Notes under the pieces: model-generated | What the model was told of the DNA's origin: nothing | What the model saw: only the letters and a program-made list of their open reading frames with translations | The model's database searches: none | Part shown: in pieces, positions 1 through 64,000 of the stretch | How the letters are laid out: each line of letters begins with the position of its first letter | How positions within the stretch are numbered: position 1 is the stretch's first letter | NCBI RefSeq assembly: GCF_009914755.1 | Contig: NC_060941.1 | Strand: one strand, 5' to 3' | Source of the DNA: the human T2T-CHM13v2.0 reference genome, Homo sapiens | DNA length: 64,000 nt | Position numbers and translations under genes: made by a program

Positions 1-447
1 GGAAATTCACCTCCTGTAGGCTGAATGGCTTCTGGGTGGTGCCGCAGGAGCTGTTGGTGGGTCCAGGTGGAACCATCATCAGTATCTCAATGCAAAAAAA
101 AACCTGAAAAGGTATCTCAGAAGGCCAAACTTAGGTTCTACAGTAGTGATGTTATCTGCAGGAGAAATTGGGAAGTTGCATATCTTGTGACCTCCACAAT
201 AATGGCTGGCAATCATTTATGTCTGCACTTTCACCTTAGCAAAATTCAGGCTCCTCTATCCTCCTAGCCTGGTAGTCTCTCATTAGCTTTACAAAAGTGG
301 TTGAGTTTTGGGGAAGGGCTAATCATCTAAACTATAAACTAAATGTCTGGCAGCTTGAAAGCTAAAGGCAAGAAGAGAGTGGGCTAGATCAGATCTTCCC
401 ATTGTCATGGTTTTCTCACTGTTATAATTTTTGCAAAGTTGGTTTCA
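1..447 (-). mobile_element. ERV1 LTR fragment (LTR8-like), runs off window start
   Basis: Reverse complement begins TGAAACCAACTTTGCAAAAATTATAACAGTGAG, resembling the LTR8-family 5' end; family recalled from memory. Confidence 0.6.
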
Positions 448-547
448 TTAGTATAAAACAAATGGTGTGAGTCTGCAAGTACAAATGCAGAATGATGATA
501 ATGAAAGGAAGACAAGTATTACTCTCTTGGTTAATAAGAAAAAAGGT

Positions 548-934
548 TGCTAAAAACCTTAGCCAAATTAAATTTAACAGAGTTTAACTGAGCAAAGAAC
601 AATTTGCGAATAAGGAAGCCTCTTGAGCCAGAGTAGGTTCATAGAGACTCCAGCACAGCCACGTGGTAGAAGATTTATAGACAGAAAAAGAAAAGTGATC
701 ACAGGAAATGGAAGTGAGGTACAGCAACAGCTGAATTTATTACAGCTGGGTGTTTACCTTATTCAAACATGGTTTGAATAGGTGGTCCCCTTTGACTGGA
801 CAAAACTCAGTGATTGGCACGAGAGTAGGTTACAGCCTGTTTACACCTCGATTCAGGTTACAGTTCACTATGTACAGATTAGGCTGAACTTAAAATAAGT
901 GAGAAGGCAGCTTTAGGCTAAAGTTGATTTAACA
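548..934 (-). mobile_element. ERV1 solo LTR (MER57-like)
   Basis: TG...CA ends, 4-bp TSD AGGT (544-547 / 935-938); reverse complement starts TGTTAAATCAACTTTAGCCTAAAGCTGCC. Confidence 0.7.
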
Positions 935-1042
935 AGGTCAATTAAAAATTGCTGGAAAATAAGAATCTACATGAGGTTATCATGGGTTAAATATTAAGTA
1001 AATGACAATGTTGTGTCATCTGGGCAAATGATAAAAGACAGT

Positions 1043-1218
1043 TTTTATTTTTGTTTTTTAATTTTTTTCTTGAGCTAGGTCTTGCTCTGTCACCCAGACT
1101 GGGATGCAGTGGCTTGATCATAGCTCACTGTAACCTCCAACTCCTGGGCTCAAGTGATCCTCCCACCTCAGCCTCCCAAAGTACTGGGATTACAGATGTG
1201 AGCCACCACACCCAGCCA
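1043..1218 (-). mobile_element. Alu monomer (FLAM/FRAM-like)
   Basis: T-rich tail followed by a single Alu arm ending ...gagccaccacacccagcc. Confidence 0.8.
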
Positions 1219-1677
1219 AAACACCGTTTCCTAAACTGTAGTTAAAACTTCAAGATTAGCTCTTTTAGTAGGGAGGATATAAGATGTAATATGAATTTGT
1301 GTTTACTTTCTTAAGGGTTATAATAATTTCAAGCTTTTATCACCTTCTCAGGGCATTTTTCTAACACAGTTGTGATTTAGTGTTATAAAAGTTATTTGGT
1401 TATTGATCAGTTTTCTCCTGTTGATTTCTTAGACAAATCACACTAAAAGTAAGCATAGAGCTTAAACTTTTTTTTAAATAAAAAATGTTTTGTTGTTTGG
1501 AATTGTTTAGAATTCAGTGCTGTCTTTTGAATTTTATGAGACAGTTTTCCAAGGTGTACTAATTATACATATAAATTTATATACTTTAATAGAGATGTAT
1601 ATAAAATTAATATTAACTATATCTTTAAATGTTTTTCTTAATGTTCTTTAAGTTTAGAGGCGAAATCTCTTAGAAAT

Positions 1678-3170
<1,493 letters not shown>

Positions 3171-3554
3171 CTAGATTCTGAGAAAGTACATGTTAAATTT
3201 TAAACTTGTGTGTAGCCAGATGCAAATGATTTCTGTCTATTAAAAAAGATAATCCCAGAGGTTACAGGTTTTTTTATTGCCCTATCCACAGGATATTAAT
3301 GTGTGCTCTAATTTAACAAACTTATTTCAGAACGTCATCCCCAGTAAACTATACAAATCTCTGTTACTCAAATGATCTTTGAATTATTTTAATAGTTCTC
3401 TCACTAATGAGTTAAATACATCTTTGATGCATATTCAATCTAAATTGGATGAGTAATATTTTTAGTTTTGTAAAAATTGTATTATGATGTCCCTTGTTTT
3501 GAAGATAATGATTATCCAAAGTTCAGTAATTCCTTTAGTTTCTTTTTCCTCTTA

Positions 3555-3735
<181 letters not shown>

Positions 3736-5925
3736 TGATATGGACGGGAGGCAGAGAAACACTGGGTAGAAGAGGGCAGTTCCCTGGCAAATGCCCCACC
3801 CTCAAGCCTGGGAACCCACGCCCCTAAATTGGAACAGGCATTCCTGTTTTTGCACCCAAATGTTGCCTTTTCCAAGACTACTCTGGCCTGCCACGCCCCT
3901 ATCCTGTGTCCATATGACAGCTAGGCCTCCATGAAGGGAAAGAGAGCCCATATTACTTTTACCCAAAGGAAAGAGAGAGGCGGCAGGATCTTGGAAAAGA
4001 GACAGATCCAATAGTTCTGCCTCTTTACCTCTTAAACCCCAAACTCCATGAGCAGAGGAACAGAACGGCAGTGGCAGAGAAGGAGAGACGAGAAGGAGCG
4101 TCTGAATGTCAGGAGAAGTTCGGCTGGGGACAGTTGAAGAGGAGATCAGCCGCGGGATGGCTGAACTCCAAGGGAAGATCATCTTCCCACTCCATCCATT
4201 CTCCAGCTCCCCATTCATCCCATAAGAGCCACATCCATAACTCATTAAAATCTCCACATTCACCATCGTTCAAGTCTTCTTGAACGATGACCTGATTCTT
4301 CCAGGATGTCAGACAAGGACCTGGGTACCAAGAGGGCAGGGTATAAAAGGCTGTCACCCTGACTCTCCACTGAGACGAAGTAGCCGTCTGCAGATAGCAA
4401 CTGCTAAAAGAGTATTAATTGTAACACACCTTTGGATGCTACCATGGGGCCAGAGCCCAAAAGTGCTTGCCCCAGCTCCTGCACCTTCCCATCTGTGTGT
4501 TCCCCCTCCTATAAGGGGTAAAGTGTGTGACAGTGGAGCAAATGAGCCACACCCCTGTCGCAAGTCCCGTGAGGGGGTCAGGGAACTCTCCCATTTCATC
4601 TGGGGGCTCGTCTGGGATACAGCACAAGGATGAGTACAGATTTAGAACTGTCGGATCTGCCTCTTTTCCAAGATTCTGCCACCTCTCTTTTTCCTTTGGG
4701 TAAAAGGAATATTGGCTCTGTTTCTCTTCATGGAGGTCTAGCTGTTGCACGGGATGGAATAAAGTCCTGGGGCAACAGAAGCCATCTTTTGTTGCTGGAA
4801 GGCTCCAAGACTGAACTCTGTAGGCCAAGAACCCCAGACTTTGCTGTGGTATCTTCTTTCATGGCTTGAAATGGCTCCTATCTCTTCTTTTATAGTATTA
4901 AGGGCTTTGCTGCAACTACCGAGATGTTACTAAGTACAAGGTATGCTTGGTTCAGCCATCAGATGTGCAATTCACAACAATGTAGTTTCTGTTTCTTCTT
5001 AGAGGTGCCATCCCCAGCCGCAGGTGTGCGCAGTGCATGAGTGACTCCCCTCCTTCTCCCTTCCCCTCCTTTTCCCCTCCCCGCCTTCTCCCCTCTCCTC
5101 CCAGCTCTGCACATGAGCTGCACCCAGTGGCCACGAGGGGCGGGAGAAAACCTTGGCTGCCGCTGGGGCCCTAGTGCAGCTGGCTGGCCGGTGCCTCCCA
5201 CTCACTGCACCAGCAGAGCCTCTCCTCCCATGGTTGAGGGGTCCTTACTGGTCTGAACCAGGGGCGGAATACAATAAAGGAACCCATTTGCACAGAGCAA
5301 GAAGTTCCTTCCCTCTTTTTTAGTAGTATAAGCGGTTTCCTTTTTCTTTTCTAAGTGAGAGGGTTCCTTTCCCCGGCACGCTGCTTTTAATAGGGAAAAT
5401 AACAGAGGAGCGACCCCTGCTGGCCAATAGCTGCAAATTCGGCAGGGCCCCTTTGAGACTTGATCTAAACAGATTCATGCAGCCCCTGAAATACCTTTTT
5501 TGTCTGAAACTCAATTCCAGCCTTCAGGTTGAGGCCCTAGAAAGGAAAACCAGATCTGAGGGATCCAAAGCCTGGCAACAGGCACAATGTAAATGGGAAG
5601 GGCCAATTCCTGCTGACTAAAACCTTGCTTCATGAAAGGAGGCCATGCTCCATGACATAGATGAGGCCCAGGGAACTCAAAGGTTGTTGGCAGCAAGGGA
5701 AATAGGGCATAATGTGTAAGAGTGGATACTCTCACCCCCCCAGGCCCCCCTGTTAACATGAGTAAAAGCCGCTTCAGCACCCATGGGTGGCATCTGCCAA
5801 GGTCACTGGTACATGGGGACAAAAAGACAGAAAACGGGGATGCCTGCTTTCTCTCCATCAAACCCTGAGTTATCACTAAAAGAAGGGAAGGAAATGAGGG
5901 TCACCTCTATTTCTTGTCTTTCAGA

Positions 5926-7194
5926 ATGGGCGATCAGCTGTCTTCACCACCCCCAGCTTATACTCCTCTAGAGTGTATCCTGAACCACTGGGACTGCTTT
6001 GACCCTCAGACTCTGGAGGAAAATGGCTCATAGCCCTCTGCACAAAGGTTTGGGCAAATTATGAAGGACTGGCTTGGCCTCAGGAAGAAACCATTCATTT
6101 CGATATCATCCAGCAGTTGGAGCTTTTCTGTAAACGTGAGGGCAAATGCTCTGAGGCCCATATGTGCAGGCTTTCTATACCGTGCAGGGCAATCCAGACC
6201 TTAGCTGACAATGTAGAATTAATCCAGACCGGTTTGCCATCTCGGGAGAGGCTGCAAGGGGCAATCCCAGGGAACCAAAAAAACAAATCCCAGAGGCATC
6301 CCCAGCAGAGGAGCCAGCTCCCTCCAGCCCTGCTCCGCCAGGTCCACCCCATCCCCCCTATCCAGCTTCAGTCTCTCACTTGCCCCCTCCTAGAAATTCT
6401 CACCCTAGACAAGCCCCAGTCTCATTCTTTCCCCTCCAACAGATGCCTGGTGAATTTACCCCATAAGGTCCAGGTACTCTTCTCTCTACAGAACTTGAAG
6501 CAAATTGAGGGGGATCTTGGCAAGTTTTCAGATGACCCTGAGAGATATATAGAGGCTTTTCAGAACTTAACCCAAGTATTTGAGCTCTCCTAGGAAGACG
6601 TCATGTTACTTTGAACCAAACCCTGACTAACACTGAGAAGCAGGCCACTCTGCAAGTGACAGAGAGATCTGGGGATGAGGTTTGTATCATACGTAGCACC
6701 CAGGAAAGGGGGTGAATATTATCCAACTGGAAGAGAAGGAGTATCAATGAATGTCCCTAAATGGGATCCCAATGACAAGATGGGAGAATGCAAGAGGAGA
6801 GTTTCAGGTGTGCATAATAGAGGGCTTTTGTAGGATTAGAACTAAGCCTCTCTACTATATCAAGATATCCATGAGAGACCAGGGATTTAATGAAAATCCC
6901 ACTGCCTTCTTGGGGAGGCTAAGAGGGACCTTTGTAAAGCATAGGTCTCTGTGTCCCGATTCCATCATGGGACAACTAATCCTAAATGATAAATGTATTA
7001 CTCAGGCAGCCCCTGATATCAGAGGGAAGTTGCAGAAATGGGCCCTGGCGTCGGGGAGTACTTTAGGAGACCTCCTGAAAGAGGCCACCTTGGTCTTTTA
7101 CAGTACAGATAGGGAGACACAAGAAAGAGGCAGAAGCTTTAAGGGTCACCATGCAAACCCACAAACCCCAGAATTCCTAAGGTGCATCTGTTAA
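5926..7194 (+). pseudogene. Degenerate ERV gag (matrix/capsid)
   Basis: Fragments YTPLECILNHWDCFDPQTLE, LKQIEGDLGKFSDDPERYIEAFQNLTQVFELS and MHR-like QGFNENPTAFLGRL; stops and frameshifts. Confidence 0.85.
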
Positions 7195-7205
7195 CTCCTA
7201 CAGAT

Positions 7206-7467
7206 GTGGCAAGAACAGTTATCTCTCTTCTAAAATTTAACCACACCCATGCAAGTCTTAATTTCTTTCACTAAGGTGAAACAGCTCAGGGTACAATGTT
7301 GTTAGTATATTACACTTCCTATTTCGGTAATCTTTGGTGGCAAGAACAGTTATCTCTCTTCTAAAATTTAACCACACCCATACAAGTCTTAATTTCTTTC
7401 ACCAGGGTGAAACAGCTCAGGGTACAATGTTGTGAGTATGTTACATTTCCTATTTCTGTAATCTTTG
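7206..7467 (+). repeat. 131-bp tandem duplication in ERV internal region
   Basis: gtggcaagaacagttatctctc... starts at both 7206 and 7337, near identical. Confidence 0.9.
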
Positions 7468-8495
7468 GCACTAGATTATTTCTTTGTATAATACACGTTT
7501 AACCCATGCATACTTAACACCTTATAAAACTTGTTTTTTTCTCTCAAATTTGAGGTCATGAAAATCCAAATGGTCAGGCAACCGGAGCCTTGGATGATGA
7601 CTCCCTTTCCCCAGGGATCCTTAGATAGACCTCTGGGAGGAATCTGACTTCTGTTTTCCCCAAAAACAATGTCCTCTGTCAGCAGGAAGTAGCTAAGATA
7701 GGTCATTGTCCATATTCTAATGGCAATTAGATGGGCCTCTTAGAGGGTGGAAATGATACAGATACAGGCAAGGAAATACTGGGTAGAAGAGGGCAGTTCC
7801 CCAACAAAGGCCCACCCTGAAGCCTGGAAATCCATGGCCCTAAATGGGAGCAAGCATTCCCATTTTCATGCCCAAATGTTGCCTTTTCCAAGACCACTCT
7901 GGCCTGCCACACCCCTATCCTGTGCCCATATAAACCCCAAGCTCTACAAGCAGAGGAACAGAAGAGCAGCAGAGTAGCAAAATGGCATGGCAGAGGAGAG
8001 AAGAGAAGGAGCATCTGAATGTCAGGAGGAGTTCGGCTGAGGACGGTTGGAAAGCAGATAAGCCGGGGATGGCTGAACTCCAGGGGAAGATCATCTTCCC
8101 ACTCCATCCCCTTTCCAGCTCCACATCCATTCCTCTGAGAGCCAACTCCATCACTCAGTAAAATCCCCACCTTCACTATCCTTCAGGTTGATGTGACCTG
8201 ATTCTTCCTAGATGCCAGACAAAGACGGATACCAAGAGAGCAGAATATAAAAGGCTGTCACCCTGACTCTCCACTGAGTGGAATAGCCATCCACGAAAAG
8301 CAACTGCTAAAGAGCACTAATTGTAACACACCCCTAGATGCTACCATGGGGATGGAGCCCAAAAGCGCTCGCCCTGGCTCCTGCACCTGCCTGTCTGCAT
8401 GTTCCCCCTCCCACAGGGGATTTGAACGTGCAGCAGCCTTGCAAATGAGCCACACCCCGTCACAAGTCCTGTGAGGAAGTCAGGGAACTCTCCTC

Positions 8496-8835
8496 TGTTA
8501 GCCCAAGTGGCGCCATCAAGTAAACCCCTGCCATTTTGTACACCCTGATCAGGGAGGAAACTTCCATAGGGGCTCAGGCCATGAAAAGCATTTTGCCAAG
8601 CAGATCCCAGGCCACACTGCCTGACTGCAGGAAATGGCTCCCTTATTACATCCTGCCAGGCAGCTAGCCACACTGCCCCACCTCCCCTGTCCAGACCTAT
8701 AATTGCCCCAGTCTGTACGCAGGACGGGGGCTCCAGCACTCGCTGGTGTTCCCCTTCCACAGGTTTCTCTGTCCAATAAACCTATGTTGCTGTCGAGCTT
8801 CCCCACCTTGTATGTCTCTTTTCTCTGTCCTAACA
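8496..8835 (+). mobile_element. Solo LTR (probably ERVL class) nested in the 3' LTR
   Basis: TGTTAG...CTAACA inverted termini; TATA-like at ~8698, AATAAA 8775-8780; degenerate 5-bp TSD tcctc/ccctg. Confidence 0.7.
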
Positions 8836-8845
8836 CCCTGTTTCA

Positions 8846-8964
8846 CAGCTACTTGTGGGGCTGAGGTAGGTGGGTTACTTGAGCCCAGGAGATTAGGCTG
8901 CAGTGAGCCAAGATGTACCAGTGCACTCCAGCCTGGGTGACAGAGACCCTATCACACAAAAAAA
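8846..8964 (+). mobile_element. AluJ-like 3' part
   Basis: Continues the Alu broken at 3735; ends in a short A-rich tail. Confidence 0.85.
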
Positions 8965-8975
8965 GTGAGAAACTG

Positions 8976-8981
8976 TTTATT
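8976..8981 (-). terminator. CCL23: CCL23 polyadenylation signal AATAAA
   Basis: tttatt on + strand, 120 nt downstream of the stop codon. Confidence 0.75.
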
Positions 8982-9101
8982 AGATGAATTGCTCTAAATC
9001 CAGAACACAAGAATAAATGCTTCTTAAAAAAATAATTCAGGAAGGTAGTTGAGGCAAGAAAGTTGGTGGCTGGCAACTTGTGTCCCTTCACCTTGACAAG
9101 T

Positions 9102-9213
9102 TCAATTCTTCCTGGTCTTGATCCGTGTGTCCAGCTTCAGCATTCTCATGCAAACCTGAACTTGCTTATCACTGGGGTTGGCACAGAAACGTCGCCCCTT
9201 CTTGGTGAGGAAG
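9102..9213 (-). CDS. CCL23: CCL23 exon 4 (FLTKKGRRFCANPSDKQVQVCMRMLKLDTRIKTRKN*)
   Basis: AG acceptor 9215-9214; matches CCL23 C-terminus; Met at residue 106 (9147-9149; a Val allele is known). Confidence 0.97.
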
Positions 9214-9648
9214 CTAGGGAACAAGGGGGAGAAAAGTTACAAACTGAGGTGTGTCCAGCACATGGGGACAGGGGGCCCCATTCTCCCTGCCCCTCAGATT
9301 TCCCAGTCAATATAGCCAGTTTTTTTTTCTTTTTTTTTTCATTCTCTGCTGATGGCAGCTCAGGGCCATTGTGCTCTTGAGACCCCCTCAGCCTGTGGGA
9401 CTCCCTAGTGACTCATGGGAGCATCCTTGGGCAGACTTGTGCCTGCTTTCTTCTTCTTTCCCCACCCTTTTCCCCCTGGGAGTGTCTCATCCCCGATGCC
9501 CTGCAGGATCTTCCTAAGGACACAGCTGCCCCATACCTGGCAGGATCCAGAGGGTGGGCCCTGATGGACACCAGTCTATCAGGTCCTCCCTGCAAGATGC
9601 TACAGAGTCCTTCTCCCTCAACACATGTTTGGTGAGCTTGGCACCTAC

Positions 9649-9814
9649 ATGACACCCGGCTTGGAGCACTCGCTGTTCGTTTCAAAGTAACTCTCCAGGA
9701 GTGAACACGGGATGCTTCGTGGGGTGTAGGAGATGCAGCAGTCAGCACTAGTAGCATGGAATCCTGCAGCATGAGAAAGGGTCATCTGAGGACCAATCTT
9801 TCTCCTCCAGAGCA
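9649..9814 (-). CDS. CCL23: CCL23 exon 3; short form 9649-9763, long CKbeta8-1 form 9649-9814
   Basis: (M)LWRRKIGPQMTLSHAAG-FHATSADCCISYTPRSIPCSLLESYFETNSECSKPGVI; two AG acceptors 51 nt apart; donor GTAGGT. Confidence 0.97.
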
Positions 9815-10238
9815 CTGTGGAGGGTGAGAAGGCACATGGCTCAGAAGAGATGTTTCCTCCTCCGTGACCAGCACTTGCTGGCATCTCCCTGCTTCAGACC
9901 CTCATCAGAGTTGAGCTGTGTGTCTGAGGGCACTCAGGGTGGGCCAGAGCAGGACCAGGAAAATTTCCCCTAGAAGGGGAAGGCATCTGCAGACACCTGC
10001 AGGCATCAGAGAGCACCTTCTGCCCCAAAGGAGCAGACTCTTGGGGCAGCCAGAGGGGAACAGAGAAGGCATCTATGGAGGGGGTTCCCATAGCCCGTCC
10101 TGATCTTCCTTGGAGATGTTCACCACCCTCAGGACCCTCTCATTCTCCTCCCATTCTGTAAACAGGGACAATGGATCCCATAGTGCAGACCTGCACCTGC
10201 TGGCTGCTTTTAAATATATGCCGTATCTGATCACTTAC

Positions 10239-10298
10239 TGTCCAGAAGTACTGGATTTTCCAATGGAAGCTTTGACATCATGAACTCTGTCTCTGCAT
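10239..10298 (-). CDS. CCL23: CCL23 exon 2 (DAETEFMMSKLPLENPVLLD)
   Basis: 60-nt exon, ctgcttcttccAG acceptor and GTAAGT donor. Confidence 0.97.
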
Positions 10299-10844
10299 CT
10301 GGAAGAAGCAGACAGGACAGGGAAGGAAATCACTGGGCGGCAGCATTGTTTCAGCATCTCCACCCACCCCATTGCTCATCCTCCTCCTGAGGCAGAAAGG
10401 TCCCTGAAGCTGGACCACCACCACCTGTCTGGGCTCTAGGCCTGACTCCTGGCCCATTTATTCCTTTAGGGCCCTGAGATTTTTCAGGGACCTTTTGAAA
10501 ATGTAGACATGAAAACACTGTGTTGACTCTGAAATACTAAAAGAAACCTCAAAATCTAACATGGTTCAGTTAATGGAATGTCTACATGATGTGACACAGT
10601 CTACAAGTCTCTCTACACATTTCTGGAATCCACAGGGCTCTGGAAACAGAGAGGTGTTCATCAGCTCATATGGTGGCACAGTATCCCTTTAAGTGAAGTG
10701 CAGCTATTATGGTCATTATTTATCCCAGTTAGTAGAAATATTCATGTGTTTGTTACAGGAGGTTGCTGTGTTTGATTAAAATACTGTTCCCAGGCCTCAT
10801 CAGGGATAAGTACCATCAATATATGTTTAAGTTTTTTACTAAAT

Positions 10845-11455
10845 CATTTTTAAATCGTGGTTATATATATATATATATAACGTAAAATTTGCCATTTGAA
10901 CTATTTTAAGTATACAGTTCAATAGCATCAAATACACTCAAATAACTATGCAGTTTTCACGGCCGTTCATTCATTTTGTGAAACTGAAACTCTGTATTCA
11001 TTAAACAACAACTCCTCATGCTTCCTCCCCTTAATCCCTGACAATCACTATCTGTGTCGTGTCTCTGTGGATTTGACTAAGTACCTCATGTGAGTGGAAT
11101 CATACACTATTTGTCCTTTTGTGACTGGTTTATTTCACTTAGCATAATGTCCTTGATGTTTATCCATGTTGTAGCATGTGTCAGAATCTCCTTACTTAAA
11201 TTTTTATTTTTTCTTACTTCAACATTCAAGGGAATCTCCTTACTTTTTGAGGCCAAATAGATTCCATTGTATGTATGAACCACACTTTGTTTATCTACTA
11301 ACCTTTTGATGGGCACTTAGTTTGCTTCTACTTTTTGGCTACCGTCATCAATAATGCTGCTATGAATATGGGTGTATAAAAATCAATTCATGTACCTGCT
11401 TTGAATTATTTTGGATATATACCCAGAAATAGAATTGCTGCATCATATCATATTA
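10845..11455 (-). mobile_element. Old L1M 3' fragment
   Basis: L1M-type 3' end; peptide EILTHATTWINIKDIMLSEINQSQKDK on minus strand. Confidence 0.75.
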
Positions 11456-11659
11456 ACTTTTTAAAACCTGAGAAATTCTGCATTCCAAAATTCATCTAGC
11501 GCCAAGTGCTTTGGAAATGGGATTGTGGAGCTGCCTTATGCTTGTTAGGCAAATGAAACTAAGCTTTAAACATTTTTCCTTTCTTTTAAATTTTAATCCT
11601 TAAAGTTAGTTTATTTCCACAATTGACTGTCTCACAGAATAAAGCTAGCCTTAAAATTT

Positions 11660-11990
<331 letters not shown>

Positions 11991-12044
11991 TTAATAACTA
12001 TTAAATATATTTTAAATATAATGTAATAACTATTAAATAGACTT

Positions 12045-12556
12045 TTTCTTTTTTTAAAGTTAAATTAAATTAAATTTTATTTGACTTTAAGTTCTGGTAT
12101 ACCTGTGCTGAACGCGCAGGTTCATTACATAGGTATACATGTGCCATGGTGGTTTGCTGTACCTATCAACCCATCATCTAGGGCTGCTGCATGCACCAGG
12201 TATTTGTCCTAATGCTCTCCCTCCTTTTACCCTCCACTCCCCGATAGGCCCCAGTGTGTGATGTTCCCCTCCCTGTGTCCATGCATTCTCAGTGTTCAAC
12301 TCCCACTTACGAGTGAGAACATGTGGTGTTTGGCTTTCTGTTTCTGTGTTAGTTTGCTGAGGATGATGGTTTCCGGCTTTATCCATGTCCCTGCAAAGGA
12401 CATGAATTCATTTCTTTTTATGGCTGCATAGTATTCCATGGTGTATATGTGCCACATTGTCTTTATCCAGTCTATCATTGATGGGCATTTGGGTTGGTTT
12501 CAAGTCTTTGCTATTGTGATTAGTGCTGCAATAAAGATACATGTGCATGTGTCTTT
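12045..12556 (-). mobile_element. L1PA 3' end (5'-truncated, L1PA7/8-like)
   Basis: ORF2 C-terminus MIDWIKTMWHIYTMEYYAAIK... plus L1PA 3'UTR. Confidence 0.85.
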
Positions 12557-12589
12557 TAATATAATATATGTGTACTTTTCATATATTTA

Positions 12590-12740
12590 AAAATAAATAT
12601 ACTTTTAATATAATTTAATGACTATATTAAATATCTTTTAATATAATTTAATAAGGATATTAAATATACTTTTAATATAATTTAATGACTATGCATTTAA
12701 TATAATTTAACAATTATATTAAATATACTATTAATAATTT
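12590..12740. repeat. AT-rich ~33-bp tandem repeat
   Basis: Units like aaatatacttttaatataatttaatgactatatt, 4-5 degenerate copies. Confidence 0.7.
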
Positions 12741-13726
12741 TAAAGCTGGCTTTAAAGTTGATATTTACTTAACATTTTGAAACATAAAGACTTGGCAATA
12801 ACGATTCAGCTGCCGAATTAGTCCCCCAATTGCTTTCCAGTGTTTTCAACTTATTTCTTATATGGTTACATTAAATGAATTATATGTAATGAGACATGTG
12901 GGTATATTTTAATATGCTCAATATGGTTTGGGTAAGGTAAAAAAAAGATCTTAAATGGCCTTGTCGTTCCATAACTACTTCCTAATTAGCTCATATTTTA
13001 ATTCCACCGCTTAATAGTTGTGTGATCTACCAAGTTATCTAAGGTTCTGTGCCTCAGTTTTCTCATTTGTAAAATGTCAATAATAATAATATGAAAAACC
13101 ATATAAAAGTTGATGTTTTGTTTCTTCCCTACAAAAGTAAAAAATTTGCATTTTTTAAAATCTAATACATATCCCACAGGGTTGTTAGGTGGAACTGATG
13201 TGTTAATATCTGTAAGACACTTAGAACAGTGCCTGCCCTGTACATAGGAAGTACTAGAAGTGCATTTGTTAAACAAAAAAATACGATGGTTAGGTGACCT
13301 TGGTTGAGTCATTTGTGTGGCTTGTTCCATTTCTTCTCCAAAATGATATGATAGATACTACTAGATGGTATGTAACAGTTTTAGCATCATACAATTCTAT
13401 GCTTCTTTCTACAAATTTGTAATTTTACTACACTTCTTTTAATCTAGCACTTAATAGTCCTATGTCTGCTAAGGGAAGGTATCAAATAATTTTTGCTGTG
13501 AAAAGGGAAATGATTGGCCCCACATTGGACCAGCCATATGTGTATATTCCCCTCCCAGGGTCCAAAGCCTGCAGACAGAACCAGGTCTATACTCTGGTGC
13601 TGCTTTTAAATGAGTACCATGACCACGTCTGGGATGGAGAGTAGTTACAGGAGGGCAATGTGTCTCTGCCACAGAGCTTGAGTTACCATGAACCTGGTCA
13701 TCTGAGAGAAAGCTCACTGGACTCAC

Positions 13727-13802
13727 CTTTTGTGACCCGGGCCTGGGATCCAAGGGCAGTAACAAGCATGAGGCAGGAGAGGGCAGCCACGGAGACCTTC
13801 AT
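13727..13802 (-). CDS. CCL23: CCL23 exon 1 (MKVSVAALSCLMLVTALGSQARVTK)
   Basis: ATG at 13802, GTGAG donor; exons total 363 nt (120 aa) or 414 nt (137 aa). Confidence 0.97.
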
Positions 13803-13884
13803 CCTCCTGGTGGGCAGGCAGGGCTGGCCGAGGACTCCTGGGCTCACTGCTTCCTGGCTTCTCGGGATGCCAGTTCTGCCCTTG

Positions 13885-13892
13885 TATTTATA
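13885..13892 (-). promoter_or_regulatory. CCL23: CCL23 TATA box (TATAAATA)
   Basis: tatttata on + strand, ~85 nt upstream of ATG. Confidence 0.75.
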
Positions 13893-14561
13893 AGAAGAAG
13901 AGGAAGTTACAGGGCAGAGGTCAGAATGCTGTTTTTTGACTTATGATAGTTAACAGGCTCTTTCTAAAAAGGAAACAAGGCTGAGAATGCAATAGGAAGT
14001 AGACGACAAAGATGACTTGGACTGTCCTTGTGGACTTCCCGAGTTGTTCCAATAAGTACAGGCAGAGAGAGCAAATACTTTATGATGGATACTTCCCTCT
14101 GGGAGATTCATTCATCCTCTAAACAGTGGAGTTTTTTTTCCTCAGGAGCTAACCACCTTCAGATGCTCAAATAGCCTGTACACATGGGGACCACCAGAGA
14201 GAACACTTCAACTTGTAGAGCTGTGATCTCTGCTGGTAAACACAGCTCATACGACATCCCGTAATGTACAGCCCATGATGTGTACTCACACAGCATGATT
14301 GTCTAGCATAAGCTGAGCTACTCTAGAATATAATGGGGAGAGTGTAGGGCAAGGATGAGCACATGGGAGCTAAAATGTCGCCTTGTTGGGGTAGCCTGCC
14401 TTCCTTCTCAGCCCTGCGCTTAGTCTCTGGGAAAGGAATAGTCCTCGTCCAGTGTCTGGAGATATCCTTGACTCCTCTGTTTATCTCATACCCCATATCT
14501 AATTCATTAATAAGTATTTTTGGCCCTAATTCCAAAAATATAGCCAGAATCTTATTATTCC

Positions 14562-14571
14562 TTCAAAAGAA
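14562..14571. promoter_or_regulatory. STAT6-type site TTC(N4)GAA upstream of CCL23
   Basis: TTCAAAAGAA ~0.7 kb upstream; CCL23 is known to be IL-4/STAT6 inducible. Confidence 0.55.
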
Positions 14572-14589
14572 AACTCCCATTTATTCTCT

Positions 14590-15220
14590 ACTACTATTCT
14601 CAATGCTTCACTTCTGAGACTACCTGGTGTTAGCATAGACCACACAGGTTAAGGGCTCGGTCCCGTGAGGCTGGCAACACTTCAGATGCCAATCTCAAAT
14701 AGTGGGTCCCCAGGTTACCCACAACTTCTGTTTGACTTGGCTACACATCAGAATTTCCCAAGACCCCCTCCTCAGATTCCATAATTACTAAAGTAGCTCT
14801 CAGAACTCAGAAGAACAGTTTACTTACAGGGTTATATTATAAAGCATACAACTCAGGAACAGCCAGGTCAATGAGATGCATAGGGAAAGGCATGGGGAGT
14901 GGGTTTGGAGCTTCTGTGTCCTCTCCAGGTGTACCATCCTCTCAGTGCCTCCACTGAACACTGTTCCAAGTTCACCAACCTGGAAACTCTCTAAACCCCA
15001 TTCTGTTAGGTTTTTATGGAAGATTTATTACATAAGCATGATTGATTAAATCATTAACCATTAGTAATCAGATCAATCTCCAGCCTCTCTCCCCTCCCTG
15101 GAGTTTAGGGGTAGAGGCTGAAATTTCCAATCCTTTCATGGTTGGCTCCCATGGCAACCAGTTCTCATCCCTAAGGCTTTCCAAAAGTCACTTCATTGAC
15201 ATAAACTCAGGTGTGGTAGG
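14590..15220. mobile_element. LTR fragment (MER21-like)
   Basis: Motifs such as gggtccccaggttacccacaacttctg and ataactcaggaacagcca; family from memory; boundaries approximate. Confidence 0.6.
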
Positions 15221-15565
15221 AACTACTTGTCCAGACTTCCAGGTTGTACGTGCCTGAGTAATGAGCTGATCCTTCTTATACCTCAGCATCAGAGAATCCC
15301 CGGTGCAGGAAAAGTGGGGTGTGCATGATGGACAAGGTGAGGTGCTGTCAGATTATACCGTCTTGAGCTGGGCAGAGCCTGGGTGCAACTGGCTGCTGTA
15401 GTGGTGGCTAGAGTCAGAGATAAAGCTGATAGAATGGAAGTGGTGTACAGAGGAGCCTGACACAGTATTAGATGCATATTTTTTTAGTGAAAGAATATAA
15501 GGAATAGATTTCACAATATTCACCAATCAGTATGTTGATTACACAACATATTGTCATTTCTTGAC

Positions 15566-18500
15566 AGGGATTGCTTTCAGCTTTTGCTCATTCAGTATGA
15601 TTTTGGCTGTGGGTTTGTCATAAACAGCTCTTATTATTTTGAGATATGTTCCATCAATGCTAGTTTATTGAGTGTTTTTAGCATGAAGTGTTGTTGAATT
15701 TTATCGAAGACCTTTTCTGCATCTATTGAGATAATCATGTGGTTTTTGTCATTGGTTCTGTTTATGTGATGGATTACATTTATTGACTTGCATATGTTGA
15801 ATCAGCCTTGCATCCCAGGGATGAAGCCATGGATAAGCTTTTTAATGTGCTGCTGGATTTGGTTTGCCAGTATTTTATTGAGGATTTTTGCAATGATGTT
15901 CATCAGGGATATTGGCCAGAAATTTCCTTTGTTGTTGTTGTTGTTTTGTCTTTGCCAGGTTTTGGTATCAGGATGATGCTGGCCTCATAAAATGAGTTAG
16001 GGAGGAGTCCCTCTTTTTCTGTTGATTGGAATAATTTCAGAAGGAATGGTACCAGCTCCTCTTTGTACCTCTGGTAGAATTCGGCTGTGAATCCATCTGG
16101 TCCTGTGCTTTTTTTGGTTGGTAGGCTATCAATTACTGCCTCAATTTCAGAACTCGTTATTGGTCTATTCAGGGATTCAACTTCTTCCTGGTTTAGTCTT
16201 GGGAGGGTGTATGTGTCTAGGAATTTATCCATTTCTTCTAGATTTTCTGGTTTATTTGCATAGAGGTGTTTATCGTATTCTCTGATGGCAGTTTGTATTT
16301 CTGTGGGATCAGTGGTGATATCCCCTTTATCATTTTTTATTGTGTCTATTTGATTCTTCTCTCTTTTCTTTTTTATTAGTCTGGCTAGCAGTCTATCTAT
16401 TTTGTTGATCTTTTCAAAAAACCAGCACCTGGATTCATTGATTTTTTGCAGGGTTTTTTGTGTCTCTATCTCCTTCAGTTCTGCTCTGATCTTAGTTATT
16501 TCTTGTCTTCTGTTAGCTTTCGAATTTGTTTGCTCTTGCTTCTCTAGTTCTTTTAATTGTGATGTTAGGGTGTCAATTTTGGATCTTTCCCACTTTCTAA
16601 TGTGGACATTTAGTGCTATAAATTTCCCTCTAAACACTACTTTTGCCGTGTCCCAGAGATTCTGGTACGTTGTGTCTTTGTTCCCATTGGTTTCAAAGAA
16701 CTTATTTATTTCTGCCTTAACTTTGTTGTTTACCCAGTAGTCATTCAGGAGCAGGTTGTTCAGTTTCCATGTAGTTGTGCAGTTTTGAGTGAGTTTCTTA
16801 ATCCTGAGTTCTAATTTGATTGCACTGTGGTCTGAGAGACTGTTATGATTTCTGTTCTTTTGCACTTGCTGAGGAGTGTTTTACTTCCAATTATGTGTTC
16901 TATTTTAGAATAAGTGCTATGTGGTGCTGAGAAGAATGTATATTCTGTCAGGGTGGAGAGTTCTGTAGATATTTATTAGGTCCGCTTGGCCCAGAGCTGA
17001 GTTCAAGTCCTTAATATCCTTATTAATTTTCTGTCAAGTTGATCTGTCTAATATTGACAGTGAGGTGTTTAAGTCTTCCACTATTATTGTGTGGGAGTCT
17101 ATGTCTCTTTGTAGGTCTCTAAGAACTTGCTTTATAAATCTGGGTGCTCCTGTTTTGGGTGCATATATATTTAGGATAGTTAGCTCTTCTTGTTGCAGTG
17201 ATCCCTTTACCATTATGTAATGTCTTTCTTTGTCATTTTTTATCTTTGTTGGTTTAAAGTCTATTTATCAGAGACTAGGATTGCAACCCCTGCTTTTCTT
17301 TGCTTTCTATTTGCTTGGTAAGTATCCCTCCATCCCTTTATTTTGAGCCTATGTGTGTCTTTGCACGTGAGATGGATCTCCTGAATACAGCACACTGATG
17401 GGTCTTGACTCTTTTATCCAATTTGCCAGTCTGTGTCTTTTAATTGGGGCATTTAGCCTGTTTACATTTAAGGCTAATATTGTTATGTGTGAATTTGATT
17501 CTGTCATTATGTTGTTAGCTGGTTATTTTGCCCATTCATTGATGCAGTTTCTTCATAGTGTCAATCATCTTTACATTTTGGTATGTTTCTGCAGTGACTG
17601 GTACAGGTTTTTCCTTTCCATATTTAGTGCTTCCTTCGGGACCTCTTGTAAGGCAGGCTCTCTTGTCTGTAAAGGATTTTATTTCTCCTTCACTTATGAA
17701 GCTTAGTTTGGCTGGATATGAAATTCTGGGTTGAAAATTCTTTTCTTTAAGAATGTTGAATTGGCCCCCACTCTCTTCTGGCTTGTAGGGTTTCTTCAGA
17801 GAGATCCACTGTTAGTCTGATGGGCTTCCCTTTGTGGGTAACCAGACCTTTCTCTCTGGCTTCCCTTAACATTTTTTTCTTCCATTTCAACCTTGGAGAA
17901 TCTGATGATTTTGTGTCTTGGGGTTGCTCTTCTCGAGGAGTATCTTTGTGGTGTTCTCTGTATTTCCTGAATTTGAATGTTGGCCTGTCTTGCTAGGTTG
18001 GGGAAGTTCTCCTGGCTTCCTGAAGTGTATTTTCCAACTTGGTTCCATTCTCCCCGTCACTTTCAGGTACACAAATCAAATGTAGGTTTGGTCTTTTCAC
18101 ATAGTCCCATATTTCTTGGAGGCTTTGTTCATTCCTTTTCATTCTTTTTTCTCTAATCTTGTCTTCATGCTTTATTTCATTAAGGTGATCTTCAGTCTCT
18201 GATATCCTTTCTTCTGCTTGATCAATTCGGCTATTGATACTTGTGTATGCTTCACGAAGTTCTCGTGCTGTGTTTTTCAGCTCTATCAGATCATTTATGC
18301 TCTTCTCTAAACTGGCTATTCTAGTTAGCAGTTCCTGTAACCTTTTATCAAGGTTCTTAGCTTCCTTGCATTGGGTTACAACATGCTCCTTTAGCTTGGA
18401 GGAGTTTGTTAGTACCCACCTTCTGAAGCCTACTTCTGTCGATTCATCAAACTCATTCTCCATCCAGTTTTGTTCCCTTGCTGGCGAGGAGTTGTGATCC

Positions 18501-20130
18501 TTTGGAGGAGAAGAGGCATTCTGGTTTTTGGAATTTTCAGCCTTTTTGCAAAGGTTTTCCTTCATTTTCGTGGATTTATCTACCTTTGGTCTTTGACGTT
18601 GGTGACCTTCAGATGGGGTTTTTGTGTGGGCATCTTTTTTGTTGATGTTGATGCTATTGCTTTCTGTTTGTTAGTTTTCCTTCTAACAGTCAGGCCATTC
18701 TTCTGCAGGTCTGCTGGAGTTTGCTTTAGGTCCCCTCCAGACTCTGTTTGCCTGGGTATCACTGATGGAGGCTGCAGAACAGCAAAGATTGCTGCCTGCT
18801 CCCTCCTCTGAAAGCTTCATCCAAGAGGGGTACCCGCCAGATGCCAGCCGGAGCTCTCCTGTATGAGGTGTCTGTTGACCCCTGCTAGGAGGTGTCTTCC
18901 AGTCAGGAGGCATGGGGGCAGGGACCCACTTGAGGAGGCAGTCTGTCCCTTAGCAGAGCTTGAGTGCTGTGCTGGGAGATCTGCTGCTCTCTTCAGAGCT
19001 GGCAGGCAGGAATGTTTAAGTTTGCTGAAGCTGCGCCCACAGCCACCCCTTCCCCCAGGTGCTCTGTCCTAGGGAGATGGGACTTTTATCTGTAAGTCCC
19101 TGACTGTGGCTGCTGCCTTTTTTTCAGAAACGCCCTGCCCAGAGAGGAGGAATCTAGAGAGGCAGTCTGACTGCAGCGGCTTTGCCGCACTGAGGTGGGT
19201 TCTGCATCCAGTTCGAACTTCCAGGTGGCTTTGTTTACACTGTGAGGGGAAACTGCCTACTCAAGCCTCAGTAATGGTGGGCACCCCTCCCCCCATCAAG
19301 CTTGCATGTCCCAGGTAGACTTCAGACTGCTGTGCTGGCAGCGAGAATTTCAAGCCAGTGGATCTTAGCTTGTTGGGCTCAGTGGGTGTGGGATTTGCTG
19401 AGCAAGACCACTTGGCTCTTTGGCTTCAGCCTCCTTTCTAGGGGAGCGAACTGTTCTGTCTTGCTGGTGTTCCAGGTGCCACTGGGGTACAAAAAGACTC
19501 CTGCAGCTTGCTCAGTGTCTACCCAAATGGCCGCCCAGTTTTGTGCTTGAAACCCAGGGCCCTGGTGGTGTAGGCACCCGTGAGAATCTCCTGGTCTGTG
19601 GGTTGCGAAGACCATGGGAAAAGCATAGTATCTGGGCCGGATAGCACTGTCCCTCACAGCACAGTCCCTCATGGCTTCCCTTGGCTAGGGGAGGGAGTTC
19701 CCTGACCCCTTGTGTAATTTATACAGACCTAGGGGGACTGAACAAAGGGGGTGAACGTGGGAATAAAAGACAAGAGACAAAAGAATATATTTAGTCAGGG
19801 GCCACTTTGCCTCTAGTGGACAAGGGCCCTGAGCTTTACATAGCCCTCCATCTTTATTAGGCAAAAGAGATAGTGAGAAGGGGGTTGGAAGAAGGGGTCA
19901 GCCGCTTGGTCCAGAGTAGGCTTGTAAGACTGTGTTGTGCTTCCAGGGTGAGGCAATGCCCCACCCTGCTCCTGCTCACCCTCCATGGGCTACACCCACC
20001 GTCCAACCAGTCCCAATGAGCTGAACTGGGTACCTCAGTTGGAAATGCAGAAATCACCTGCCTTCTGGGTTGGTCTCACTGGGAGCTGCAGACCAGAGCT
20101 GTTCCTATTCAGGCATCTTGCCTGGGAATC
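15566..20130 (-). mobile_element. L1PA element: 5'UTR, ORF1 and first part of ORF2; 3' end missing
   Basis: ORF1 peptide 17993-18565, ORF2 peptide 15903-16865 ([10 protein letters not shown]...[17 protein letters not shown]), L1PA 5'UTR to ~20130. Confidence 0.92.
19713..19934 (-). mobile_element. ERVK LTR fragment (LTR3/HML-6-like) inside L1 5'UTR
   Basis: L1 sequence ...ccccttg|tgcttcc... is interrupted by ~220 bp starting TGTAA...gacctagggggactgaacaaagggg; family from memory. Confidence 0.55.
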
Positions 20131-20539
20131 CTTGTGCATGATCTTAAATGGCCTATTACACGAGAAAAACTTTCTTCTTAAGTGATAAGGGGAATAACAG
20201 AGCCTGCCAACTCATCTTCTTGTTTCTTGTGTAAGACTGGGCCCAGGTCCTTTTTAGAGAAACAAAACCAATCCAAACAATGTCTCCTTAAAGAGGCCTG
20301 TAGCTAAAGTCTGCGCTATGCCATGCAATTGAAACTGCTCTAGGGTTGCACAGAGATGGAGTCCCTTAAATATCTTCTGACCATTCCTGTATACCAGCCA
20401 CTGTATGTGTATTTGGTGATACCAAGTCAAATGAATTGGTTTCAGTTTTGCGCCAAATGTTTCTCCTAACTCACACTGGTTATCTGAAATTAGATCTTGG
20501 TTTAAATATTTAACTAATTCCTTCCTTTGATAGACTGTT

Positions 20540-20978
20540 TGCAAAAATGGGTGCAGTAATTCCTACCACCCAGTGTGCCTACCCTTGGGAAGTCCCTTCG
20601 CCTACTGAATCTGGTCTTTGCTATGTGACTGTCTTTGGACAATGAGACAATAGAAAATGTGATGAAAACAGAGGCCGGAAAAGTGCTGGTGCATTGATAC
20701 TTGCATTATTAATATTTCACTGCTGAGAACTTTTATACCACCGCATGTGCCAGCCTATGCTAGCCTACCAAAGGAGGAGAGACCACAAGGAGAGAAAGGT
20801 CCCCAGACATCCCAGCTGTCCCAGCTGAGAGGTTATCCTAGGCCTTCAAACCCTGGCTGAGCTGGCTCAGACCGGGAGAACTACCCCTCCAACCTACAGA
20901 ATTGTGAGAATAGCTGTTTGCTGTTTTAAGTCACTACATTTTGTGGTGATTTATGATGTAGCAAAAGCTAACTGATAA
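20540..20978 (+). mobile_element. MaLR LTR (MLT1-like)
   Basis: Typical 3' end ...gttttaagtcactacattttgtggtgatttatgatgtagcaaaagctaactgata. Confidence 0.65.
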
Positions 20979-21044
20979 TCCTCCTTTTGGGCCATAAGGA
21001 TAGATTTATCTTTTTTATAAATTTGCTGAACGCAAAAGTAATAG

Positions 21045-21377
<333 letters not shown>

Positions 21378-22127
21378 GAGGCTTGTTGCTTTTAATTAAA
21401 CTAGGTACTTGTTAGAGAAGGACTACATAAATCTTAGTAAAGATGCTTTATTCTAGTTAGGGTAGAGATAGAGGATTGAGGAAGTTTCTGCCATCCAGAG
21501 CTGTGGAGCCTTTGTGCCCATTGGAGATTTCAAGGGAGGTCCAGATGCATCCCTTTGGACTGGGATGAAGAGAAACATTTCTGAAAGGGATAGCATTTGA
21601 TGCAGGTCTCAGAAATAGGACAGAGACTGTATACTGCTTCAAAAGGCAGGGAAGGGAGGAAGAAGATCCTAGTCAGCTGTAACTGCCAATAAGGATAGTA
21701 AATAGTTGCAATGAGATATGGGCTACTTACTGTTTTATGTTTTACAATTATTATATAATTAAATCTTAACTACAATCTTGTGAAATAGGCACAGTCATTA
21801 GCTCTTTTTCCAGATGAGGCTATGGAGACATACAGCAATAGAGTAATTTGCTAATATTTGCTATATGCCCACATGGGTAGTAAAGGGCAAAGCTGGCATT
21901 TGAACCAAGGTCTCTCTAATACTAGACCTCACTATTTAAGACAAAGGCATGGACATGATCAAATTGAGGCACATTTTGGATGTGTCTATAGTATACAAAT
22001 AATGTACACATAAGCATGATCATTAATGTTTTTAAATTGGACTTTTTTATTTTGAGGTAATTGTAGATTCACATGCAATTGTAAGAAATAATACAGAGAG
22101 ATCCTGGGTAGTGTACTCTTTACACAG

Positions 22128-22964
<837 letters not shown>

Positions 22965-25419
22965 CCAGTTTCTCCCAAAAGTGACATGTTGCAAAACGAT
23001 AGTACAATATAGTAGAGGATATTGACATTGATATCATCAATATACAGAAAAGTTCCTTCACCACAAGGCTCCCTCATGTAACCCTTGTATAGCTACACTT
23101 ATCTCCCTCCCACCCATCCCACCCCTTCCTCAATTCTTGGCAACCACGAATCTGTTCTCCATGTTTATAATCTTGTCATTTTATGAATGTTATGTAAATG
23201 GAATCATATGGTATGTCACCTCTTGGGATTGGCTTTATTCACTCAGCTGAATTCTCTGGAGATTCATTCAGGTTGTTGCATGTGCCAATAGTTCATTCTT
23301 TTTATTGCTGAATAGTATTCCATGATATGGTTGAACCACAGTTTGTTTAATCATTTATCCACTGAAGGACATCTGGGTGTTTCCAGTTTTGGGCTATTAT
23401 AAATAATGCTGCAATAAACATTCATGTACTGCTTTGTTTATGTGAATGTAAGTCTTCATTCTCCAGGATAAATGCTCAAGGGTACGATTAACATTTAGCA
23501 TGGCTATCAATACTTTAAGACAAGTTCTGTGATCAAGTATTTTCTTTTTAAGTAAAGTAGGGGGCATGTGTTTGTTTTTTTCAGCACCTTCCTTTCTTCT
23601 GGAAAGATGCCCTCTTCTTGGAGGAACTGCCCATGTAGCTATTAGGTTCTGTGAGGCTCTTGCCCATCACAGTACCTCCTCCTTTGCAATAGATGTGCAC
23701 CTACCTCCCCAGTCAGACAACTGGGGTCCTTCCCAGGGATTTTTCAGATTCTAATGACAGAAAAGCAGCAGCTCCTTCAGGAAGTGGAGGTCCTGTGGTC
23801 TGCCTTCAGAAGAGCAATGCCATTGATACCAGGATCCTGTGGAACTGCATGCCCTGGGGCTGGTTTTCCCTGAGCTGTACGCCTGCCATCCACTCTGAAT
23901 TTATGAGCTAATAAACTATTTCTGGTTTTGCTCGAGGAAATTTTGAGAGAGCTTTCTGTCACATAAGACTCAAAGTATAAAGAATCTTTCATTCCCCACT
24001 CCTGGGCTCTTTCTGGCTTCGTGCTCATGGTTCTGACTCTCCTCTCCTTCAGTTCTGAGGTCCCAACTGTCAGGGCCCAAAGAAACCGCTCAAGTTCTTG
24101 CTGTGTCCAGCACAATTTTCATGGAACAGCCCTTGGTGTTTTCTCCAAGGCTCTGATACCAAATCTACACTGAGACCTGGAGCCTATGGCTTCCTTGGGC
24201 CCCCAGAGGGCTGGGAGTCATAATTTGGCACAATGAGTGAGAGCTGAGAGAAAGTGGGCCTGGGATTAAATCCTGGGCAGAGAAATTCCCAAGGGCTGGC
24301 AGAGGTGAGGGGATGGGGTAGGAGCCTTGGGCTCTGCTCCTGCTGCATCCTGAACTGGGATACCTCAACTGCAGTGTGGCGACTGTGCTGTGAGCTCTAG
24401 ATCACGGCTGGCATCATGGGCGTGTGACCTGTGCAATTACACAGGTCCTTGCTCTTGGTTTCAGGCTCTGCTGCCGTTGTTGTTTAGGAGTTAGTAGTTT
24501 TTTAACAAGGGGCCTAACACTTTCATTTTTCACTGGGTCTTGTGTAGTCATGGCTTCAGGCACTGTGGAGTTGTCACTAATGTACTGCACCCTTTGGATG
24601 ATGAAGATGAGGCACAAGAGGCTGAGGAGTTGAGACTCTGTACAAGTTCCTACCTTCCCCATGGAATCCTGGAGACTTCTGGCTTTGGGCAAGTCTCCTT
24701 TCCGAGGGGTTGCTCCCTATTCCCCAGGACCCTATACACACCTGAGCCAGTGTCCTCCACGGTGATTCATGCGATCCTTTCAGGCAGTTCCCTCTTTCTT
24801 CTTCTTTGTCCCAGACTTGGCCCCTCTCTACCCACTGGGACCACCTCCTCCATCTCTTTGAAGGCTCAGCCCAGGCCAAAAGGTGCTCAGCTTCTCTCTG
24901 TGTCTGCACACCTGATAGGTGTCCAGAAGTCTTCCTCTCCCTTGGGAAGTACCCAGCCTTCCTCCTCTTTTCAGGCCCTGCTAGCTTTTTTCACCCCTGA
25001 GGTCAGCAGTTGGAACCCAAGTTCCCCAAGGTCAGTGGTTGGAGCCCAAGTTTGCCTGACTCTAAAGCCTGTGATTGTCTTATTATATCTTGCTCTTCTT
25101 GTTACAACAGTGATTATTTTAACAATCATTATCATTTATTAAGTGCTTACTATGGGCAGGTCAGGACCAGATGGTGGTAAATGAGGCACTAGCCTTGCGC
25201 TTGTGTTGAAAACCCAAGGGGACACCAAAAAGTTCAGTAGTAAAAATAAGTAATATTTTAGTGAACTATTTAAAAAATCAAAATTACTACTGAAAAAATC
25301 ACAATGAACAAAACACAAAAACACTTAAATAAAGACAGGATCGGTAACAGTGCTGTGCCGAGCCATATTGGAACTTGAGGAAAAAGGTAAAATCAATGGG
25401 AGCTTCCTGTTAGAATATC

Positions 25420-25576
25420 CACCCATCCATCTGTCCATTCATCAATATGTCCATCCATCTATCCATACATCTGTCCATCCATCCATCCATCTCCCATCCA
25501 TCCATCCATCCATCTGTCCCTCTGTCCATCTGTTCATCCACCCATCCACCTCTCATCCATCCATCTGTCCATCCAT

Positions 25577-25612
<36 letters not shown>
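25420..25612. repeat. (CCAT)n degenerate microsatellite
   Basis: Directly visible; explains the HPSI/MDGW ORFs. Confidence 0.95.
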
Positions 25613-25613
<1 letters not shown>

Positions 25614-26358
25614 TAATATAAATTTACTGAGCATCTACCACGTGCTGGGCATTCTGCTCAGCACCAAGAGTATCACACAAAGAGCCAAAAAGATTATGTT
25701 CCTTTCCTCCTGGAGACAAAATTAAATAATCACACAAATAAACATGTACTTATACACTGTGATAAGCAACACCATGGAAAAGAATATATTGGGGGCCCAG
25801 AGAATGCCTCTCTGAGAAAGTAGCATTTAAGCTGAGAATTATAAAATGAGCAATGTTTGCTAAGTTGACAAGTGAGGAAAAGGGAGACAAAGGTAAGGGA
25901 AGTAGTTTGTGCAAAAGTCTTGAGGCAGGAGGTACTAGCACATATCAGGGACTGGTTGGTATTAGTTGAGAGCAACTAGAAAAATCATGGGTCCTGCCTT
26001 GAGTTTTATACAAGGGCAGAGGAAGAACCAGCCCTCAAAATTAAAGACACAACGGGAGACCAAAATGAAAGCTGCTATATAGTTTCCCCCCAAAGTTGTC
26101 CTCGTTCAAGCTATCAGTGACACATACGCAGGGGCTGTTGATTTATGCCTATCATGAGGCATCTGCCTCTCTTCCTGGGAGTGTGAGACTCATGCCAAAA
26201 GCTTAGCGGTGGTCTGCAGTGGCCTCATCTAGGGCTGCTCCTGGGAATGCACTGGAAAGAGAAGCCCCCTTCGAGGCTTCTCTGGGTTCATTTCCTTTAA
26301 ATCCAAAGCCCTTCTTTGGGTTCATTTCCTTTAAAGCATGGCCAGGTCAGCTTCAGGC

Positions 26359-26873
26359 TATAAGATATGATGAAGTTTCTCTTCAAATAGCCTAATCAAT
26401 CCTTTATTCTTTAATAGTACCTCCCCACCCCTTTTTCCTTTTTGTCTTTTTTTCTTCCTTTCTGCCTTTGTTACATGCCCAGACACGCCACAATACCAGG
26501 TGTTAGCAGTACCAGCTCACATTCCTTTCCTTATTAAAAAAAAAAAGACTAACTCTCTAGCTCATTACAGACACCCCTTCCCCTTTCCCCTCTCTCTCTT
26601 ACATGCCCACCTTATCTGAAACAAAAAAGTTCAAATATTTAGCCAAACAGAATTAGTTTAAAGCGTACAACCCAATCCTGGCCAATGAAAAAAAAAAATA
26701 CAAAAGCAAGACTTGCGTCAGAAATAAAGGCTTTCATGCCCCTTTATTCAAGTGTGCTCCCATGGCGACTGGCCAAGGAGAAACACCCCTCTGCGCAAAA
26801 GTAAAATTGCTTTGCTAAAAATCCTTTGTTTAAGTGTTCAATTTCCTTAGAATTTTAAATATTATTCCCAAAA
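26359..26873 (+). mobile_element. ERV1 solo LTR (LTR10-like), G-depleted
   Basis: TSD AGGC (26355-26358 / 26874-26877); CCAAT box and AATAAA present; termini TA...AA instead of TG...CA. Confidence 0.7.
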
Positions 26874-27419
26874 AGGCCTTAGCATCATCTTAAGCAGTCA
26901 CAAACAGACCTGTCAAATTCCTACCAACCTTTTCTTTCCTCTTCTTTTCTTTGCCCTGACATTTCCTGTATTTGGGCCTCTGAAGATTCAAAGAATAGAG
27001 TCCCTAACTTACCCAGCCCATCCCTGCCTTGAGTTGGTCTTTGACCCTTTAATAACTGCGCCCTTCCATTTAAAAGTAAAATATTTCCTTGTTAAGAAGA
27101 CATGTGGTTGGATTATTGCTTCTGCTTTTCACAAAGCCATAGAGTAAAAGCCAAGCCTCAGGATCTGGAGAGGAGGGATGAGGTTGAATTTTATGATCTA
27201 TACTTCTCTCTTGGCAGCCAGGCAGGATTTGAGGGAGCAGGACCCTGTTAGAGATGAGGCAACCCAGGGAGCTGGAAAGAATATGGTGACTGCCTGGACA
27301 CATGGAAAGGAATACTGCATAGGCTCTGCCACTGGGTTAACTGTAGTTGGGATTGAAATTTACAAAATAGCCCTGAGTGTCTGCCATACCAGGCAATGAG
27401 GGACAGAGGACAAGTGAGC

Positions 27420-28100
27420 AGCATCCCTCTGCCCCCTGCACTCATGCGTCCATCAATAAGTTGGTTCTTTCTAAAGAATATCTGCAATCTGTTGCCTCCT
27501 CTCCATTCTCAGTGCCCCTGCCTTAGTTCAGTCTTTTACCTGGACTATTGCAATGGTCTCCTAATTGGTCCCCCTGCTTCCCTTCTTGCTCCCCTCAAAC
27601 CCGTTCTCTGTCCTGAAGCCAGAGTACTCTTTCTAAAACCCAAATCAGGCCATGCCCATCTACTGACAACCTTTGGCTTACAAGGCTCTGACAGGTCTAC
27701 TGTTCTCGCTGAACTTCCAGTCCCACTGGCCTTCTTTTCATTAGGCAAACACAATCACCCCAGGGCCTTTGCCTTTTCTGGTTTCTCTGCCTGGATGCTT
27801 TCCTACCTCTGGCTTGTTTTATGGCTGAATCTTCCTCATCTTGTAGGGCTCAGATTAATTGTCACCTTCTTAGAGAGGCCTCCTCTGACCTTTCCTAAAG
27901 AACCCACACACCATAGCCTGTTTTAGGTCTTTCAAAGCATTGGTTACCATTGGAAATTACTTTGTATACTTGTTCGCTTGAGGATCATTTCCCCCTTTCC
28001 CATTCCACCCCCTAGAATGTAAGCTCCTGAGGGCTGGGATGGTACATGTCTAGGTTACCCCAGTATCTGGCACTGGGAGCAGTGCCCAATAAATGTGGAA
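27420..28100. mobile_element. L2 fragment
   Basis: Degenerate L2 motifs (cctggactattgcaatggtctcctaattggt; ctagaatgtaagctcctgaggg; caataaatg). Confidence 0.65.
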
Positions 28101-29531
28101 TGAGGGTGTCACAGGCTGTGGTGTGTCAGAGGAGGTGGAGATGGGCCACTTTGGTCTGGGAGGATCGGAGAAGATGTAGCATTTGACAGAAATCTTGAAA
28201 AGCAGACAGAGAAAGCAGGAGAGAGAAAGCAGAAGAGAAAGTGGAGTTTGCAAACTCCATGGATAGAAAGAACCATGAGAGACAAATGCCTAGAAGTAAG
28301 AAATCCATATTTGGGTTTGCGGTTTGGCCATACAATCTAACTTTCAAGGAGCAGATCTATATCTAATATGCTGCATATTATTTCAAGGCCACCCAAAGTC
28401 CATATATAGGGGCCCTAGTCCCCACCTCATGGGTCCTTCTAAGCTTTTTGCTTCACGTGCCAACTCCCTCCTCTCCAGCCTGACTTGCTGGAGTCCAGTG
28501 ATCCAGCTGGGTCCAATACAGCTTTCTTCCAATATCCTTCTTTACTTTCTCCAAAGCTCAAGTAACATGTTCACAAGTCAATGTCTAATATTGCTACCAA
28601 CAGCTCACTGGGTCCCTGAGCCTCCACATACCCCAAAGAGGGTGTCAGAGCCAAGCTTCAGAATAGAATGGAATTCAGCACAGTGGAGGAGATCAGGAAA
28701 AAACTGTCATTGGGGATTAATCTCAGGGCAGGACAGCTACCATGCAGTGGCGGGGGCTGTGGGATTAGCGGTTGGCCATGACTAGATCCTTTCTCTCCAT
28801 GCTCAGAGTGTTTCAGCTCATCCAATTAACCCTGAACTAATGTTTACCTCAAACCCAAGCAGGCGAGACATTTACTTGTGTCTAAATTATGAGTCAAGGG
28901 GTAGAAGGATCAAAAATGGAGGAATGCAAAAGCTGAGGAGGGATCATCCCATCTTTCTTCCATTCTCTGGTAAATTTGGGGGCTTTTGTCTCCTTCCCGA
29001 AGGATGAGCTCCAACCAGGGTCAGAGCAAGACCTGAGTGGTCCTAGGCTCTAAAAAGGTTATTCTGTGTTTCAGCATGTAATTTCAAATACCCAATACTA
29101 ACTGAAAAGTAATGATAAGACTGTATAAGGGACTTTTGATTTTTTTAAATAATAGCCACTTTGATCACTGTGTACATGCATGAAGTTGCAAATATTGTAT
29201 TCTTTCAAAAGCATTATTTGTTGATTTCCTAAGCACCTGCCGGTTGCCTATTGGGCAATGCAGCACTGATTCCATTCACTTGGACTCCCAAGTCCACCCC
29301 ACCCCACTTCTAGCAGCCTCCTTTCAGCCTTCTCCTTCCCTTCCCCACCATGCTGCTCCATTTACTGGGAACTGCTTCCACCTGGAAGACTCCAGCCCAG
29401 GCCAGAAAGCCCCCAGGCTGGCCCTCTACTGCCTCTCCCTGTGTCTGCAACACCTGGCAGGTGCTCTGACGGTTGGTGCTTCTCTCAACAGTCTCCATCC
29501 CACTGAGTCTGATTAATGGAGTGAGACTCAC

Positions 29532-29644
29532 AGGGTGGTGGGTTTGGGACACACTTCATGAATTAGACAGATAATAATGTATCACATACTTGCATGGGAT
29601 CCTCCAGGTGATGTAGCAGCACTTACTGATGTTGTCATTCATAT
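29532..29644 (-). pseudogene. Psi-C: isolated CC-chemokine cysteine exon
   Basis: ctgcttctttccAG|AT ATG AAT GAC AAC ATC AGT AAG TGC TGC TAC ATC ACC TGG AGG ATC CCA TGC AAG TAT...TGT CCC AAA CCC ACC ACC CT|GTGAGT; reads MNDNISKCCYITWRIPCKYVIHYY / LIHEVCPKPTT with one frameshift. Confidence 0.8.
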
Positions 29645-29939
29645 CTGGAAAGAAGCAGGTGGAAGTAGGGCTAAGCCATGCTCTAGGAGACTCAGACATG
29701 CTACTCCGTGCACCAAGAATGGGAGGCAATGCCTTTCACTCAGACAAGAAACACACCTAAAGCCAAAATACTAAATTACCTACAGCCACTGGAATCTGCC
29801 ATTTCTCTTGTGTAAGTTGTTCATCATCATTGAATAATAAACCCACTCACACTTTATCCCTACCAGGAACCTCACTCTCGCTTGACCAAATCCACTATCC
29901 TTTTTTTTGTGTAGGAGAAAAAATAAGGATCTTTATTTG

Positions 29940-30460
29940 TGAAGGAGTTAAGAATATGCCGCCCAAAATTCACTGTTCTGGCATATTTTAAATTAAAGGC
30001 ATGTAAAAAAAGAACCCAGCAGGTGCAAGAAGATCCTTCTTTATTTTGACCTTTATTGTCTTTATCAAAGGCAGGAAATGAAATGCCCATGTGAAAGATG
30101 TCCTCCTTATACCGAAAGAAAAATAATATTCTTATTAAGGATGGGAAGCTGAAGCCGAGAGAAGTCTACACAAACAAACCTTATCACCTTAGTCATTTCT
30201 GTACCCAATTAATCACCCAGCGCAGCCCCTTTGCCTTATCACATTTCACAACTTCCTATTTTTTGTCCAATTCAGTGTATAAGTAACTGACCCTAACTGC
30301 TTCTTTGAGTTTCTGTTCCTTATGAGGGATCTTGTGTCATGTAAAACTTGTATTAACTAAATTTGTGTACTTTTCTCCTATTAATCTATCATATGTCAAT
30401 TTAATTCTTGAGTCCAGGTGGGATCTTAAGAAAATGGAGATGGATTTTTGCCTCTCCTAA
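29940..30460 (+). mobile_element. ERV1 LTR (MER34-like)
   Basis: Starts tgaaggagttaagaatatgcc; family from memory. Confidence 0.55.
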
Positions 30461-31150
30461 GTTTGGTAGGTGCTTTCTATATAATGTGTTATTTAATTCT
30501 CCCCTAAACTCTAAGAGGTTGATGTTCTTGTTCCATTAGGAACATAAACTTGGCAAGCCTTGGTAAGGTTAAGGAACTTGTTGGCGTTAACCCATTGTTA
30601 AGTGGCTGAGACCTGAAACCGGGATGTCAATTCCAAGTCCCAAGACTTAACTTCTTCACCAACATTACTAACTCGTTTGGCTGCAAGTGTCATTTACCCT
30701 CTGAATGAGTTTCCACACCTGTGAAGAGGAGATTGATGCTTTCTCTCTGGCAGGGTAGTTGTGAGATTAGAAATAATGTATGTAAAGCACAAACCTGGCA
30801 TGACTACCATTTTTATTAAGCATTTATTCTGTGCCAGGTGGTGTTCTATGAGCTTAAATGTATGTATTAATTAATTTAACCATCACAACAAACTTGCATT
30901 GTAGATGTTATTATCATCTCCATTTTATAGAGAAGCAAACCAAGGCATAGAGAAATTAGGTAACCTGTGAAAGCCACATGGGAGAATAAGTGATAGCTAT
31001 TATTTTCAAAATTGTGATTTCCCATGCATCAAGCCCTTTCTTTGTCCTTCCTTGAGAGCCTCTCTCCTTAATTTAAGCTACCAGGGAAGGAGCAGCCCAA
31101 GAACTAGCCCATTCTGGCTCTTGCTTTTTTCACGGGAGGTTTTACTTTGC

Positions 31151-31460
<310 letters not shown>

Positions 31461-31845
31461 CTGTTCCACCTTGATTATTCTGTTTCTAGCCCAGTCTCAG
31501 GGCACCCTCATGAATCTCACATAGAGTTAATGTTTAGAAATTACCCGATATTGAATTACAACTTTATGACTCCAAATATTGATTTTGAAGATAATAAAAC
31601 TGTTTAAGTTACAATAATGATGAGGAAATAATTTTTTCAGGTCATAAAGAATCTTTTGTTTTTATGGTAACTTTTTATTTTAAAATAACTTTACACTGAC
31701 ATAGAAATTGCAGAAATAGTACATAAAGTTTCTGTGCAATCTTGACTCAGCTTCCCCCAATGGGAAGCTTATAAAACTTCATATACAACCGTATAAAAAA
31801 TGCATTATGATCATCAAAACTAGAAAATTGACAGTTCTACAATAT

Positions 31846-32165
31846 CATTATCATTATTATTTTTTGAGACAGAGTCTTGCTCTGTCACCCAGGCTGGAGT
31901 GCAGTGGCACCATCTTGGCTCACTGCAACCTCCGTCTCCTGGGTTCAAGTGATTCTTCTGCTTCAGCCTCCTGAGTAGCTGGGATTACAGGTGCTCACCG
32001 CCATGCTTGGCTAATTTTTGTATTTTTAGTAGATATGGGGTTTCTCCATGTTGACCAGGCTGGTCTTGAACCCCTGACCTCAAGTGATCCGCCTGCCTCA
32101 GCCTCCCAAAGTGCTGGGATTACAGGCATGAGCCACTGCGCCCAACCAGCCATCGTGCCCGGCCT
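31846..32165 (-). mobile_element. Alu (AluS-like)
   Basis: Reverse dimer within an L1M fragment. Confidence 0.9.
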
Positions 32166-32513
32166 CTACAATATTATCAACAAAACAGATCTTATTAAAA
32201 TTTTACCAATTTTTACATGCAGTCATTTTTCGTTGGTGTATAGTTGAATCATATGATCCCTTGGGTGTCTATGCCAACTTCTGGCCTCCCACATCTAAGT
32301 TACTGAATCATCTGCCTCCCATGTTTTGGTAAATAACATTCACCCTCCTCCCAGAGCTGCGGTCTTGCTTGACTGGCCCCACTTCCCCTATTCAAAGGAG
32401 AAAGGCTGGAGTTGCAGAAGGAGGCATGGGGAGAATTATGGCTTTATTTTTTATTAGACTATTCTTATTTTAGTAAAGTTGTTTTTGCACACTGGCTCAT
32501 GCAGCAGTGTATA

Positions 32514-32994
32514 TAGTTATGTGCCACATAATGATGTTTTTATCAATGACAGACTACATATATGACACTTAACAACATGCATATGTTCTGAGAAATGCTT
32601 TGTTAGGCAATTTCATCATTATACAGACATCATGTACTTACACAAACCTAGATGGTGTAGCCTACTACACATCTTATTATAAGATTATAATACCATAATT
32701 TGTTCAGCAGCAATACATTAAACAAAAATTATGCTACCTTATTTTTACTGTACCTTTTCTATGTTTAGGTATGTTTAGGTACACAAATACTCACCACTGT
32801 GTTACAACTGCCTACAGTATTCTGTACAGTAGCATGCTGCACAGGTTTGTAGCCTAGGAGCAATTGCTGTACCATATAGGTGTGTGGCAGGCTCCACCAT
32901 CTAGGTTTGTGTAAGTATGTGATGTCTGTACAATGAAATTGTCTAATGAAGCATTTCTCAAAACCTATGCCCATCGTTAAGCAACATACGACTG
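32514..32994 (+). mobile_element. Tigger3/Golem-like DNA transposon with internal inverted duplication
   Basis: Homologous to the copy at 63726; degenerate TIRs; TA flanks. Confidence 0.75.
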
Positions 32995-33220
32995 TATCTG
33001 TTTCCTGAATTTAATTGTTTCCCCGGCTGATTCCAGAGTATTTTCTATTGACCATTGACTATGAGGCCCTCTGTCTACACCCTTCCCCAGATGTTCATTG
33101 CTTCCAGAGAAGGAAATGGGGTTGGTCCAGCTTGATTCGGCCTAACTGCACCATGCTGACTTGCAGTGACTACTTCCTTTCTGAAGTGCCAACAAGAGGT
33201 TTTTTAAAATAAGAATTATA

Positions 33221-33555
<335 letters not shown>

Positions 33556-34512
33556 CTAGAGGCAGCTGACCACTCTGAAGTTGATGGAGTCTATCGTCTA
33601 TTTTCTTTCTCCCTCCTTTTTTGGAAAGCTGGGTGCTATTTTCTCATCTTCAATATTCCACAACCTGTCTGCCTCCCAAGAATCTGCAAAGATCATCAAT
33701 CTCTACCATGTGTTTTCTCAGCTGATAGAGAGGACTTCATCCAAGTCAAGGGACTGAGAAGCCACCCATCTTGGGCTTCGATTTCTTCGTATCTTTGGGA
33801 ATTATCCCCATTCTAGCCTATAATGGACAGAGAATGAATGAATAAAAATTGGAGACCACATGTTCTGCTTTATCCCTTCCATCTGTTCAGTTAACACTCT
33901 TTATTCATTTACTCATTCATTTATTCTGTAAATATGTATTGAATACATACCATGAGCAGAGCACTGGAGATTCAGCTGCAAACAAGATGCATAGGGCCTT
34001 CTGTGAGTTTAAGCAAACAGTAAGCCTCTGGCACCTTCTTCCTAAAGTAAAACAAAGCAAACACTTTTACCATCATTCACTATTAAAAAAGCAACACTAT
34101 GGAAAAATTTTGAAAATATTTAAGCAAAAAGAAGTCAGCAAAAATCCCCTGTGATCCCACAATAACATTCTTAGATGTGTCTTCATCTTTTTTCCCTGTT
34201 TGCTTTCTCCCTACGTGGGATCATACCAAAAAAAGTCATATTCCATGTTTTCACAAGTTGTGTACAATTTCAATTTCATTGTAAAATTCTTATATGCAAT
34301 TTAAAATAATTTTTAACAAAAAAGATGCCTGCTTTTTAACAGAATTTTTAAGAAAATCAAATAAATGAAAAAAATCTCTTTACTATCAATATTTTGATGT
34401 GTAAGTTTCAAGTCATGTTTTTGTATGTAGTCATTATGTATAATACAGATATACAGTTAAACAAAAATGAGGTAATAATAACTGTTCTTTTCTACAGCCT
34501 GATTTTTACAGG

Positions 34513-35115
<603 letters not shown>

Positions 35116-35119
35116 ATAG

Positions 35120-35350
35120 TTTTATTTATATATTTGTTTATATATATATATAAATATTATTTATATATTTGTTTATATATATATAAATATTATTTATATA
35201 TTTGTTTATATATATATAAATATTGTTTATATATATATTTATATATAATATATATTTTTATTTATATATTATATATAAATATATATAGAATATATATATA
35301 ATATTTATTTATATATAATATATATGTATTTTAAATTATATATAATATAT
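35120..35350. repeat. (TA)-rich low complexity with ~34-bp tandem units
   Basis: tttatatatttgtttatatatatataaatattat repeated about 3 times. Confidence 0.85.
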
Positions 35351-35569
35351 ATTTTGATATTAACTAGGCATAAAATATGGACTGAGAATAAAGAGTAGCA
35401 ATACAACAAGCATCCCTGTACCCGATGCCTGGGATGGTCCCTGAGTGGTCATTTCCACAGAGTGATCTCTCTCCTGAATAATGTTTATAATATACTCTTG
35501 CCTTTCTGATCATTTCACCATATAGATTTGAATATTAATATATTTAACTTTGTATGTTTTTAAACTTCA

Positions 35570-35864
35570 TTTCATTTTTTTGAGACAGGATCTCACTCTG
35601 TCACCCAGGCCGAGGGCAGTGGCACGATCATGGCTCACTGCAGCCTCGACCTCCCTGAAATCAAGAGATCCTCCCACCTCATCCTAGCAAGTAGCTGGGA
35701 CTACAAGTATGTGCCACCATGCCTGGCTGGTTTTTGTATTATTTTTGTAGAGATGGGTTTTCATCATGTTGTCCAGGCTGGTCTTGAACTCCTGGGCTCA
35801 AGCGATTCGCCCACCTCGGCCTCCCAACGTGTTCGAACTGCAGGTGTGAGCCACTGCTCTGGGC
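35570..35864 (-). mobile_element. Alu (AluJ-like)
   Basis: Diverged reverse dimer. Confidence 0.85.
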
Positions 35865-36743
35865 TGTTTTCAAACTTACATAAATGGAATTATTATATGT
35901 TTTATTCCATAGCTTTTTTTCCCTCTCAACATTATGCTCCTGAGATTCACACTATTTACTATATGTAGCTGTAATGTGCTTGCTTTCGTTCCTGGTAATA
36001 TTTTGGTTTATGAACATACCGTGATTTATTTTCCATTTGCCCCTTTTATTTTTGCTAGTGCCAACAGCACTGATTGGAGTATTCTTGTGTATGTTTCCTG
36101 CTGTGAACGTGCAAGGGTAACTGTGGCTCTCTCTAGGAGTGTGACTGCTAGGTCATCGGCCATGCACACCTTTGCTGCAACAAGATGACAATGGTATTTT
36201 CCAAGGTGGGAGGACAAATTCACACTCCCTGCAGCAGTGTGTGCATGTCAGTTGCTCCACATCTTCACTAATATGAATACTTTTCAAACTAGTGTTTATT
36301 AAATTTGGAGCTAGAGAGACAGGGAGACAAGGAGACAGGGAGGGAGGAAGTTAGGAAGGGAGGAAGTGAGGAAGCAAGGAAGAAAGAAAGAGAGGAATAT
36401 TTTATTCTTTCAAAGCCTGAACCCAGCACTGGCTACTCATAGTCAATAAATATGTGCTGGTTTGATGAATTTCTTACAATGTCTGCCTAGATAGCTCATT
36501 GCAGCCATGAAATGGAGTCAATCCCTTTGTGACTGAAGGGGAAAGGTGGAGGGAGACAAGAGAAGGCCATCTGACTTCCCAGAACATTTAGTAAACAACA
36601 CAATTCACAATCAAAAAGGGATTATAAGTAAAATAGCATACGTACATTTAAAATGAAGTTAGACCCCCAGATCTGGAATCAGTTTCTGAGGTTGCAGAGA
36701 CTTTTGCCTGTTTTGGGTCCCTGTGCCCAATCTGTTCACATCT

Positions 36744-36864
36744 CTAGCACTTTTCTTGCTGGGTCCAGACCTTGCCGGGGTTTAATTCCAGTTGCTGATG
36801 TATTCCTGGACCCACACCTTGCTGGAGTTGGCATAGACCTTTCCAGTCTCCTCTGTGGAGGAAG
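36744..36864 (-). pseudogene. Psi-B exon 3 (CC chemokine C-terminal exon)
   Basis: ccatTG (acceptor lost)|C TTC CTC c ACA GAG GAG ACT GGA AAG GTC TAT GCC AAC TCC AGC AAG GTG TGG GTC CAG GAA TAC ATC AGC AAC; reads FL/TEETGKVYANSSKVWVQEYISN/LELN. 3' boundary uncertain. Confidence 0.85.
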
Positions 36865-37006
36865 CAATGGTAAGAGAGAGAAGTGAATAAAGAAGAGACA
36901 ATCCTGCAGCAGAATGCCTGTAACCTCCCCATGTTTCTCTACCCTGGGGATCTCAGAGACAGTTTATTTTCAGAGCCAGGAGCATCCCGCAAATCCCAAG
37001 ACCTAG

Positions 37007-37351
<345 letters not shown>

Positions 37352-37638
37352 CCAAGACCTAGATTTTTTAAAAAATTGTTCATGAGTTTCTTCTCGGGTT
37401 GACTTCCCTCTGCTATCCTTTCCTTTCCTCTTCTCTGCATGAAGGTGGCTCTTCCTTGGCTCCCTACAGGCTGTGGGTCCATGCAGAAAACACCACAGGG
37501 ACCTATCCCTATGTCCTGCATGTCTAATGAGTTCCTGGAGGTCTGGGTCTCCCAGGTTCCCCCTCCATCTCTTGAGTCTTGGGGGCTGTGTGTCCCTCCA
37601 TGTCTCTCCCCTACGAGTGGCAAGAGGGCTACACCTAC

Positions 37639-37716
37639 ATGCTGAGAGCATCCACTGCTGGTCTCTAATGCAAATTTGTGAATAACCTACTGGAAAATGT
37701 TTGAGAAGCAGCAAGA
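37639..37716 (-). pseudogene. Psi-B exon 2, 3' part
   Basis: SCCFSNIFQ*VIHKFALETSSGCSQ then CAT|GTAGGTG donor, the same junction as CCL23 exon 3. Confidence 0.85.
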
Positions 37717-41900
<4,184 letters not shown>

Positions 41901-41928
41901 CCCCCCGGCCCATATCTGCAGTCCTCTG

Positions 41929-41932
<4 letters not shown>

Positions 41933-41974
<42 letters not shown>
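41933..41974. repeat. (TG)21 microsatellite
   Basis: Directly visible. Confidence 0.95.
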
Positions 41975-41976
<2 letters not shown>

Positions 41977-42321
41977 GGGGGAGTGGCAGGGAGTCAGGTT
42001 TATTGACATATAATTTAAATACAGATATAGTTAATCATTTTTATGTATACAACTTGATGAGTTTTGACAGATGGACAGTCATGTAACCACCACTACCATC
42101 AAAATTGATAACATTCCCATCACTCCATAAAGTCCCTTTGTGTTCCTTTTGTAGTCACTTTCTCCTATCCCCAGTCCTTGGAAACCAGATCTGACTTTTG
42201 TCTCTATAGTTTTGCCTTATACATTCTATTATGTAAATGGAATAATACTGTTTGTAGCTTTTTCCCAGTCTGGACTCATTTGTTTATCATTCTGCTTTTG
42301 AGATTTATCCATACTTTTGTA

Positions 42322-42748
42322 TGTATTAGATCATTCTCACGTTGTTATCAAGAAATATCAGACACTAGGTAATTTATAAGGAAAAGAGGTTTAATTGGCT
42401 CATGGTTCTGCAGGCTATACAGGTAGCATGAAGCTGGTATCTACTTGGCTTCTGGGGAGGCTTCAGGAAACTTACAATCATTGTGGAAGGTGAGAGGAGA
42501 TCAGGCATATCACAGGGCCAGAGCAGGAGCAAGAGAGAGAGGGGGGAAGTGCTACACAGTTTTAAATGACTAGATCTCATGATAATTAACTCACTATTGT
42601 GAGGAAAGTATCAAAGAGAATAATGCTAAATCATTCATGAGAAATCTGCACCCATGATCCAACCACCTCCCACCAGGCCCCAGGTCCAACACTAGGGATC
42701 ACATTTCAATATGAGATTTGGTTGAAGACACACATTCAAAACATATCA
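42322..42748 (-). mobile_element. MaLR solo LTR (MST-like)
   Basis: TG...CA ends with perfect 5-bp TSD TTGTA. Confidence 0.85.
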
Positions 42749-45254
42749 TTGTATGTATCAGTAGTTGGGTCCTTTTTCTTGCTGAGTAGTACTCCATTGT
42801 ATAGATGTATAGTCAGTTCTGCTATCATGCATATTTATAAAATGCAAATTATTTTCAATTTAATTTAAAAAAAAAGGCTGACTAGGAATGTTGGATGCGA
42901 GTTCTTTTCAGAAAGAAGATCGAAGTTACCTGTTAATGGTCATGATCCAAATGGAAAACTGAGGGAAGACAGCCAGGACCTGTCAGAGAACCCATGGGAA
43001 GAAGCTGGGGCACAAGAAAGGAAAGCAGCAAGAGTCTGGCAGACATTGACCTATGAGGAACTTGGGGTCCCATGGAAAAGGTCAGTGGGAATGCTTCTCT
43101 GCTCCCTTCATCCCTGCAATAAACTGCTGACCACTAAGCTGTTGGGGAGCCCCTCTGCCCTCACAACCACAGACAATTCTGTTGGTGGCAATTTGGTAAC
43201 TTTCCAGGGTGAGAGAATTGGCTGGCCAGCTTGTGCTGGTGGATCTGCACTCCACTCAGGTCCTACCTGAAACAGCAGATGCCATACTTGTTGTTCACCC
43301 ATTATGGGCCACTGCCCTGCCAGGGAACCTCGGCCCTTATGTTGCATTACCAGATCCCCTGCAAACATACTCCAGAACTCACTCTGAATTTGGCACCCAC
43401 AGGGGATCAGTGGGTCCCTGGAGAGCTGTGAGTTCCCCTGAGATCTAGCCCTCAGTGTGGGCATCCCTAGGGGAGGATGCAGTGCAGCCTGTCAAAGCCT
43501 CCCTTGGGACAAAGGAAATGTGGAAATGGTGTTGATCACTGAAGGGGGAGGCACTGGTGGCCGAGAATAGGTGTGGAGAGGGATCATTTCCTTCTCCCTC
43601 ATCCACTGTTGCAGACACAGCAGAGGCTTTCCCCACTGGAGGCTGGTGCAAGCACACGTGGAGACAGCCTTTCCAGGTGCCACTTGCAGAAGCTGCACCC
43701 CCACTGAAAATAAGCCTGTGCTACCTGGACATGCACAAAAGTCAGGGCCCATCTCCCTCTTCCTACACTGAGAAGCAGGCAATGGAGGGCAGACAAGTCA
43801 CAGAGCTGGACCGGGGGAAGAGGCTTTGCCCTGAGCCCCTTTCAGTGGTAGCCACCAGAGGGGTTTTTCTGCAGAACTCAGTCACACTGCAGCCAGGAGC
43901 CAAAGGACAATGTCTGTATGAACTGAATATTGCAGGCCCTGTGGCAGGGGCATGATAGGGAAGCAGATTGTGTTCCTGCCTGCCCAGGGTGATGAGTTGG
44001 TGCTGTGACCCTCCCAACCTCACCTGTCCCTACCCCAAGACTTCAGCATATCCCAACACGAACTCCCCAACCACCCTCCATCTGGCAGGTGCCTCTCCTT
44101 ATCACTTGGCTACTGAGGGTGAGTTGGCTCTTATTAAGTGCCACTTACTAGACTGGAGACTGAACTGCTCCACCAAATAAAAACCCGCTATCAGAAGGGC
44201 ATAGTGCTAGTGTATGAGATAAGCTTCCTGAGACTTCCACACTCAGCCCCACAGAAGATAGTGAGTCAGCTCATACTCCCAATACATTGCTAAAACAAGC
44301 AACATTTTAGAAAAACACTGCACAAAAGCTGTCTATAACCAAGGAACCTATACAGAGCCTTGGCCCCCTGAAAGCACCAAGAAATGAAGCAAATAATCAC
44401 AGCATACATGACAGTCATACCCTCAAGGGAAAAAAAAGATAAAATTCCCATCCAAATAATAGCACATTCAAAAATAAAAAGCAACAGTACTTTCAGATGA
44501 GGAGGAATCGGTTCAAGAACTCTGGTGGTAGAAACAGACAGAATGTTTTGACAGCCCCAAAGGCTCTCACTAGCTTTCTAACAATGGATCTCAACCAAAA
44601 TGAGGATTCTGAAATAACAGATAAAGAATGCAAAATATGGATTGTAAGGAAGCTCAATGATATCCAAGAGAAAGTTGAAACTCAACAGAAAGAAACCAGG
44701 AAAACCATTTAGGATATGAAAGACAGCTATATTAAAACAAACAAACAGAACTTCTGGAAATGAAAAAATTTAGTAAAGGAATTTCAAAATATAGTGGAAA
44801 GCTTTAGCAATAGACTAGACCAAGAAGAAGAAAGAATTTTGGAGCTTGAAGACTGATCTTTTGAGTTAATCCAGTCAGAAAAATATAAAAGATAATTTTA
44901 AAAAAGGAACAAAGCCTTCAAGAAATATGGGATTAGGTAGAGCAACCACACCTACAACTTATAGGCATTCCTGAGTGAGAAAGAGAAAAAGTAAGCAATT
45001 TGGAAAACATACTCAAGGGAATAATTCAGGAACATTTCTCTTATTGCTAGAAAGTTAGACATCAAGATACAAGAAATTCAGAGAAAAACTGTGAGATTCT
45101 ATACAAGATGAACATCAACAAGGCACATAGTCATGAGACTATCCAAATACAGTGCTAAAGAAAAACGCTTGAAGGTAGCTAGAAAGAAGGATCAAGTCAC
45201 CTATAAAGGAAGTCCAATCAGACTAACAGCAGACTTCTCAGCAGAACCTTATAA

Positions 45255-45564
<310 letters not shown>

Positions 45565-46614
45565 TTTTATCCTTCTTAAAGAGAAGAAAAGCCAACCAAG
45601 TATATTATATCCTGCAAAACTAAATTTCATAAACAGGGGAGAAATAAAGTCTTTTCCCTAAAGGAAAAAAAGTCAGCCAAGTATATTATATTCTGCCAAA
45701 TTAAATTTCATAAACAAAGGAGAAATAAAGTTTTTTCCGGACAAACAAACACTAAGGGAATTTGTCACCACTAGACCAACTGTGCAAGAAATACTCAGAG
45801 GAGTTCTAAACATGGAGACAAAAGGATGATACTTGCTACAGTAAAAGGACACATAAGTACAAAATTCACAGATCTTATAAAGTGATTACAAAACAACTAG
45901 TTAACAATACTATTACAGGAACAAAACCTCACATGTCAATATTAATCTTGAATGTAAAAGGCCTAAAAGATATAGATTGGCAAATTGTACCCTACAAGAG
46001 ACTCATTGAACATGTAAATACACCAATAGGCTCAAAGTAAAGGAGAGGAAAAAGAAACATCATGCAAATGGAAAACAAAAAAGAGCAGAGGTTGCTATTC
46101 TTATATCAGATAAAACAGACTTTAAATCAACAACAATAAAAAAGACAAAGAAGGGCATCATATAATGATAAAGGGTTCAATTCAACAAGAAGATTTAATT
46201 ATCCTAGATATACACATACCCAACACTGGGTTCCCAGAGGTATAAAACAAATACTACTAGACCGAAGAAAAGAGATAGACTGTCATACAATACTGACGGG
46301 GAATTCAACACCCCACTGACAGCACTAGACAGATCATCAAGGCAAAAAACTAACAAAGAAACTCTGGACTTAAACTGAACACTTGACCAAATGGACCTAT
46401 TAGACATTGAAAGAACATTCCACCCAACAACTGCAGAATATAATTTTTTTCATCTGTGCATGGAACATTCTCTAAAATTGACCATATACTTGGCTATAAA
46501 GCAAATCTCAATATATTAACAAAGTGAAATCATATCCAGTATTTTGTTGGACCACAGTGAATAAAATTAGAAATCAATACCAAGAGGAACTCTCAAAACC
46601 ACGTAAGTACATGG

Positions 46615-47003
<389 letters not shown>

Positions 47004-50000
47004 TTAAGGCAGAAATTAAAAAATTGAAGCTAATGGAAATAGAGACTGAACATACCAAAACCTCTGGGATACAGCAACAGTAGTGTTAAGAGGAAAAATT
47101 ATATCATTACATGCCCACATCTAAAAGATAGAAAAAAAATCTCAGATTAACAACCTAACGTCATACTTCAAGGAACTAGGAAAACAAGAACAAGCCAAAC
47201 CCAAAGCTAGAAGAAGAAAAAAATTAACAAAGATCATAGATGAACTAAATGAAATTAGTTCCAAAATAATCATACAAAGGATCAATGAAAGGAAAAGTTG
47301 GTTCTTTGAAAGTATAAACAAAAATTGATAGAACTCTAGCTAGATTAACCAAGAAAAGAAAAGATTCAAACAAACACAATCAGAAATGATAAAGGTGACA
47401 TTACAATTGATACCACAGAAATACAAAAGATCACCAGAGACTACTAGGAACACCTCTGTGTTCCTAGAGAACTTAGAGGAAATGGATAAATTCCTGGAAA
47501 CATACAAACTTCCCAGGTTGAACCAGGAAGAAATAGAATCCTGAATAGACCAATAAGGAGTAATGAAATTGAATCAGTAATGATTAAAAAAAATCTACCA
47601 AGAAAAACAAAGTTCAGAACCAGATGGATTCATAGCTGAATGTTACCAATTGTACAAAGGAGAGCTGGTATGAATCTTATTGAAACTATTCCAAAAAATC
47701 GAGGAGGAGAGATTCCTCCTTAATTCATTCTATGAGATCACCATCATCCTGATATCAAAATCTGGCAAAGAAATAACAAAAAAAGAAAACTATAGGCCAA
47801 TATCCCTGATGAACATAGATGCAAAAATTCTCAACAAAATACTAGCAAACCAAATCCAAAAGCACATCGAAAAGATAATTCACCATAGTACAGTGGATTT
47901 TATTCCAGGGATGCAAGGATAGTTCAACATATGCAAATCAATAAATGTGATTCACCACATAAATAGAATTAAAAATAAAAACAATATGATCATCTGAATA
48001 GATTTAAAAAAGCATTAGATAAAATCCAACATCTCTTCATGATAAAATCCCTAAACAAAATAGGCATTAAAAGAACATATTTCCAAATAATAAGCACCAT
48101 ACATGACAAACCCACGGCCAACATTATACTAAATGGGGAAAAATTGAAAGCATTCCTCTTAAGAACTGGAACAAGACAAGGATGTCCACTCTCACCACTT
48201 CTATTCAACATAGTACTGGAAGTCCTAGCCAAAGTAATCAGGTAAGAAAAAGAAATAAAAGTCATCTGAATTAAAAAAGAGGAAGGCAAATTATTTCTGT
48301 TCAGTGATGACATGATCTTATACCTAGAAAACCCTAAAGACTCTGCCAAAATACTCCTAGACTTGATAAATGACTTCAGTAGTTTCAGATATAAAATTAA
48401 TGTACAGAAATGGTTGCATTTCTATACACCAACAGTGCTTAATCGGAGAACCAAATAAAGAACTCAATCCCATTTACAATAGCCACAAAATAAAAATGTA
48501 TTCCTATACCTAGGAATACATTTAACCAAGAAGGTGAAAAACCACCATAAGGAAAACAGCAAAACACTGATGAAAGAAACTGTAGATGACACAAACAAAT
48601 GGAAAAGCATCCCATGCTCATGAATAGGAAGAATCAATATTATTAAACTAACTATATTGCCCAAAGCAGTCTACAAATTCAACACAATTCGTATCAAATT
48701 GCCAATGTCATTTTTCACAGAACTAGAAAAAACAGTTTTTTTCCTATGGAGCCAAATTTATATGGAGCCAAAAAGGGCTCAAATAGCCAAAGCAATCCTA
48801 AAGCAAAAAGAACAAAATCAGAGGCATCACATTGCCTGACCGCAAACTATACTACAAGTCTGTAGTAACCAAAATAGCATAATGGTACAAAAGTGGACAC
48901 ATAGATCTATGGAACAGACCAGAGAACCCAAAGGTAAAGCCACAGACTTAAACAATAACTGATTTTCAACAAAGTCAACAAAAATAGAAAATAGGGAAAG
49001 AACACCTTAATCAATAAATGGTGCTTGGAAAACTGGCCAGCCTCATGCAGAAGAATGAAACTGGACCCCTATCTTTCACCATATACAAAAATTATAATAA
49101 TACTAAAGATGGATTAAAAACTTGAATGTAAGACATGAAACTATTAAAATCCTGGAAGAAAACCTAGGAAAAATTCTTCTGAACATTGACCTAGGCAAAG
49201 AATTCATGACTAAGACCTCAAAAGCAAATGCAACAAAAACAAAAATAGACAAATGGGACTTAATTAAACTAAAAAGCTTCTGCATAGCAAAAGAAATGAT
49301 TAACAGAATAAACAGATAACCTACCAAATGAGAGATATAATTGCAAACTATGCATCCAACAAAGTACTAATATCCATAATCTATAAGGAACTCAAACAAA
49401 TCAACAAAATCCCTCAGGTAGCCCTACTAAAGAGTGGACAAAGGACATGAACAGACACTACTCAAAAGAAGACATACAAGTGGCCAACAAATATACGAAA
49501 AATGCTCACATCACTAATCATCAGAGAAATGCAAATTAGAACCACCATAGGATACCACCTCACACTGTCAGAATGGCTATTATTAAAAAGTAAGAAAATA
49601 ACTGATGTTGGTGAGGATGCAGAGAAAAAGAACACTTAGACACTGTTAGTGGGAAGATAAATTAGTTCAGCTTCTGTGGTAAATAGTATGGAGATTTCTC
49701 AAGGAATTGAAAATAGAACTACCATTTGCCCAGCAATCCCACTACTGGGCATCTATCCAGAGGAATCATTTTATCAAAAAGACACCTGCACTCATATGTT
49801 ATTGCAGCACTATTCACAATAGCAAAGTCATGGAATCAACCTAAGTGTCCATCAATGGTTGATTGGATAAAGAAAATGTGGTACATATACACACCATGGG
49901 AAACTATGCAGCTGTAAAAAGAATGAAATCATGTCCTTCGCAGCAACATGGATAGAGAGAAAGACCATTATCCTAAGTGAAATAACTCAGAAACAGAAAA

Positions 50001-50404
50001 TCAAATACCACATGTTCTCACTTTTAAGTGGGAGCTGAACCATGGATACATGTGGATATAAAGATTGAAATAATAGAGAGTGAGGACTCCAAAAGCAGGG
50101 AGTGTGGGAGGGGGTGAGGGCTGACAAATAACCTTTTGGGTAAAGTGTGCACTATTTGGGTGATGGGGTCACTAGAAGCCCAAACCTCACCATTATGCAA
50201 TATATCCATGTAACAAACCTGCACGTGTACCCTTCCTGCATCTAAAATAAAATAAAATAACAAAAAAAGGAAATGTGAATTTGTTACAATATGACTGAGA
50301 TGTTAGAAAAAAATTGAGCATAACACAAGTTTTTCCATTTGCTTACAAGTGATTTTATCCATGAAAAACACTAAGTGAATAAGCCATATAAGAATACACA
50401 AAAT

Positions 50405-50753
<349 letters not shown>

Positions 50754-50907
50754 TTATAGAACTGACTGTACCACAATTGGTTCACCTATCAACCACTTGA
50801 CAGACATCTGGGTAATATCTTGAATAAAGTTTGGGGCTATTTTGAATAAAGCTTTATAAACATTTGTGTTGGAAAGGCAGAGGAAGCACACTTAAAGGTC
50901 CCAGTGT

Positions 50908-50927
50908 GGGTGGAGCCTGGACCATGT
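50908..50927 (-). pseudogene. Psi-B exon 2, candidate 5' part
   Basis: tcctcctctatgcAG|AC ATG GTC CAG GCT CCA CCC; joined to 37716 it gives xMVQAPPSCC, with the same spacing as LAADTPTACC of CCL3. Confidence 0.6.
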
Positions 50928-51819
50928 CTGCATAGAGGAGGACGTGGCATTGAGCTCGCTCTTCATTTGTACCCCAAGACCCCTGGCTTCCTCTTGGATT
51001 CAGTGCCACCAAGACCTCCTCTGGATGGCCATTTTCAACTCTATAGTGAGGAGGGAATAATGGGAAAGGGAAAACGTTAATTTCATTTAGAAGCAAAATT
51101 ACAGTGTTCAATACAATTAAGTATGTAATATGTTTTGTTATATTCTTATGAATTTGTTCTTAGTATATGAAGAATATTAACTCTGACATAAGTTGCGTAT
51201 ATCTTTAAAAATTCGGGGAAGTAGAAGTGGATTTTCTATCAAAGTTGCAAAGTTCTGGAGTAATTTGATGAGTAATTATTTTCTTTCATTTTTCAGCATT
51301 AGGCAGTTTCACTGCCCTCTCTCTCTTCCCAGAATTTTCTGTGTAATTTAACAAGATGCTGAATGGGATTTATCTTGCTGCAAAAAGCTATTTTCTTATT
51401 CTAAAAAGACCATAACATACTACCTCCAGGGATAATATTCTCTGGAGATGGCAGGACTAGCCCTAAGTTTCTCCCCATCCTTCCTATCTATAGACGTAAA
51501 GAAAAAAAAAAGAGAGAGAAAAGGGAGGGAGAGGAGAGAATCATAGCCAAGGGCAGGGAGTACTATAGTGCTATAGTAGTCCCAGCTACTTGGGAGAGTG
51601 AGTTGGGAGGATTGCTTGAGCCTGGGTGATTGGGGCTGCAGTGAGAGCCATGATCATAAAATGGTAATGGTATTGGATCACAGCAGAGCTGTGATCTGTG
51701 CTGCTCCCATAAAGGCAAATGAGAGAACTCCAAGGGAAAAGTCTGTAGAGATTGGAGGTGCCATCAAAGAAAGAAGGAGTGTTCTCATCATCTGGTTACA
51801 TTTTACGTAGGCTACTTAT

Positions 51820-51893
51820 TTGTTGATGTGCCCCAGTAGTACCTGGATAGGGGGAAGAAGAAGGGAGAGAGATGGCAAGCAGAGAGTCTTGGC
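51820..51893 (-). pseudogene. Psi-B candidate exon 1 (degenerate signal-peptide exon)
   Basis: AAG ACT CTC...CTC TCC CTT CTT CTT...GTA CTA CTG GGG then ATAAGT (mutated GTAAGT); no ATG; AP-1 TGAGTCA at 51960-51966. Confidence 0.35.
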
Positions 51894-52304
51894 CTGCACT
51901 CTGACCTTTGGCTTGATAAGCAGGAGAAAAGTGAAGATGTGGTAATAGATAGAGGGATTTGAGTCATTTTACTTTGCCCACCCAAGAGGATGACCTGGCT
52001 GATTGGAACCAGAATGCTCACATCATGGAACAGGAAATGTCAGGTTAAATCTGTTCTAGGTGTAATAACACGTTGAGAGGCAGAGATCTGATGGTTAAGA
52101 GCATAGGGTATGGACCCAGGTTTAAATCCCACCACTGCTAATTATAGAGTTATGGGAAATTCTGTAAACTCTCCAGACTCCTGTTTCCCCATCTGCCAAT
52201 TGGGTAACAATGGTATATGCGTCATAGTGATATTTTCAGGAATAAAATGAGCCAATACACGAAAGTTCTTAACTCATATTAACTTCTCTATAAATTTAAG
52301 TCAT

Positions 52305-52603
52305 TTTTTATTTTTTTTCTTGTTTTTTTTTTCCTACTCTGTCACTGAAGCTAGAGTGCAGTAACATGATCACAGCTTACTGCAGTCTTGACCACCTGGG
52401 CTCAAGCGATCCTCCCATCTCAGTCTCTCAAGTAGCTGGGAGTACAGGTGTCCGCCACCATGCCAAGCTAATTTTTAAATTCTTTTATTGAAATGGGATC
52501 CCACTATGTTCCCGGGCTGGTCTTGATGTCCTGGGCTCAAGTGATCCTACTATCTCAGTCTCCCAGAGGGCTGGGATTATAGGCCTGAGACACTGCGCCC
52601 AGC
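52305..52603 (-). mobile_element. Alu (AluJ-like)
   Basis: Diverged reverse dimer. Confidence 0.85.
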
Positions 52604-52956
52604 TTCGTTTTTCTTAAGAAAGCTTGACTTATTTTTTAAAAAAGTAAAGATGCATATGAAGGAAGGTCTTCCTTTTTGGTTCATATAAAGTGCTGATTTT
52701 ATTTTAGGGAATATAAATTATAGTTTAATTTATAACATCATTACTTCAGTTTTGGCTTTCTAGGCTGCTATCTCCATTGTAAGGCCTGACAACATTACCA
52801 GGTAGCATGTCTTCTCTTTTTTCTGTTGTTTCTTACATTTCCAGTTTTCCTCAACTTCCCCCCTCATCCCACCAAACCAATATTCCTAATGTTCAAGACA
52901 GCAATCAACATAATAGCTAGAATTCCATGGCTTACTTTTAAATAAAGGAAAGTATT

Positions 52957-52962
52957 TTTATT
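52957..52962 (-). terminator. Candidate polyA signal of psi-A
   Basis: AATAAA on minus strand ~360 nt after exon 3. Confidence 0.45.
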
Positions 52963-53319
52963 ATATTAGAAACATTACAACATAGTGCAAAGATCAAATA
53001 TTCATTGAAAAATGCATATCCAGAAATTCTGTGGTTGATGAATTTGGTCGAATATCTAGAGAGAGGATTTAGCACAAACATTCAGCACCATCTAGAATCA
53101 CTGTGTACTATGTGGTTTCTTAGAGAAAACATTCAATAAAAACAATTTAAAATTGGAAATACACAATAAAAGTGAAATAAATTAAAATTTAAGTTTGGTT
53201 TGGTTATGGGGGGACTAGACCATAAAGGAGGTAGCTTCTGGGGTTGTAAGTGCTATTCTTCTGGCTCAGCTCCCTGTTCCCCAATCTACTGATGGATTTA
53301 ATTTTTTTTTCTGGGCTAT

Positions 53320-53406
53320 TCAGATTTAGCTCTGGGTTTTGATGTATTCCTGGACTCAGCATCTCTGGGGTTGACACAGACCAGCTGACCTCTTTTAGTC
53401 TGAAAG
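53320..53406 (-). pseudogene. Psi-A exon 3
   Basis: ctttccccatAG|C TTT CAG ACT AAA AGA GGT CAG CTG GTC TGT GTC AAC CCC AGA GAT; reads FQTKRGQLVCVNPRDA/*VQEYI/NPELN. Confidence 0.92.
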
Positions 53407-53816
53407 CTATGGGGAAAGGCAGAAGATTAAGAAGAATCTAGCCAGCTGGGAAATTTCTGGACCCATTGTGGCCCCTCCATCCCTCTTTCTGACTTGTCCT
53501 CTCAGAGTCTCTCTCTTTCTCAGCAATCAGCTCCCATGCCTTAGGGTTCCAGTTTCCCAGAGTATCTCATGAGAATCTCTTCAGTCAGCACCCTCCTGCC
53601 ATCATGTCCTCCCTCTCTCTTCCTCTGCCCCTGGCCAGCCTCTCCTGTCTCCCTGATGACCCTGGACTGTTCAGAAAATACCTCAGAGACTCTTCTGTGC
53701 CTGTGAGGGGCCCAGAGAGCTGGGTATTCCCAGGATGGTGTCCAATCCACCTCCTTACACCCATGGGGGCTGCTCCAGTGTCTCCCCCAGGAATGGGAAG
53801 GAGGAATGGCCCTTAT

Positions 53817-53931
53817 ACAACACTGGGCTTAGAGCACAGGCTGCAGGTTTTATAACAGTCTGCTGCAAAATCTTGAGGGATCTTCTAGGGGGTATAAGGG
53901 AAGCAGCAGGAGGCTGTGGAGTCAACACCAG
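53817..53931 (-). pseudogene. Psi-A exon 2 (115 nt)
   Basis: cttctcctacAG acceptor; SGVDSTASCCFPYTP*KIPQDFAADCYKTCSLCSKPSVV; TAG 53885-53887; donor GTAAG mutated to ATAAG. Confidence 0.95.
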
Positions 53932-54645
53932 CTGTAGGAGAAGGCACAGCAAGAGACTGAGTTATTGAGAAGCCATAGAAAACCAACTTCCCCTCTCCAT
54001 GCCCCCTGCTCTCCCTTTAACCCAAAAAAGATCAGAAGGAACTAGAAGGAACTAGAAGGACACAGCATTTCTTAAGTTGGGGAATTCAGATGAACTGGGA
54101 CACACATGTCTTTCCTACAAATTACTTTGCCTTTGTCTATATCACTCCATTTTTATTTTTATTTTTACTCTTTTAGGGATTTAGCTCACTAAAATGTCTC
54201 ATCTTCCAGTTCATCTCTTTTGGGAGGGAAATTTGTCTGTCCTGTGATATCGCAATACTAAAGAGATGAAGCTGGGATATGTCACATATCACCAATAGGA
54301 CAGGCCTCTACGGAATAGCTGACATGAATTTAGGCTTACATGCACCAGTGGGAAATAAATAGAGCTGCCAGTTACTCTGTGAATTGGGCCTCAATTATCT
54401 TATCAGGAAAGTGGAAATTAGCATCTCCTGCTCCCACTCTCTGAACCACTTGGTGGAATGTGATAGCCTGGACCCTTTTGAAAAAAAGACTTTTTGAAGA
54501 GAATGGCCAGGGCGATTTGAATTCCTGTTTTGAGTGCTCCATTTTCAACTCTGGTGATCTTTATTTTCAGGGCATGTTTGGTGTGGTCTCACCTGGGGCC
54601 AAAAAGGGTAACATCTGAATAAGGCAGAAGAGATGACACTCTCCC

Positions 54646-54723
54646 ACAGTACCAAGGAGGTCTGGGAGCAGAGGACCACAATAGGGGGAGGAGAATGGTG
54701 GAGACAGTTGAAAATGCCTGTGT
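54646..54723 (-). pseudogene. Psi-A exon 1
   Basis: tgcctgcccagcatc (identical to CCL18 60232-60246), then ACA in place of ATG; QAFSTVSTILLP/IVVLCSQTSLVL; donor GTGAG mutated to GGGAG. Confidence 0.88.
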
Positions 54724-54836
54724 GATGCTGGGCAGGCAAGGGATTCTGGGCTTGAGTGTCAGCATAGTTAAGACAAGCAAGCTTGCGTATTTGAAGCTGG
54801 CACCTCCTTCTTGGGTTCAAGCCATTGCCCCTTCTC

Positions 54837-54842
54837 TTTATA
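54837..54842 (-). promoter_or_regulatory. Psi-A TATA box (CTATAAAGAG context)
   Basis: Same context as the CCL18 TATA in this window (ctataaa...agaaggagg). Confidence 0.75.
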
Positions 54843-55002
54843 GAGAGTTCCATTTTGTGGGAAGATAGAAACTGGGGATGATTGGAGGAAAATATTTTAA
54901 TCAGAATGTTAGTGTCATGTTGGGAGTTACATAATTCAGGGGTTGCCAACACCCTTTGGTCAACACAGAAGTTCCAAGTATATGCAAGAATAGCTTACCT
55001 TC

Positions 55003-55320
<318 letters not shown>

Positions 55321-55619
55321 TCAGCTTCTCCATCGAATGGGGACACTTCTGAGAAAATTGCTTGCTCAGTCCATTCAAGTTGTTCTGAAGAAATAATTTC
55401 CTCAGTGAGTGGGTGATCGGGACTTGGTATGGCCACAGGCTCCCTCACAAAAATGGATATATCTGTGAACCATGGGCTGCCTATTTCTCTCCTGTAGAGT
55501 GGAAGGTGCTGATGCTCTTTCACAACTGCTCTAACTATACGGATGTGATATAACTGATGATGTCACAATAGCCTGTCATAAGTAACCTTCACTATCTGGA
55601 TTGTAAGATCCTCTTCTAA

Positions 55620-56410
55620 GACGATATCCTCATTCACACGTCTGGCGCCTGGACTGGGATGTTTGAAGGACAAGCTCTGCTGGAGCTGTCAACTAGAGCC
55701 GTCAACATGCCCTTTCAAGATGGCAGCCTTGAGACTCAAAGATGAGTGTTCCTAGTAAACTAGGGTCATACTTATGGCCTTTTATGACCTAGCCACAGAA
55801 GTCACAGCATGTCTCTTCCACTACAGTCTGTCGGTGAAAACAGCCACAAGCCTGTCCAGATTCAAGGAGAGAGAACCTAGATCTCATCTATCAATGAGAG
55901 GAGTGTCACAGAAATATGGCCGTCTTTAAAAACCACTACAACATTATTTTATCTGTAAATATTTATTTTAGTTTCTATTGCTTCTGTAACAAATTACCAC
56001 AAATGTAGAGGCTTAAAACCACTTGAATTATTCTCTTACAGTTCTGGAGGTCAAAAGTCTGAAATGGGCCTCACTAGGCTAAAACCAAGCTGTTAGTGGG
56101 GTGGCAATTGTTTTTGGAGGCTGTAGGAGAGATTCCAATTTCTTGCCTTTATTGGCTTCTAGAGGCTGCCCACATGGATTGGCTATAGTGGGCAATGGAT
56201 GGTCCAGTTCTTCTCACATTGTGTCAGTCTGATACTGACACTCCCTTATAAGGATCCTTGTGATTATGCTGGGCTTACTCAGATACTCCAGGATATTCTC
56301 CCTATCTCAAAGTCAGGATTAGCAACCTTAATTCCTTCTGGCTGTGTACAGGTCTCAGGGATTAGGATGTGGATATTCTTTTGGGGGAAATGTTATTCTG
56401 ACTACCACAA
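55620..56410 (-). mobile_element. MaLR LTR fragments (MLT1-like)
   Basis: tgtaacaaattaccacaaa...cagttctggaggtcaaaagtctgaaat and ccagattcaagg...aaaccactaca motifs. Confidence 0.65.
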
Positions 56411-57549
56411 TATTTCAGTATGTATCTTTAAAATAAGGATTTTAAAACCCGACACAATCAAAATACCATTACTTATTTGCCATCTGTGTATTCTCCTCAG
56501 TCTATTCATGTTTTTTGTCCATTTTCTAACTGGATGGTACATTTGCTTACTTTCGAGTTTTGAGAATTATTTATATATTCTGAATACAAGTCCTTTGTCA
56601 ATTAAGTGGTTTGCAATTACTTTTTCCCAGTCTGTAGTTTGTCTTTTCATTCTCTTGACAAGGGCTTTTTGAAGAGCAAGATTTTAAAATTTTGATGAAA
56701 TCTAATTTGTTGCTTTTTTCTTTTATGGATTATGCATGCTTTTGGTATCAAATGTGAATTTTTTTTTACCTAGTCCTAGGTCCTAAAATTATTTTTTCTA
56801 TTTATTTTATTGTTATTTTACTTTATTTTTTAAGACAGAGTCTGGTTTTCTCACCCAGGCTGGAGTGCCCTGGCGCAATCTTAGCTCATAGCAACCTCCA
56901 CCTCCTGGGCTCAATTCTTATTTTTTTCTAAATGTCATGTCTTACATAACACACATGTCCCAGTTTATTTGACTTCCCCAACTTTAATGGGAGTTTGAAT
57001 CACCCTGATCATGAAGTCTATGATCCATTTTGAGTAATTTTTGTGGAAGGTGTGAAGTTTACGTTGAGATTTGTTTTTTGGTCTTTGATGTCCAATTGTT
57101 CAGGTACTATTTGTTAAAAAGGCTGTCTTTCCATTATTTTTTCCATAAATGTTTGGTAGAACTTGCTTATGAAACCAGCTAGGTATGAAGATGTTTTCTA
57201 ACCATGGTTTTTAATTATTGATTTAATTCCTTAGTGGAAATGAAACCATTCATATTTTCCATATCTTCTGGTAACACATTCTTGTGTCAATAAATTATAT
57301 TCCTAATAAGGGAGAAAAGGGACTATACTCTAAAGCACTAGCAGAATTTAGCAAGCATGTGTCAGCCTGAGCAGGGGAAGTAGACTTGGGTTTGGATTTT
57401 GAGGGTGCTTGATAAAAGGAGTTGGAATATAAGCCTCGATAAGAGACAACTTACTGACTTGGGAGTATTCTTTCCGGATATAGGCTGTAACCTCTTGAGA
57501 AGGACCCCAGGGGTTGGTACAGATTTGTTGTCAGAAAGGCTCCAGAAGC

Positions 57550-59060
<1,511 letters not shown>

Positions 59061-59159
59061 AAAGTGAAAAACAAATTAACATAATGTATTAGCACAAGGA
59101 TAGGAAAATAAACCATTGGAACAGAACAGAAATTCCAAAAGCAGACCACAAAATCATTG

Positions 59160-59556
59160 AAATCAATAAACCGAGTAAAGCAGATTGCCCTCTCTAATGT
59201 GGTGGGCTTCATTCAATTAGTTGAAGTTCTGAATACAACAAAAAGCCTGACCCTCCTGCCTGTAAGAGGGAATTCCTCTTGCCTGATTGCCTTCACACTG
59301 GGACATAGGTTTTTCTCCTGCCTTTGAACTTAAACTGAAACATCATCTCTTCCTGGGCCTTAAGCCTGCCCATTCTCAGGTCTTTGAACTCAAACTGGGA
59401 CTACACTAGCAGCTCTCCTGGGTCTCCAGCTTGCCAGCTCACCCTGCAGATCTTGGAACTTGTCAGCCTTCATAATTAAATGAGCCAATTCTCTAATTTC
59501 TTATTTTTTATACACACACCATTGGTTCTGTGTCTCTGGGGAATCCTGACTTATAC
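59160..59556 (+). mobile_element. MLT2-like LTR 3' part
   Basis: agtaaagcagattgccctc...attggttctgtgtctctggggaatcctgacttataca. Confidence 0.7.
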
Positions 59557-60144
59557 AATGGTCTTACCAATGAGTTGCCAAGGTCCATTGGGTATTCATG
59601 TGGCAAAAAATAAATCTTGAATCCTTCTTCACACCAAACATAAAAATCAACTCCAGATGGATTGTAATTTAAATATTAATGCTAAAACAATAAAGCTTCT
59701 ACAAGTTAACATAGGAGGATATCTTTATTGCCTTAGGATAGGGGAAGATTTCTCATTAGATCACGAAAGGCCTAACTGTATATAAAAGATTGAAGCATGT
59801 GACTCTCTTAAAAGGAAAAACAATTGTGAAAATCCATTAAAGCATTCTGCTCTATCAAAGGAGGCTGTGACCACTCATTTCTGAGAAATATCTGTCATGT
59901 GAAAACATAATCACATGATTATGCATAATCCTAAGCATAATCCCTGGGTGCTTCCAACTCCTGGTCACCCATCTGGAGATACAACTTCTCCATAAGCCCC
60001 TCAATCAACAAGTGAACCACTCGTTTGTGTACCCTAAACCTTTCAAGTAACCATAGGCAACCCTGGGCTGAGAACTCACATGACACCACCATAGTTAAAA
60101 TGTCTTGCATCAGCACCTCCAATGTTCCCATGGTCCAGTCTGCC

Positions 60145-60151
60145 TATAAAA
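60145..60151 (+). promoter_or_regulatory. CCL18: CCL18 TATA box
   Basis: TATAAAA ~100 nt upstream of ATG. Confidence 0.8.
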
Positions 60152-60246
60152 AGGAGAGACAACAGCTCATACCCCAGAAGGAGGCCAGGAGTTGTGAGTT
60201 TCCAAGCCCCAGCTCACTCTGACCACTTCTCTGCCTGCCCAGCATC

Positions 60247-60313
60247 ATGAAGGGCCTTGCAGCTGCCCTCCTTGTCCTCGTCTGCACCATGGCCCTCTGC
60301 TCCTGTGCACAAG
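60247..60313 (+). CDS. CCL18: CCL18 exon 1 (MKGLAAALLVLVCTMALCSCAQ); remaining exons lie beyond the window
   Basis: gcatcATG start, CCL18 signal peptide, phase-1 GTGAGT donor. Confidence 0.97.
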
Positions 60314-60962
60314 GTGAGTCTGTCATCCATGTGCTTTGATGGCTCCCTGGGCAGAAGTCAGGCGACATCTTCCAAGTGCTGTGGCCTGAAAACCCTCGTG
60401 TGAAATTAGGGATCCTCAAATGGGGTTTCAAAGTGACATCATTGTTTTCTTCAAGAAGGTTGAAAAGCAGTCTATTGATCTGGGCAGCAGGATGGGAGTC
60501 AGAGAAGTTTTATCCTACTGAGATAAATGAGATGGTTGAAGTCTAATTCATTGGGTTATTAGCGTGAGGTAGAATCTAGGTCTATTTAGTTCTCACTGGT
60601 GCTGGTAAGTTTTACAATGACCTCAGCAGTCTCCTAGAGTTCAACCCCTTGGGTAACATAAAAGATGTCTATACTTTTCTCAGCTATCTTGTGATTTAAT
60701 CTATTAGAAAAAAAATTCCCCAAGGAGAGTTAGGAGAAGGGCATAGACTATTCAGGGAGCTTGATTCCCTGTAGCGTAAAATAAAGACTAAAATGGAGAG
60801 ACAAGACTAGGGAAATTAAGGAGAAACAAACAAAAAGCCAGATTATTTCCAGCTTTCTTTTCCTGCAGGCCTCAACTCTGAGCTATGCTGTCTCCCTTTG
60901 CTCCTTTGTGACCCGCCTGGGCTTCTTCTCCTGAGCAACTCCTGTTGTCTTTGTTCCCTCAG

Positions 60963-61064
60963 ATAAGATTCACACCCCATGCATCTGCTGCTTCTCCTAC
61001 ACCTCCCAGTAGATGCACTGCAAATTTTCGGTTGCCTATTATAAAACCAGTGGTGAGCGGTCTT
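60963..61064 (+). pseudogene. CCL18 intron-1 pseudoexon (MIP-1alpha-like exon 2)
   Basis: ttgttccctcAG|AT AAG...; DKIHTPCICCFSYTSQ*MHCKFSVAYYKTSGERS; TAG 61010-61012; truncated by L1M-like sequence. Consistent with the known gene-fusion origin of CCL18. Confidence 0.9.
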
Positions 61065-63308
61065 AAAATTAAAATCCTATGATATATTTTAATTACTTTA
61101 TACAGTCAATATTCATTTAGTTTTCATCACATATTTGCTCTTCCTGTCCTCTTAAATTCTTCTGCATCTCTGAGCTCCATCTGCAATCACTTTTCTTCTG
61201 CCTAAAGGAATCCTCTTAGTATTTTCATTACTGTGGGTCTTCTGATAGTGAAGTCTCCATTTTTTGCTTGCTTGGAAATGTCTTCATTTTACCTTCATTT
61301 TACCTTCACACTGGATATGAAAGTCCATAGTAGCTCCCACCTCCTACTTGTGCTTACGTGCTCCTTGTCCCTTGTCCCATGGGTTGTCTCCTCCATATGC
61401 CCTATTTGCAGACAGAAGGACTGATGCTGACATTACGCCAGGGTAAGAGCACCAGCTGCTGGAGTCAGCAAATTTGCAGTGGATATGGAGAAACATAAGA
61501 GAGGCAGGAGACAATGGGGTGCCTTAACCGTGAGGGAACCAGCATCCAGAACCTGAGAAAAACCAAGTAAATTTCTTCCACTCTTGAAAAGGGACCAGCA
61601 AGAAGTTGATGAAGACCTCACTGCTCAGGACTGTGAAGTAGGGCACAAAAGGAACTAAGGAAGTCAGGCATTCATCCTTGACTTTGAGTGTTTCTTTTAA
61701 ATCTCTGCCTCTGTCTTACTCTCACTCCCTTGCTCCCTCTTCAGGGAGTATAGCTCTTGGAATGGCTGGCCTTTGTTCCATCTCTTTTGGGTAGGAACTT
61801 CATTCAGTCTACAGAGACTTTTCCCAGCAAGAGACCATCATCTCTAAATCGCTGTAGGAGTAGAGCTTCTCAGGAGAACTGAAGGAACTCTGCCACTTCC
61901 TCACCCTAGGAACCAACTAGACCCAGAGTTTGCATCTTGTGAATGACTGAGTTAGGCCCCAGTTTTCCCAACTAACAATGGGTCCTAGCCCTCTCCTGCC
62001 TTTCAGATCTAGGTTAGATATCTAAGTCCTCAGAAAATAGCCCAGAACATTTTGAAACCTTTTGTGAAGTTCTTTGATTTTACTTAGAGAATCTTAATCC
62101 ACAAGAATTAAGTGATATGGCTTAAATGTCTGTCCAGAGCATAGGGAAACAACTCTAAAATGAAGAAAGGACAAGGGTCAAGAGAGTCTCACGGGACAGA
62201 TGAGACTTGTGAGCTGAGGGCCATGGAGAGGAGATGGAGGGCACCAAAGAAGACCTGTTCAGTGTTGGGCAGGCAGAGGAGTGTAGGCAATGCCAAAACA
62301 GGACTGGGCACTCACTGCCACCTACATCGTTCTGGGGTCCAAGCCATGTCCTCAACCCTTTACAGGCAACTCTAAACCATGAGGAGCTGGAGACTGGGGA
62401 TGACCAGAGGGGAAGATGTTAAGTGCATGGTGTCTTGCTCTGAGTTGTACATGTTGGGGTACCTTGGGTCCCCCAGGGGTTCAGGATGTACAAGAGCAAC
62501 TCAACTGCTCACTTGTTGGGGCTGAATGTGCAGAAATGTTTTTGACAGTGAGAGAGGGTGAGATGTTAGTGTTGAAGTCATACGTACAAGGAGAGATCTT
62601 CAGATTAACACTTCCACCACAGAGCAGCTCTCTAATGCTGTGCTGCAGCTCCTCTGACCACATGGTGTGATGTAAATGGTCATGCCACAGCGTTCTGGGC
62701 AGCACAAGTCACATTTAAACCACACCCTGGGTGAAAAGGACCATTACATCGTGTTAATCGGAGTGCTTCTAAGAAATGCTTAACTCATGAGGAGGACGTC
62801 AAGAATTGGTGTTACCAAGAAGCCAAGCTTAGCTGGTACCTTCTATCAAGAACAGATCTATTTGTGAATGGCACCATGGTCATTTCCTCCTATGGAACAG
62901 ATATTTCTAGTGTTGTGTTTCCATTGCACAGAAGTGACATGTAAGATGATACCCCAGAATCTTAAGTAGTTCGAGTTGTGTTTGATCCAGACCCAAATGG
63001 ACAGAATGGAATAGGGAAAGTCTGGACTATGGGAATGACAAGAATGATGGGGCCAGGCTTTTAACTGCTGTTTGATTCATTGAACATTCATAGCTCCCTA
63101 CAATATGCCATCATTGGGTTTGACTCTGGGTAATAGACATGAATATGCATGACATATGGGGTGTCTATATAGATCAGGAGCCTTAGATGCCCTTATTTTT
63201 TCACCCAGGAAGCCCACAGCTAGGAAAATATCCTACAGAAATAACCTCACTTATGGAGAAAGTTTTTTGCATACAGATGTTTGGCACAACTTATAACAAT
63301 GAAAAATT

Positions 63309-63598
63309 GGCCAGGTGCAGTGGCTTACACCTGTAATCCTAGCACTTTGGGAGGCCGAGGCAAGCAGATCACCTGAGGTCAGGAGTTCGAGACCAGCCTG
63401 GCCAACATGGTGAAACCTCATCTTCACTAAAAATACAAAAATTAGCTGGGCATAGTGGTGCACGCCTGTAGTTCCAGCTACTCAGGAGGCTGAGGTAGGA
63501 GAATCGCTTGAACCTGGGAAGTGGGGGTTGCATTGACCTGGGATCACACCACTGTACTCCATCCTGGGCAACAGAGTGAGACTCCATCTAAAAAAAAA
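63309..63598 (+). mobile_element. Alu (AluS-like)
   Basis: Full dimer; gaaaaatt flanks both sides. Confidence 0.9.
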
Positions 63599-63725
63599 GG
63601 AAAAATTGAAACCAACCCACATATGTTACAGTAGTGCATGACAATATTAATGCACTAGGCTTAAGTAAATTAGGCAGTTCTTAAAAATACTGGAATGATT
63701 TGGAAAAGTCTTTTAATATTAAGCA

Positions 63726-64000
63726 CAGTCATATGCTGCATAACAATGCTTTGGTCAATGACAAACTGCATATATTATACAGCGGTGGTCCCATAAGATT
63801 ATAATTCTGTATTTGTACTATACCTTTTCTATGTTTAGATATGTTTAGATATGCAAATACTTAACATTGCATTGCAGTTGCCTACAGTATTCAGTACAGT
63901 GGCATGCTGTACAACTTTGTAGCCTAGGAGCTACAGGCTGTACCATACAGTGAAGGTGTACGGTAGACTACACCATCTAGGTTTGTGTAAGTCTATGATA
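63726..64000 (+). mobile_element. Tigger3/Golem-like DNA transposon (runs off window end)
   Basis: cagtcatatgctgcataac...ggtggtcccataagattataat. Confidence 0.8.

What the first reader, a model, noticed from the sequence alone, without database searches (positions are those of the whole stretch)
29532..29644. Psi-C: orphan chemokine exon mixing CCL18-like and CCL23-like features, splice sites intact
Reads MNDNISKCC--YITWRIPCKYVIHYY(+4 nt)LIHEVCPKPTT. YITWRIP and CPKP resemble CCL18 (YTSWQIP...CPKP). IPC carries the extra cysteine of the 6-Cys group, as in CCL23 RSIPCS in this window. Length 113 fits 115-6+4. The acceptor ctgcttctttccAG and donor GTGAGT are intact, so the exon could still be spliced into a noncoding transcript. 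Exon 1 was not found and exon 3 has only a weak candidate near 29057.
Basis: partly seen in the sequence, partly recalled or inferred. Interest (0 to 1): 0.8.

Follow-up and report, generated by a model that had tools for sequence, protein, structure and literature searches.

The report
Decayed CC chemokine pseudogene remnant
This is a genuine but dead leftover of an old CC chemokine gene between CCL23 and CCL18, one of several such relics there, and it is ordinary gene-family debris, not a new kind of element.

Summary
The 113-nt minus-strand segment 29532-29644 exists as described. It has an AG acceptor, a GTGAGT donor, a CC motif, a 6-nt deletion and a +1 frameshift.

**It is a real chemokine exon-2 homologue.**
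- A DNA profile built from 11 other exon 2s of the cluster finds it at E=9.5e-5 in 134 kb.
- A protein profile of the seven functional exon-2 peptides gives 17.1 bits; 0 of 2000 shuffles reach that.
- The best solved-structure hits are CCL18 (E=0.006) and CCL14.
- Pfam's generic IL8 model does not detect it.

**It is not an orphan.**
- The DNA downstream is collinear with CCL14 intron 2, exon 3 and 3'UTR (E=5.6e-15, 3.2e-6, 5.9e-4).
- The true exon-3 relic lies at about 28886-28813, and its acceptor is destroyed.
- Exon 1 was not found.
- A second, similar relic lies at 24137-25050.

**It is not a CCL18/CCL23 mosaic.**
- An AU test rejects a sister relation to CCL18 (p=7.9e-5).
- CCL23 and CCL15 are among its least similar exon 2s.
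- The "extra" cysteine is one CpG transition away from the Arg codon that CCL4 carries at that position.

Verdict: an unannotated, ancient, non-functional pseudogene fragment. Low interest.

The parts
29645..29697 (-). End of intron 1: polypyrimidine tract and intact AG acceptor
   Evidence: Sequence. CCL14 tile -19786..-19576 aligns to 29503-29697 (E=0.0085). The acceptor aligns with those of the other exon 2s.
29532..29644 (-). Exon-2 relic (Psi-C): CC motif, 6-nt deletion after CC, +1 frameshift at CTGT (29570-29567), CPKP, then intact GTGAGT donor
   Evidence: nhmmer E=4e-4 and 9.5e-5. Protein HMM 17.1 bits, 0/2000 shuffles reach it. PDB top hits CCL18 E=0.0062 and CCL14 E=0.31.
28887..29531 (-). 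Intron-2 relic, 645 nt.
   Evidence: blastn: 29327-29473 vs CCL14 intron 2, 69.6% over 148 nt, E=2e-11. nhmmer: 29326-29658 E=5.6e-15. Reciprocal search: best hit CCL14 (1.1e-7), then psi77 intron 2 (2.3e-5).
28813..28886 (-). Exon-3 relic, heavily decayed. The acceptor-equivalent CAG has become TAA. A TGA aligned to the CCL14 stop lies at 28815-28813.
   Evidence: nhmmer alignment to CCL14 exon 3 and flanks, E=1.9e-9 in a 501-nt target. Tile 28749-28967, E=3.2e-6. The coding part aligns with low posterior probability; the position is fixed mainly by the flanks.
28644..28812 (-). 3'UTR relic
   Evidence: CCL14 -20505..-20333 aligns to 28644-28801, E=5.9e-4. The alignment continues to 28723.
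24137..25050 (-). Second relic ('copy B'): end of exon 2, intron 2, exon 3 (starts 24606, acceptor AG->AT) and 3'UTR of a related dead chemokine gene
   Evidence: nhmmer tiles E=1.8e-5, 4.9e-7, 1.4e-7, 6.4e-6. Exon-3 profile E=0.0076-0.033. Whole copy vs CCL14 E=5e-13 and vs psi53 E=1.6e-12. Groups with Psi-C at 89/89 support.
25363..25690 (-). Stretch similar to the DNA just downstream of CCL14 (-21274..-20937), lying between the two relics
   Evidence: nhmmer tiles E=7.8e-14 and 2.5e-16. Whether it belongs to Psi-C's unit is inference.

Best explanation
Psi-C is exon 2 of a dead, unannotated CC chemokine gene of the 17q12 MIP cluster. It lies on the same strand as CCL23/CCL15/CCL14/CCL16. 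What survives is the 3' two-thirds of the gene:
- end of intron 1 with the acceptor;
- exon 2 (29644-29532);
- intron 2;
- a badly decayed exon 3 (about 28886-28813);
- 3'UTR (to about 28644).

It arose by an old tandem duplication inside the cluster. It was then disabled in several ways: exon 1 and the promoter are lost or unrecognisable, 6 nt are deleted after the CC motif, there is a +1 frameshift, and the exon-3 acceptor is lost. It has since drifted neutrally to 49-58% identity with every other exon 2.

It does nothing as a protein. The intact AG and GT of exon 2 are leftovers, not evidence of use.

Shown: the homology and the anatomy. Inferred: the duplication history, the neutral drift, and the CpG origin of the 'extra' cysteine. 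Among functional genes its non-coding DNA is closest to CCL14, but the data place it, together with copy B, on its own long branch.
For: **Exon-level homology from unbiased scans.**
- nhmmer E=4e-4 and E=9.5e-5.
- In one search all 11 training exons scored E<=8.3e-23, and the only other hit below E=1 was CCL16's true exon 2.
- Protein HMM of the 7 functional exon-2 peptides: 17.1 bits, 0 of 2000 shuffles reach it (maximum 12.1). In the six-frame scan, E=0.0011, rank 10 of 6,874 fragments.
- PDB phmmer: 3 of the 4 hits at E<=10 are CC chemokines, CCL18 at 0.0062 and CCL14 at 0.31 and 0.42.

**Collinear non-coding homology to CCL14.**
- 29326-29658, E=5.6e-15.
- 28749-28967, E=3.2e-6.
- 28644-28801, E=5.9e-4 (all).
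- blastn: 69.6% over 148 nt, E=2e-11.
- Alignment shown.

**Boundaries.** The exon boundaries and phases match the family. The best-scoring 113-nt register in a scan of 127,776 segments is exactly 29532-29644.

**Context.** The region holds other relics found with the same profiles: psi53, psi37, psi61, psi61rev, psi77 and copy B.

**Published precedent.** PMC3749542 (passages and the Figure 4 legend read) states that inactivated CCL3 copies flank CCL18.
Against: - Pfam IL8 (PF00048) reports nothing for the read-through peptide at E<=10, while the CCL23 exon control scores 9.3e-8.
- tblastn with CCL23 gives only E=1.6.
- Plain blastn of the exon finds no paralogue.
- In the 113-nt scan, Psi-C (126) is only slightly above unrelated segments (119, 115).
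- The exon-3 coding relic aligns with low posterior probability.
- Subfamily placement is unresolved. Psi-C+CCL14 has UFboot 60 on exon 2 alone but is not recovered on the longer alignment (AU p=0.065).
- The Psi-C+copy B pairing (89/89, not starred) joins the two longest branches and could be long-branch attraction.
- No cross-species or expression data were available.
Confidence: 0.85

Rival explanations
1. Psi-C is a CCL3/CCL18-type (MIP-1-alpha-like) pseudogene, like the inactivated CCL3 copies that flank CCL18.
For: - The best PDB hit is CCL18 (E=0.0062).
- It shares W-x-IP-x-K and CPKP with the CCL18 exon 2.
- Exon-2 DNA z-scores against CCL3 (3.6), psi61 (3.2) and psi53 (3.2) are good.
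- Its intron 2 also matches psi77 intron 2 (E=2.3e-5).
- The AU test does not reject membership of the CCL3-like clade (p=0.09).
- PMC3749542 says humans carry inactivated CCL3 copies.
Against: - The AU test rejects sisterhood with CCL18 (p=7.9e-5).
- The ML tree places Psi-C outside the CCL3-like clade, which has 82/92 support.
- Identity to the CCL18 exon 2 is only 50% (z=2.5).
- The best non-coding match is CCL14, not a CCL3-like gene.
Confidence: 0.2
2. Psi-C is a relic of a six-cysteine (CCL15/CCL23, mouse Ccl6/Ccl9 type) chemokine gene, as the IPC cysteine suggests.
For: - IPC is at the same position as IPC in CCL23 and CCL15.
- It lies 16 kb upstream of CCL23 on the same strand.
- The AU test does not reject a clade with CCL15+CCL23 (p=0.12).
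Against: - CCL15 and CCL23 are among the least similar exon 2s (49-50% identity; z=1.5 and 2.3; only CCL16, psi77 and psi61rev have lower z).
- The CCL15/CCL23 duplication covers only the gene bodies and stops about 250 nt upstream of the start, so it does not reach Psi-C.
- Neither CCL23 nor CCL15 appears among the PDB hits at E<=10. That both have solved structures is recalled, not checked.
- TGC is one CpG transition from the CGC Arg codon of CCL4. The CCL3-like relics psi61 and psi61rev also carry TGC there.
- The partner cysteine cannot be checked because exon 3 is too decayed.
Confidence: 0.08
3. The exon is still in use: its intact acceptor and donor let it be spliced into a noncoding (or nonsense-mediated-decay) transcript, for instance one starting at or near the upstream lncRNA LOC105371746.
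For: - AG with an 11-of-12 pyrimidine tract, and GTGAGT, are both intact.
- The lncRNA lies upstream on the same strand (annotation supplied with the finding).
Against: - No RefSeq transcript covers 24-33 kb (annotation supplied with the finding).
- The lncRNA's last exon ends at 33728, 4 kb upstream.
- Of the 5 other exon-2 relics, 3 keep the acceptor AG and 2 keep the donor GT (alignment). Keeping both is therefore expected by drift in roughly one relic in four to six.
- The exon-3 acceptor is destroyed.
- No expression data could be consulted.
Confidence: 0.07
4. Chance resemblance: a random stretch that happens to read like a chemokine exon.
For: - Pfam IL8 gives no hit.
- tblastn gives E=1.6.
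Against: - Three unbiased scans give E between 9.5e-5 and 1.1e-3.
- Independent collinear homology of the flanking intron and 3'UTR to CCL14 reaches E=5.6e-15.
Confidence: 0.02

Closest known systems
CCL14 (HCC-1) gene, 47-50 kb away on the same strand
   Same: - Best non-coding match: intron 2, the exon-3 flank and the 3'UTR are collinear.
- Best exon-2 DNA z-score (4.57; 0 of 1000 shuffles reach it).
- Shares the YY of DYYET, and has an Arg codon where Psi-C has Cys.
- Second-best PDB hit.
   Different: - Only 56% exon-2 identity.
- Psi-C has a 6-nt deletion, a frameshift, no exon 1 and a dead exon-3 acceptor.
- Its intron 2 is 645 nt; the intron stretch that is 141 nt in CCL14 is 358 nt here.
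- The clade with CCL14 is not recovered on 607 columns (AU p=0.065).
Human CCL3 pseudogenes flanking CCL18 (Figure 4 legend of PMC3749542, citing Nomiyama et al. 2003, which is not held) - here probably psi53 and psi77
   Same: Dead members of the same cluster, found by the same profiles, with the same kinds of lesion: stops, lost splice sites.
   Different: - psi53 and psi77 keep all three exons and sit in the CCL3-like clade.
- Psi-C lacks exon 1, is far more diverged (branch length 0.61) and falls outside that clade.
- I found no mention of Psi-C in the papers I could read.
Pseudo-exons inside CCL18 intron 1 (PARC fusion origin, Tasaki et al. 1999; cited in PMC3749542, not read)
   Same: psi61 (60963-61077, +) is likewise a single chemokine exon-2 relic with an intact acceptor. 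It also carries TGC at the IPx position and YY.
   Different: psi61 is CCL3-like and lies inside a live gene. Psi-C is intergenic and of another lineage.
Guinea-pig CclN1, a novel gene between Ccl23 and Ccl3a (PMC3749542)
   Same: It occupies the equivalent interval of the cluster.
   Different: - The paper says CclN1 is most like Ccl24 and Ccl2.
- Psi-C hits CCL18 and CCL14 and nothing else at E<=10.

Membership tests
CC chemokine gene (IL8-like fold, Pfam PF00048), exon 2 | Adjacent CC motif followed by the third conserved Cys at family spacing | tested here: met
   CC, then 21 positions, then the C of CPKP. CCL14 has 23 positions. The difference equals the 6-nt deletion.
CC chemokine gene (IL8-like fold, Pfam PF00048), exon 2 | Score at or above the Pfam gathering threshold | tested here: not met
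   No PF00048 hit at E<=10 for P0001. The CCL23 exon control scores 32.6 bits, E=9.3e-8.
CC chemokine gene (IL8-like fold, Pfam PF00048), exon 2 | Significant match to cluster-specific DNA and protein profiles in an unbiased scan | tested here: met
   nhmmer E=4e-4 and 9.5e-5. hmmsearch E=0.0011; 0 of 2000 shuffles reach the score.
CC chemokine gene (IL8-like fold, Pfam PF00048), exon 2 | Exon boundaries and phases of the family's exon 2 (AG / GT; 2 nt + codons + 2 nt) | tested here: met
   The best register is exactly 29532-29644.
CC chemokine gene (IL8-like fold, Pfam PF00048), exon 2 | Intact reading frame and complete three-exon gene (a functional member) | tested here: not met
   +1 frameshift. 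Exon 1 not found. Exon-3 acceptor lost and exon-3 coding part decayed. It is therefore a pseudogene fragment.
CCL18 / CCL3-like (MIP-1-alpha) subgroup | Groups with CCL18 or inside the CCL3-like clade on gene sequence | tested here: not met
   Sister to CCL18 is rejected (AU p=7.9e-5). Inside the CCL3-like clade is not rejected (p=0.09) but is not the ML placement.
Six-cysteine CC chemokines (CCL15/CCL23 type) | Extra Cys after IP, paired with a C-terminal Cys in exon 3; clade with CCL15/CCL23 | tested here: inconclusive
   The first Cys is present. The partner cannot be assessed because exon 3 is decayed. The clade is not rejected (p=0.12). Exon-2 similarity is low, z=1.5-2.3.
CCL14-like | Closest relative is CCL14 in both coding and non-coding sequence | tested here: inconclusive
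   CCL14 is the best match for intron 2 and the 3'UTR, and has the best exon-2 z-score. UFboot is 60 on exon 2. The clade is not recovered on 607 columns (AU p=0.065).

The most novel reading that the evidence does not exclude
Psi-C and the neighbouring copy B may be the human remains of a separate, since-lost lineage of MIP-cluster CC chemokines. That lineage would be neither CCL3-like, nor CCL15/23-like, nor CCL14 proper. It could still be an intact, unnamed gene in some other mammals, and would then mark a chemokine that humans have lost. A lesser variant is that the exon, with both splice sites intact, is still captured by a noncoding transcript.
Probability: 0.25. Interest if true: 0.35.

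Novelty: new member of a known kind. Interest (0 to 1): 0.2.

Why it matters
It adds a small detail to the birth-and-death history of the human 17q12 chemokine cluster.

The CCL23-CCL18 interval holds at least four dead chemokine gene fragments: copy B, Psi-C, psi37 and psi53. Two of them (Psi-C and copy B) fall outside the known CCL3-pseudogene group.

This is useful for annotating T2T-CHM13 and for orthology maps of chemokines across mammals. It has no evident bearing on human chemokine function.

Tried and rejected
**Tests of Psi-C itself that gave nothing**
- Pfam IL8 on the read-through peptide: no hit.
- First splice-bounded DNA alignment, with free end gaps and +1/-1 scoring: uninformative. 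It was replaced by global scoring.
- Plain blastn self-comparison: only Alus and one unrelated repeat. Homology appeared only with profiles, and with the CCL14 locus fetched from the genome.

- It reads FLEPRTTQV, a +1 step, then CSDPGW.
- PDB gives only obelin at E=1.6.
- Pfam gives nothing.
- nhmmer with exon-3 profiles gives nothing, even in a 1.5-kb target at E<=1000.
- Rejected.

**My own interim idea**
- I first thought exon 3 had been displaced 4.3 kb, to 24.6 kb, by an insertion (after).
- rejected this. It showed that Psi-C has its own exon-3/3'UTR remains at 28.6-28.9 kb, and that 24.1-25.05 kb is a second relic.

**Exon 1**
- Searched with an exon-1 profile and with CCL14 intron-1 tiles: nothing between 29.7 and 36 kb except Alu matches.

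**External sequence and literature**
No external chemokine set came from that tool.
- The CCL15/CCL23 duplication does not reach Psi-C.
- The guinea-pig CclN1 lead could not be tested, because no sequence was available.
The chemokine sequences and tree in the supplement of PMC3749542 could bear on the CclN1 question.
- Nomiyama 2003 and 2010 and Zlotnik 2006 are not held, so I cannot say whether Psi-C is drawn in their maps.
- Searches for 'CCL14 pseudogene', 'CCL14-ps', 'CCL14P1', 'CCL14-like' and 'HCC-1 pseudogene' found no paper.

Full report
**1. The observation**

On the minus strand, 29644..29532 is a 113-nt stretch preceded by ...ctgcttctttccAG and followed by GTGAGT.
- In the phase used by CCL23's homologous exon (two leading nucleotides, then codons), it reads MNDNISKCCYITWRIPCKYVIHYY.
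- A four-base step (CTGT) then restores LIHEVCPKPTT, with two trailing nucleotides.
- The arithmetic 115-6+4 = 113 is right.

**2. Is it more than chance?**

Single-sequence tests are weak.
- tblastn with CCL23 gives E=1.6.
- Pfam's IL8 model reports nothing at E<=10, while the CCL23 exon control scores 9.3e-8.
- phmmer against 177,635 PDB sequences returns four hits at E<=10. Three are CC chemokines: CCL18 at E=0.0062, and CCL14 at 0.31 and 0.42.

The decisive tests are unbiased scans with cluster-specific profiles that exclude Psi-C.
The three references ranked first. The two other segments above it, 37628-37740(-) and 61430-61542(-), proved to be further chemokine relics.
- An nhmmer profile of those five sequences finds Psi-C as the only additional hit in the window (E=4e-4; next E=1.4).
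- I then fetched the flanks from the window's own genome.
- A profile of 11 exon 2s (CCL3, 4, 14, 15, 18, 23 and five relics) gives Psi-C E=9.5e-5 over 134 kb. The next hit is the true exon 2 of CCL16 (E=0.073).
- A protein HMM of the seven functional exon-2 peptides gives the read-through 17.1 bits. None of 2000 shuffles reach it (maximum 12.1).
- In a six-frame scan of 6,874 fragments, the uncorrected fragment scores E=0.0011. It ranks tenth, after seven genes and two relics; the next hit has E>=0.14.

**3. What surrounds it**

A sensitive blastn of 19.5-39 kb against the rest of the cluster gave three matches to CCL14:
- 29327-29473 matches CCL14 intron 2 (69.6% over 148 nt, E=2e-11);
- 28895-28966 matches the end of that intron (E=0.008);
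- 24539-24621 matches CCL14 exon 3 (E=0.003).

Tiling the CCL14 gene with nhmmer resolved this into two collinear sets.
- **Set A, the Psi-C locus:**
  - 29326-29658: exon 2 plus intron 2, E=5.6e-15;
  - 28749-28967: intron end plus exon 3, E=3.2e-6;
  - 28644-28801: 3'UTR, E=5.9e-4.
- **Set B, a second relic:** 24786-25050, 24681-24926, 24543-24755 and 24137-24362.

The alignment places Psi-C's exon-3 start at 28886.
- The acceptor-equivalent CAG has become TAA.
- A TGA aligned with the CCL14 stop lies at 28815-28813.
- The coding part of exon 3 aligns poorly; the flanks fix its position.

- It lies in 28968-29325, a 358-nt intron stretch with no aligned counterpart in CCL14.
- It hits no chemokine in PDB or Pfam.
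- No exon-3 profile detects it.
- It is a chance resemblance.

No exon 1 was found.

**4. Which kind of chemokine gene?**

- Exon-2 DNA identity to every other member is only 49-58%.
  - Best z-scores: CCL14 4.57, CCL4 3.94, CCL3 3.63.
  - Lower: CCL18 2.5, CCL23 2.3, CCL15 1.5. Only CCL16, psi77 and psi61rev score lower still.
- On exon 2 alone, Psi-C pairs with CCL14 at UFboot 60.
- On exon 2-intron 2-exon 3 (12 rows, 607 kept columns of 1171), the tree gives:
  - Psi-C pairs with copy B (89/89, not starred);
  - CCL3, CCL18, psi53, psi37 and psi77 form a clade (82/92);
  - CCL15 and CCL23 pair at 100/100.
- AU tests:
  - sister to CCL18: rejected, p=7.9e-5;
  - with CCL15/23: not rejected, p=0.12;
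  - with CCL14: not rejected, p=0.065;
  - Psi-C + copy B + CCL14: not rejected, p=0.115;
  - inside the CCL3-like clade: not rejected, p=0.09.
- The reciprocal search shows intron 2 is best matched by CCL14 (1.1e-7), then psi77 (2.3e-5). Intron-2 homology is thus shared across the cluster.
- Caveats: pairwise identities on the trimmed alignment are 39-47%. The two relics have the longest branches, so their pairing may be long-branch attraction.

The CCL18-like residues (W, K, CPKP) are therefore convergent or chance.

The 'CCL23-like' cysteine is TGC at a position where CCL4 has CGC and CCL14 has CGT.
- One CpG transition from an Arg codon suffices; this step is inference.
- The CCL3-like relics psi61 and psi61rev also carry TGC there.

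The CCL15/CCL23 duplication covers only the gene bodies and does not reach Psi-C.

**5. How it works**

It does not work.
- The anatomy is that of a pseudogene fragment: no exon 1 or promoter detectable, a 6-nt deletion, a frameshift, a dead exon-3 acceptor and a scrambled exon 3.
- Retention of both exon-2 splice dinucleotides is unremarkable. Among the five other exon-2 relics, three keep the AG and two keep the GT (alignment).
- Whether the exon is ever captured by a transcript cannot be tested here. RefSeq shows none, and the nearest same-strand lncRNA ends 4 kb upstream.

**6. Comparison with what is known**

- PMC3749542 (passages and figure legends read) states three relevant things:
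  - humans carry inactivated CCL3 copies, two of them flanking CCL18 (citing Nomiyama 2003);
  - CCL18 arose by fusion of two CCL3-like genes;
  - guinea pig has a novel gene, CclN1, between Ccl23 and Ccl3a.
- psi53 and psi77 are probably those two CCL3 pseudogenes.
- I found no mention of Psi-C, copy B or psi37.
- Searches for CCL14-pseudogene terms found no paper.
- A broader search found nothing relevant in the listing (listing only).

**7. Verdict**

- It is partly wrong: it is not an orphan, it is not a CCL18/CCL23 mosaic, and the exon-3 candidate is misplaced.
- It is a new, minor member of a well-known kind, namely birth-and-death debris of the MIP chemokine cluster.
- Interest is low.

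Noticed in passing
window 36771-37740 (-): psi37: a CCL3/CCL4-like pseudogene.
- Exon 2 (37628-37740) reads ...NSCCFSNIFQ*VIHKFALETSSGCSQHVGV.
- Exon 3 (36771-36878, nhmmer E=9.7e-8) reads ...VYANSSKVWVQEYISNWN*.
- An Alu (37004-37384) sits in intron 2.
- No exon 1 was found.
- The first exon of lncRNA LOC105371746 (36646-36732) begins just downstream of its exon 3.
   Followed up: partly
window 53309-54847 (-): psi53: a complete three-exon CCL3-like pseudogene (exon 1 54660-54847, exon 2 53817-53931, exon 3 53309-53420).
- It has an in-frame stop in exon 2, and the exon-2 donor GT has become AT.
- It is probably the published CCL3-ps on the CCL23 side of CCL18.
   Followed up: partly
window 60963-62387 (CCL18 intron 1): CCL18 intron 1 holds a plus-strand pseudo-exon 2 (60963-61077). 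Facing it is a minus-strand CCL3-like relic, with exon 2 at 61417-61538 and exon 1 at 62206-62387 (E=5e-11). A plus-strand pseudo-exon 1 follows at 65538-65728, outside the window. The inverted relic is not part of the simple two-gene fusion picture as I recall it.
   Followed up: partly
window 24137-25050 and 25363-25690 (-): Copy B is a second decayed chemokine gene 3' part (exon 3 starts at 24606). A 330-nt stretch between copy B and Psi-C resembles the DNA just downstream of CCL14 (E about 1e-14 to 1e-16). Together these hint that the two relics are tandem units.
   Followed up: partly
L006 / window coordinates 77089-78581 (-), outside the window: psi77: a three-exon CCL3-like pseudogene between CCL18 and CCL3 (exon 1 78482-78581, exon 2 77603-77686, exon 3 77089-77193). 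It is probably the published CCL3-ps on the other side of CCL18.
   Followed up: no
window 32515-32997 vs 63727-64087: A non-Alu repeat of about 280-480 nt is shared between the Psi-C upstream region and CCL18 intron 1 (73-80% identity). An internal inverted pair lies at 32568-32674 / 32878-32981. The family was not identified.
   Followed up: no
window 4090-4591 vs 8003-8493: A local 500-nt direct duplication (81% identity) lies downstream of CCL23.
   Followed up: no

What the first reader, a model, noticed from the sequence alone, without database searches (positions are those of the whole stretch)
29532..29644. Psi-C: orphan chemokine exon mixing CCL18-like and CCL23-like features, splice sites intact
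Reads MNDNISKCC--YITWRIPCKYVIHYY(+4 nt)LIHEVCPKPTT. YITWRIP and CPKP resemble CCL18 (YTSWQIP...CPKP). IPC carries the extra cysteine of the 6-Cys group, as in CCL23 RSIPCS in this window. Length 113 fits 115-6+4. The acceptor ctgcttctttccAG and donor GTGAGT are intact, so the exon could still be spliced into a noncoding transcript. Exon 1 was not found and exon 3 has only a weak candidate near 29057.
Basis: partly seen in the sequence, partly recalled or inferred. Interest (0 to 1): 0.8.

Follow-up and report, generated by a model that had tools for sequence, protein, structure and literature searches.

The report
Decayed CCL14-like chemokine pseudogene exon
This is the leftover middle exon of a long-dead chemokine gene related to CCL14, CCL15 and CCL23, sitting among other such relics in the human chromosome 17 chemokine cluster; it is an ordinary pseudogene remnant, not a CCL18/CCL23 hybrid.

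Summary
On the minus strand, 29644..29532 is a 113-nt CC-chemokine exon-2 relic with an intact acceptor and donor. It has a 6-nt deletion after the CC codons, a +4-nt frameshift and then a TGA.

It is more than chance:
- Exon-2 nucleotide profiles built without it find it in 164 kb at E 4.8e-5 to 0.0026.
- A profile of 19 human exon-2 peptides scores it 18.2 bits; 0 of 5000 shuffles reach that.

The exon is not an orphan. It belongs to a roughly 1.5-kb relic (29725..28186) that runs in the same order as CCL14, from the end of intron 1 to the 3'UTR (nhmmer E 1e-15 and 1e-9; controls). A second decayed copy lies at 25049..23819.

Searches with the CCL18, CCL3 and CCL4 gene regions find nothing here. 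Seven of seven trees place it with CCL14/15/23. AU tests reject pairing with CCL18 (p 5e-5) and with CCL15/23 (p 0.0035).

The CCL18-like W and P and the "extra" Cys are each one transition away from codons found in other cluster members. No exon 1 was found, and the exon-3 coding part is destroyed. This is ordinary and of low interest.

The parts
29645..29725 (-). 3' end of intron 1 of the relic, including the polypyrimidine tract and acceptor AG (29646-29645)
   Evidence: The nhmmer alignment with CCL14 starts at 29725, matching CCL14 window coordinate -19551. Sequence read.
29532..29644 (-). Exon-2 relic (Psi-C), 113 nt. CC codons at 29621-29616. W codon TGG at 29606-29604. 'Extra' Cys TGC at 29594-29592. 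Four extra bases at 29570-29567. In-frame TGA at 29558-29556. Third-Cys codon TGT at 29551-29549.
   Evidence: Exon-2 profile hits at E 4.8e-5 to 0.0026. Peptide profile 18.2 bits, 0 of 5000 shuffles reach it.
29320..29531 (-). Donor GTGAGT and the 5' part of intron 2. It contains a block (about 29468-29401) shared with CCL14 and copy B.
   Evidence: blastn 69.6% over 148 nt, E 1.2e-12. nhmmer E 1.2e-15. Alignment view.
28186..28967 (-). 3' end of intron 2, the site of exon 3 (acceptor AG lost; coding part not recognisable, about 28885-28800) and the 3'UTR remnant.
   Evidence: nhmmer CCL14 -20129..-20863 against 28967..28186, E 1.2e-9. The exon-3 profile gives only E 6.8 and 28 at 28838-28807 and 28916-28895.
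23819..25049 (-). Copy B, a second decayed relic of the same lineage: intron 2 and the start of exon 3 (25049-24543), then the 3'UTR (24359-24116, extending to 23819 by homology with Psi-C's 3'UTR). No exon 2 was detected.
   Evidence: nhmmer with CCL14, E 3.1e-14 and 3.2e-5. Psi-C 28766-28256 against 24315-23819, E 5e-13. Exon-3 profile hit at 24631-24566, E 0.024. Pairs with Psi-C in 4 of the 4 trees that include it, support 74-97.

Best explanation
Psi-C is exon 2 of a dead chemokine gene that arose by genomic (not retro-) duplication. The gene belongs to the HCC lineage of the 17q12 MIP cluster, the lineage of CCL14, CCL15 and CCL23.

What survives is the end of intron 1, exon 2, intron 2, a wrecked exon-3 site and part of the 3'UTR (29725..28186, minus strand). 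A sibling relic (copy B) lies 3-4 kb further downstream on the same strand.

The gene cannot make a chemokine:
- No exon 1 or signal peptide is detectable.
- Exon 2 carries a 6-nt deletion and a +4-nt frameshift followed by TGA.
- The exon-3 acceptor and coding sequence are gone.

The CCL18-like and CCL23-like residues are best read as parallel single transitions during decay, two of them at CpG sites. The intact splice sites, CC codons and third-Cys codon are leftovers. The exon is no better conserved against CCL14 than the neighbouring intron.

Shown: homology, gene order, the lesions and the tree placement. Inferred: the great age of the split, neutral decay, and absence of function.
For: **Same order as CCL14 across non-coding parts.**
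- nhmmer E 1.2e-15 (29725..29320) and 1.2e-9 (28967..28186).
- blastn 69.6% over 148 nt of intron 2, E 1.2e-12.
- With Psi-C as query against 164 kb, the hits at E<0.01 apart from itself are CCL14 (2 hits) and copy B (2 hits); one further hit, at 21629-21528 (E 0.015), is unexplained.

**Controls.** The reversed CCL14 query hits only the (GGAT)n tract. 5 of 5 window-shuffled queries give 0 hits at E<=10.

**Other cluster genes.** The CCL18, CCL3 and CCL4 regions give 0 hits in 22000-36000. In the pairwise score matrix Psi-C scores only with CCL14 (59-73 bits), copy B (31-36) and psi77k (11-15).

**Trees of about 1050-1090 kept columns.** Psi-C falls with CCL14/15/23 in 7 of 7 trees (one; three aligners, each with and without copy B), with support 85-100.

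**AU tests.** Rejected: +CCL18 (p 5.2e-5), +(CCL18,CCL3) (p 0.0012), +(CCL15,CCL23) (p 0.0035).

**Identity of Psi-C to CCL14.** Exon 2 is 53-54% and intron 2 is 48-51%, so there is no exon-specific conservation.

**Lesions.**. No exon 1. Exon-3 coding not recognisable.

**Codon comparisons for W, C and P.**
Against: - The best protein-level match among solved structures is CCL18 (E 0.0062), ahead of CCL14 (E 0.31).
- Exon-2 nucleotide identity does not separate cluster members: 56% to CCL14 and CCL4, 55% to CCL18, 58% to the CCL18 intron-1 pseudo-exon.
- CCL14 is the 'hub' that aligns with every gene of the cluster. Matching only CCL14 may partly reflect CCL14's slow change rather than close kinship.
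- A strict Psi-C+CCL14 sister pair is marginally rejected (p 0.03). Its place inside the HCC clade changes with the aligner.
- Psi-C and copy B are long branches (0.5-0.8 changes per site) and could attract each other.
- Keeping both splice sites and all three Cys codons after so much divergence is somewhat lucky, if decay began early.
- No cross-species or RNA data could be consulted.
Confidence: 0.85

Rival explanations
1. One reading: a relic of a CCL18/CCL3-like gene that also carries the extra cysteine of the six-cysteine CCL15/CCL23 group. That would make it a mosaic or intermediate form.
For: - CCL18 is the top solved-structure hit (E 0.0062).
- W at the CCL18 position and C-P-K-P are shared with CCL18. 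Cys follows I-P as in CCL23 and CCL15.
- Three CCL3-like relics do lie further along the same strand, at 37.7 kb and 53.8 kb in the window and at 77.6 kb beyond its end.
Against: - No nucleotide match to the CCL18, CCL3 or CCL4 gene regions.
- AU tests: p 5.2e-5 (+CCL18), 0.0012 (+CCL18,CCL3), 0.03 (inside the whole CCL3-like clade), 0.0035 (+CCL15,CCL23).
- Each shared residue is one transition away from a paralogue's codon. The same TGC arose in an unrelated CCL3-like pseudo-exon.
- No counterpart of CCL23's extra 60-nt exon (10239-10298) appeared among the 11 hits of the CCL23 gene-region search of 22000-36000.
- The partner cysteine cannot be checked because exon 3 is destroyed.
Confidence: 0.04
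2. The relic exon is still in use: its intact acceptor and donor let it be spliced into a non-coding transcript. That could be a longer form of the same-strand lncRNA LOC105371746, or a transcript reading through towards CCL23.
For: - Strong polypyrimidine tract, AG, and a GTGAGT donor.
- Same strand as LOC105371746 (exons 36732-33728, upstream) and CCL23 (downstream), from the annotation supplied with the finding.
- CCL15-CCL14 read-through transcripts are annotated next door.
Against: - The RefSeq table supplied shows no exon here.
- Exon identity to CCL14 is no higher than that of the intron.
- No RNA data were available to me, so this is untested rather than refuted.
- It would add to the pseudogene reading, not replace it.
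Confidence: 0.1
3. A chance resemblance in non-genic DNA.
For: - Pfam IL8 finds nothing.
- The genome-wide PF00048 scan and the peptide scan do not link it to chemokines.
Against: - Profile E-values of 4.8e-5 to 0.0026.
- 0 of 5000 shuffles reach its peptide score.
- Homology with CCL14, in the same order, over about 1.2 kb of flanking non-coding DNA, with clean controls.
- Correct strand, phase, length and splice register inside the chemokine cluster.
Confidence: 0.01

Closest known systems
CCL14 (HCC-1) gene, window coordinates -17367..-20808, minus strand
   Same: - Same strand.
- Same exon-2 register: 23 nt before the CC codons, and the donor two bases into a codon.
- The end of intron 1, exon 2, intron 2 and the 3'UTR can all be aligned.
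- Highest identity to Psi-C of the six functional cluster genes compared in every segment.
   Different: - Psi-C has no exon 1.
- It has a 6-nt deletion, a +4 frameshift and a stop in exon 2, and a destroyed exon 3.
- Identity is only about 50% over the whole region.
- A strict sister pairing is marginally rejected (p 0.03). It may branch below the CCL14/(CCL15,CCL23) split.
The two human CCL3 pseudogenes on either side of CCL18 (Figure 4 legend of PMC3749542, which cites Nomiyama et al. 2003). They are probably my psi53k (53.3-54.8 kb) and psi77k (77.1-77.7 kb).
   Same: Decayed, unprocessed chemokine gene copies on the same strand of the same cluster, with recognisable exon 2 and exon 3 and with stops.
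   Different: - They fall in the CCL3/CCL18 clade and Psi-C does not.
- psi53k keeps all three exons.
- They are far less decayed: exon-2 profile E 3e-24 and 1e-6, against 5e-5 for Psi-C.
- I saw passages and legends of the 2013 paper only. I could not read the 2003 paper.
Pseudo-exons inside CCL18 intron 1 (Tasaki et al. 1999, as cited in PMC3749542; I did not read the 1999 paper)
   Same: Isolated chemokine exon relics left by duplication and fusion. The one at 60951-61057 (+) has the same Arg-to-Cys-type TGC codon after the I-P position.
   Different: They are CCL3-like and lie inside a working gene. Psi-C is HCC-like and lies between genes.
Guinea-pig CclN1, a chemokine gene between Ccl23 and Ccl3a (PMC3749542, section 3, passages read)
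   Same: The same interval of the cluster, between CCL23 and the CCL3-like genes.
   Different: The paper reports that CclN1 is most similar to Ccl24 and Ccl2 (38-42%). Psi-C's exon 2 is among the least similar to CCL24 (40%) and CCL2 (45%). No direct comparison was made.

Membership tests
CC chemokine gene (Pfam IL8, PF00048) | Adjacent Cys-Cys at the start of the mature part coded by exon 2 | tested here: met
   TGC TGC at 29621-29616, in register with 21 other human CC exon-2 sequences (19 genes and 2 relics).
CC chemokine gene (Pfam IL8, PF00048) | Third cysteine about 22 residues after the CC, in the same frame | tested here: not met
   The TGT at 29551-29549 aligns with the third-Cys codon, but only after skipping one base of the 4-nt insert. 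In frame, a TGA comes first.
CC chemokine gene (Pfam IL8, PF00048) | Domain score over the curated cut-off | tested here: not met
   No IL8 hit at E<=10 for the frame-corrected 36-residue peptide. Not among the 85 genome matches. A purpose-built exon-2 peptide profile gives 18.2 bits, and 0 of 5000 shuffles reach it.
CC chemokine gene (Pfam IL8, PF00048) | Three-exon gene: signal-peptide exon 1, exon 2, exon 3 with the fourth cysteine | tested here: not met
   Exon 1: 0 hits at E<=100 in 20000-45000. Exon 3: the site is located by its order relative to CCL14, but the acceptor is lost and the coding part scores only E 6.8.
HCC lineage of the MIP cluster (CCL14/CCL15/CCL23) | Gene-level nucleotide homology, including the introns | tested here: met
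   nhmmer against CCL14, E 1.2e-15 and 1.2e-9, in the same order. Controls are clean. Direct hits to CCL15 and CCL23 are absent.
HCC lineage of the MIP cluster (CCL14/CCL15/CCL23) | Falls inside the clade on a tree | tested here: met
   7 of 7 trees, support 85-100. Caveat: Psi-C is a long branch and identity is about 50%.
Six-cysteine group (CCL15/CCL23; mouse Ccl6/Ccl9) | Extra Cys after I-P, paired with an extra Cys in the last exon | tested here: inconclusive
   The first Cys codon is present (TGC 29594-29592). The partner cannot be checked because the exon-3 coding part is destroyed. TGC is one CpG transition from the CGC/CGT of CCL4, CCL14 and CCL5, and it recurs in a CCL3-like pseudo-exon.
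Six-cysteine group (CCL15/CCL23; mouse Ccl6/Ccl9) | Additional short exon coding an N-terminal extension, and kinship with CCL15/CCL23 | tested here: not met
   The CCL23 gene-region search gives no hit for 10239-10298 in 22000-36000. AU rejects Psi-C+(CCL15,CCL23), p 0.0035.
CCL18 / CCL3-like genes | Closest relative at gene level | tested here: not met
   0 nhmmer hits from the CCL18, CCL3 or CCL4 regions. AU p 5.2e-5 and 0.0012. Only the short peptide match favours CCL18 (E 0.0062).

The most novel reading that the evidence does not exclude
Psi-C and copy B are the last traces of an old, otherwise unrecorded HCC-type chemokine gene pair between CCL23 and the CCL3-like genes. That gene may still be intact in some other mammals. 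Alternatively, its splice-competent exon 2 may be built into a human non-coding transcript running towards CCL23. Neither possibility could be tested here, because no other mammalian genomes and no RNA data were available.
Probability: 0.12. Interest if true: 0.4.

Novelty: new member of a known kind. Interest (0 to 1): 0.22.

Why it matters
The practical value is tidier annotation of a medically important cluster. The interval between CCL23 and CCL18 holds at least four unprocessed chemokine relics on the minus strand, of two lineages: Psi-C and copy B (HCC-like), and psi37k and psi53k (CCL3-like).

Of these, the text I could read mentions only the CCL3 pseudogenes flanking CCL18. The RefSeq table supplied annotates none of them.

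The relics mark the boundary between the HCC block and the CCL3-like block. They record extra rounds of tandem duplication and loss.

The case also shows how CpG decay can imitate subfamily "signature" residues, here Trp and an extra Cys, and so mislead a reading made from the peptide alone. It does not change what is known about chemokine biology.

Tried and rejected
- **Pfam scan** of the frame-corrected peptide and of the open 28-residue part: no IL8 hit, only a noise match to Neurexophilin at E 0.62.
- **Genome-wide PF00048 scan:** 85 matches, none at Psi-C. It also misses psi53k and the CCL18 intron pseudo-exon, so its silence says little.
- **Genome-wide search with the peptide:** 5 matches. 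Only the self-match is meaningful; the other four (E 0.7-8) lie on other chromosomes.
- **tblastn with CCL23:** does not list Psi-C at E<1.
- **Plain blastn (word size 9)** of 27-33 kb against the cluster: mostly Alu matches, plus one 68-nt CCL14 match that gave the lead.
- **Large protein database:** The 67-residue reading of the same stretch found no candidate sharing three 5-residue words. I do not know whether that database holds mammalian proteins, so this says nothing about orthologues.
- **The apparent match of 25397-25683** to the stretch downstream of CCL14 (E 4e-18): rejected as a (GGAT)n microsatellite, with bias 31 bits. The reversed query hits it too.
nothing there.
- **Literature:** four searches found no mention of a CCL14-like pseudogene. 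Six name variants gave 0 papers. In PMC3749542 I read passages and legends; in PMC3568907 only two passages.
- **Not held:** PMC1794421 and PubMed 12639297, the 2003 human-mouse cluster comparison. That paper and the 2010 review by the same group may already list this relic.
- **Closed:** supplements and earlier findings of this scan.
- **One nhmmer batch timed out**. I re-ran it in smaller pieces.

Full report
**1. What is there**

The window is T2T chr17:36,952,001-37,016,000, in the MIP part of the CC chemokine cluster. The genome is held as G000.

On the minus strand the sequence reads ...cttccacctgcttctttccAG|AT ATG AAT ... TGC TGC TAC ATC ACC TGG AGG ATC CCA TGC AAG TAT GTG ATA CAT TAT TAT CTGT CTA ATT CAT GAA GTG TGT CCC AAA CCC ACC ACC CT|GTGAGT.

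- In frame it reads MNDNISKCCYITWRIPCKYVIHYYLSNS and stops at TGA 29558-29556.
- Taking the four bases 29570-29567 as one step restores ...LIHEVCPKPTT.
- Set beside the exon 2 of 19 human CC chemokine genes and two other relics, it has the usual 23 nt before the CC codons. It has the donor two bases into a codon, a 6-nt gap just after the CC, and 4 extra bases before the third-Cys codon.

**2. Is it more than chance?**

Yes.

- Nucleotide profiles of exon 2 were built from 6, 8 or 19 functional genes, without Psi-C. Searching 164 kb on both strands, they find 29621-29571, 29621-29572 and 29640-29572 at E 4.8e-5, 0.0014 and 0.0026.
- A peptide profile of 19 exon-2 peptides scores the frame-corrected reading at 18.2 bits. 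0 of 5000 shuffles reach that; the best is 16.8.

General tools were weaker:

- Pfam IL8 gave nothing at E<=10.
- The genome-wide PF00048 scan (85 matches) misses it, but also misses clearer relics.
- tblastn with CCL23 did not list it at E<1.
- The peptide alone finds only itself in the genome.
- Among solved structures the best hit is CCL18 (E 0.0062, 20 bits), then CCL14 (E 0.31 and 0.42) and an unrelated chain.

**3. It is not an orphan exon**

A 68-nt blastn match just downstream of the donor pointed to CCL14 intron 2. A more sensitive blastn gave 69.6% over 148 nt (E 1.2e-12) at the matching distance from the exon. It gave a second block just before CCL14 exon 3.

nhmmer with the CCL14 gene region against 22000-36000 gave these hits:

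| CCL14 (window coordinates) | Target | E | What it covers |
|---|---|---|---|
| -19551..-19993 | 29725..29320 | 1.2e-15 | End of intron 1, acceptor, exon 2, donor, intron 2 |
| -20129..-20863 | 28967..28186 | 1.2e-9 | End of intron 2, exon-3 site, 3'UTR |
| -19736..-20272 | 25049..24543 | 3.1e-14 | Copy B: intron 2 and start of exon 3 |
| -20320..-20583 | 24359..24116 | 3.2e-5 | Copy B: 3'UTR |

A fifth hit (25683..25397, E 4e-18) is a (GGAT)n tract with 31 bits of bias.

Controls: the reversed query hits only that tract, and 5 of 5 window-shuffled queries give nothing at E<=10.

With Psi-C as query against the 164 kb, the only other hits at E<0.01 are CCL14 (2) and copy B (2, the best at E 5e-13 between the two 3'UTRs). 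One unexplained hit has E 0.015.

At the exon-3 site the polypyrimidine tract is recognisable, but the AG is gone (CATAA). The coding part does not resemble any chemokine exon 3: the profile gives E 6.8 and 28.

An exon-1/promoter profile finds 10 sites in the 164 kb, including three relics. It finds none in 20000-45000 even at E<=100.

**4. Which lineage?**

- The CCL18 (exons 2-3), CCL3 and CCL4 regions give 0 hits in 22000-36000. The CCL15, CCL23 and CCL16 regions hit Alu elements and a few other spots and score zero against the Psi-C region.
- In an all-against-all score matrix of exon 2 to 3'UTR regions, Psi-C scores only with CCL14 (59-73 bits), copy B (31-36) and psi77k (11-15).
- CCL14 aligns with every gene of the cluster right across intron 2. 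CCL14 is a slowly changing hub, so "matches only CCL14" is not by itself proof of sisterhood.

Maximum-likelihood trees on about 1050-1090 kept columns settle the broad question.

- In 7 of 7 trees (three aligners, each with and without copy B), Psi-C sits with CCL14, CCL15 and CCL23, with support 85-100.
- It usually pairs with copy B (support 74-97).
- It comes out either as sister of CCL14 or below the CCL14/(CCL15,CCL23) split.

AU tests:

| Grouping tested | p |
|---|---|
| Psi-C + CCL18 | 5.2e-5 |
| Psi-C + (CCL18,CCL3) | 0.0012 |
| Psi-C + (CCL15,CCL23) | 0.0035 |
| Psi-C inside the whole CCL3-like clade | 0.03 |
| Strict Psi-C + CCL14 pair | 0.03 |

Caveats: overall identity is about 50%, and Psi-C and copy B are long branches (0.5-0.8 changes per site).

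By comparison, CCL15 and CCL23 end branches are about 0.1-0.14. PMC3749542 (passage read) states that these two have separate mouse orthologues. I therefore infer that the Psi-C lineage split off well before the primate-rodent divergence. This is an inference, and alignment error inflates it.

**5. The "CCL18-like" and "CCL23-like" residues**

In the exon alignment:

- **Trp.** The codon is TGG in Psi-C and CCL18, against CGG in CCL3.
- **Cys after I-P.** The codon is TGC in Psi-C, against CGC in CCL4, CGT in CCL14 and CCL5, and TGT in CCL15 and CCL23. The CCL3-like pseudo-exon in CCL18 intron 1 has TGC at the same place.
- **Pro of CPKP.** The codon is CCC, against TCC in most cluster members. 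CCL2 and CCL8 also read C-P-K.

Each is a single transition, and two are at CpG sites. Parallel change is the economical reading, and it agrees with the trees.

The six-cysteine idea cannot be fully tested, because the partner cysteine would lie in the destroyed exon 3. No counterpart of CCL23's extra 60-nt exon was seen.

**6. Mechanism**

The relic keeps its introns, so it came from a DNA-level tandem duplication and not from retrotransposition.

It cannot encode a chemokine. It has no signal-peptide exon, a frameshift and stop in exon 2, and no exon 3.

Identity to CCL14 is 53-54% in exon 2 and 48-51% in intron 2. Nothing suggests constraint on the exon.

I conclude that it is a neutrally decaying pseudogene fragment (confidence 0.85). 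The intact splice sites leave open use in a non-coding transcript. I could not test that, and the supplied RefSeq table shows no exon there.

**7. Known or new?**

The Figure 4 legend of PMC3749542 mentions two human CCL3 pseudogenes flanking CCL18, credited to a 2003 paper that I could not read. These fit my psi53k and psi77k.

Four literature searches found no CCL14-like pseudogene.

The same paper places a guinea-pig gene, CclN1, between Ccl23 and Ccl3a. It is described as Ccl24/Ccl2-like, which Psi-C is not. No direct comparison was possible.

**Verdict.** A real but ordinary relic, and a new (or at least unannotated) member of a well-known kind.

Noticed in passing
window 36781-36883 and 37632-37713, minus strand: Another unannotated chemokine pseudogene (psi37k). 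The exon-2 relic reads CCFSNIFQ*VIHKFALETSSGCSQ (profile E 0.006). The exon-3 relic has E 2.5e-11. It falls in the CCL3-like clade in all 6 trees. The first exon of lncRNA LOC105371746 (36646-36732) starts about 50 nt downstream of the exon-3 relic, so the lncRNA may start in the old 3'UTR.
   Followed up: partly
window 53308-53432, 53805-53947, 54659-54846, minus strand: A three-exon CCL3-like pseudogene with in-frame stops (psi53k). Profile E-values: exon 1 3.4e-5, exon 2 3.2e-24, exon 3 3.2e-18. It is probably one of the two 'CCL3-ps on each side of CCL18' named in PMC3749542. The other appears at 77069-77200 and 77603-77694, outside the window.
   Followed up: partly
window 60951-61057 (+), 61420-61467 (-), 62204-62361 (-); also 65548-65756 (+), outside the window: CCL18 intron 1 holds plus-strand pseudo-exons: an exon-2-like one (E 2.6e-10) and an exon-1-like one (E 2e-12). 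These fit the published fusion origin of CCL18. It also holds minus-strand relics, which I have not seen described: an exon-1-like one (E 8.3e-11) and the 3' half of an exon 2 (E 0.003-0.004).
   Followed up: no
window 23125-23290 and 23294-23462: Two stretches just downstream of copy B match two separate pieces of CCL23 intron 1 (11026-11186 and 12409-12580), in the same order and on the same strand (E 3.9e-9 and 2.1e-12). They could be a shared old repeat or the remains of a further duplicated segment.
   Followed up: no
window 24066-24194 against window coordinates -11254..-11119 (between CCL15 and CCL14): Copy B's 3' end matches a spot between CCL15 and CCL14 (E 2.8e-7; 66% over 133 nt). 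Unexplained; it may be an old repeat or another relic.
   Followed up: no
window 25397-25683: A (GGAT)n/(GGA)n microsatellite of about 290 nt, like the one just downstream of CCL14 (-20944..-21249). It scores as low complexity, so homology by position is possible but cannot be shown.
   Followed up: yes
CCL14 gene region, window coordinates -19560..-20650: CCL14 is the only gene of the cluster whose stretch from exon 2 to the 3'UTR aligns by nhmmer with every other member, intron 2 included (39-145 bits). It looks like the slowest-changing copy and is a useful probe for finding further relics.
   Followed up: partly

What the first reader, a model, noticed from the sequence alone, without database searches (positions are those of the whole stretch)
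52957..54842. Psi-A: complete unprocessed CCL3-like pseudogene
All parts are collinear on the minus strand: TATA (54837-54842), 5'UTR sharing tgcctgcccagcatc with CCL18, exon 1 (54646-54723), ~0.71 kb intron, 115-nt exon 2, ~0.41 kb intron, exon 3, AU-rich UTR, AATAAA. Lesions: ATG>ACA, +2 frameshift in exon 1, both donors lost (GGGAG, ATAAG), TAG in exon 2, frameshift plus W>stop in exon 3. Reconstruction GVDSTASCCFPYTP*KIPQDFAADCYKTCSLCSKPSVVFQTKRGQLVCVNPRDA*VQEYI keeps all four canonical cysteines and aligns to CCL3 without gaps through exon 2.
Basis: partly seen in the sequence, partly recalled or inferred. Interest (0 to 1): 0.85.

Follow-up and report, generated by a model that had tools for sequence, protein, structure and literature searches.

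The report
Old broken CCL3-like gene beside CCL18
This is a real but long-dead copy of the CCL3 (MIP-1 alpha) chemokine gene lying just upstream of CCL18; it still has its introns, and such a CCL3 pseudogene next to CCL18 has already been reported, so it is an ordinary relic.

Summary
On the minus strand, window 52931-55005 aligns with the CCL3 gene from about 170 bp upstream of the TATA box to the AATAAA signal. It is one collinear blastn match of 1980 columns, E 1.6e-56. Exon and intron sizes match: exon 2 is 115 nt in both, intron 1 is 712 vs 688 nt, intron 2 is 410 vs 420 nt. The lesions are there: ATG>ACA, a frameshift in exon 1, TAG in exon 2, donor 2 GT>AT, and a 1-bp deletion plus TGG>TGA in exon 3.

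It belongs to the CCL3 lineage, not the CCL4 lineage. CCL3 and CCL4 themselves align only in their exons.

It is not new. [quoted passage not shown]

What I add is tentative:
- Non-coding sites group Psi-A with two other minus-strand relics, at 36.4-37.7 kb and 76.9-78.7 kb (support 99/98).
- AU tests reject it as sister of CCL3 or of the CCL18 3' unit.
- The three relics share no disabling lesion.
- Their common stem looks constrained, which suggests a once-working paralogue that was copied and then lost three times.

Interest is low.

The parts
54812..55000 (-). Homologue of the CCL3 proximal promoter (CCL3 -170..-1), with TATAAA at 54837-54842. Homology stops where an Alu (54998-55321) begins.
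   Evidence: 169 aligned sites, 63.9% identity, K2P 0.53. CTATAAAGAG is shared. The Alu is seen.
54724..54811 (-). Homologue of the 5'UTR, including the 15-mer TGCCTGCCCAGCATC (54724-54738) that is shared with CCL18 exon 1.
   Evidence: 85 sites, 67.1% identity; 2 matches in the window against 0.01 expected; nearly the same motif in CCL18 unit 2 and in the inverted fragment.
54644..54723 (-). Homologue of the exon 1 coding part (signal peptide). The start codon is ACA (54721-54723). Length is 78-80 nt against 73 in CCL3, so the frame is lost.
   Evidence: 53.4% identity, the worst-preserved exon.
53932..54643 (-). Intron 1 homologue, 712 nt (CCL3: 688 nt). The acceptor CTCCTACAG is kept.
   Evidence: 648 aligned sites, 53.5% identity, K2P 0.75.
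53817..53931 (-). Exon 2 homologue, 115 nt with no gaps against CCL3. It holds the CC motif and the third Cys. TAG lies at 53885-53887.
   Evidence: 67.8% identity. PDB CCL4 3.5e-9, CCL3 6.4e-9. PF00048 17.4 bits, profile positions 2-34; tblastn with CCL3, E 1.8e-10.
53407..53816 (-). Intron 2 homologue, 410 nt (CCL3: 420 nt). The donor is ATAAGG instead of GTAAGT. The acceptor CCCCATAG is kept.
   Evidence: 404 aligned sites, 54.2% identity, K2P 0.74.
53320..53406 (-). Homologue of the exon 3 coding part. It holds the fourth Cys, a 1-bp deletion, TGA at 53356-53358 in place of the conserved Trp codon, and two further small deletions.
   Evidence: 87 sites, 70.1% identity. PF00048 15.9 bits, profile positions 36-55.
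52931..53319 (-). 3'UTR homologue. It has a 21-nt AU-rich block (53175-53195) identical to CCL3, and AATAAA at 52957-52962.
   Evidence: 379 aligned sites, 52.5% identity.

Best explanation
Psi-A is a dead, unprocessed pseudogene. It is the remains of a DNA-level duplication that copied a whole CCL3-type transcription unit of about 2.1 kb, with promoter, three exons, two introns and 3'UTR, into the chemokine cluster. It now sits 5.3 kb upstream of CCL18 and head-to-head with it. It cannot make a chemokine: the start codon, the reading frame of exons 1 and 3, one codon in exon 2 and the exon 2 splice donor are all broken. It most likely does nothing today and drifts neutrally. That the sequence is homologous and broken is shown. 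That it has no function, and the history below, are inferred. The duplication is old: about 0.76 substitutions per non-coding site separate it from CCL3. That points to the order of 100 million years and well before the primates. In the 3' region it groups with two other dead minus-strand copies rather than directly with CCL3 or CCL18.
For: Homology:
- One collinear blastn match to the CCL3 locus: 1980 columns, 58.0% identity, E 1.6e-56. The CCL18 units matched at 898 columns (E 2.4e-45) and 956 columns (E 1.6e-13).
- The global alignment shows matching landmarks and exon/intron sizes.
- The lesions are read directly from the sequence.

Chemokine identity:
- The PDB search returned chemokines only.
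- The two exon peptides hit complementary halves of Pfam PF00048.

CCL3 lineage rather than CCL4:
- Psi-A aligns with CCL3 through introns and UTRs.
- CCL3 and CCL4 align only in exons 2 and 3 (182 and 98 columns).
- Psi-A matches CCL4 only in 145 and 132 columns.

Relaxed constraint:
- The exon/non-coding branch-length ratio is 0.73 for Psi-A (bootstrap 2.5-97.5%: 0.42-1.15). It is 0.24 for CCL3, 0.43 for the CCL18 3' unit and 0.38 for CCL4 (100 replicates).

Copy number and annotation:
- The DNA search of the whole assembly returned one place, Psi-A itself. That first look is insensitive at about 60% identity.
- The hub table has no RefSeq gene or transcript here.

In print:
- The Figure 4 legend of PMC3749542 mentions the two flanking CCL3-ps genes. 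Its text says human and mouse carry functional or inactivated extra CCL3 copies (passages seen, figure not seen).
Against: - Nothing in the sequence argues for a working gene.
- No expression, chromatin or population data were available, so transcription or a regulatory role is not excluded.
- The promoter and 5'UTR are closer to CCL3 (K2P 0.53 and 0.44) than the introns are (0.75). Constraint on the CCL3 side alone can explain this.
- The Psi-A exon/non-coding ratio is under 1 in 88 of 100 replicates. It may therefore have stayed functional for part of its history.
- Distances this large are close to saturation and depend on the alignment, so the age is rough.
- I could not see the 2003 paper or the 2013 figure. 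That their upstream CCL3-ps is this very locus is inferred from its position.
Confidence: 0.92

Rival explanations
1. The relic is still used as a non-coding element. Its kept TATA promoter could drive a non-coding RNA, or the region could act as a regulatory element for the head-to-head neighbour CCL18.
For: - TATAAAGAG and several promoter blocks are kept. Promoter K2P is 0.53 and 5'UTR 0.44, against 0.75 in the introns.
- The CCL18 start lies only about 5.3 kb away on the other strand (hub table).
- The related relic at 36.4-37.7 kb is overlapped by the first exon of lncRNA LOC105371746 (hub table).
Against: - RefSeq lists no transcript or functional element at 52.9-55.0 kb (hub table).
- Constraint on CCL3 alone would keep these segments more alike.
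- No data here show transcription.
Confidence: 0.1
2. It is a CCL4-like or CCL18-derived pseudogene rather than a CCL3-like one.
For: - The exon 2 peptide scores marginally better against CCL4 (3.5e-9) than against CCL3 (6.4e-9).
- It shares an exact 15-mer with CCL18 exon 1.
- Its highest 3' identity is to the CCL18 3' unit, 61%.
Against: - Only the exons align with CCL4, as is true of CCL3 against CCL4.
- The AU test rejects Psi-A as sister of the CCL18 3' unit (p 0.0011).
- Other units carry nearly the same 15-mer.
- CCL18 is itself built from CCL3-like units.
Confidence: 0.04
3. The similarity is chance, or an artefact of repeats or low complexity.
For: None found.
Against: - E-values of 1e-56 (DNA) and 1e-9 (protein).
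- Collinearity over eight segments, with splice acceptors and exon lengths kept.
- Inside 52.9-55.0 kb the self-comparison found no repeat family. Only the Alus at its flanks matched elsewhere.
Confidence: 0.01

Closest known systems
CCL3 (MIP-1 alpha / LD78 alpha) gene, 29 kb away on the same strand
   Same: Same three-exon layout, exon 2 length and intron sizes. Same TATA context, AU-rich 3'UTR block and polyadenylation signal. Alignable end to end.
   Different: About 58% identity overall. Start codon, frame, one codon and one donor are destroyed. In the 3' region Psi-A is not CCL3's sister (AU p 0.0012).
The 'CCL3-ps' genes on each side of CCL18 (Nomiyama, Egami, Tanase et al. 2003, as cited in the Figure 4 legend of PMC3749542)
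   Same: A CCL3 pseudogene flanking CCL18. Psi-A lies upstream of CCL18, and a second relic lies downstream at 76.9-78.7 kb.
   Different: I could not read the 2003 paper (not held) or see the figure. Identity of the locus, and whether its lesions were described, are therefore unverified.
The CCL3-like units fused into CCL18 (Tasaki et al. 1999, as cited in PMC3749542 and PMC7663205)
   Same: Same ancestry and similar age. Unit 1 (60025-61063) and unit 2 (65135-67614) carry dead exons like those of Psi-A.
   Different: Those units lie on the plus strand and together still form a working gene. Psi-A is a separate, complete, wholly dead unit on the minus strand.
CCL3P1 (formerly CCL3L2), the named human CCL3 pseudogene
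   Same: A CCL3-derived pseudogene in 17q12.
   Different: CCL3P1 lies between CCL4L1 and CCL3L1 in the copy-number-variable unit. Psi-A lies between CCL23 and CCL18, and the whole-assembly DNA search returned only Psi-A itself.

Membership tests
CC chemokine gene (Pfam PF00048, IL8-like small cytokines) | Match to the family profile | tested here: inconclusive
   the exon 2 peptide scores 17.4 bits (profile 2-34) and the exon 3 peptide 15.9 bits (profile 36-55). Each is below the 21.3-bit cut-off on its own. They are complementary and in the right order. I did not submit a joined read-through.
CC chemokine gene (Pfam PF00048, IL8-like small cytokines) | Adjacent Cys-Cys plus two further Cys at the conserved spacing | tested here: met
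   CC and the third Cys in exon 2 and the fourth Cys in exon 3 all align with those of CCL3 and CCL4.
CC chemokine gene (Pfam PF00048, IL8-like small cytokines) | Open reading frame with start codon and signal peptide | tested here: not met
   ACA replaces ATG, exons 1 and 3 are frameshifted, and there are TAG and TGA stops. It is therefore a pseudogene, not a member gene.
Unprocessed (duplicated) pseudogene | Introns and promoter of the parent gene are retained, and there is no poly(A) tract as in a retrocopy | tested here: met
   both introns (712 and 410 nt) and 170 bp of promoter align with CCL3; the sequence continues past AATAAA without an A run.
Unprocessed (duplicated) pseudogene | Disabling lesions | tested here: met
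   at least six lesions (lost ATG, exon 1 frame, TAG, donor 2, exon 3 deletion, TGA).
Unprocessed (duplicated) pseudogene | No expression of a protein product | not testable with these tools
   No expression data were available. RefSeq has no transcript here (hub table).
CCL3 lineage (as against CCL4) | Homology extends into introns and UTRs | tested here: met
   1980 columns with CCL3, against 145 and 132 exon-only columns with CCL4. CCL3 against CCL4 aligns in exons only.
CCL3 lineage (as against CCL4) | Sister of CCL3 itself | tested here: not met
   the AU test rejects Psi-A+CCL3 (p 0.0012). Psi-A groups with two other relics (100/97, and 99/98 on non-coding columns). The 5' region tree is unresolved.

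The most novel reading that the evidence does not exclude
Psi-A, the relic at 76.9-78.7 kb and the 5'-less relic at 36.4-37.7 kb may be remains of a separate CCL3-like paralogue. On this reading the paralogue was a working chemokine gene, was copied to three minus-strand sites, and was then lost three times independently in the human lineage. These would then be something more than three random decayed CCL3 copies.

Support:
- The three form a clade with 100/97 support, and 99/98 on 597 non-coding columns.
- Their common stem has an exon/non-coding rate ratio of 0.09, below 1 in 100 of 100 bootstraps. Their terminal branches have ratios of 0.73-1.01.
- Their stop codons lie at different codons, and I saw no shared lesion.

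Caveats:
- The group was named after seeing the tree.
- Identity is about 55-60%, so alignment error and attraction between long branches could create the clade.
- Only 204 exon columns were available.

An intact orthologue in some other mammal would make this a nameable lost human chemokine.
Probability: 0.4. Interest if true: 0.3.

Novelty: already known. Interest (0 to 1): 0.12.

Why it matters
It matters little on its own. It is one of several decayed CCL3-type units that record how the 17q12 MIP chemokine cluster, including CCL18, was built by repeated local duplication. Its practical value is for annotation: RefSeq on T2T-CHM13 has no row for it, so reads or variants here could be misassigned to CCL3 or CCL18. 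It also serves as a neutral marker for dating the duplications. If the 'lost paralogue' reading holds, it would add one more case of lineage-specific birth and death in a fast-evolving immune gene family. That pattern is already well known for chemokines.

Tried and rejected
- the first PDB search used the wrong reading frame and found nothing. I repeated it in the correct frame.
- a term format was rejected. I re-asked with author names.
- Nomiyama 2003, Schutyser 2005 and Zlotnik 2006 are not held. The primary description of the flanking CCL3-ps genes was therefore not read.
- PMC3568907 mentions neither CCL18 nor CCL3-ps.
- the supplements of PMC3749542 were closed. They may list pseudogene sequences or coordinates that bear on whether this exact locus was described. 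I did not use paper reading again.
- searches for 'CCL3 pseudogene'+CCL18 and CCL18+'pseudo-exon' found 0 papers. Searches found only PMC3749542.
- I tested whether Psi-A and CCL18 unit 1 form a head-to-head pair that was duplicated to give the inverted fragment and unit 2. The spacers share only Alus, and the 5' tree is unresolved (all three inner branches under 80). The idea is neither supported nor excluded.
- I looked for a 5' part of the 36.4-37.7 kb relic. The best E was 0.08, so none was found.
- weak tblastn hits at 43082-43159 and 43765-43809 (E 0.7-1) are taken as chance.
- The exon-only tree (204 columns) does not recover the clade of the three relics.

Full report
**What is there**

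Read on the minus strand, window 55005-52931 is collinear with the human CCL3 gene. I fetched CCL3 from the same assembly, 29 kb further along (L002), and mapped its exons from the printed sequence:
- exon 1 ends 158 nt after the annotated start, with ATG at 86;
- intron 1 is 688 nt;
- exon 2 is 115 nt;
- intron 2 is 420 nt;
- the exon 3 stop codon is at 1470-1472.

The spliced translation agrees with the CCL3 chains returned from PDB.

A local blastn of the Psi-A region gave these matches:

| Locus | Match |
|---|---|
| CCL3 | one match, 1980 columns, 58.0% identity, E 1.6e-56 |
| CCL18 | 898 columns (E 2.4e-45) and 956 columns (E 1.6e-13), plus smaller ones |
| CCL4 | two exon-sized matches, 145 and 132 columns, E 2.2e-11 and 2.2e-8 |
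| CCL23 | one match, 85 columns, E 0.001 |

The global alignment and its breakdown by segment:

| Segment | Psi-A coordinates | Identity to CCL3 | Note |
|---|---|---|---|
| Promoter | 55000-54812 | 63.9% | |
| 5'UTR | 54811-54724 | 67.1% | |
| Exon 1 coding part | 54723-54644 | 53.4% | |
| Intron 1 | 54643-53932 | 53.5% | 712 nt |
| Exon 2 | 53931-53817 | 67.8% | 115 nt, no gaps |
| Intron 2 | 53816-53407 | 54.2% | 410 nt |
| Exon 3 coding part | 53406-53320 | 70.1% | |
| 3'UTR | 53319-52931 | 52.5% | |

Shared landmarks are CTATAAAGAG, both splice acceptors, a 21-nt AU-rich block and the AATAAA signal.

**The lesions**

- ATG>ACA at 54723-54721;
- an exon 1 coding length of 78-80 nt instead of 73;
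- CGG>TAG at 53887-53885;
- donor 2 GTAAGT>ATAAGG;
- a 1-bp deletion and TGG>TGA (53358-53356) in exon 3, with two more small deletions before the old stop.

The claim that donor 1 is lost depends on the alignment of a poorly conserved stretch.

The four canonical cysteine codons remain. The exon 2 peptide, with X at the stop, finds only chemokines in PDB: CCL4 3.5e-9, CCL3 6.4e-9, CCL14 9e-7, CCL23 4e-4, CCL18 6e-4, and 44 distinct sequences at E<=1. The exon 2 and exon 3 peptides hit positions 2-34 and 36-55 of Pfam PF00048, at 17.4 and 15.9 bits. Each is below the 21.3-bit cut-off on its own.

**Which lineage**

The slightly better protein score to CCL4 is not meaningful. Psi-A aligns with CCL3 through introns and UTRs, whereas CCL3 and CCL4 align with each other only in exons 2 and 3. 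So Psi-A split from the CCL3 line well after CCL4 did.

The 15-mer before the start codon is shared exactly with CCL18 exon 1. It is nearly the same in the second CCL18 unit and in an inverted fragment. It is therefore probably the older state of the family, not a special link to CCL18.

**Surroundings**

tblastn with CCL3 and blastn with the CCL3 unit, run over the window plus 23.5 kb beyond it, show seven CCL3-type units or fragments:

| Position (window numbering) | Strand | What |
|---|---|---|
| 36401-37716 | - | 3' part only, with an Alu in intron 2 |
| 52931-55005 | - | Psi-A, full length |
| 60025-61063 | + | CCL18 unit 1: promoter, CCL18 exon 1, a dead exon 2 |
| 62008-62495 | - | inverted 5' fragment inside CCL18 intron 1, E 7.7e-26 |
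| 65135-67614 | + | CCL18 unit 2: dead exon 1, then CCL18 exons 2 and 3 |
| 76909-78680 | - | a dead unit downstream of CCL18 |
| 83900-86400 | - | CCL3 |

The spacers between units share only Alus. The DNA search of the whole assembly returned Psi-A alone. That first look did not even return CCL3, so it excludes only close copies.

**Relationships and age**

Pairwise distances are large and nearly star-like (K2P 0.43-0.85).

The 5' tree is unresolved.

In the 3' region (exon 2 to proximal 3'UTR, 825 columns), Psi-A groups with the 76.9 kb and 36.4 kb relics at 100/97 support. On 597 non-coding columns alone the support is 99/98. AU tests reject Psi-A+CCL3 (p 0.0012) and Psi-A+CCL18 unit 2 (p 0.0011). 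These groups were chosen after seeing the tree, and identities of 55-60% leave room for alignment error and attraction between long branches.

With the topology fixed, the ratio of exon to non-coding branch length (100 bootstraps) is:

| Branch | Ratio (bootstrap 2.5-97.5%) |
|---|---|
| CCL3 | 0.24 |
| CCL18 unit 2 | 0.43 |
| CCL4 | 0.38 |
| Psi-A | 0.73 (0.42-1.15) |
| 76.9 kb relic | 1.01 |
| 36.4 kb relic | 0.79 |
| Stem shared by the three relics | 0.09 (below 1 in 100 of 100) |

The three relics have stop codons at different codons of exon 2, and I saw no shared lesion.

The simplest reading is that a working CCL3-like paralogue was copied and each copy then decayed. Psi-A is the best preserved of the three.

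The non-coding path from Psi-A to CCL3 is 0.76 substitutions per site. Using mammalian neutral rates recalled from the literature (about 2e-9 per site per year), that is on the order of 100-200 million years. This is a rough inference only.

**How it works**

Most likely it does nothing. It cannot encode a chemokine, and RefSeq lists no transcript or functional element there (hub table). A residual promoter or regulatory role is not excluded, because no expression data were available.

**Novelty**

[quoted passage not shown] Reference 31 is Nomiyama, Egami, Tanase et al. 2003. Its text adds that most species, including human, carry functional or inactivated extra CCL3 copies, and that CCL18 arose by fusion of two CCL3-like genes. 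PMC7663205 repeats the last point (passages seen).

Psi-A upstream and the 76.9 kb relic downstream fit that description. I could not read the 2003 paper or the supplements. So identity of the locus rests on position, and I cannot say whether the lesions, the 36.4 kb relic or the inverted fragment were described. Searches for further mentions found nothing else.

**Verdict**

It is an ordinary, ancient and already reported pseudogene, of low interest.

Noticed in passing
window 36401-37716 (minus strand): A third CCL3-like relic. It has an exon 2-like piece at 37642-37716 (SCCFS... with a stop; tblastn E 0.72 alone), intron 2 and exon 3/3'UTR homology at 36401-36956 and 37389-37604 (E 6e-10 to 9e-15), and an Alu (37004-37384) in intron 2. 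No 5' part was found. The first exon of lncRNA LOC105371746 (36646-36732) lies inside its 3'UTR homologue. Whether this relic is in print is unknown.
   Followed up: partly
window 62008-62495 (minus strand), inside CCL18 intron 1: An inverted 5' fragment of a CCL3-like unit: TATA-like box, 5'UTR, dead exon 1 and the start of intron 1. E is 7.7e-26 against the CCL3 5' region. CCL18 intron 1 therefore holds remains of a third CCL3-like copy besides the two fused units. I could not check whether Tasaki et al. 1999 noted it.
   Followed up: partly
window 60863-61063 (plus strand), and 65682-65909 (beyond the window end, locus L004 6684-6911): The dead exon 2 of CCL18 unit 1 (CICCFSYTSQ* ...) and the dead exon 1 of unit 2. 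These are the skipped exons expected from the published fusion model of CCL18.
   Followed up: partly
76909-78680 in window numbering (outside the window; loci L005/L006): A downstream CCL3-like relic on the minus strand between CCL18 and CCL3. It has promoter homology at 78255-78680, exon 2 to 3'UTR homology at 76909-77607, and a stop inside CCFS*. It is probably the second CCL3-ps of the 2013 figure legend.
   Followed up: partly
window 54998-55321: An Alu abuts the upstream end of the promoter homology. Homology with the CCL3 upstream region stops at about 55005.
   Followed up: no
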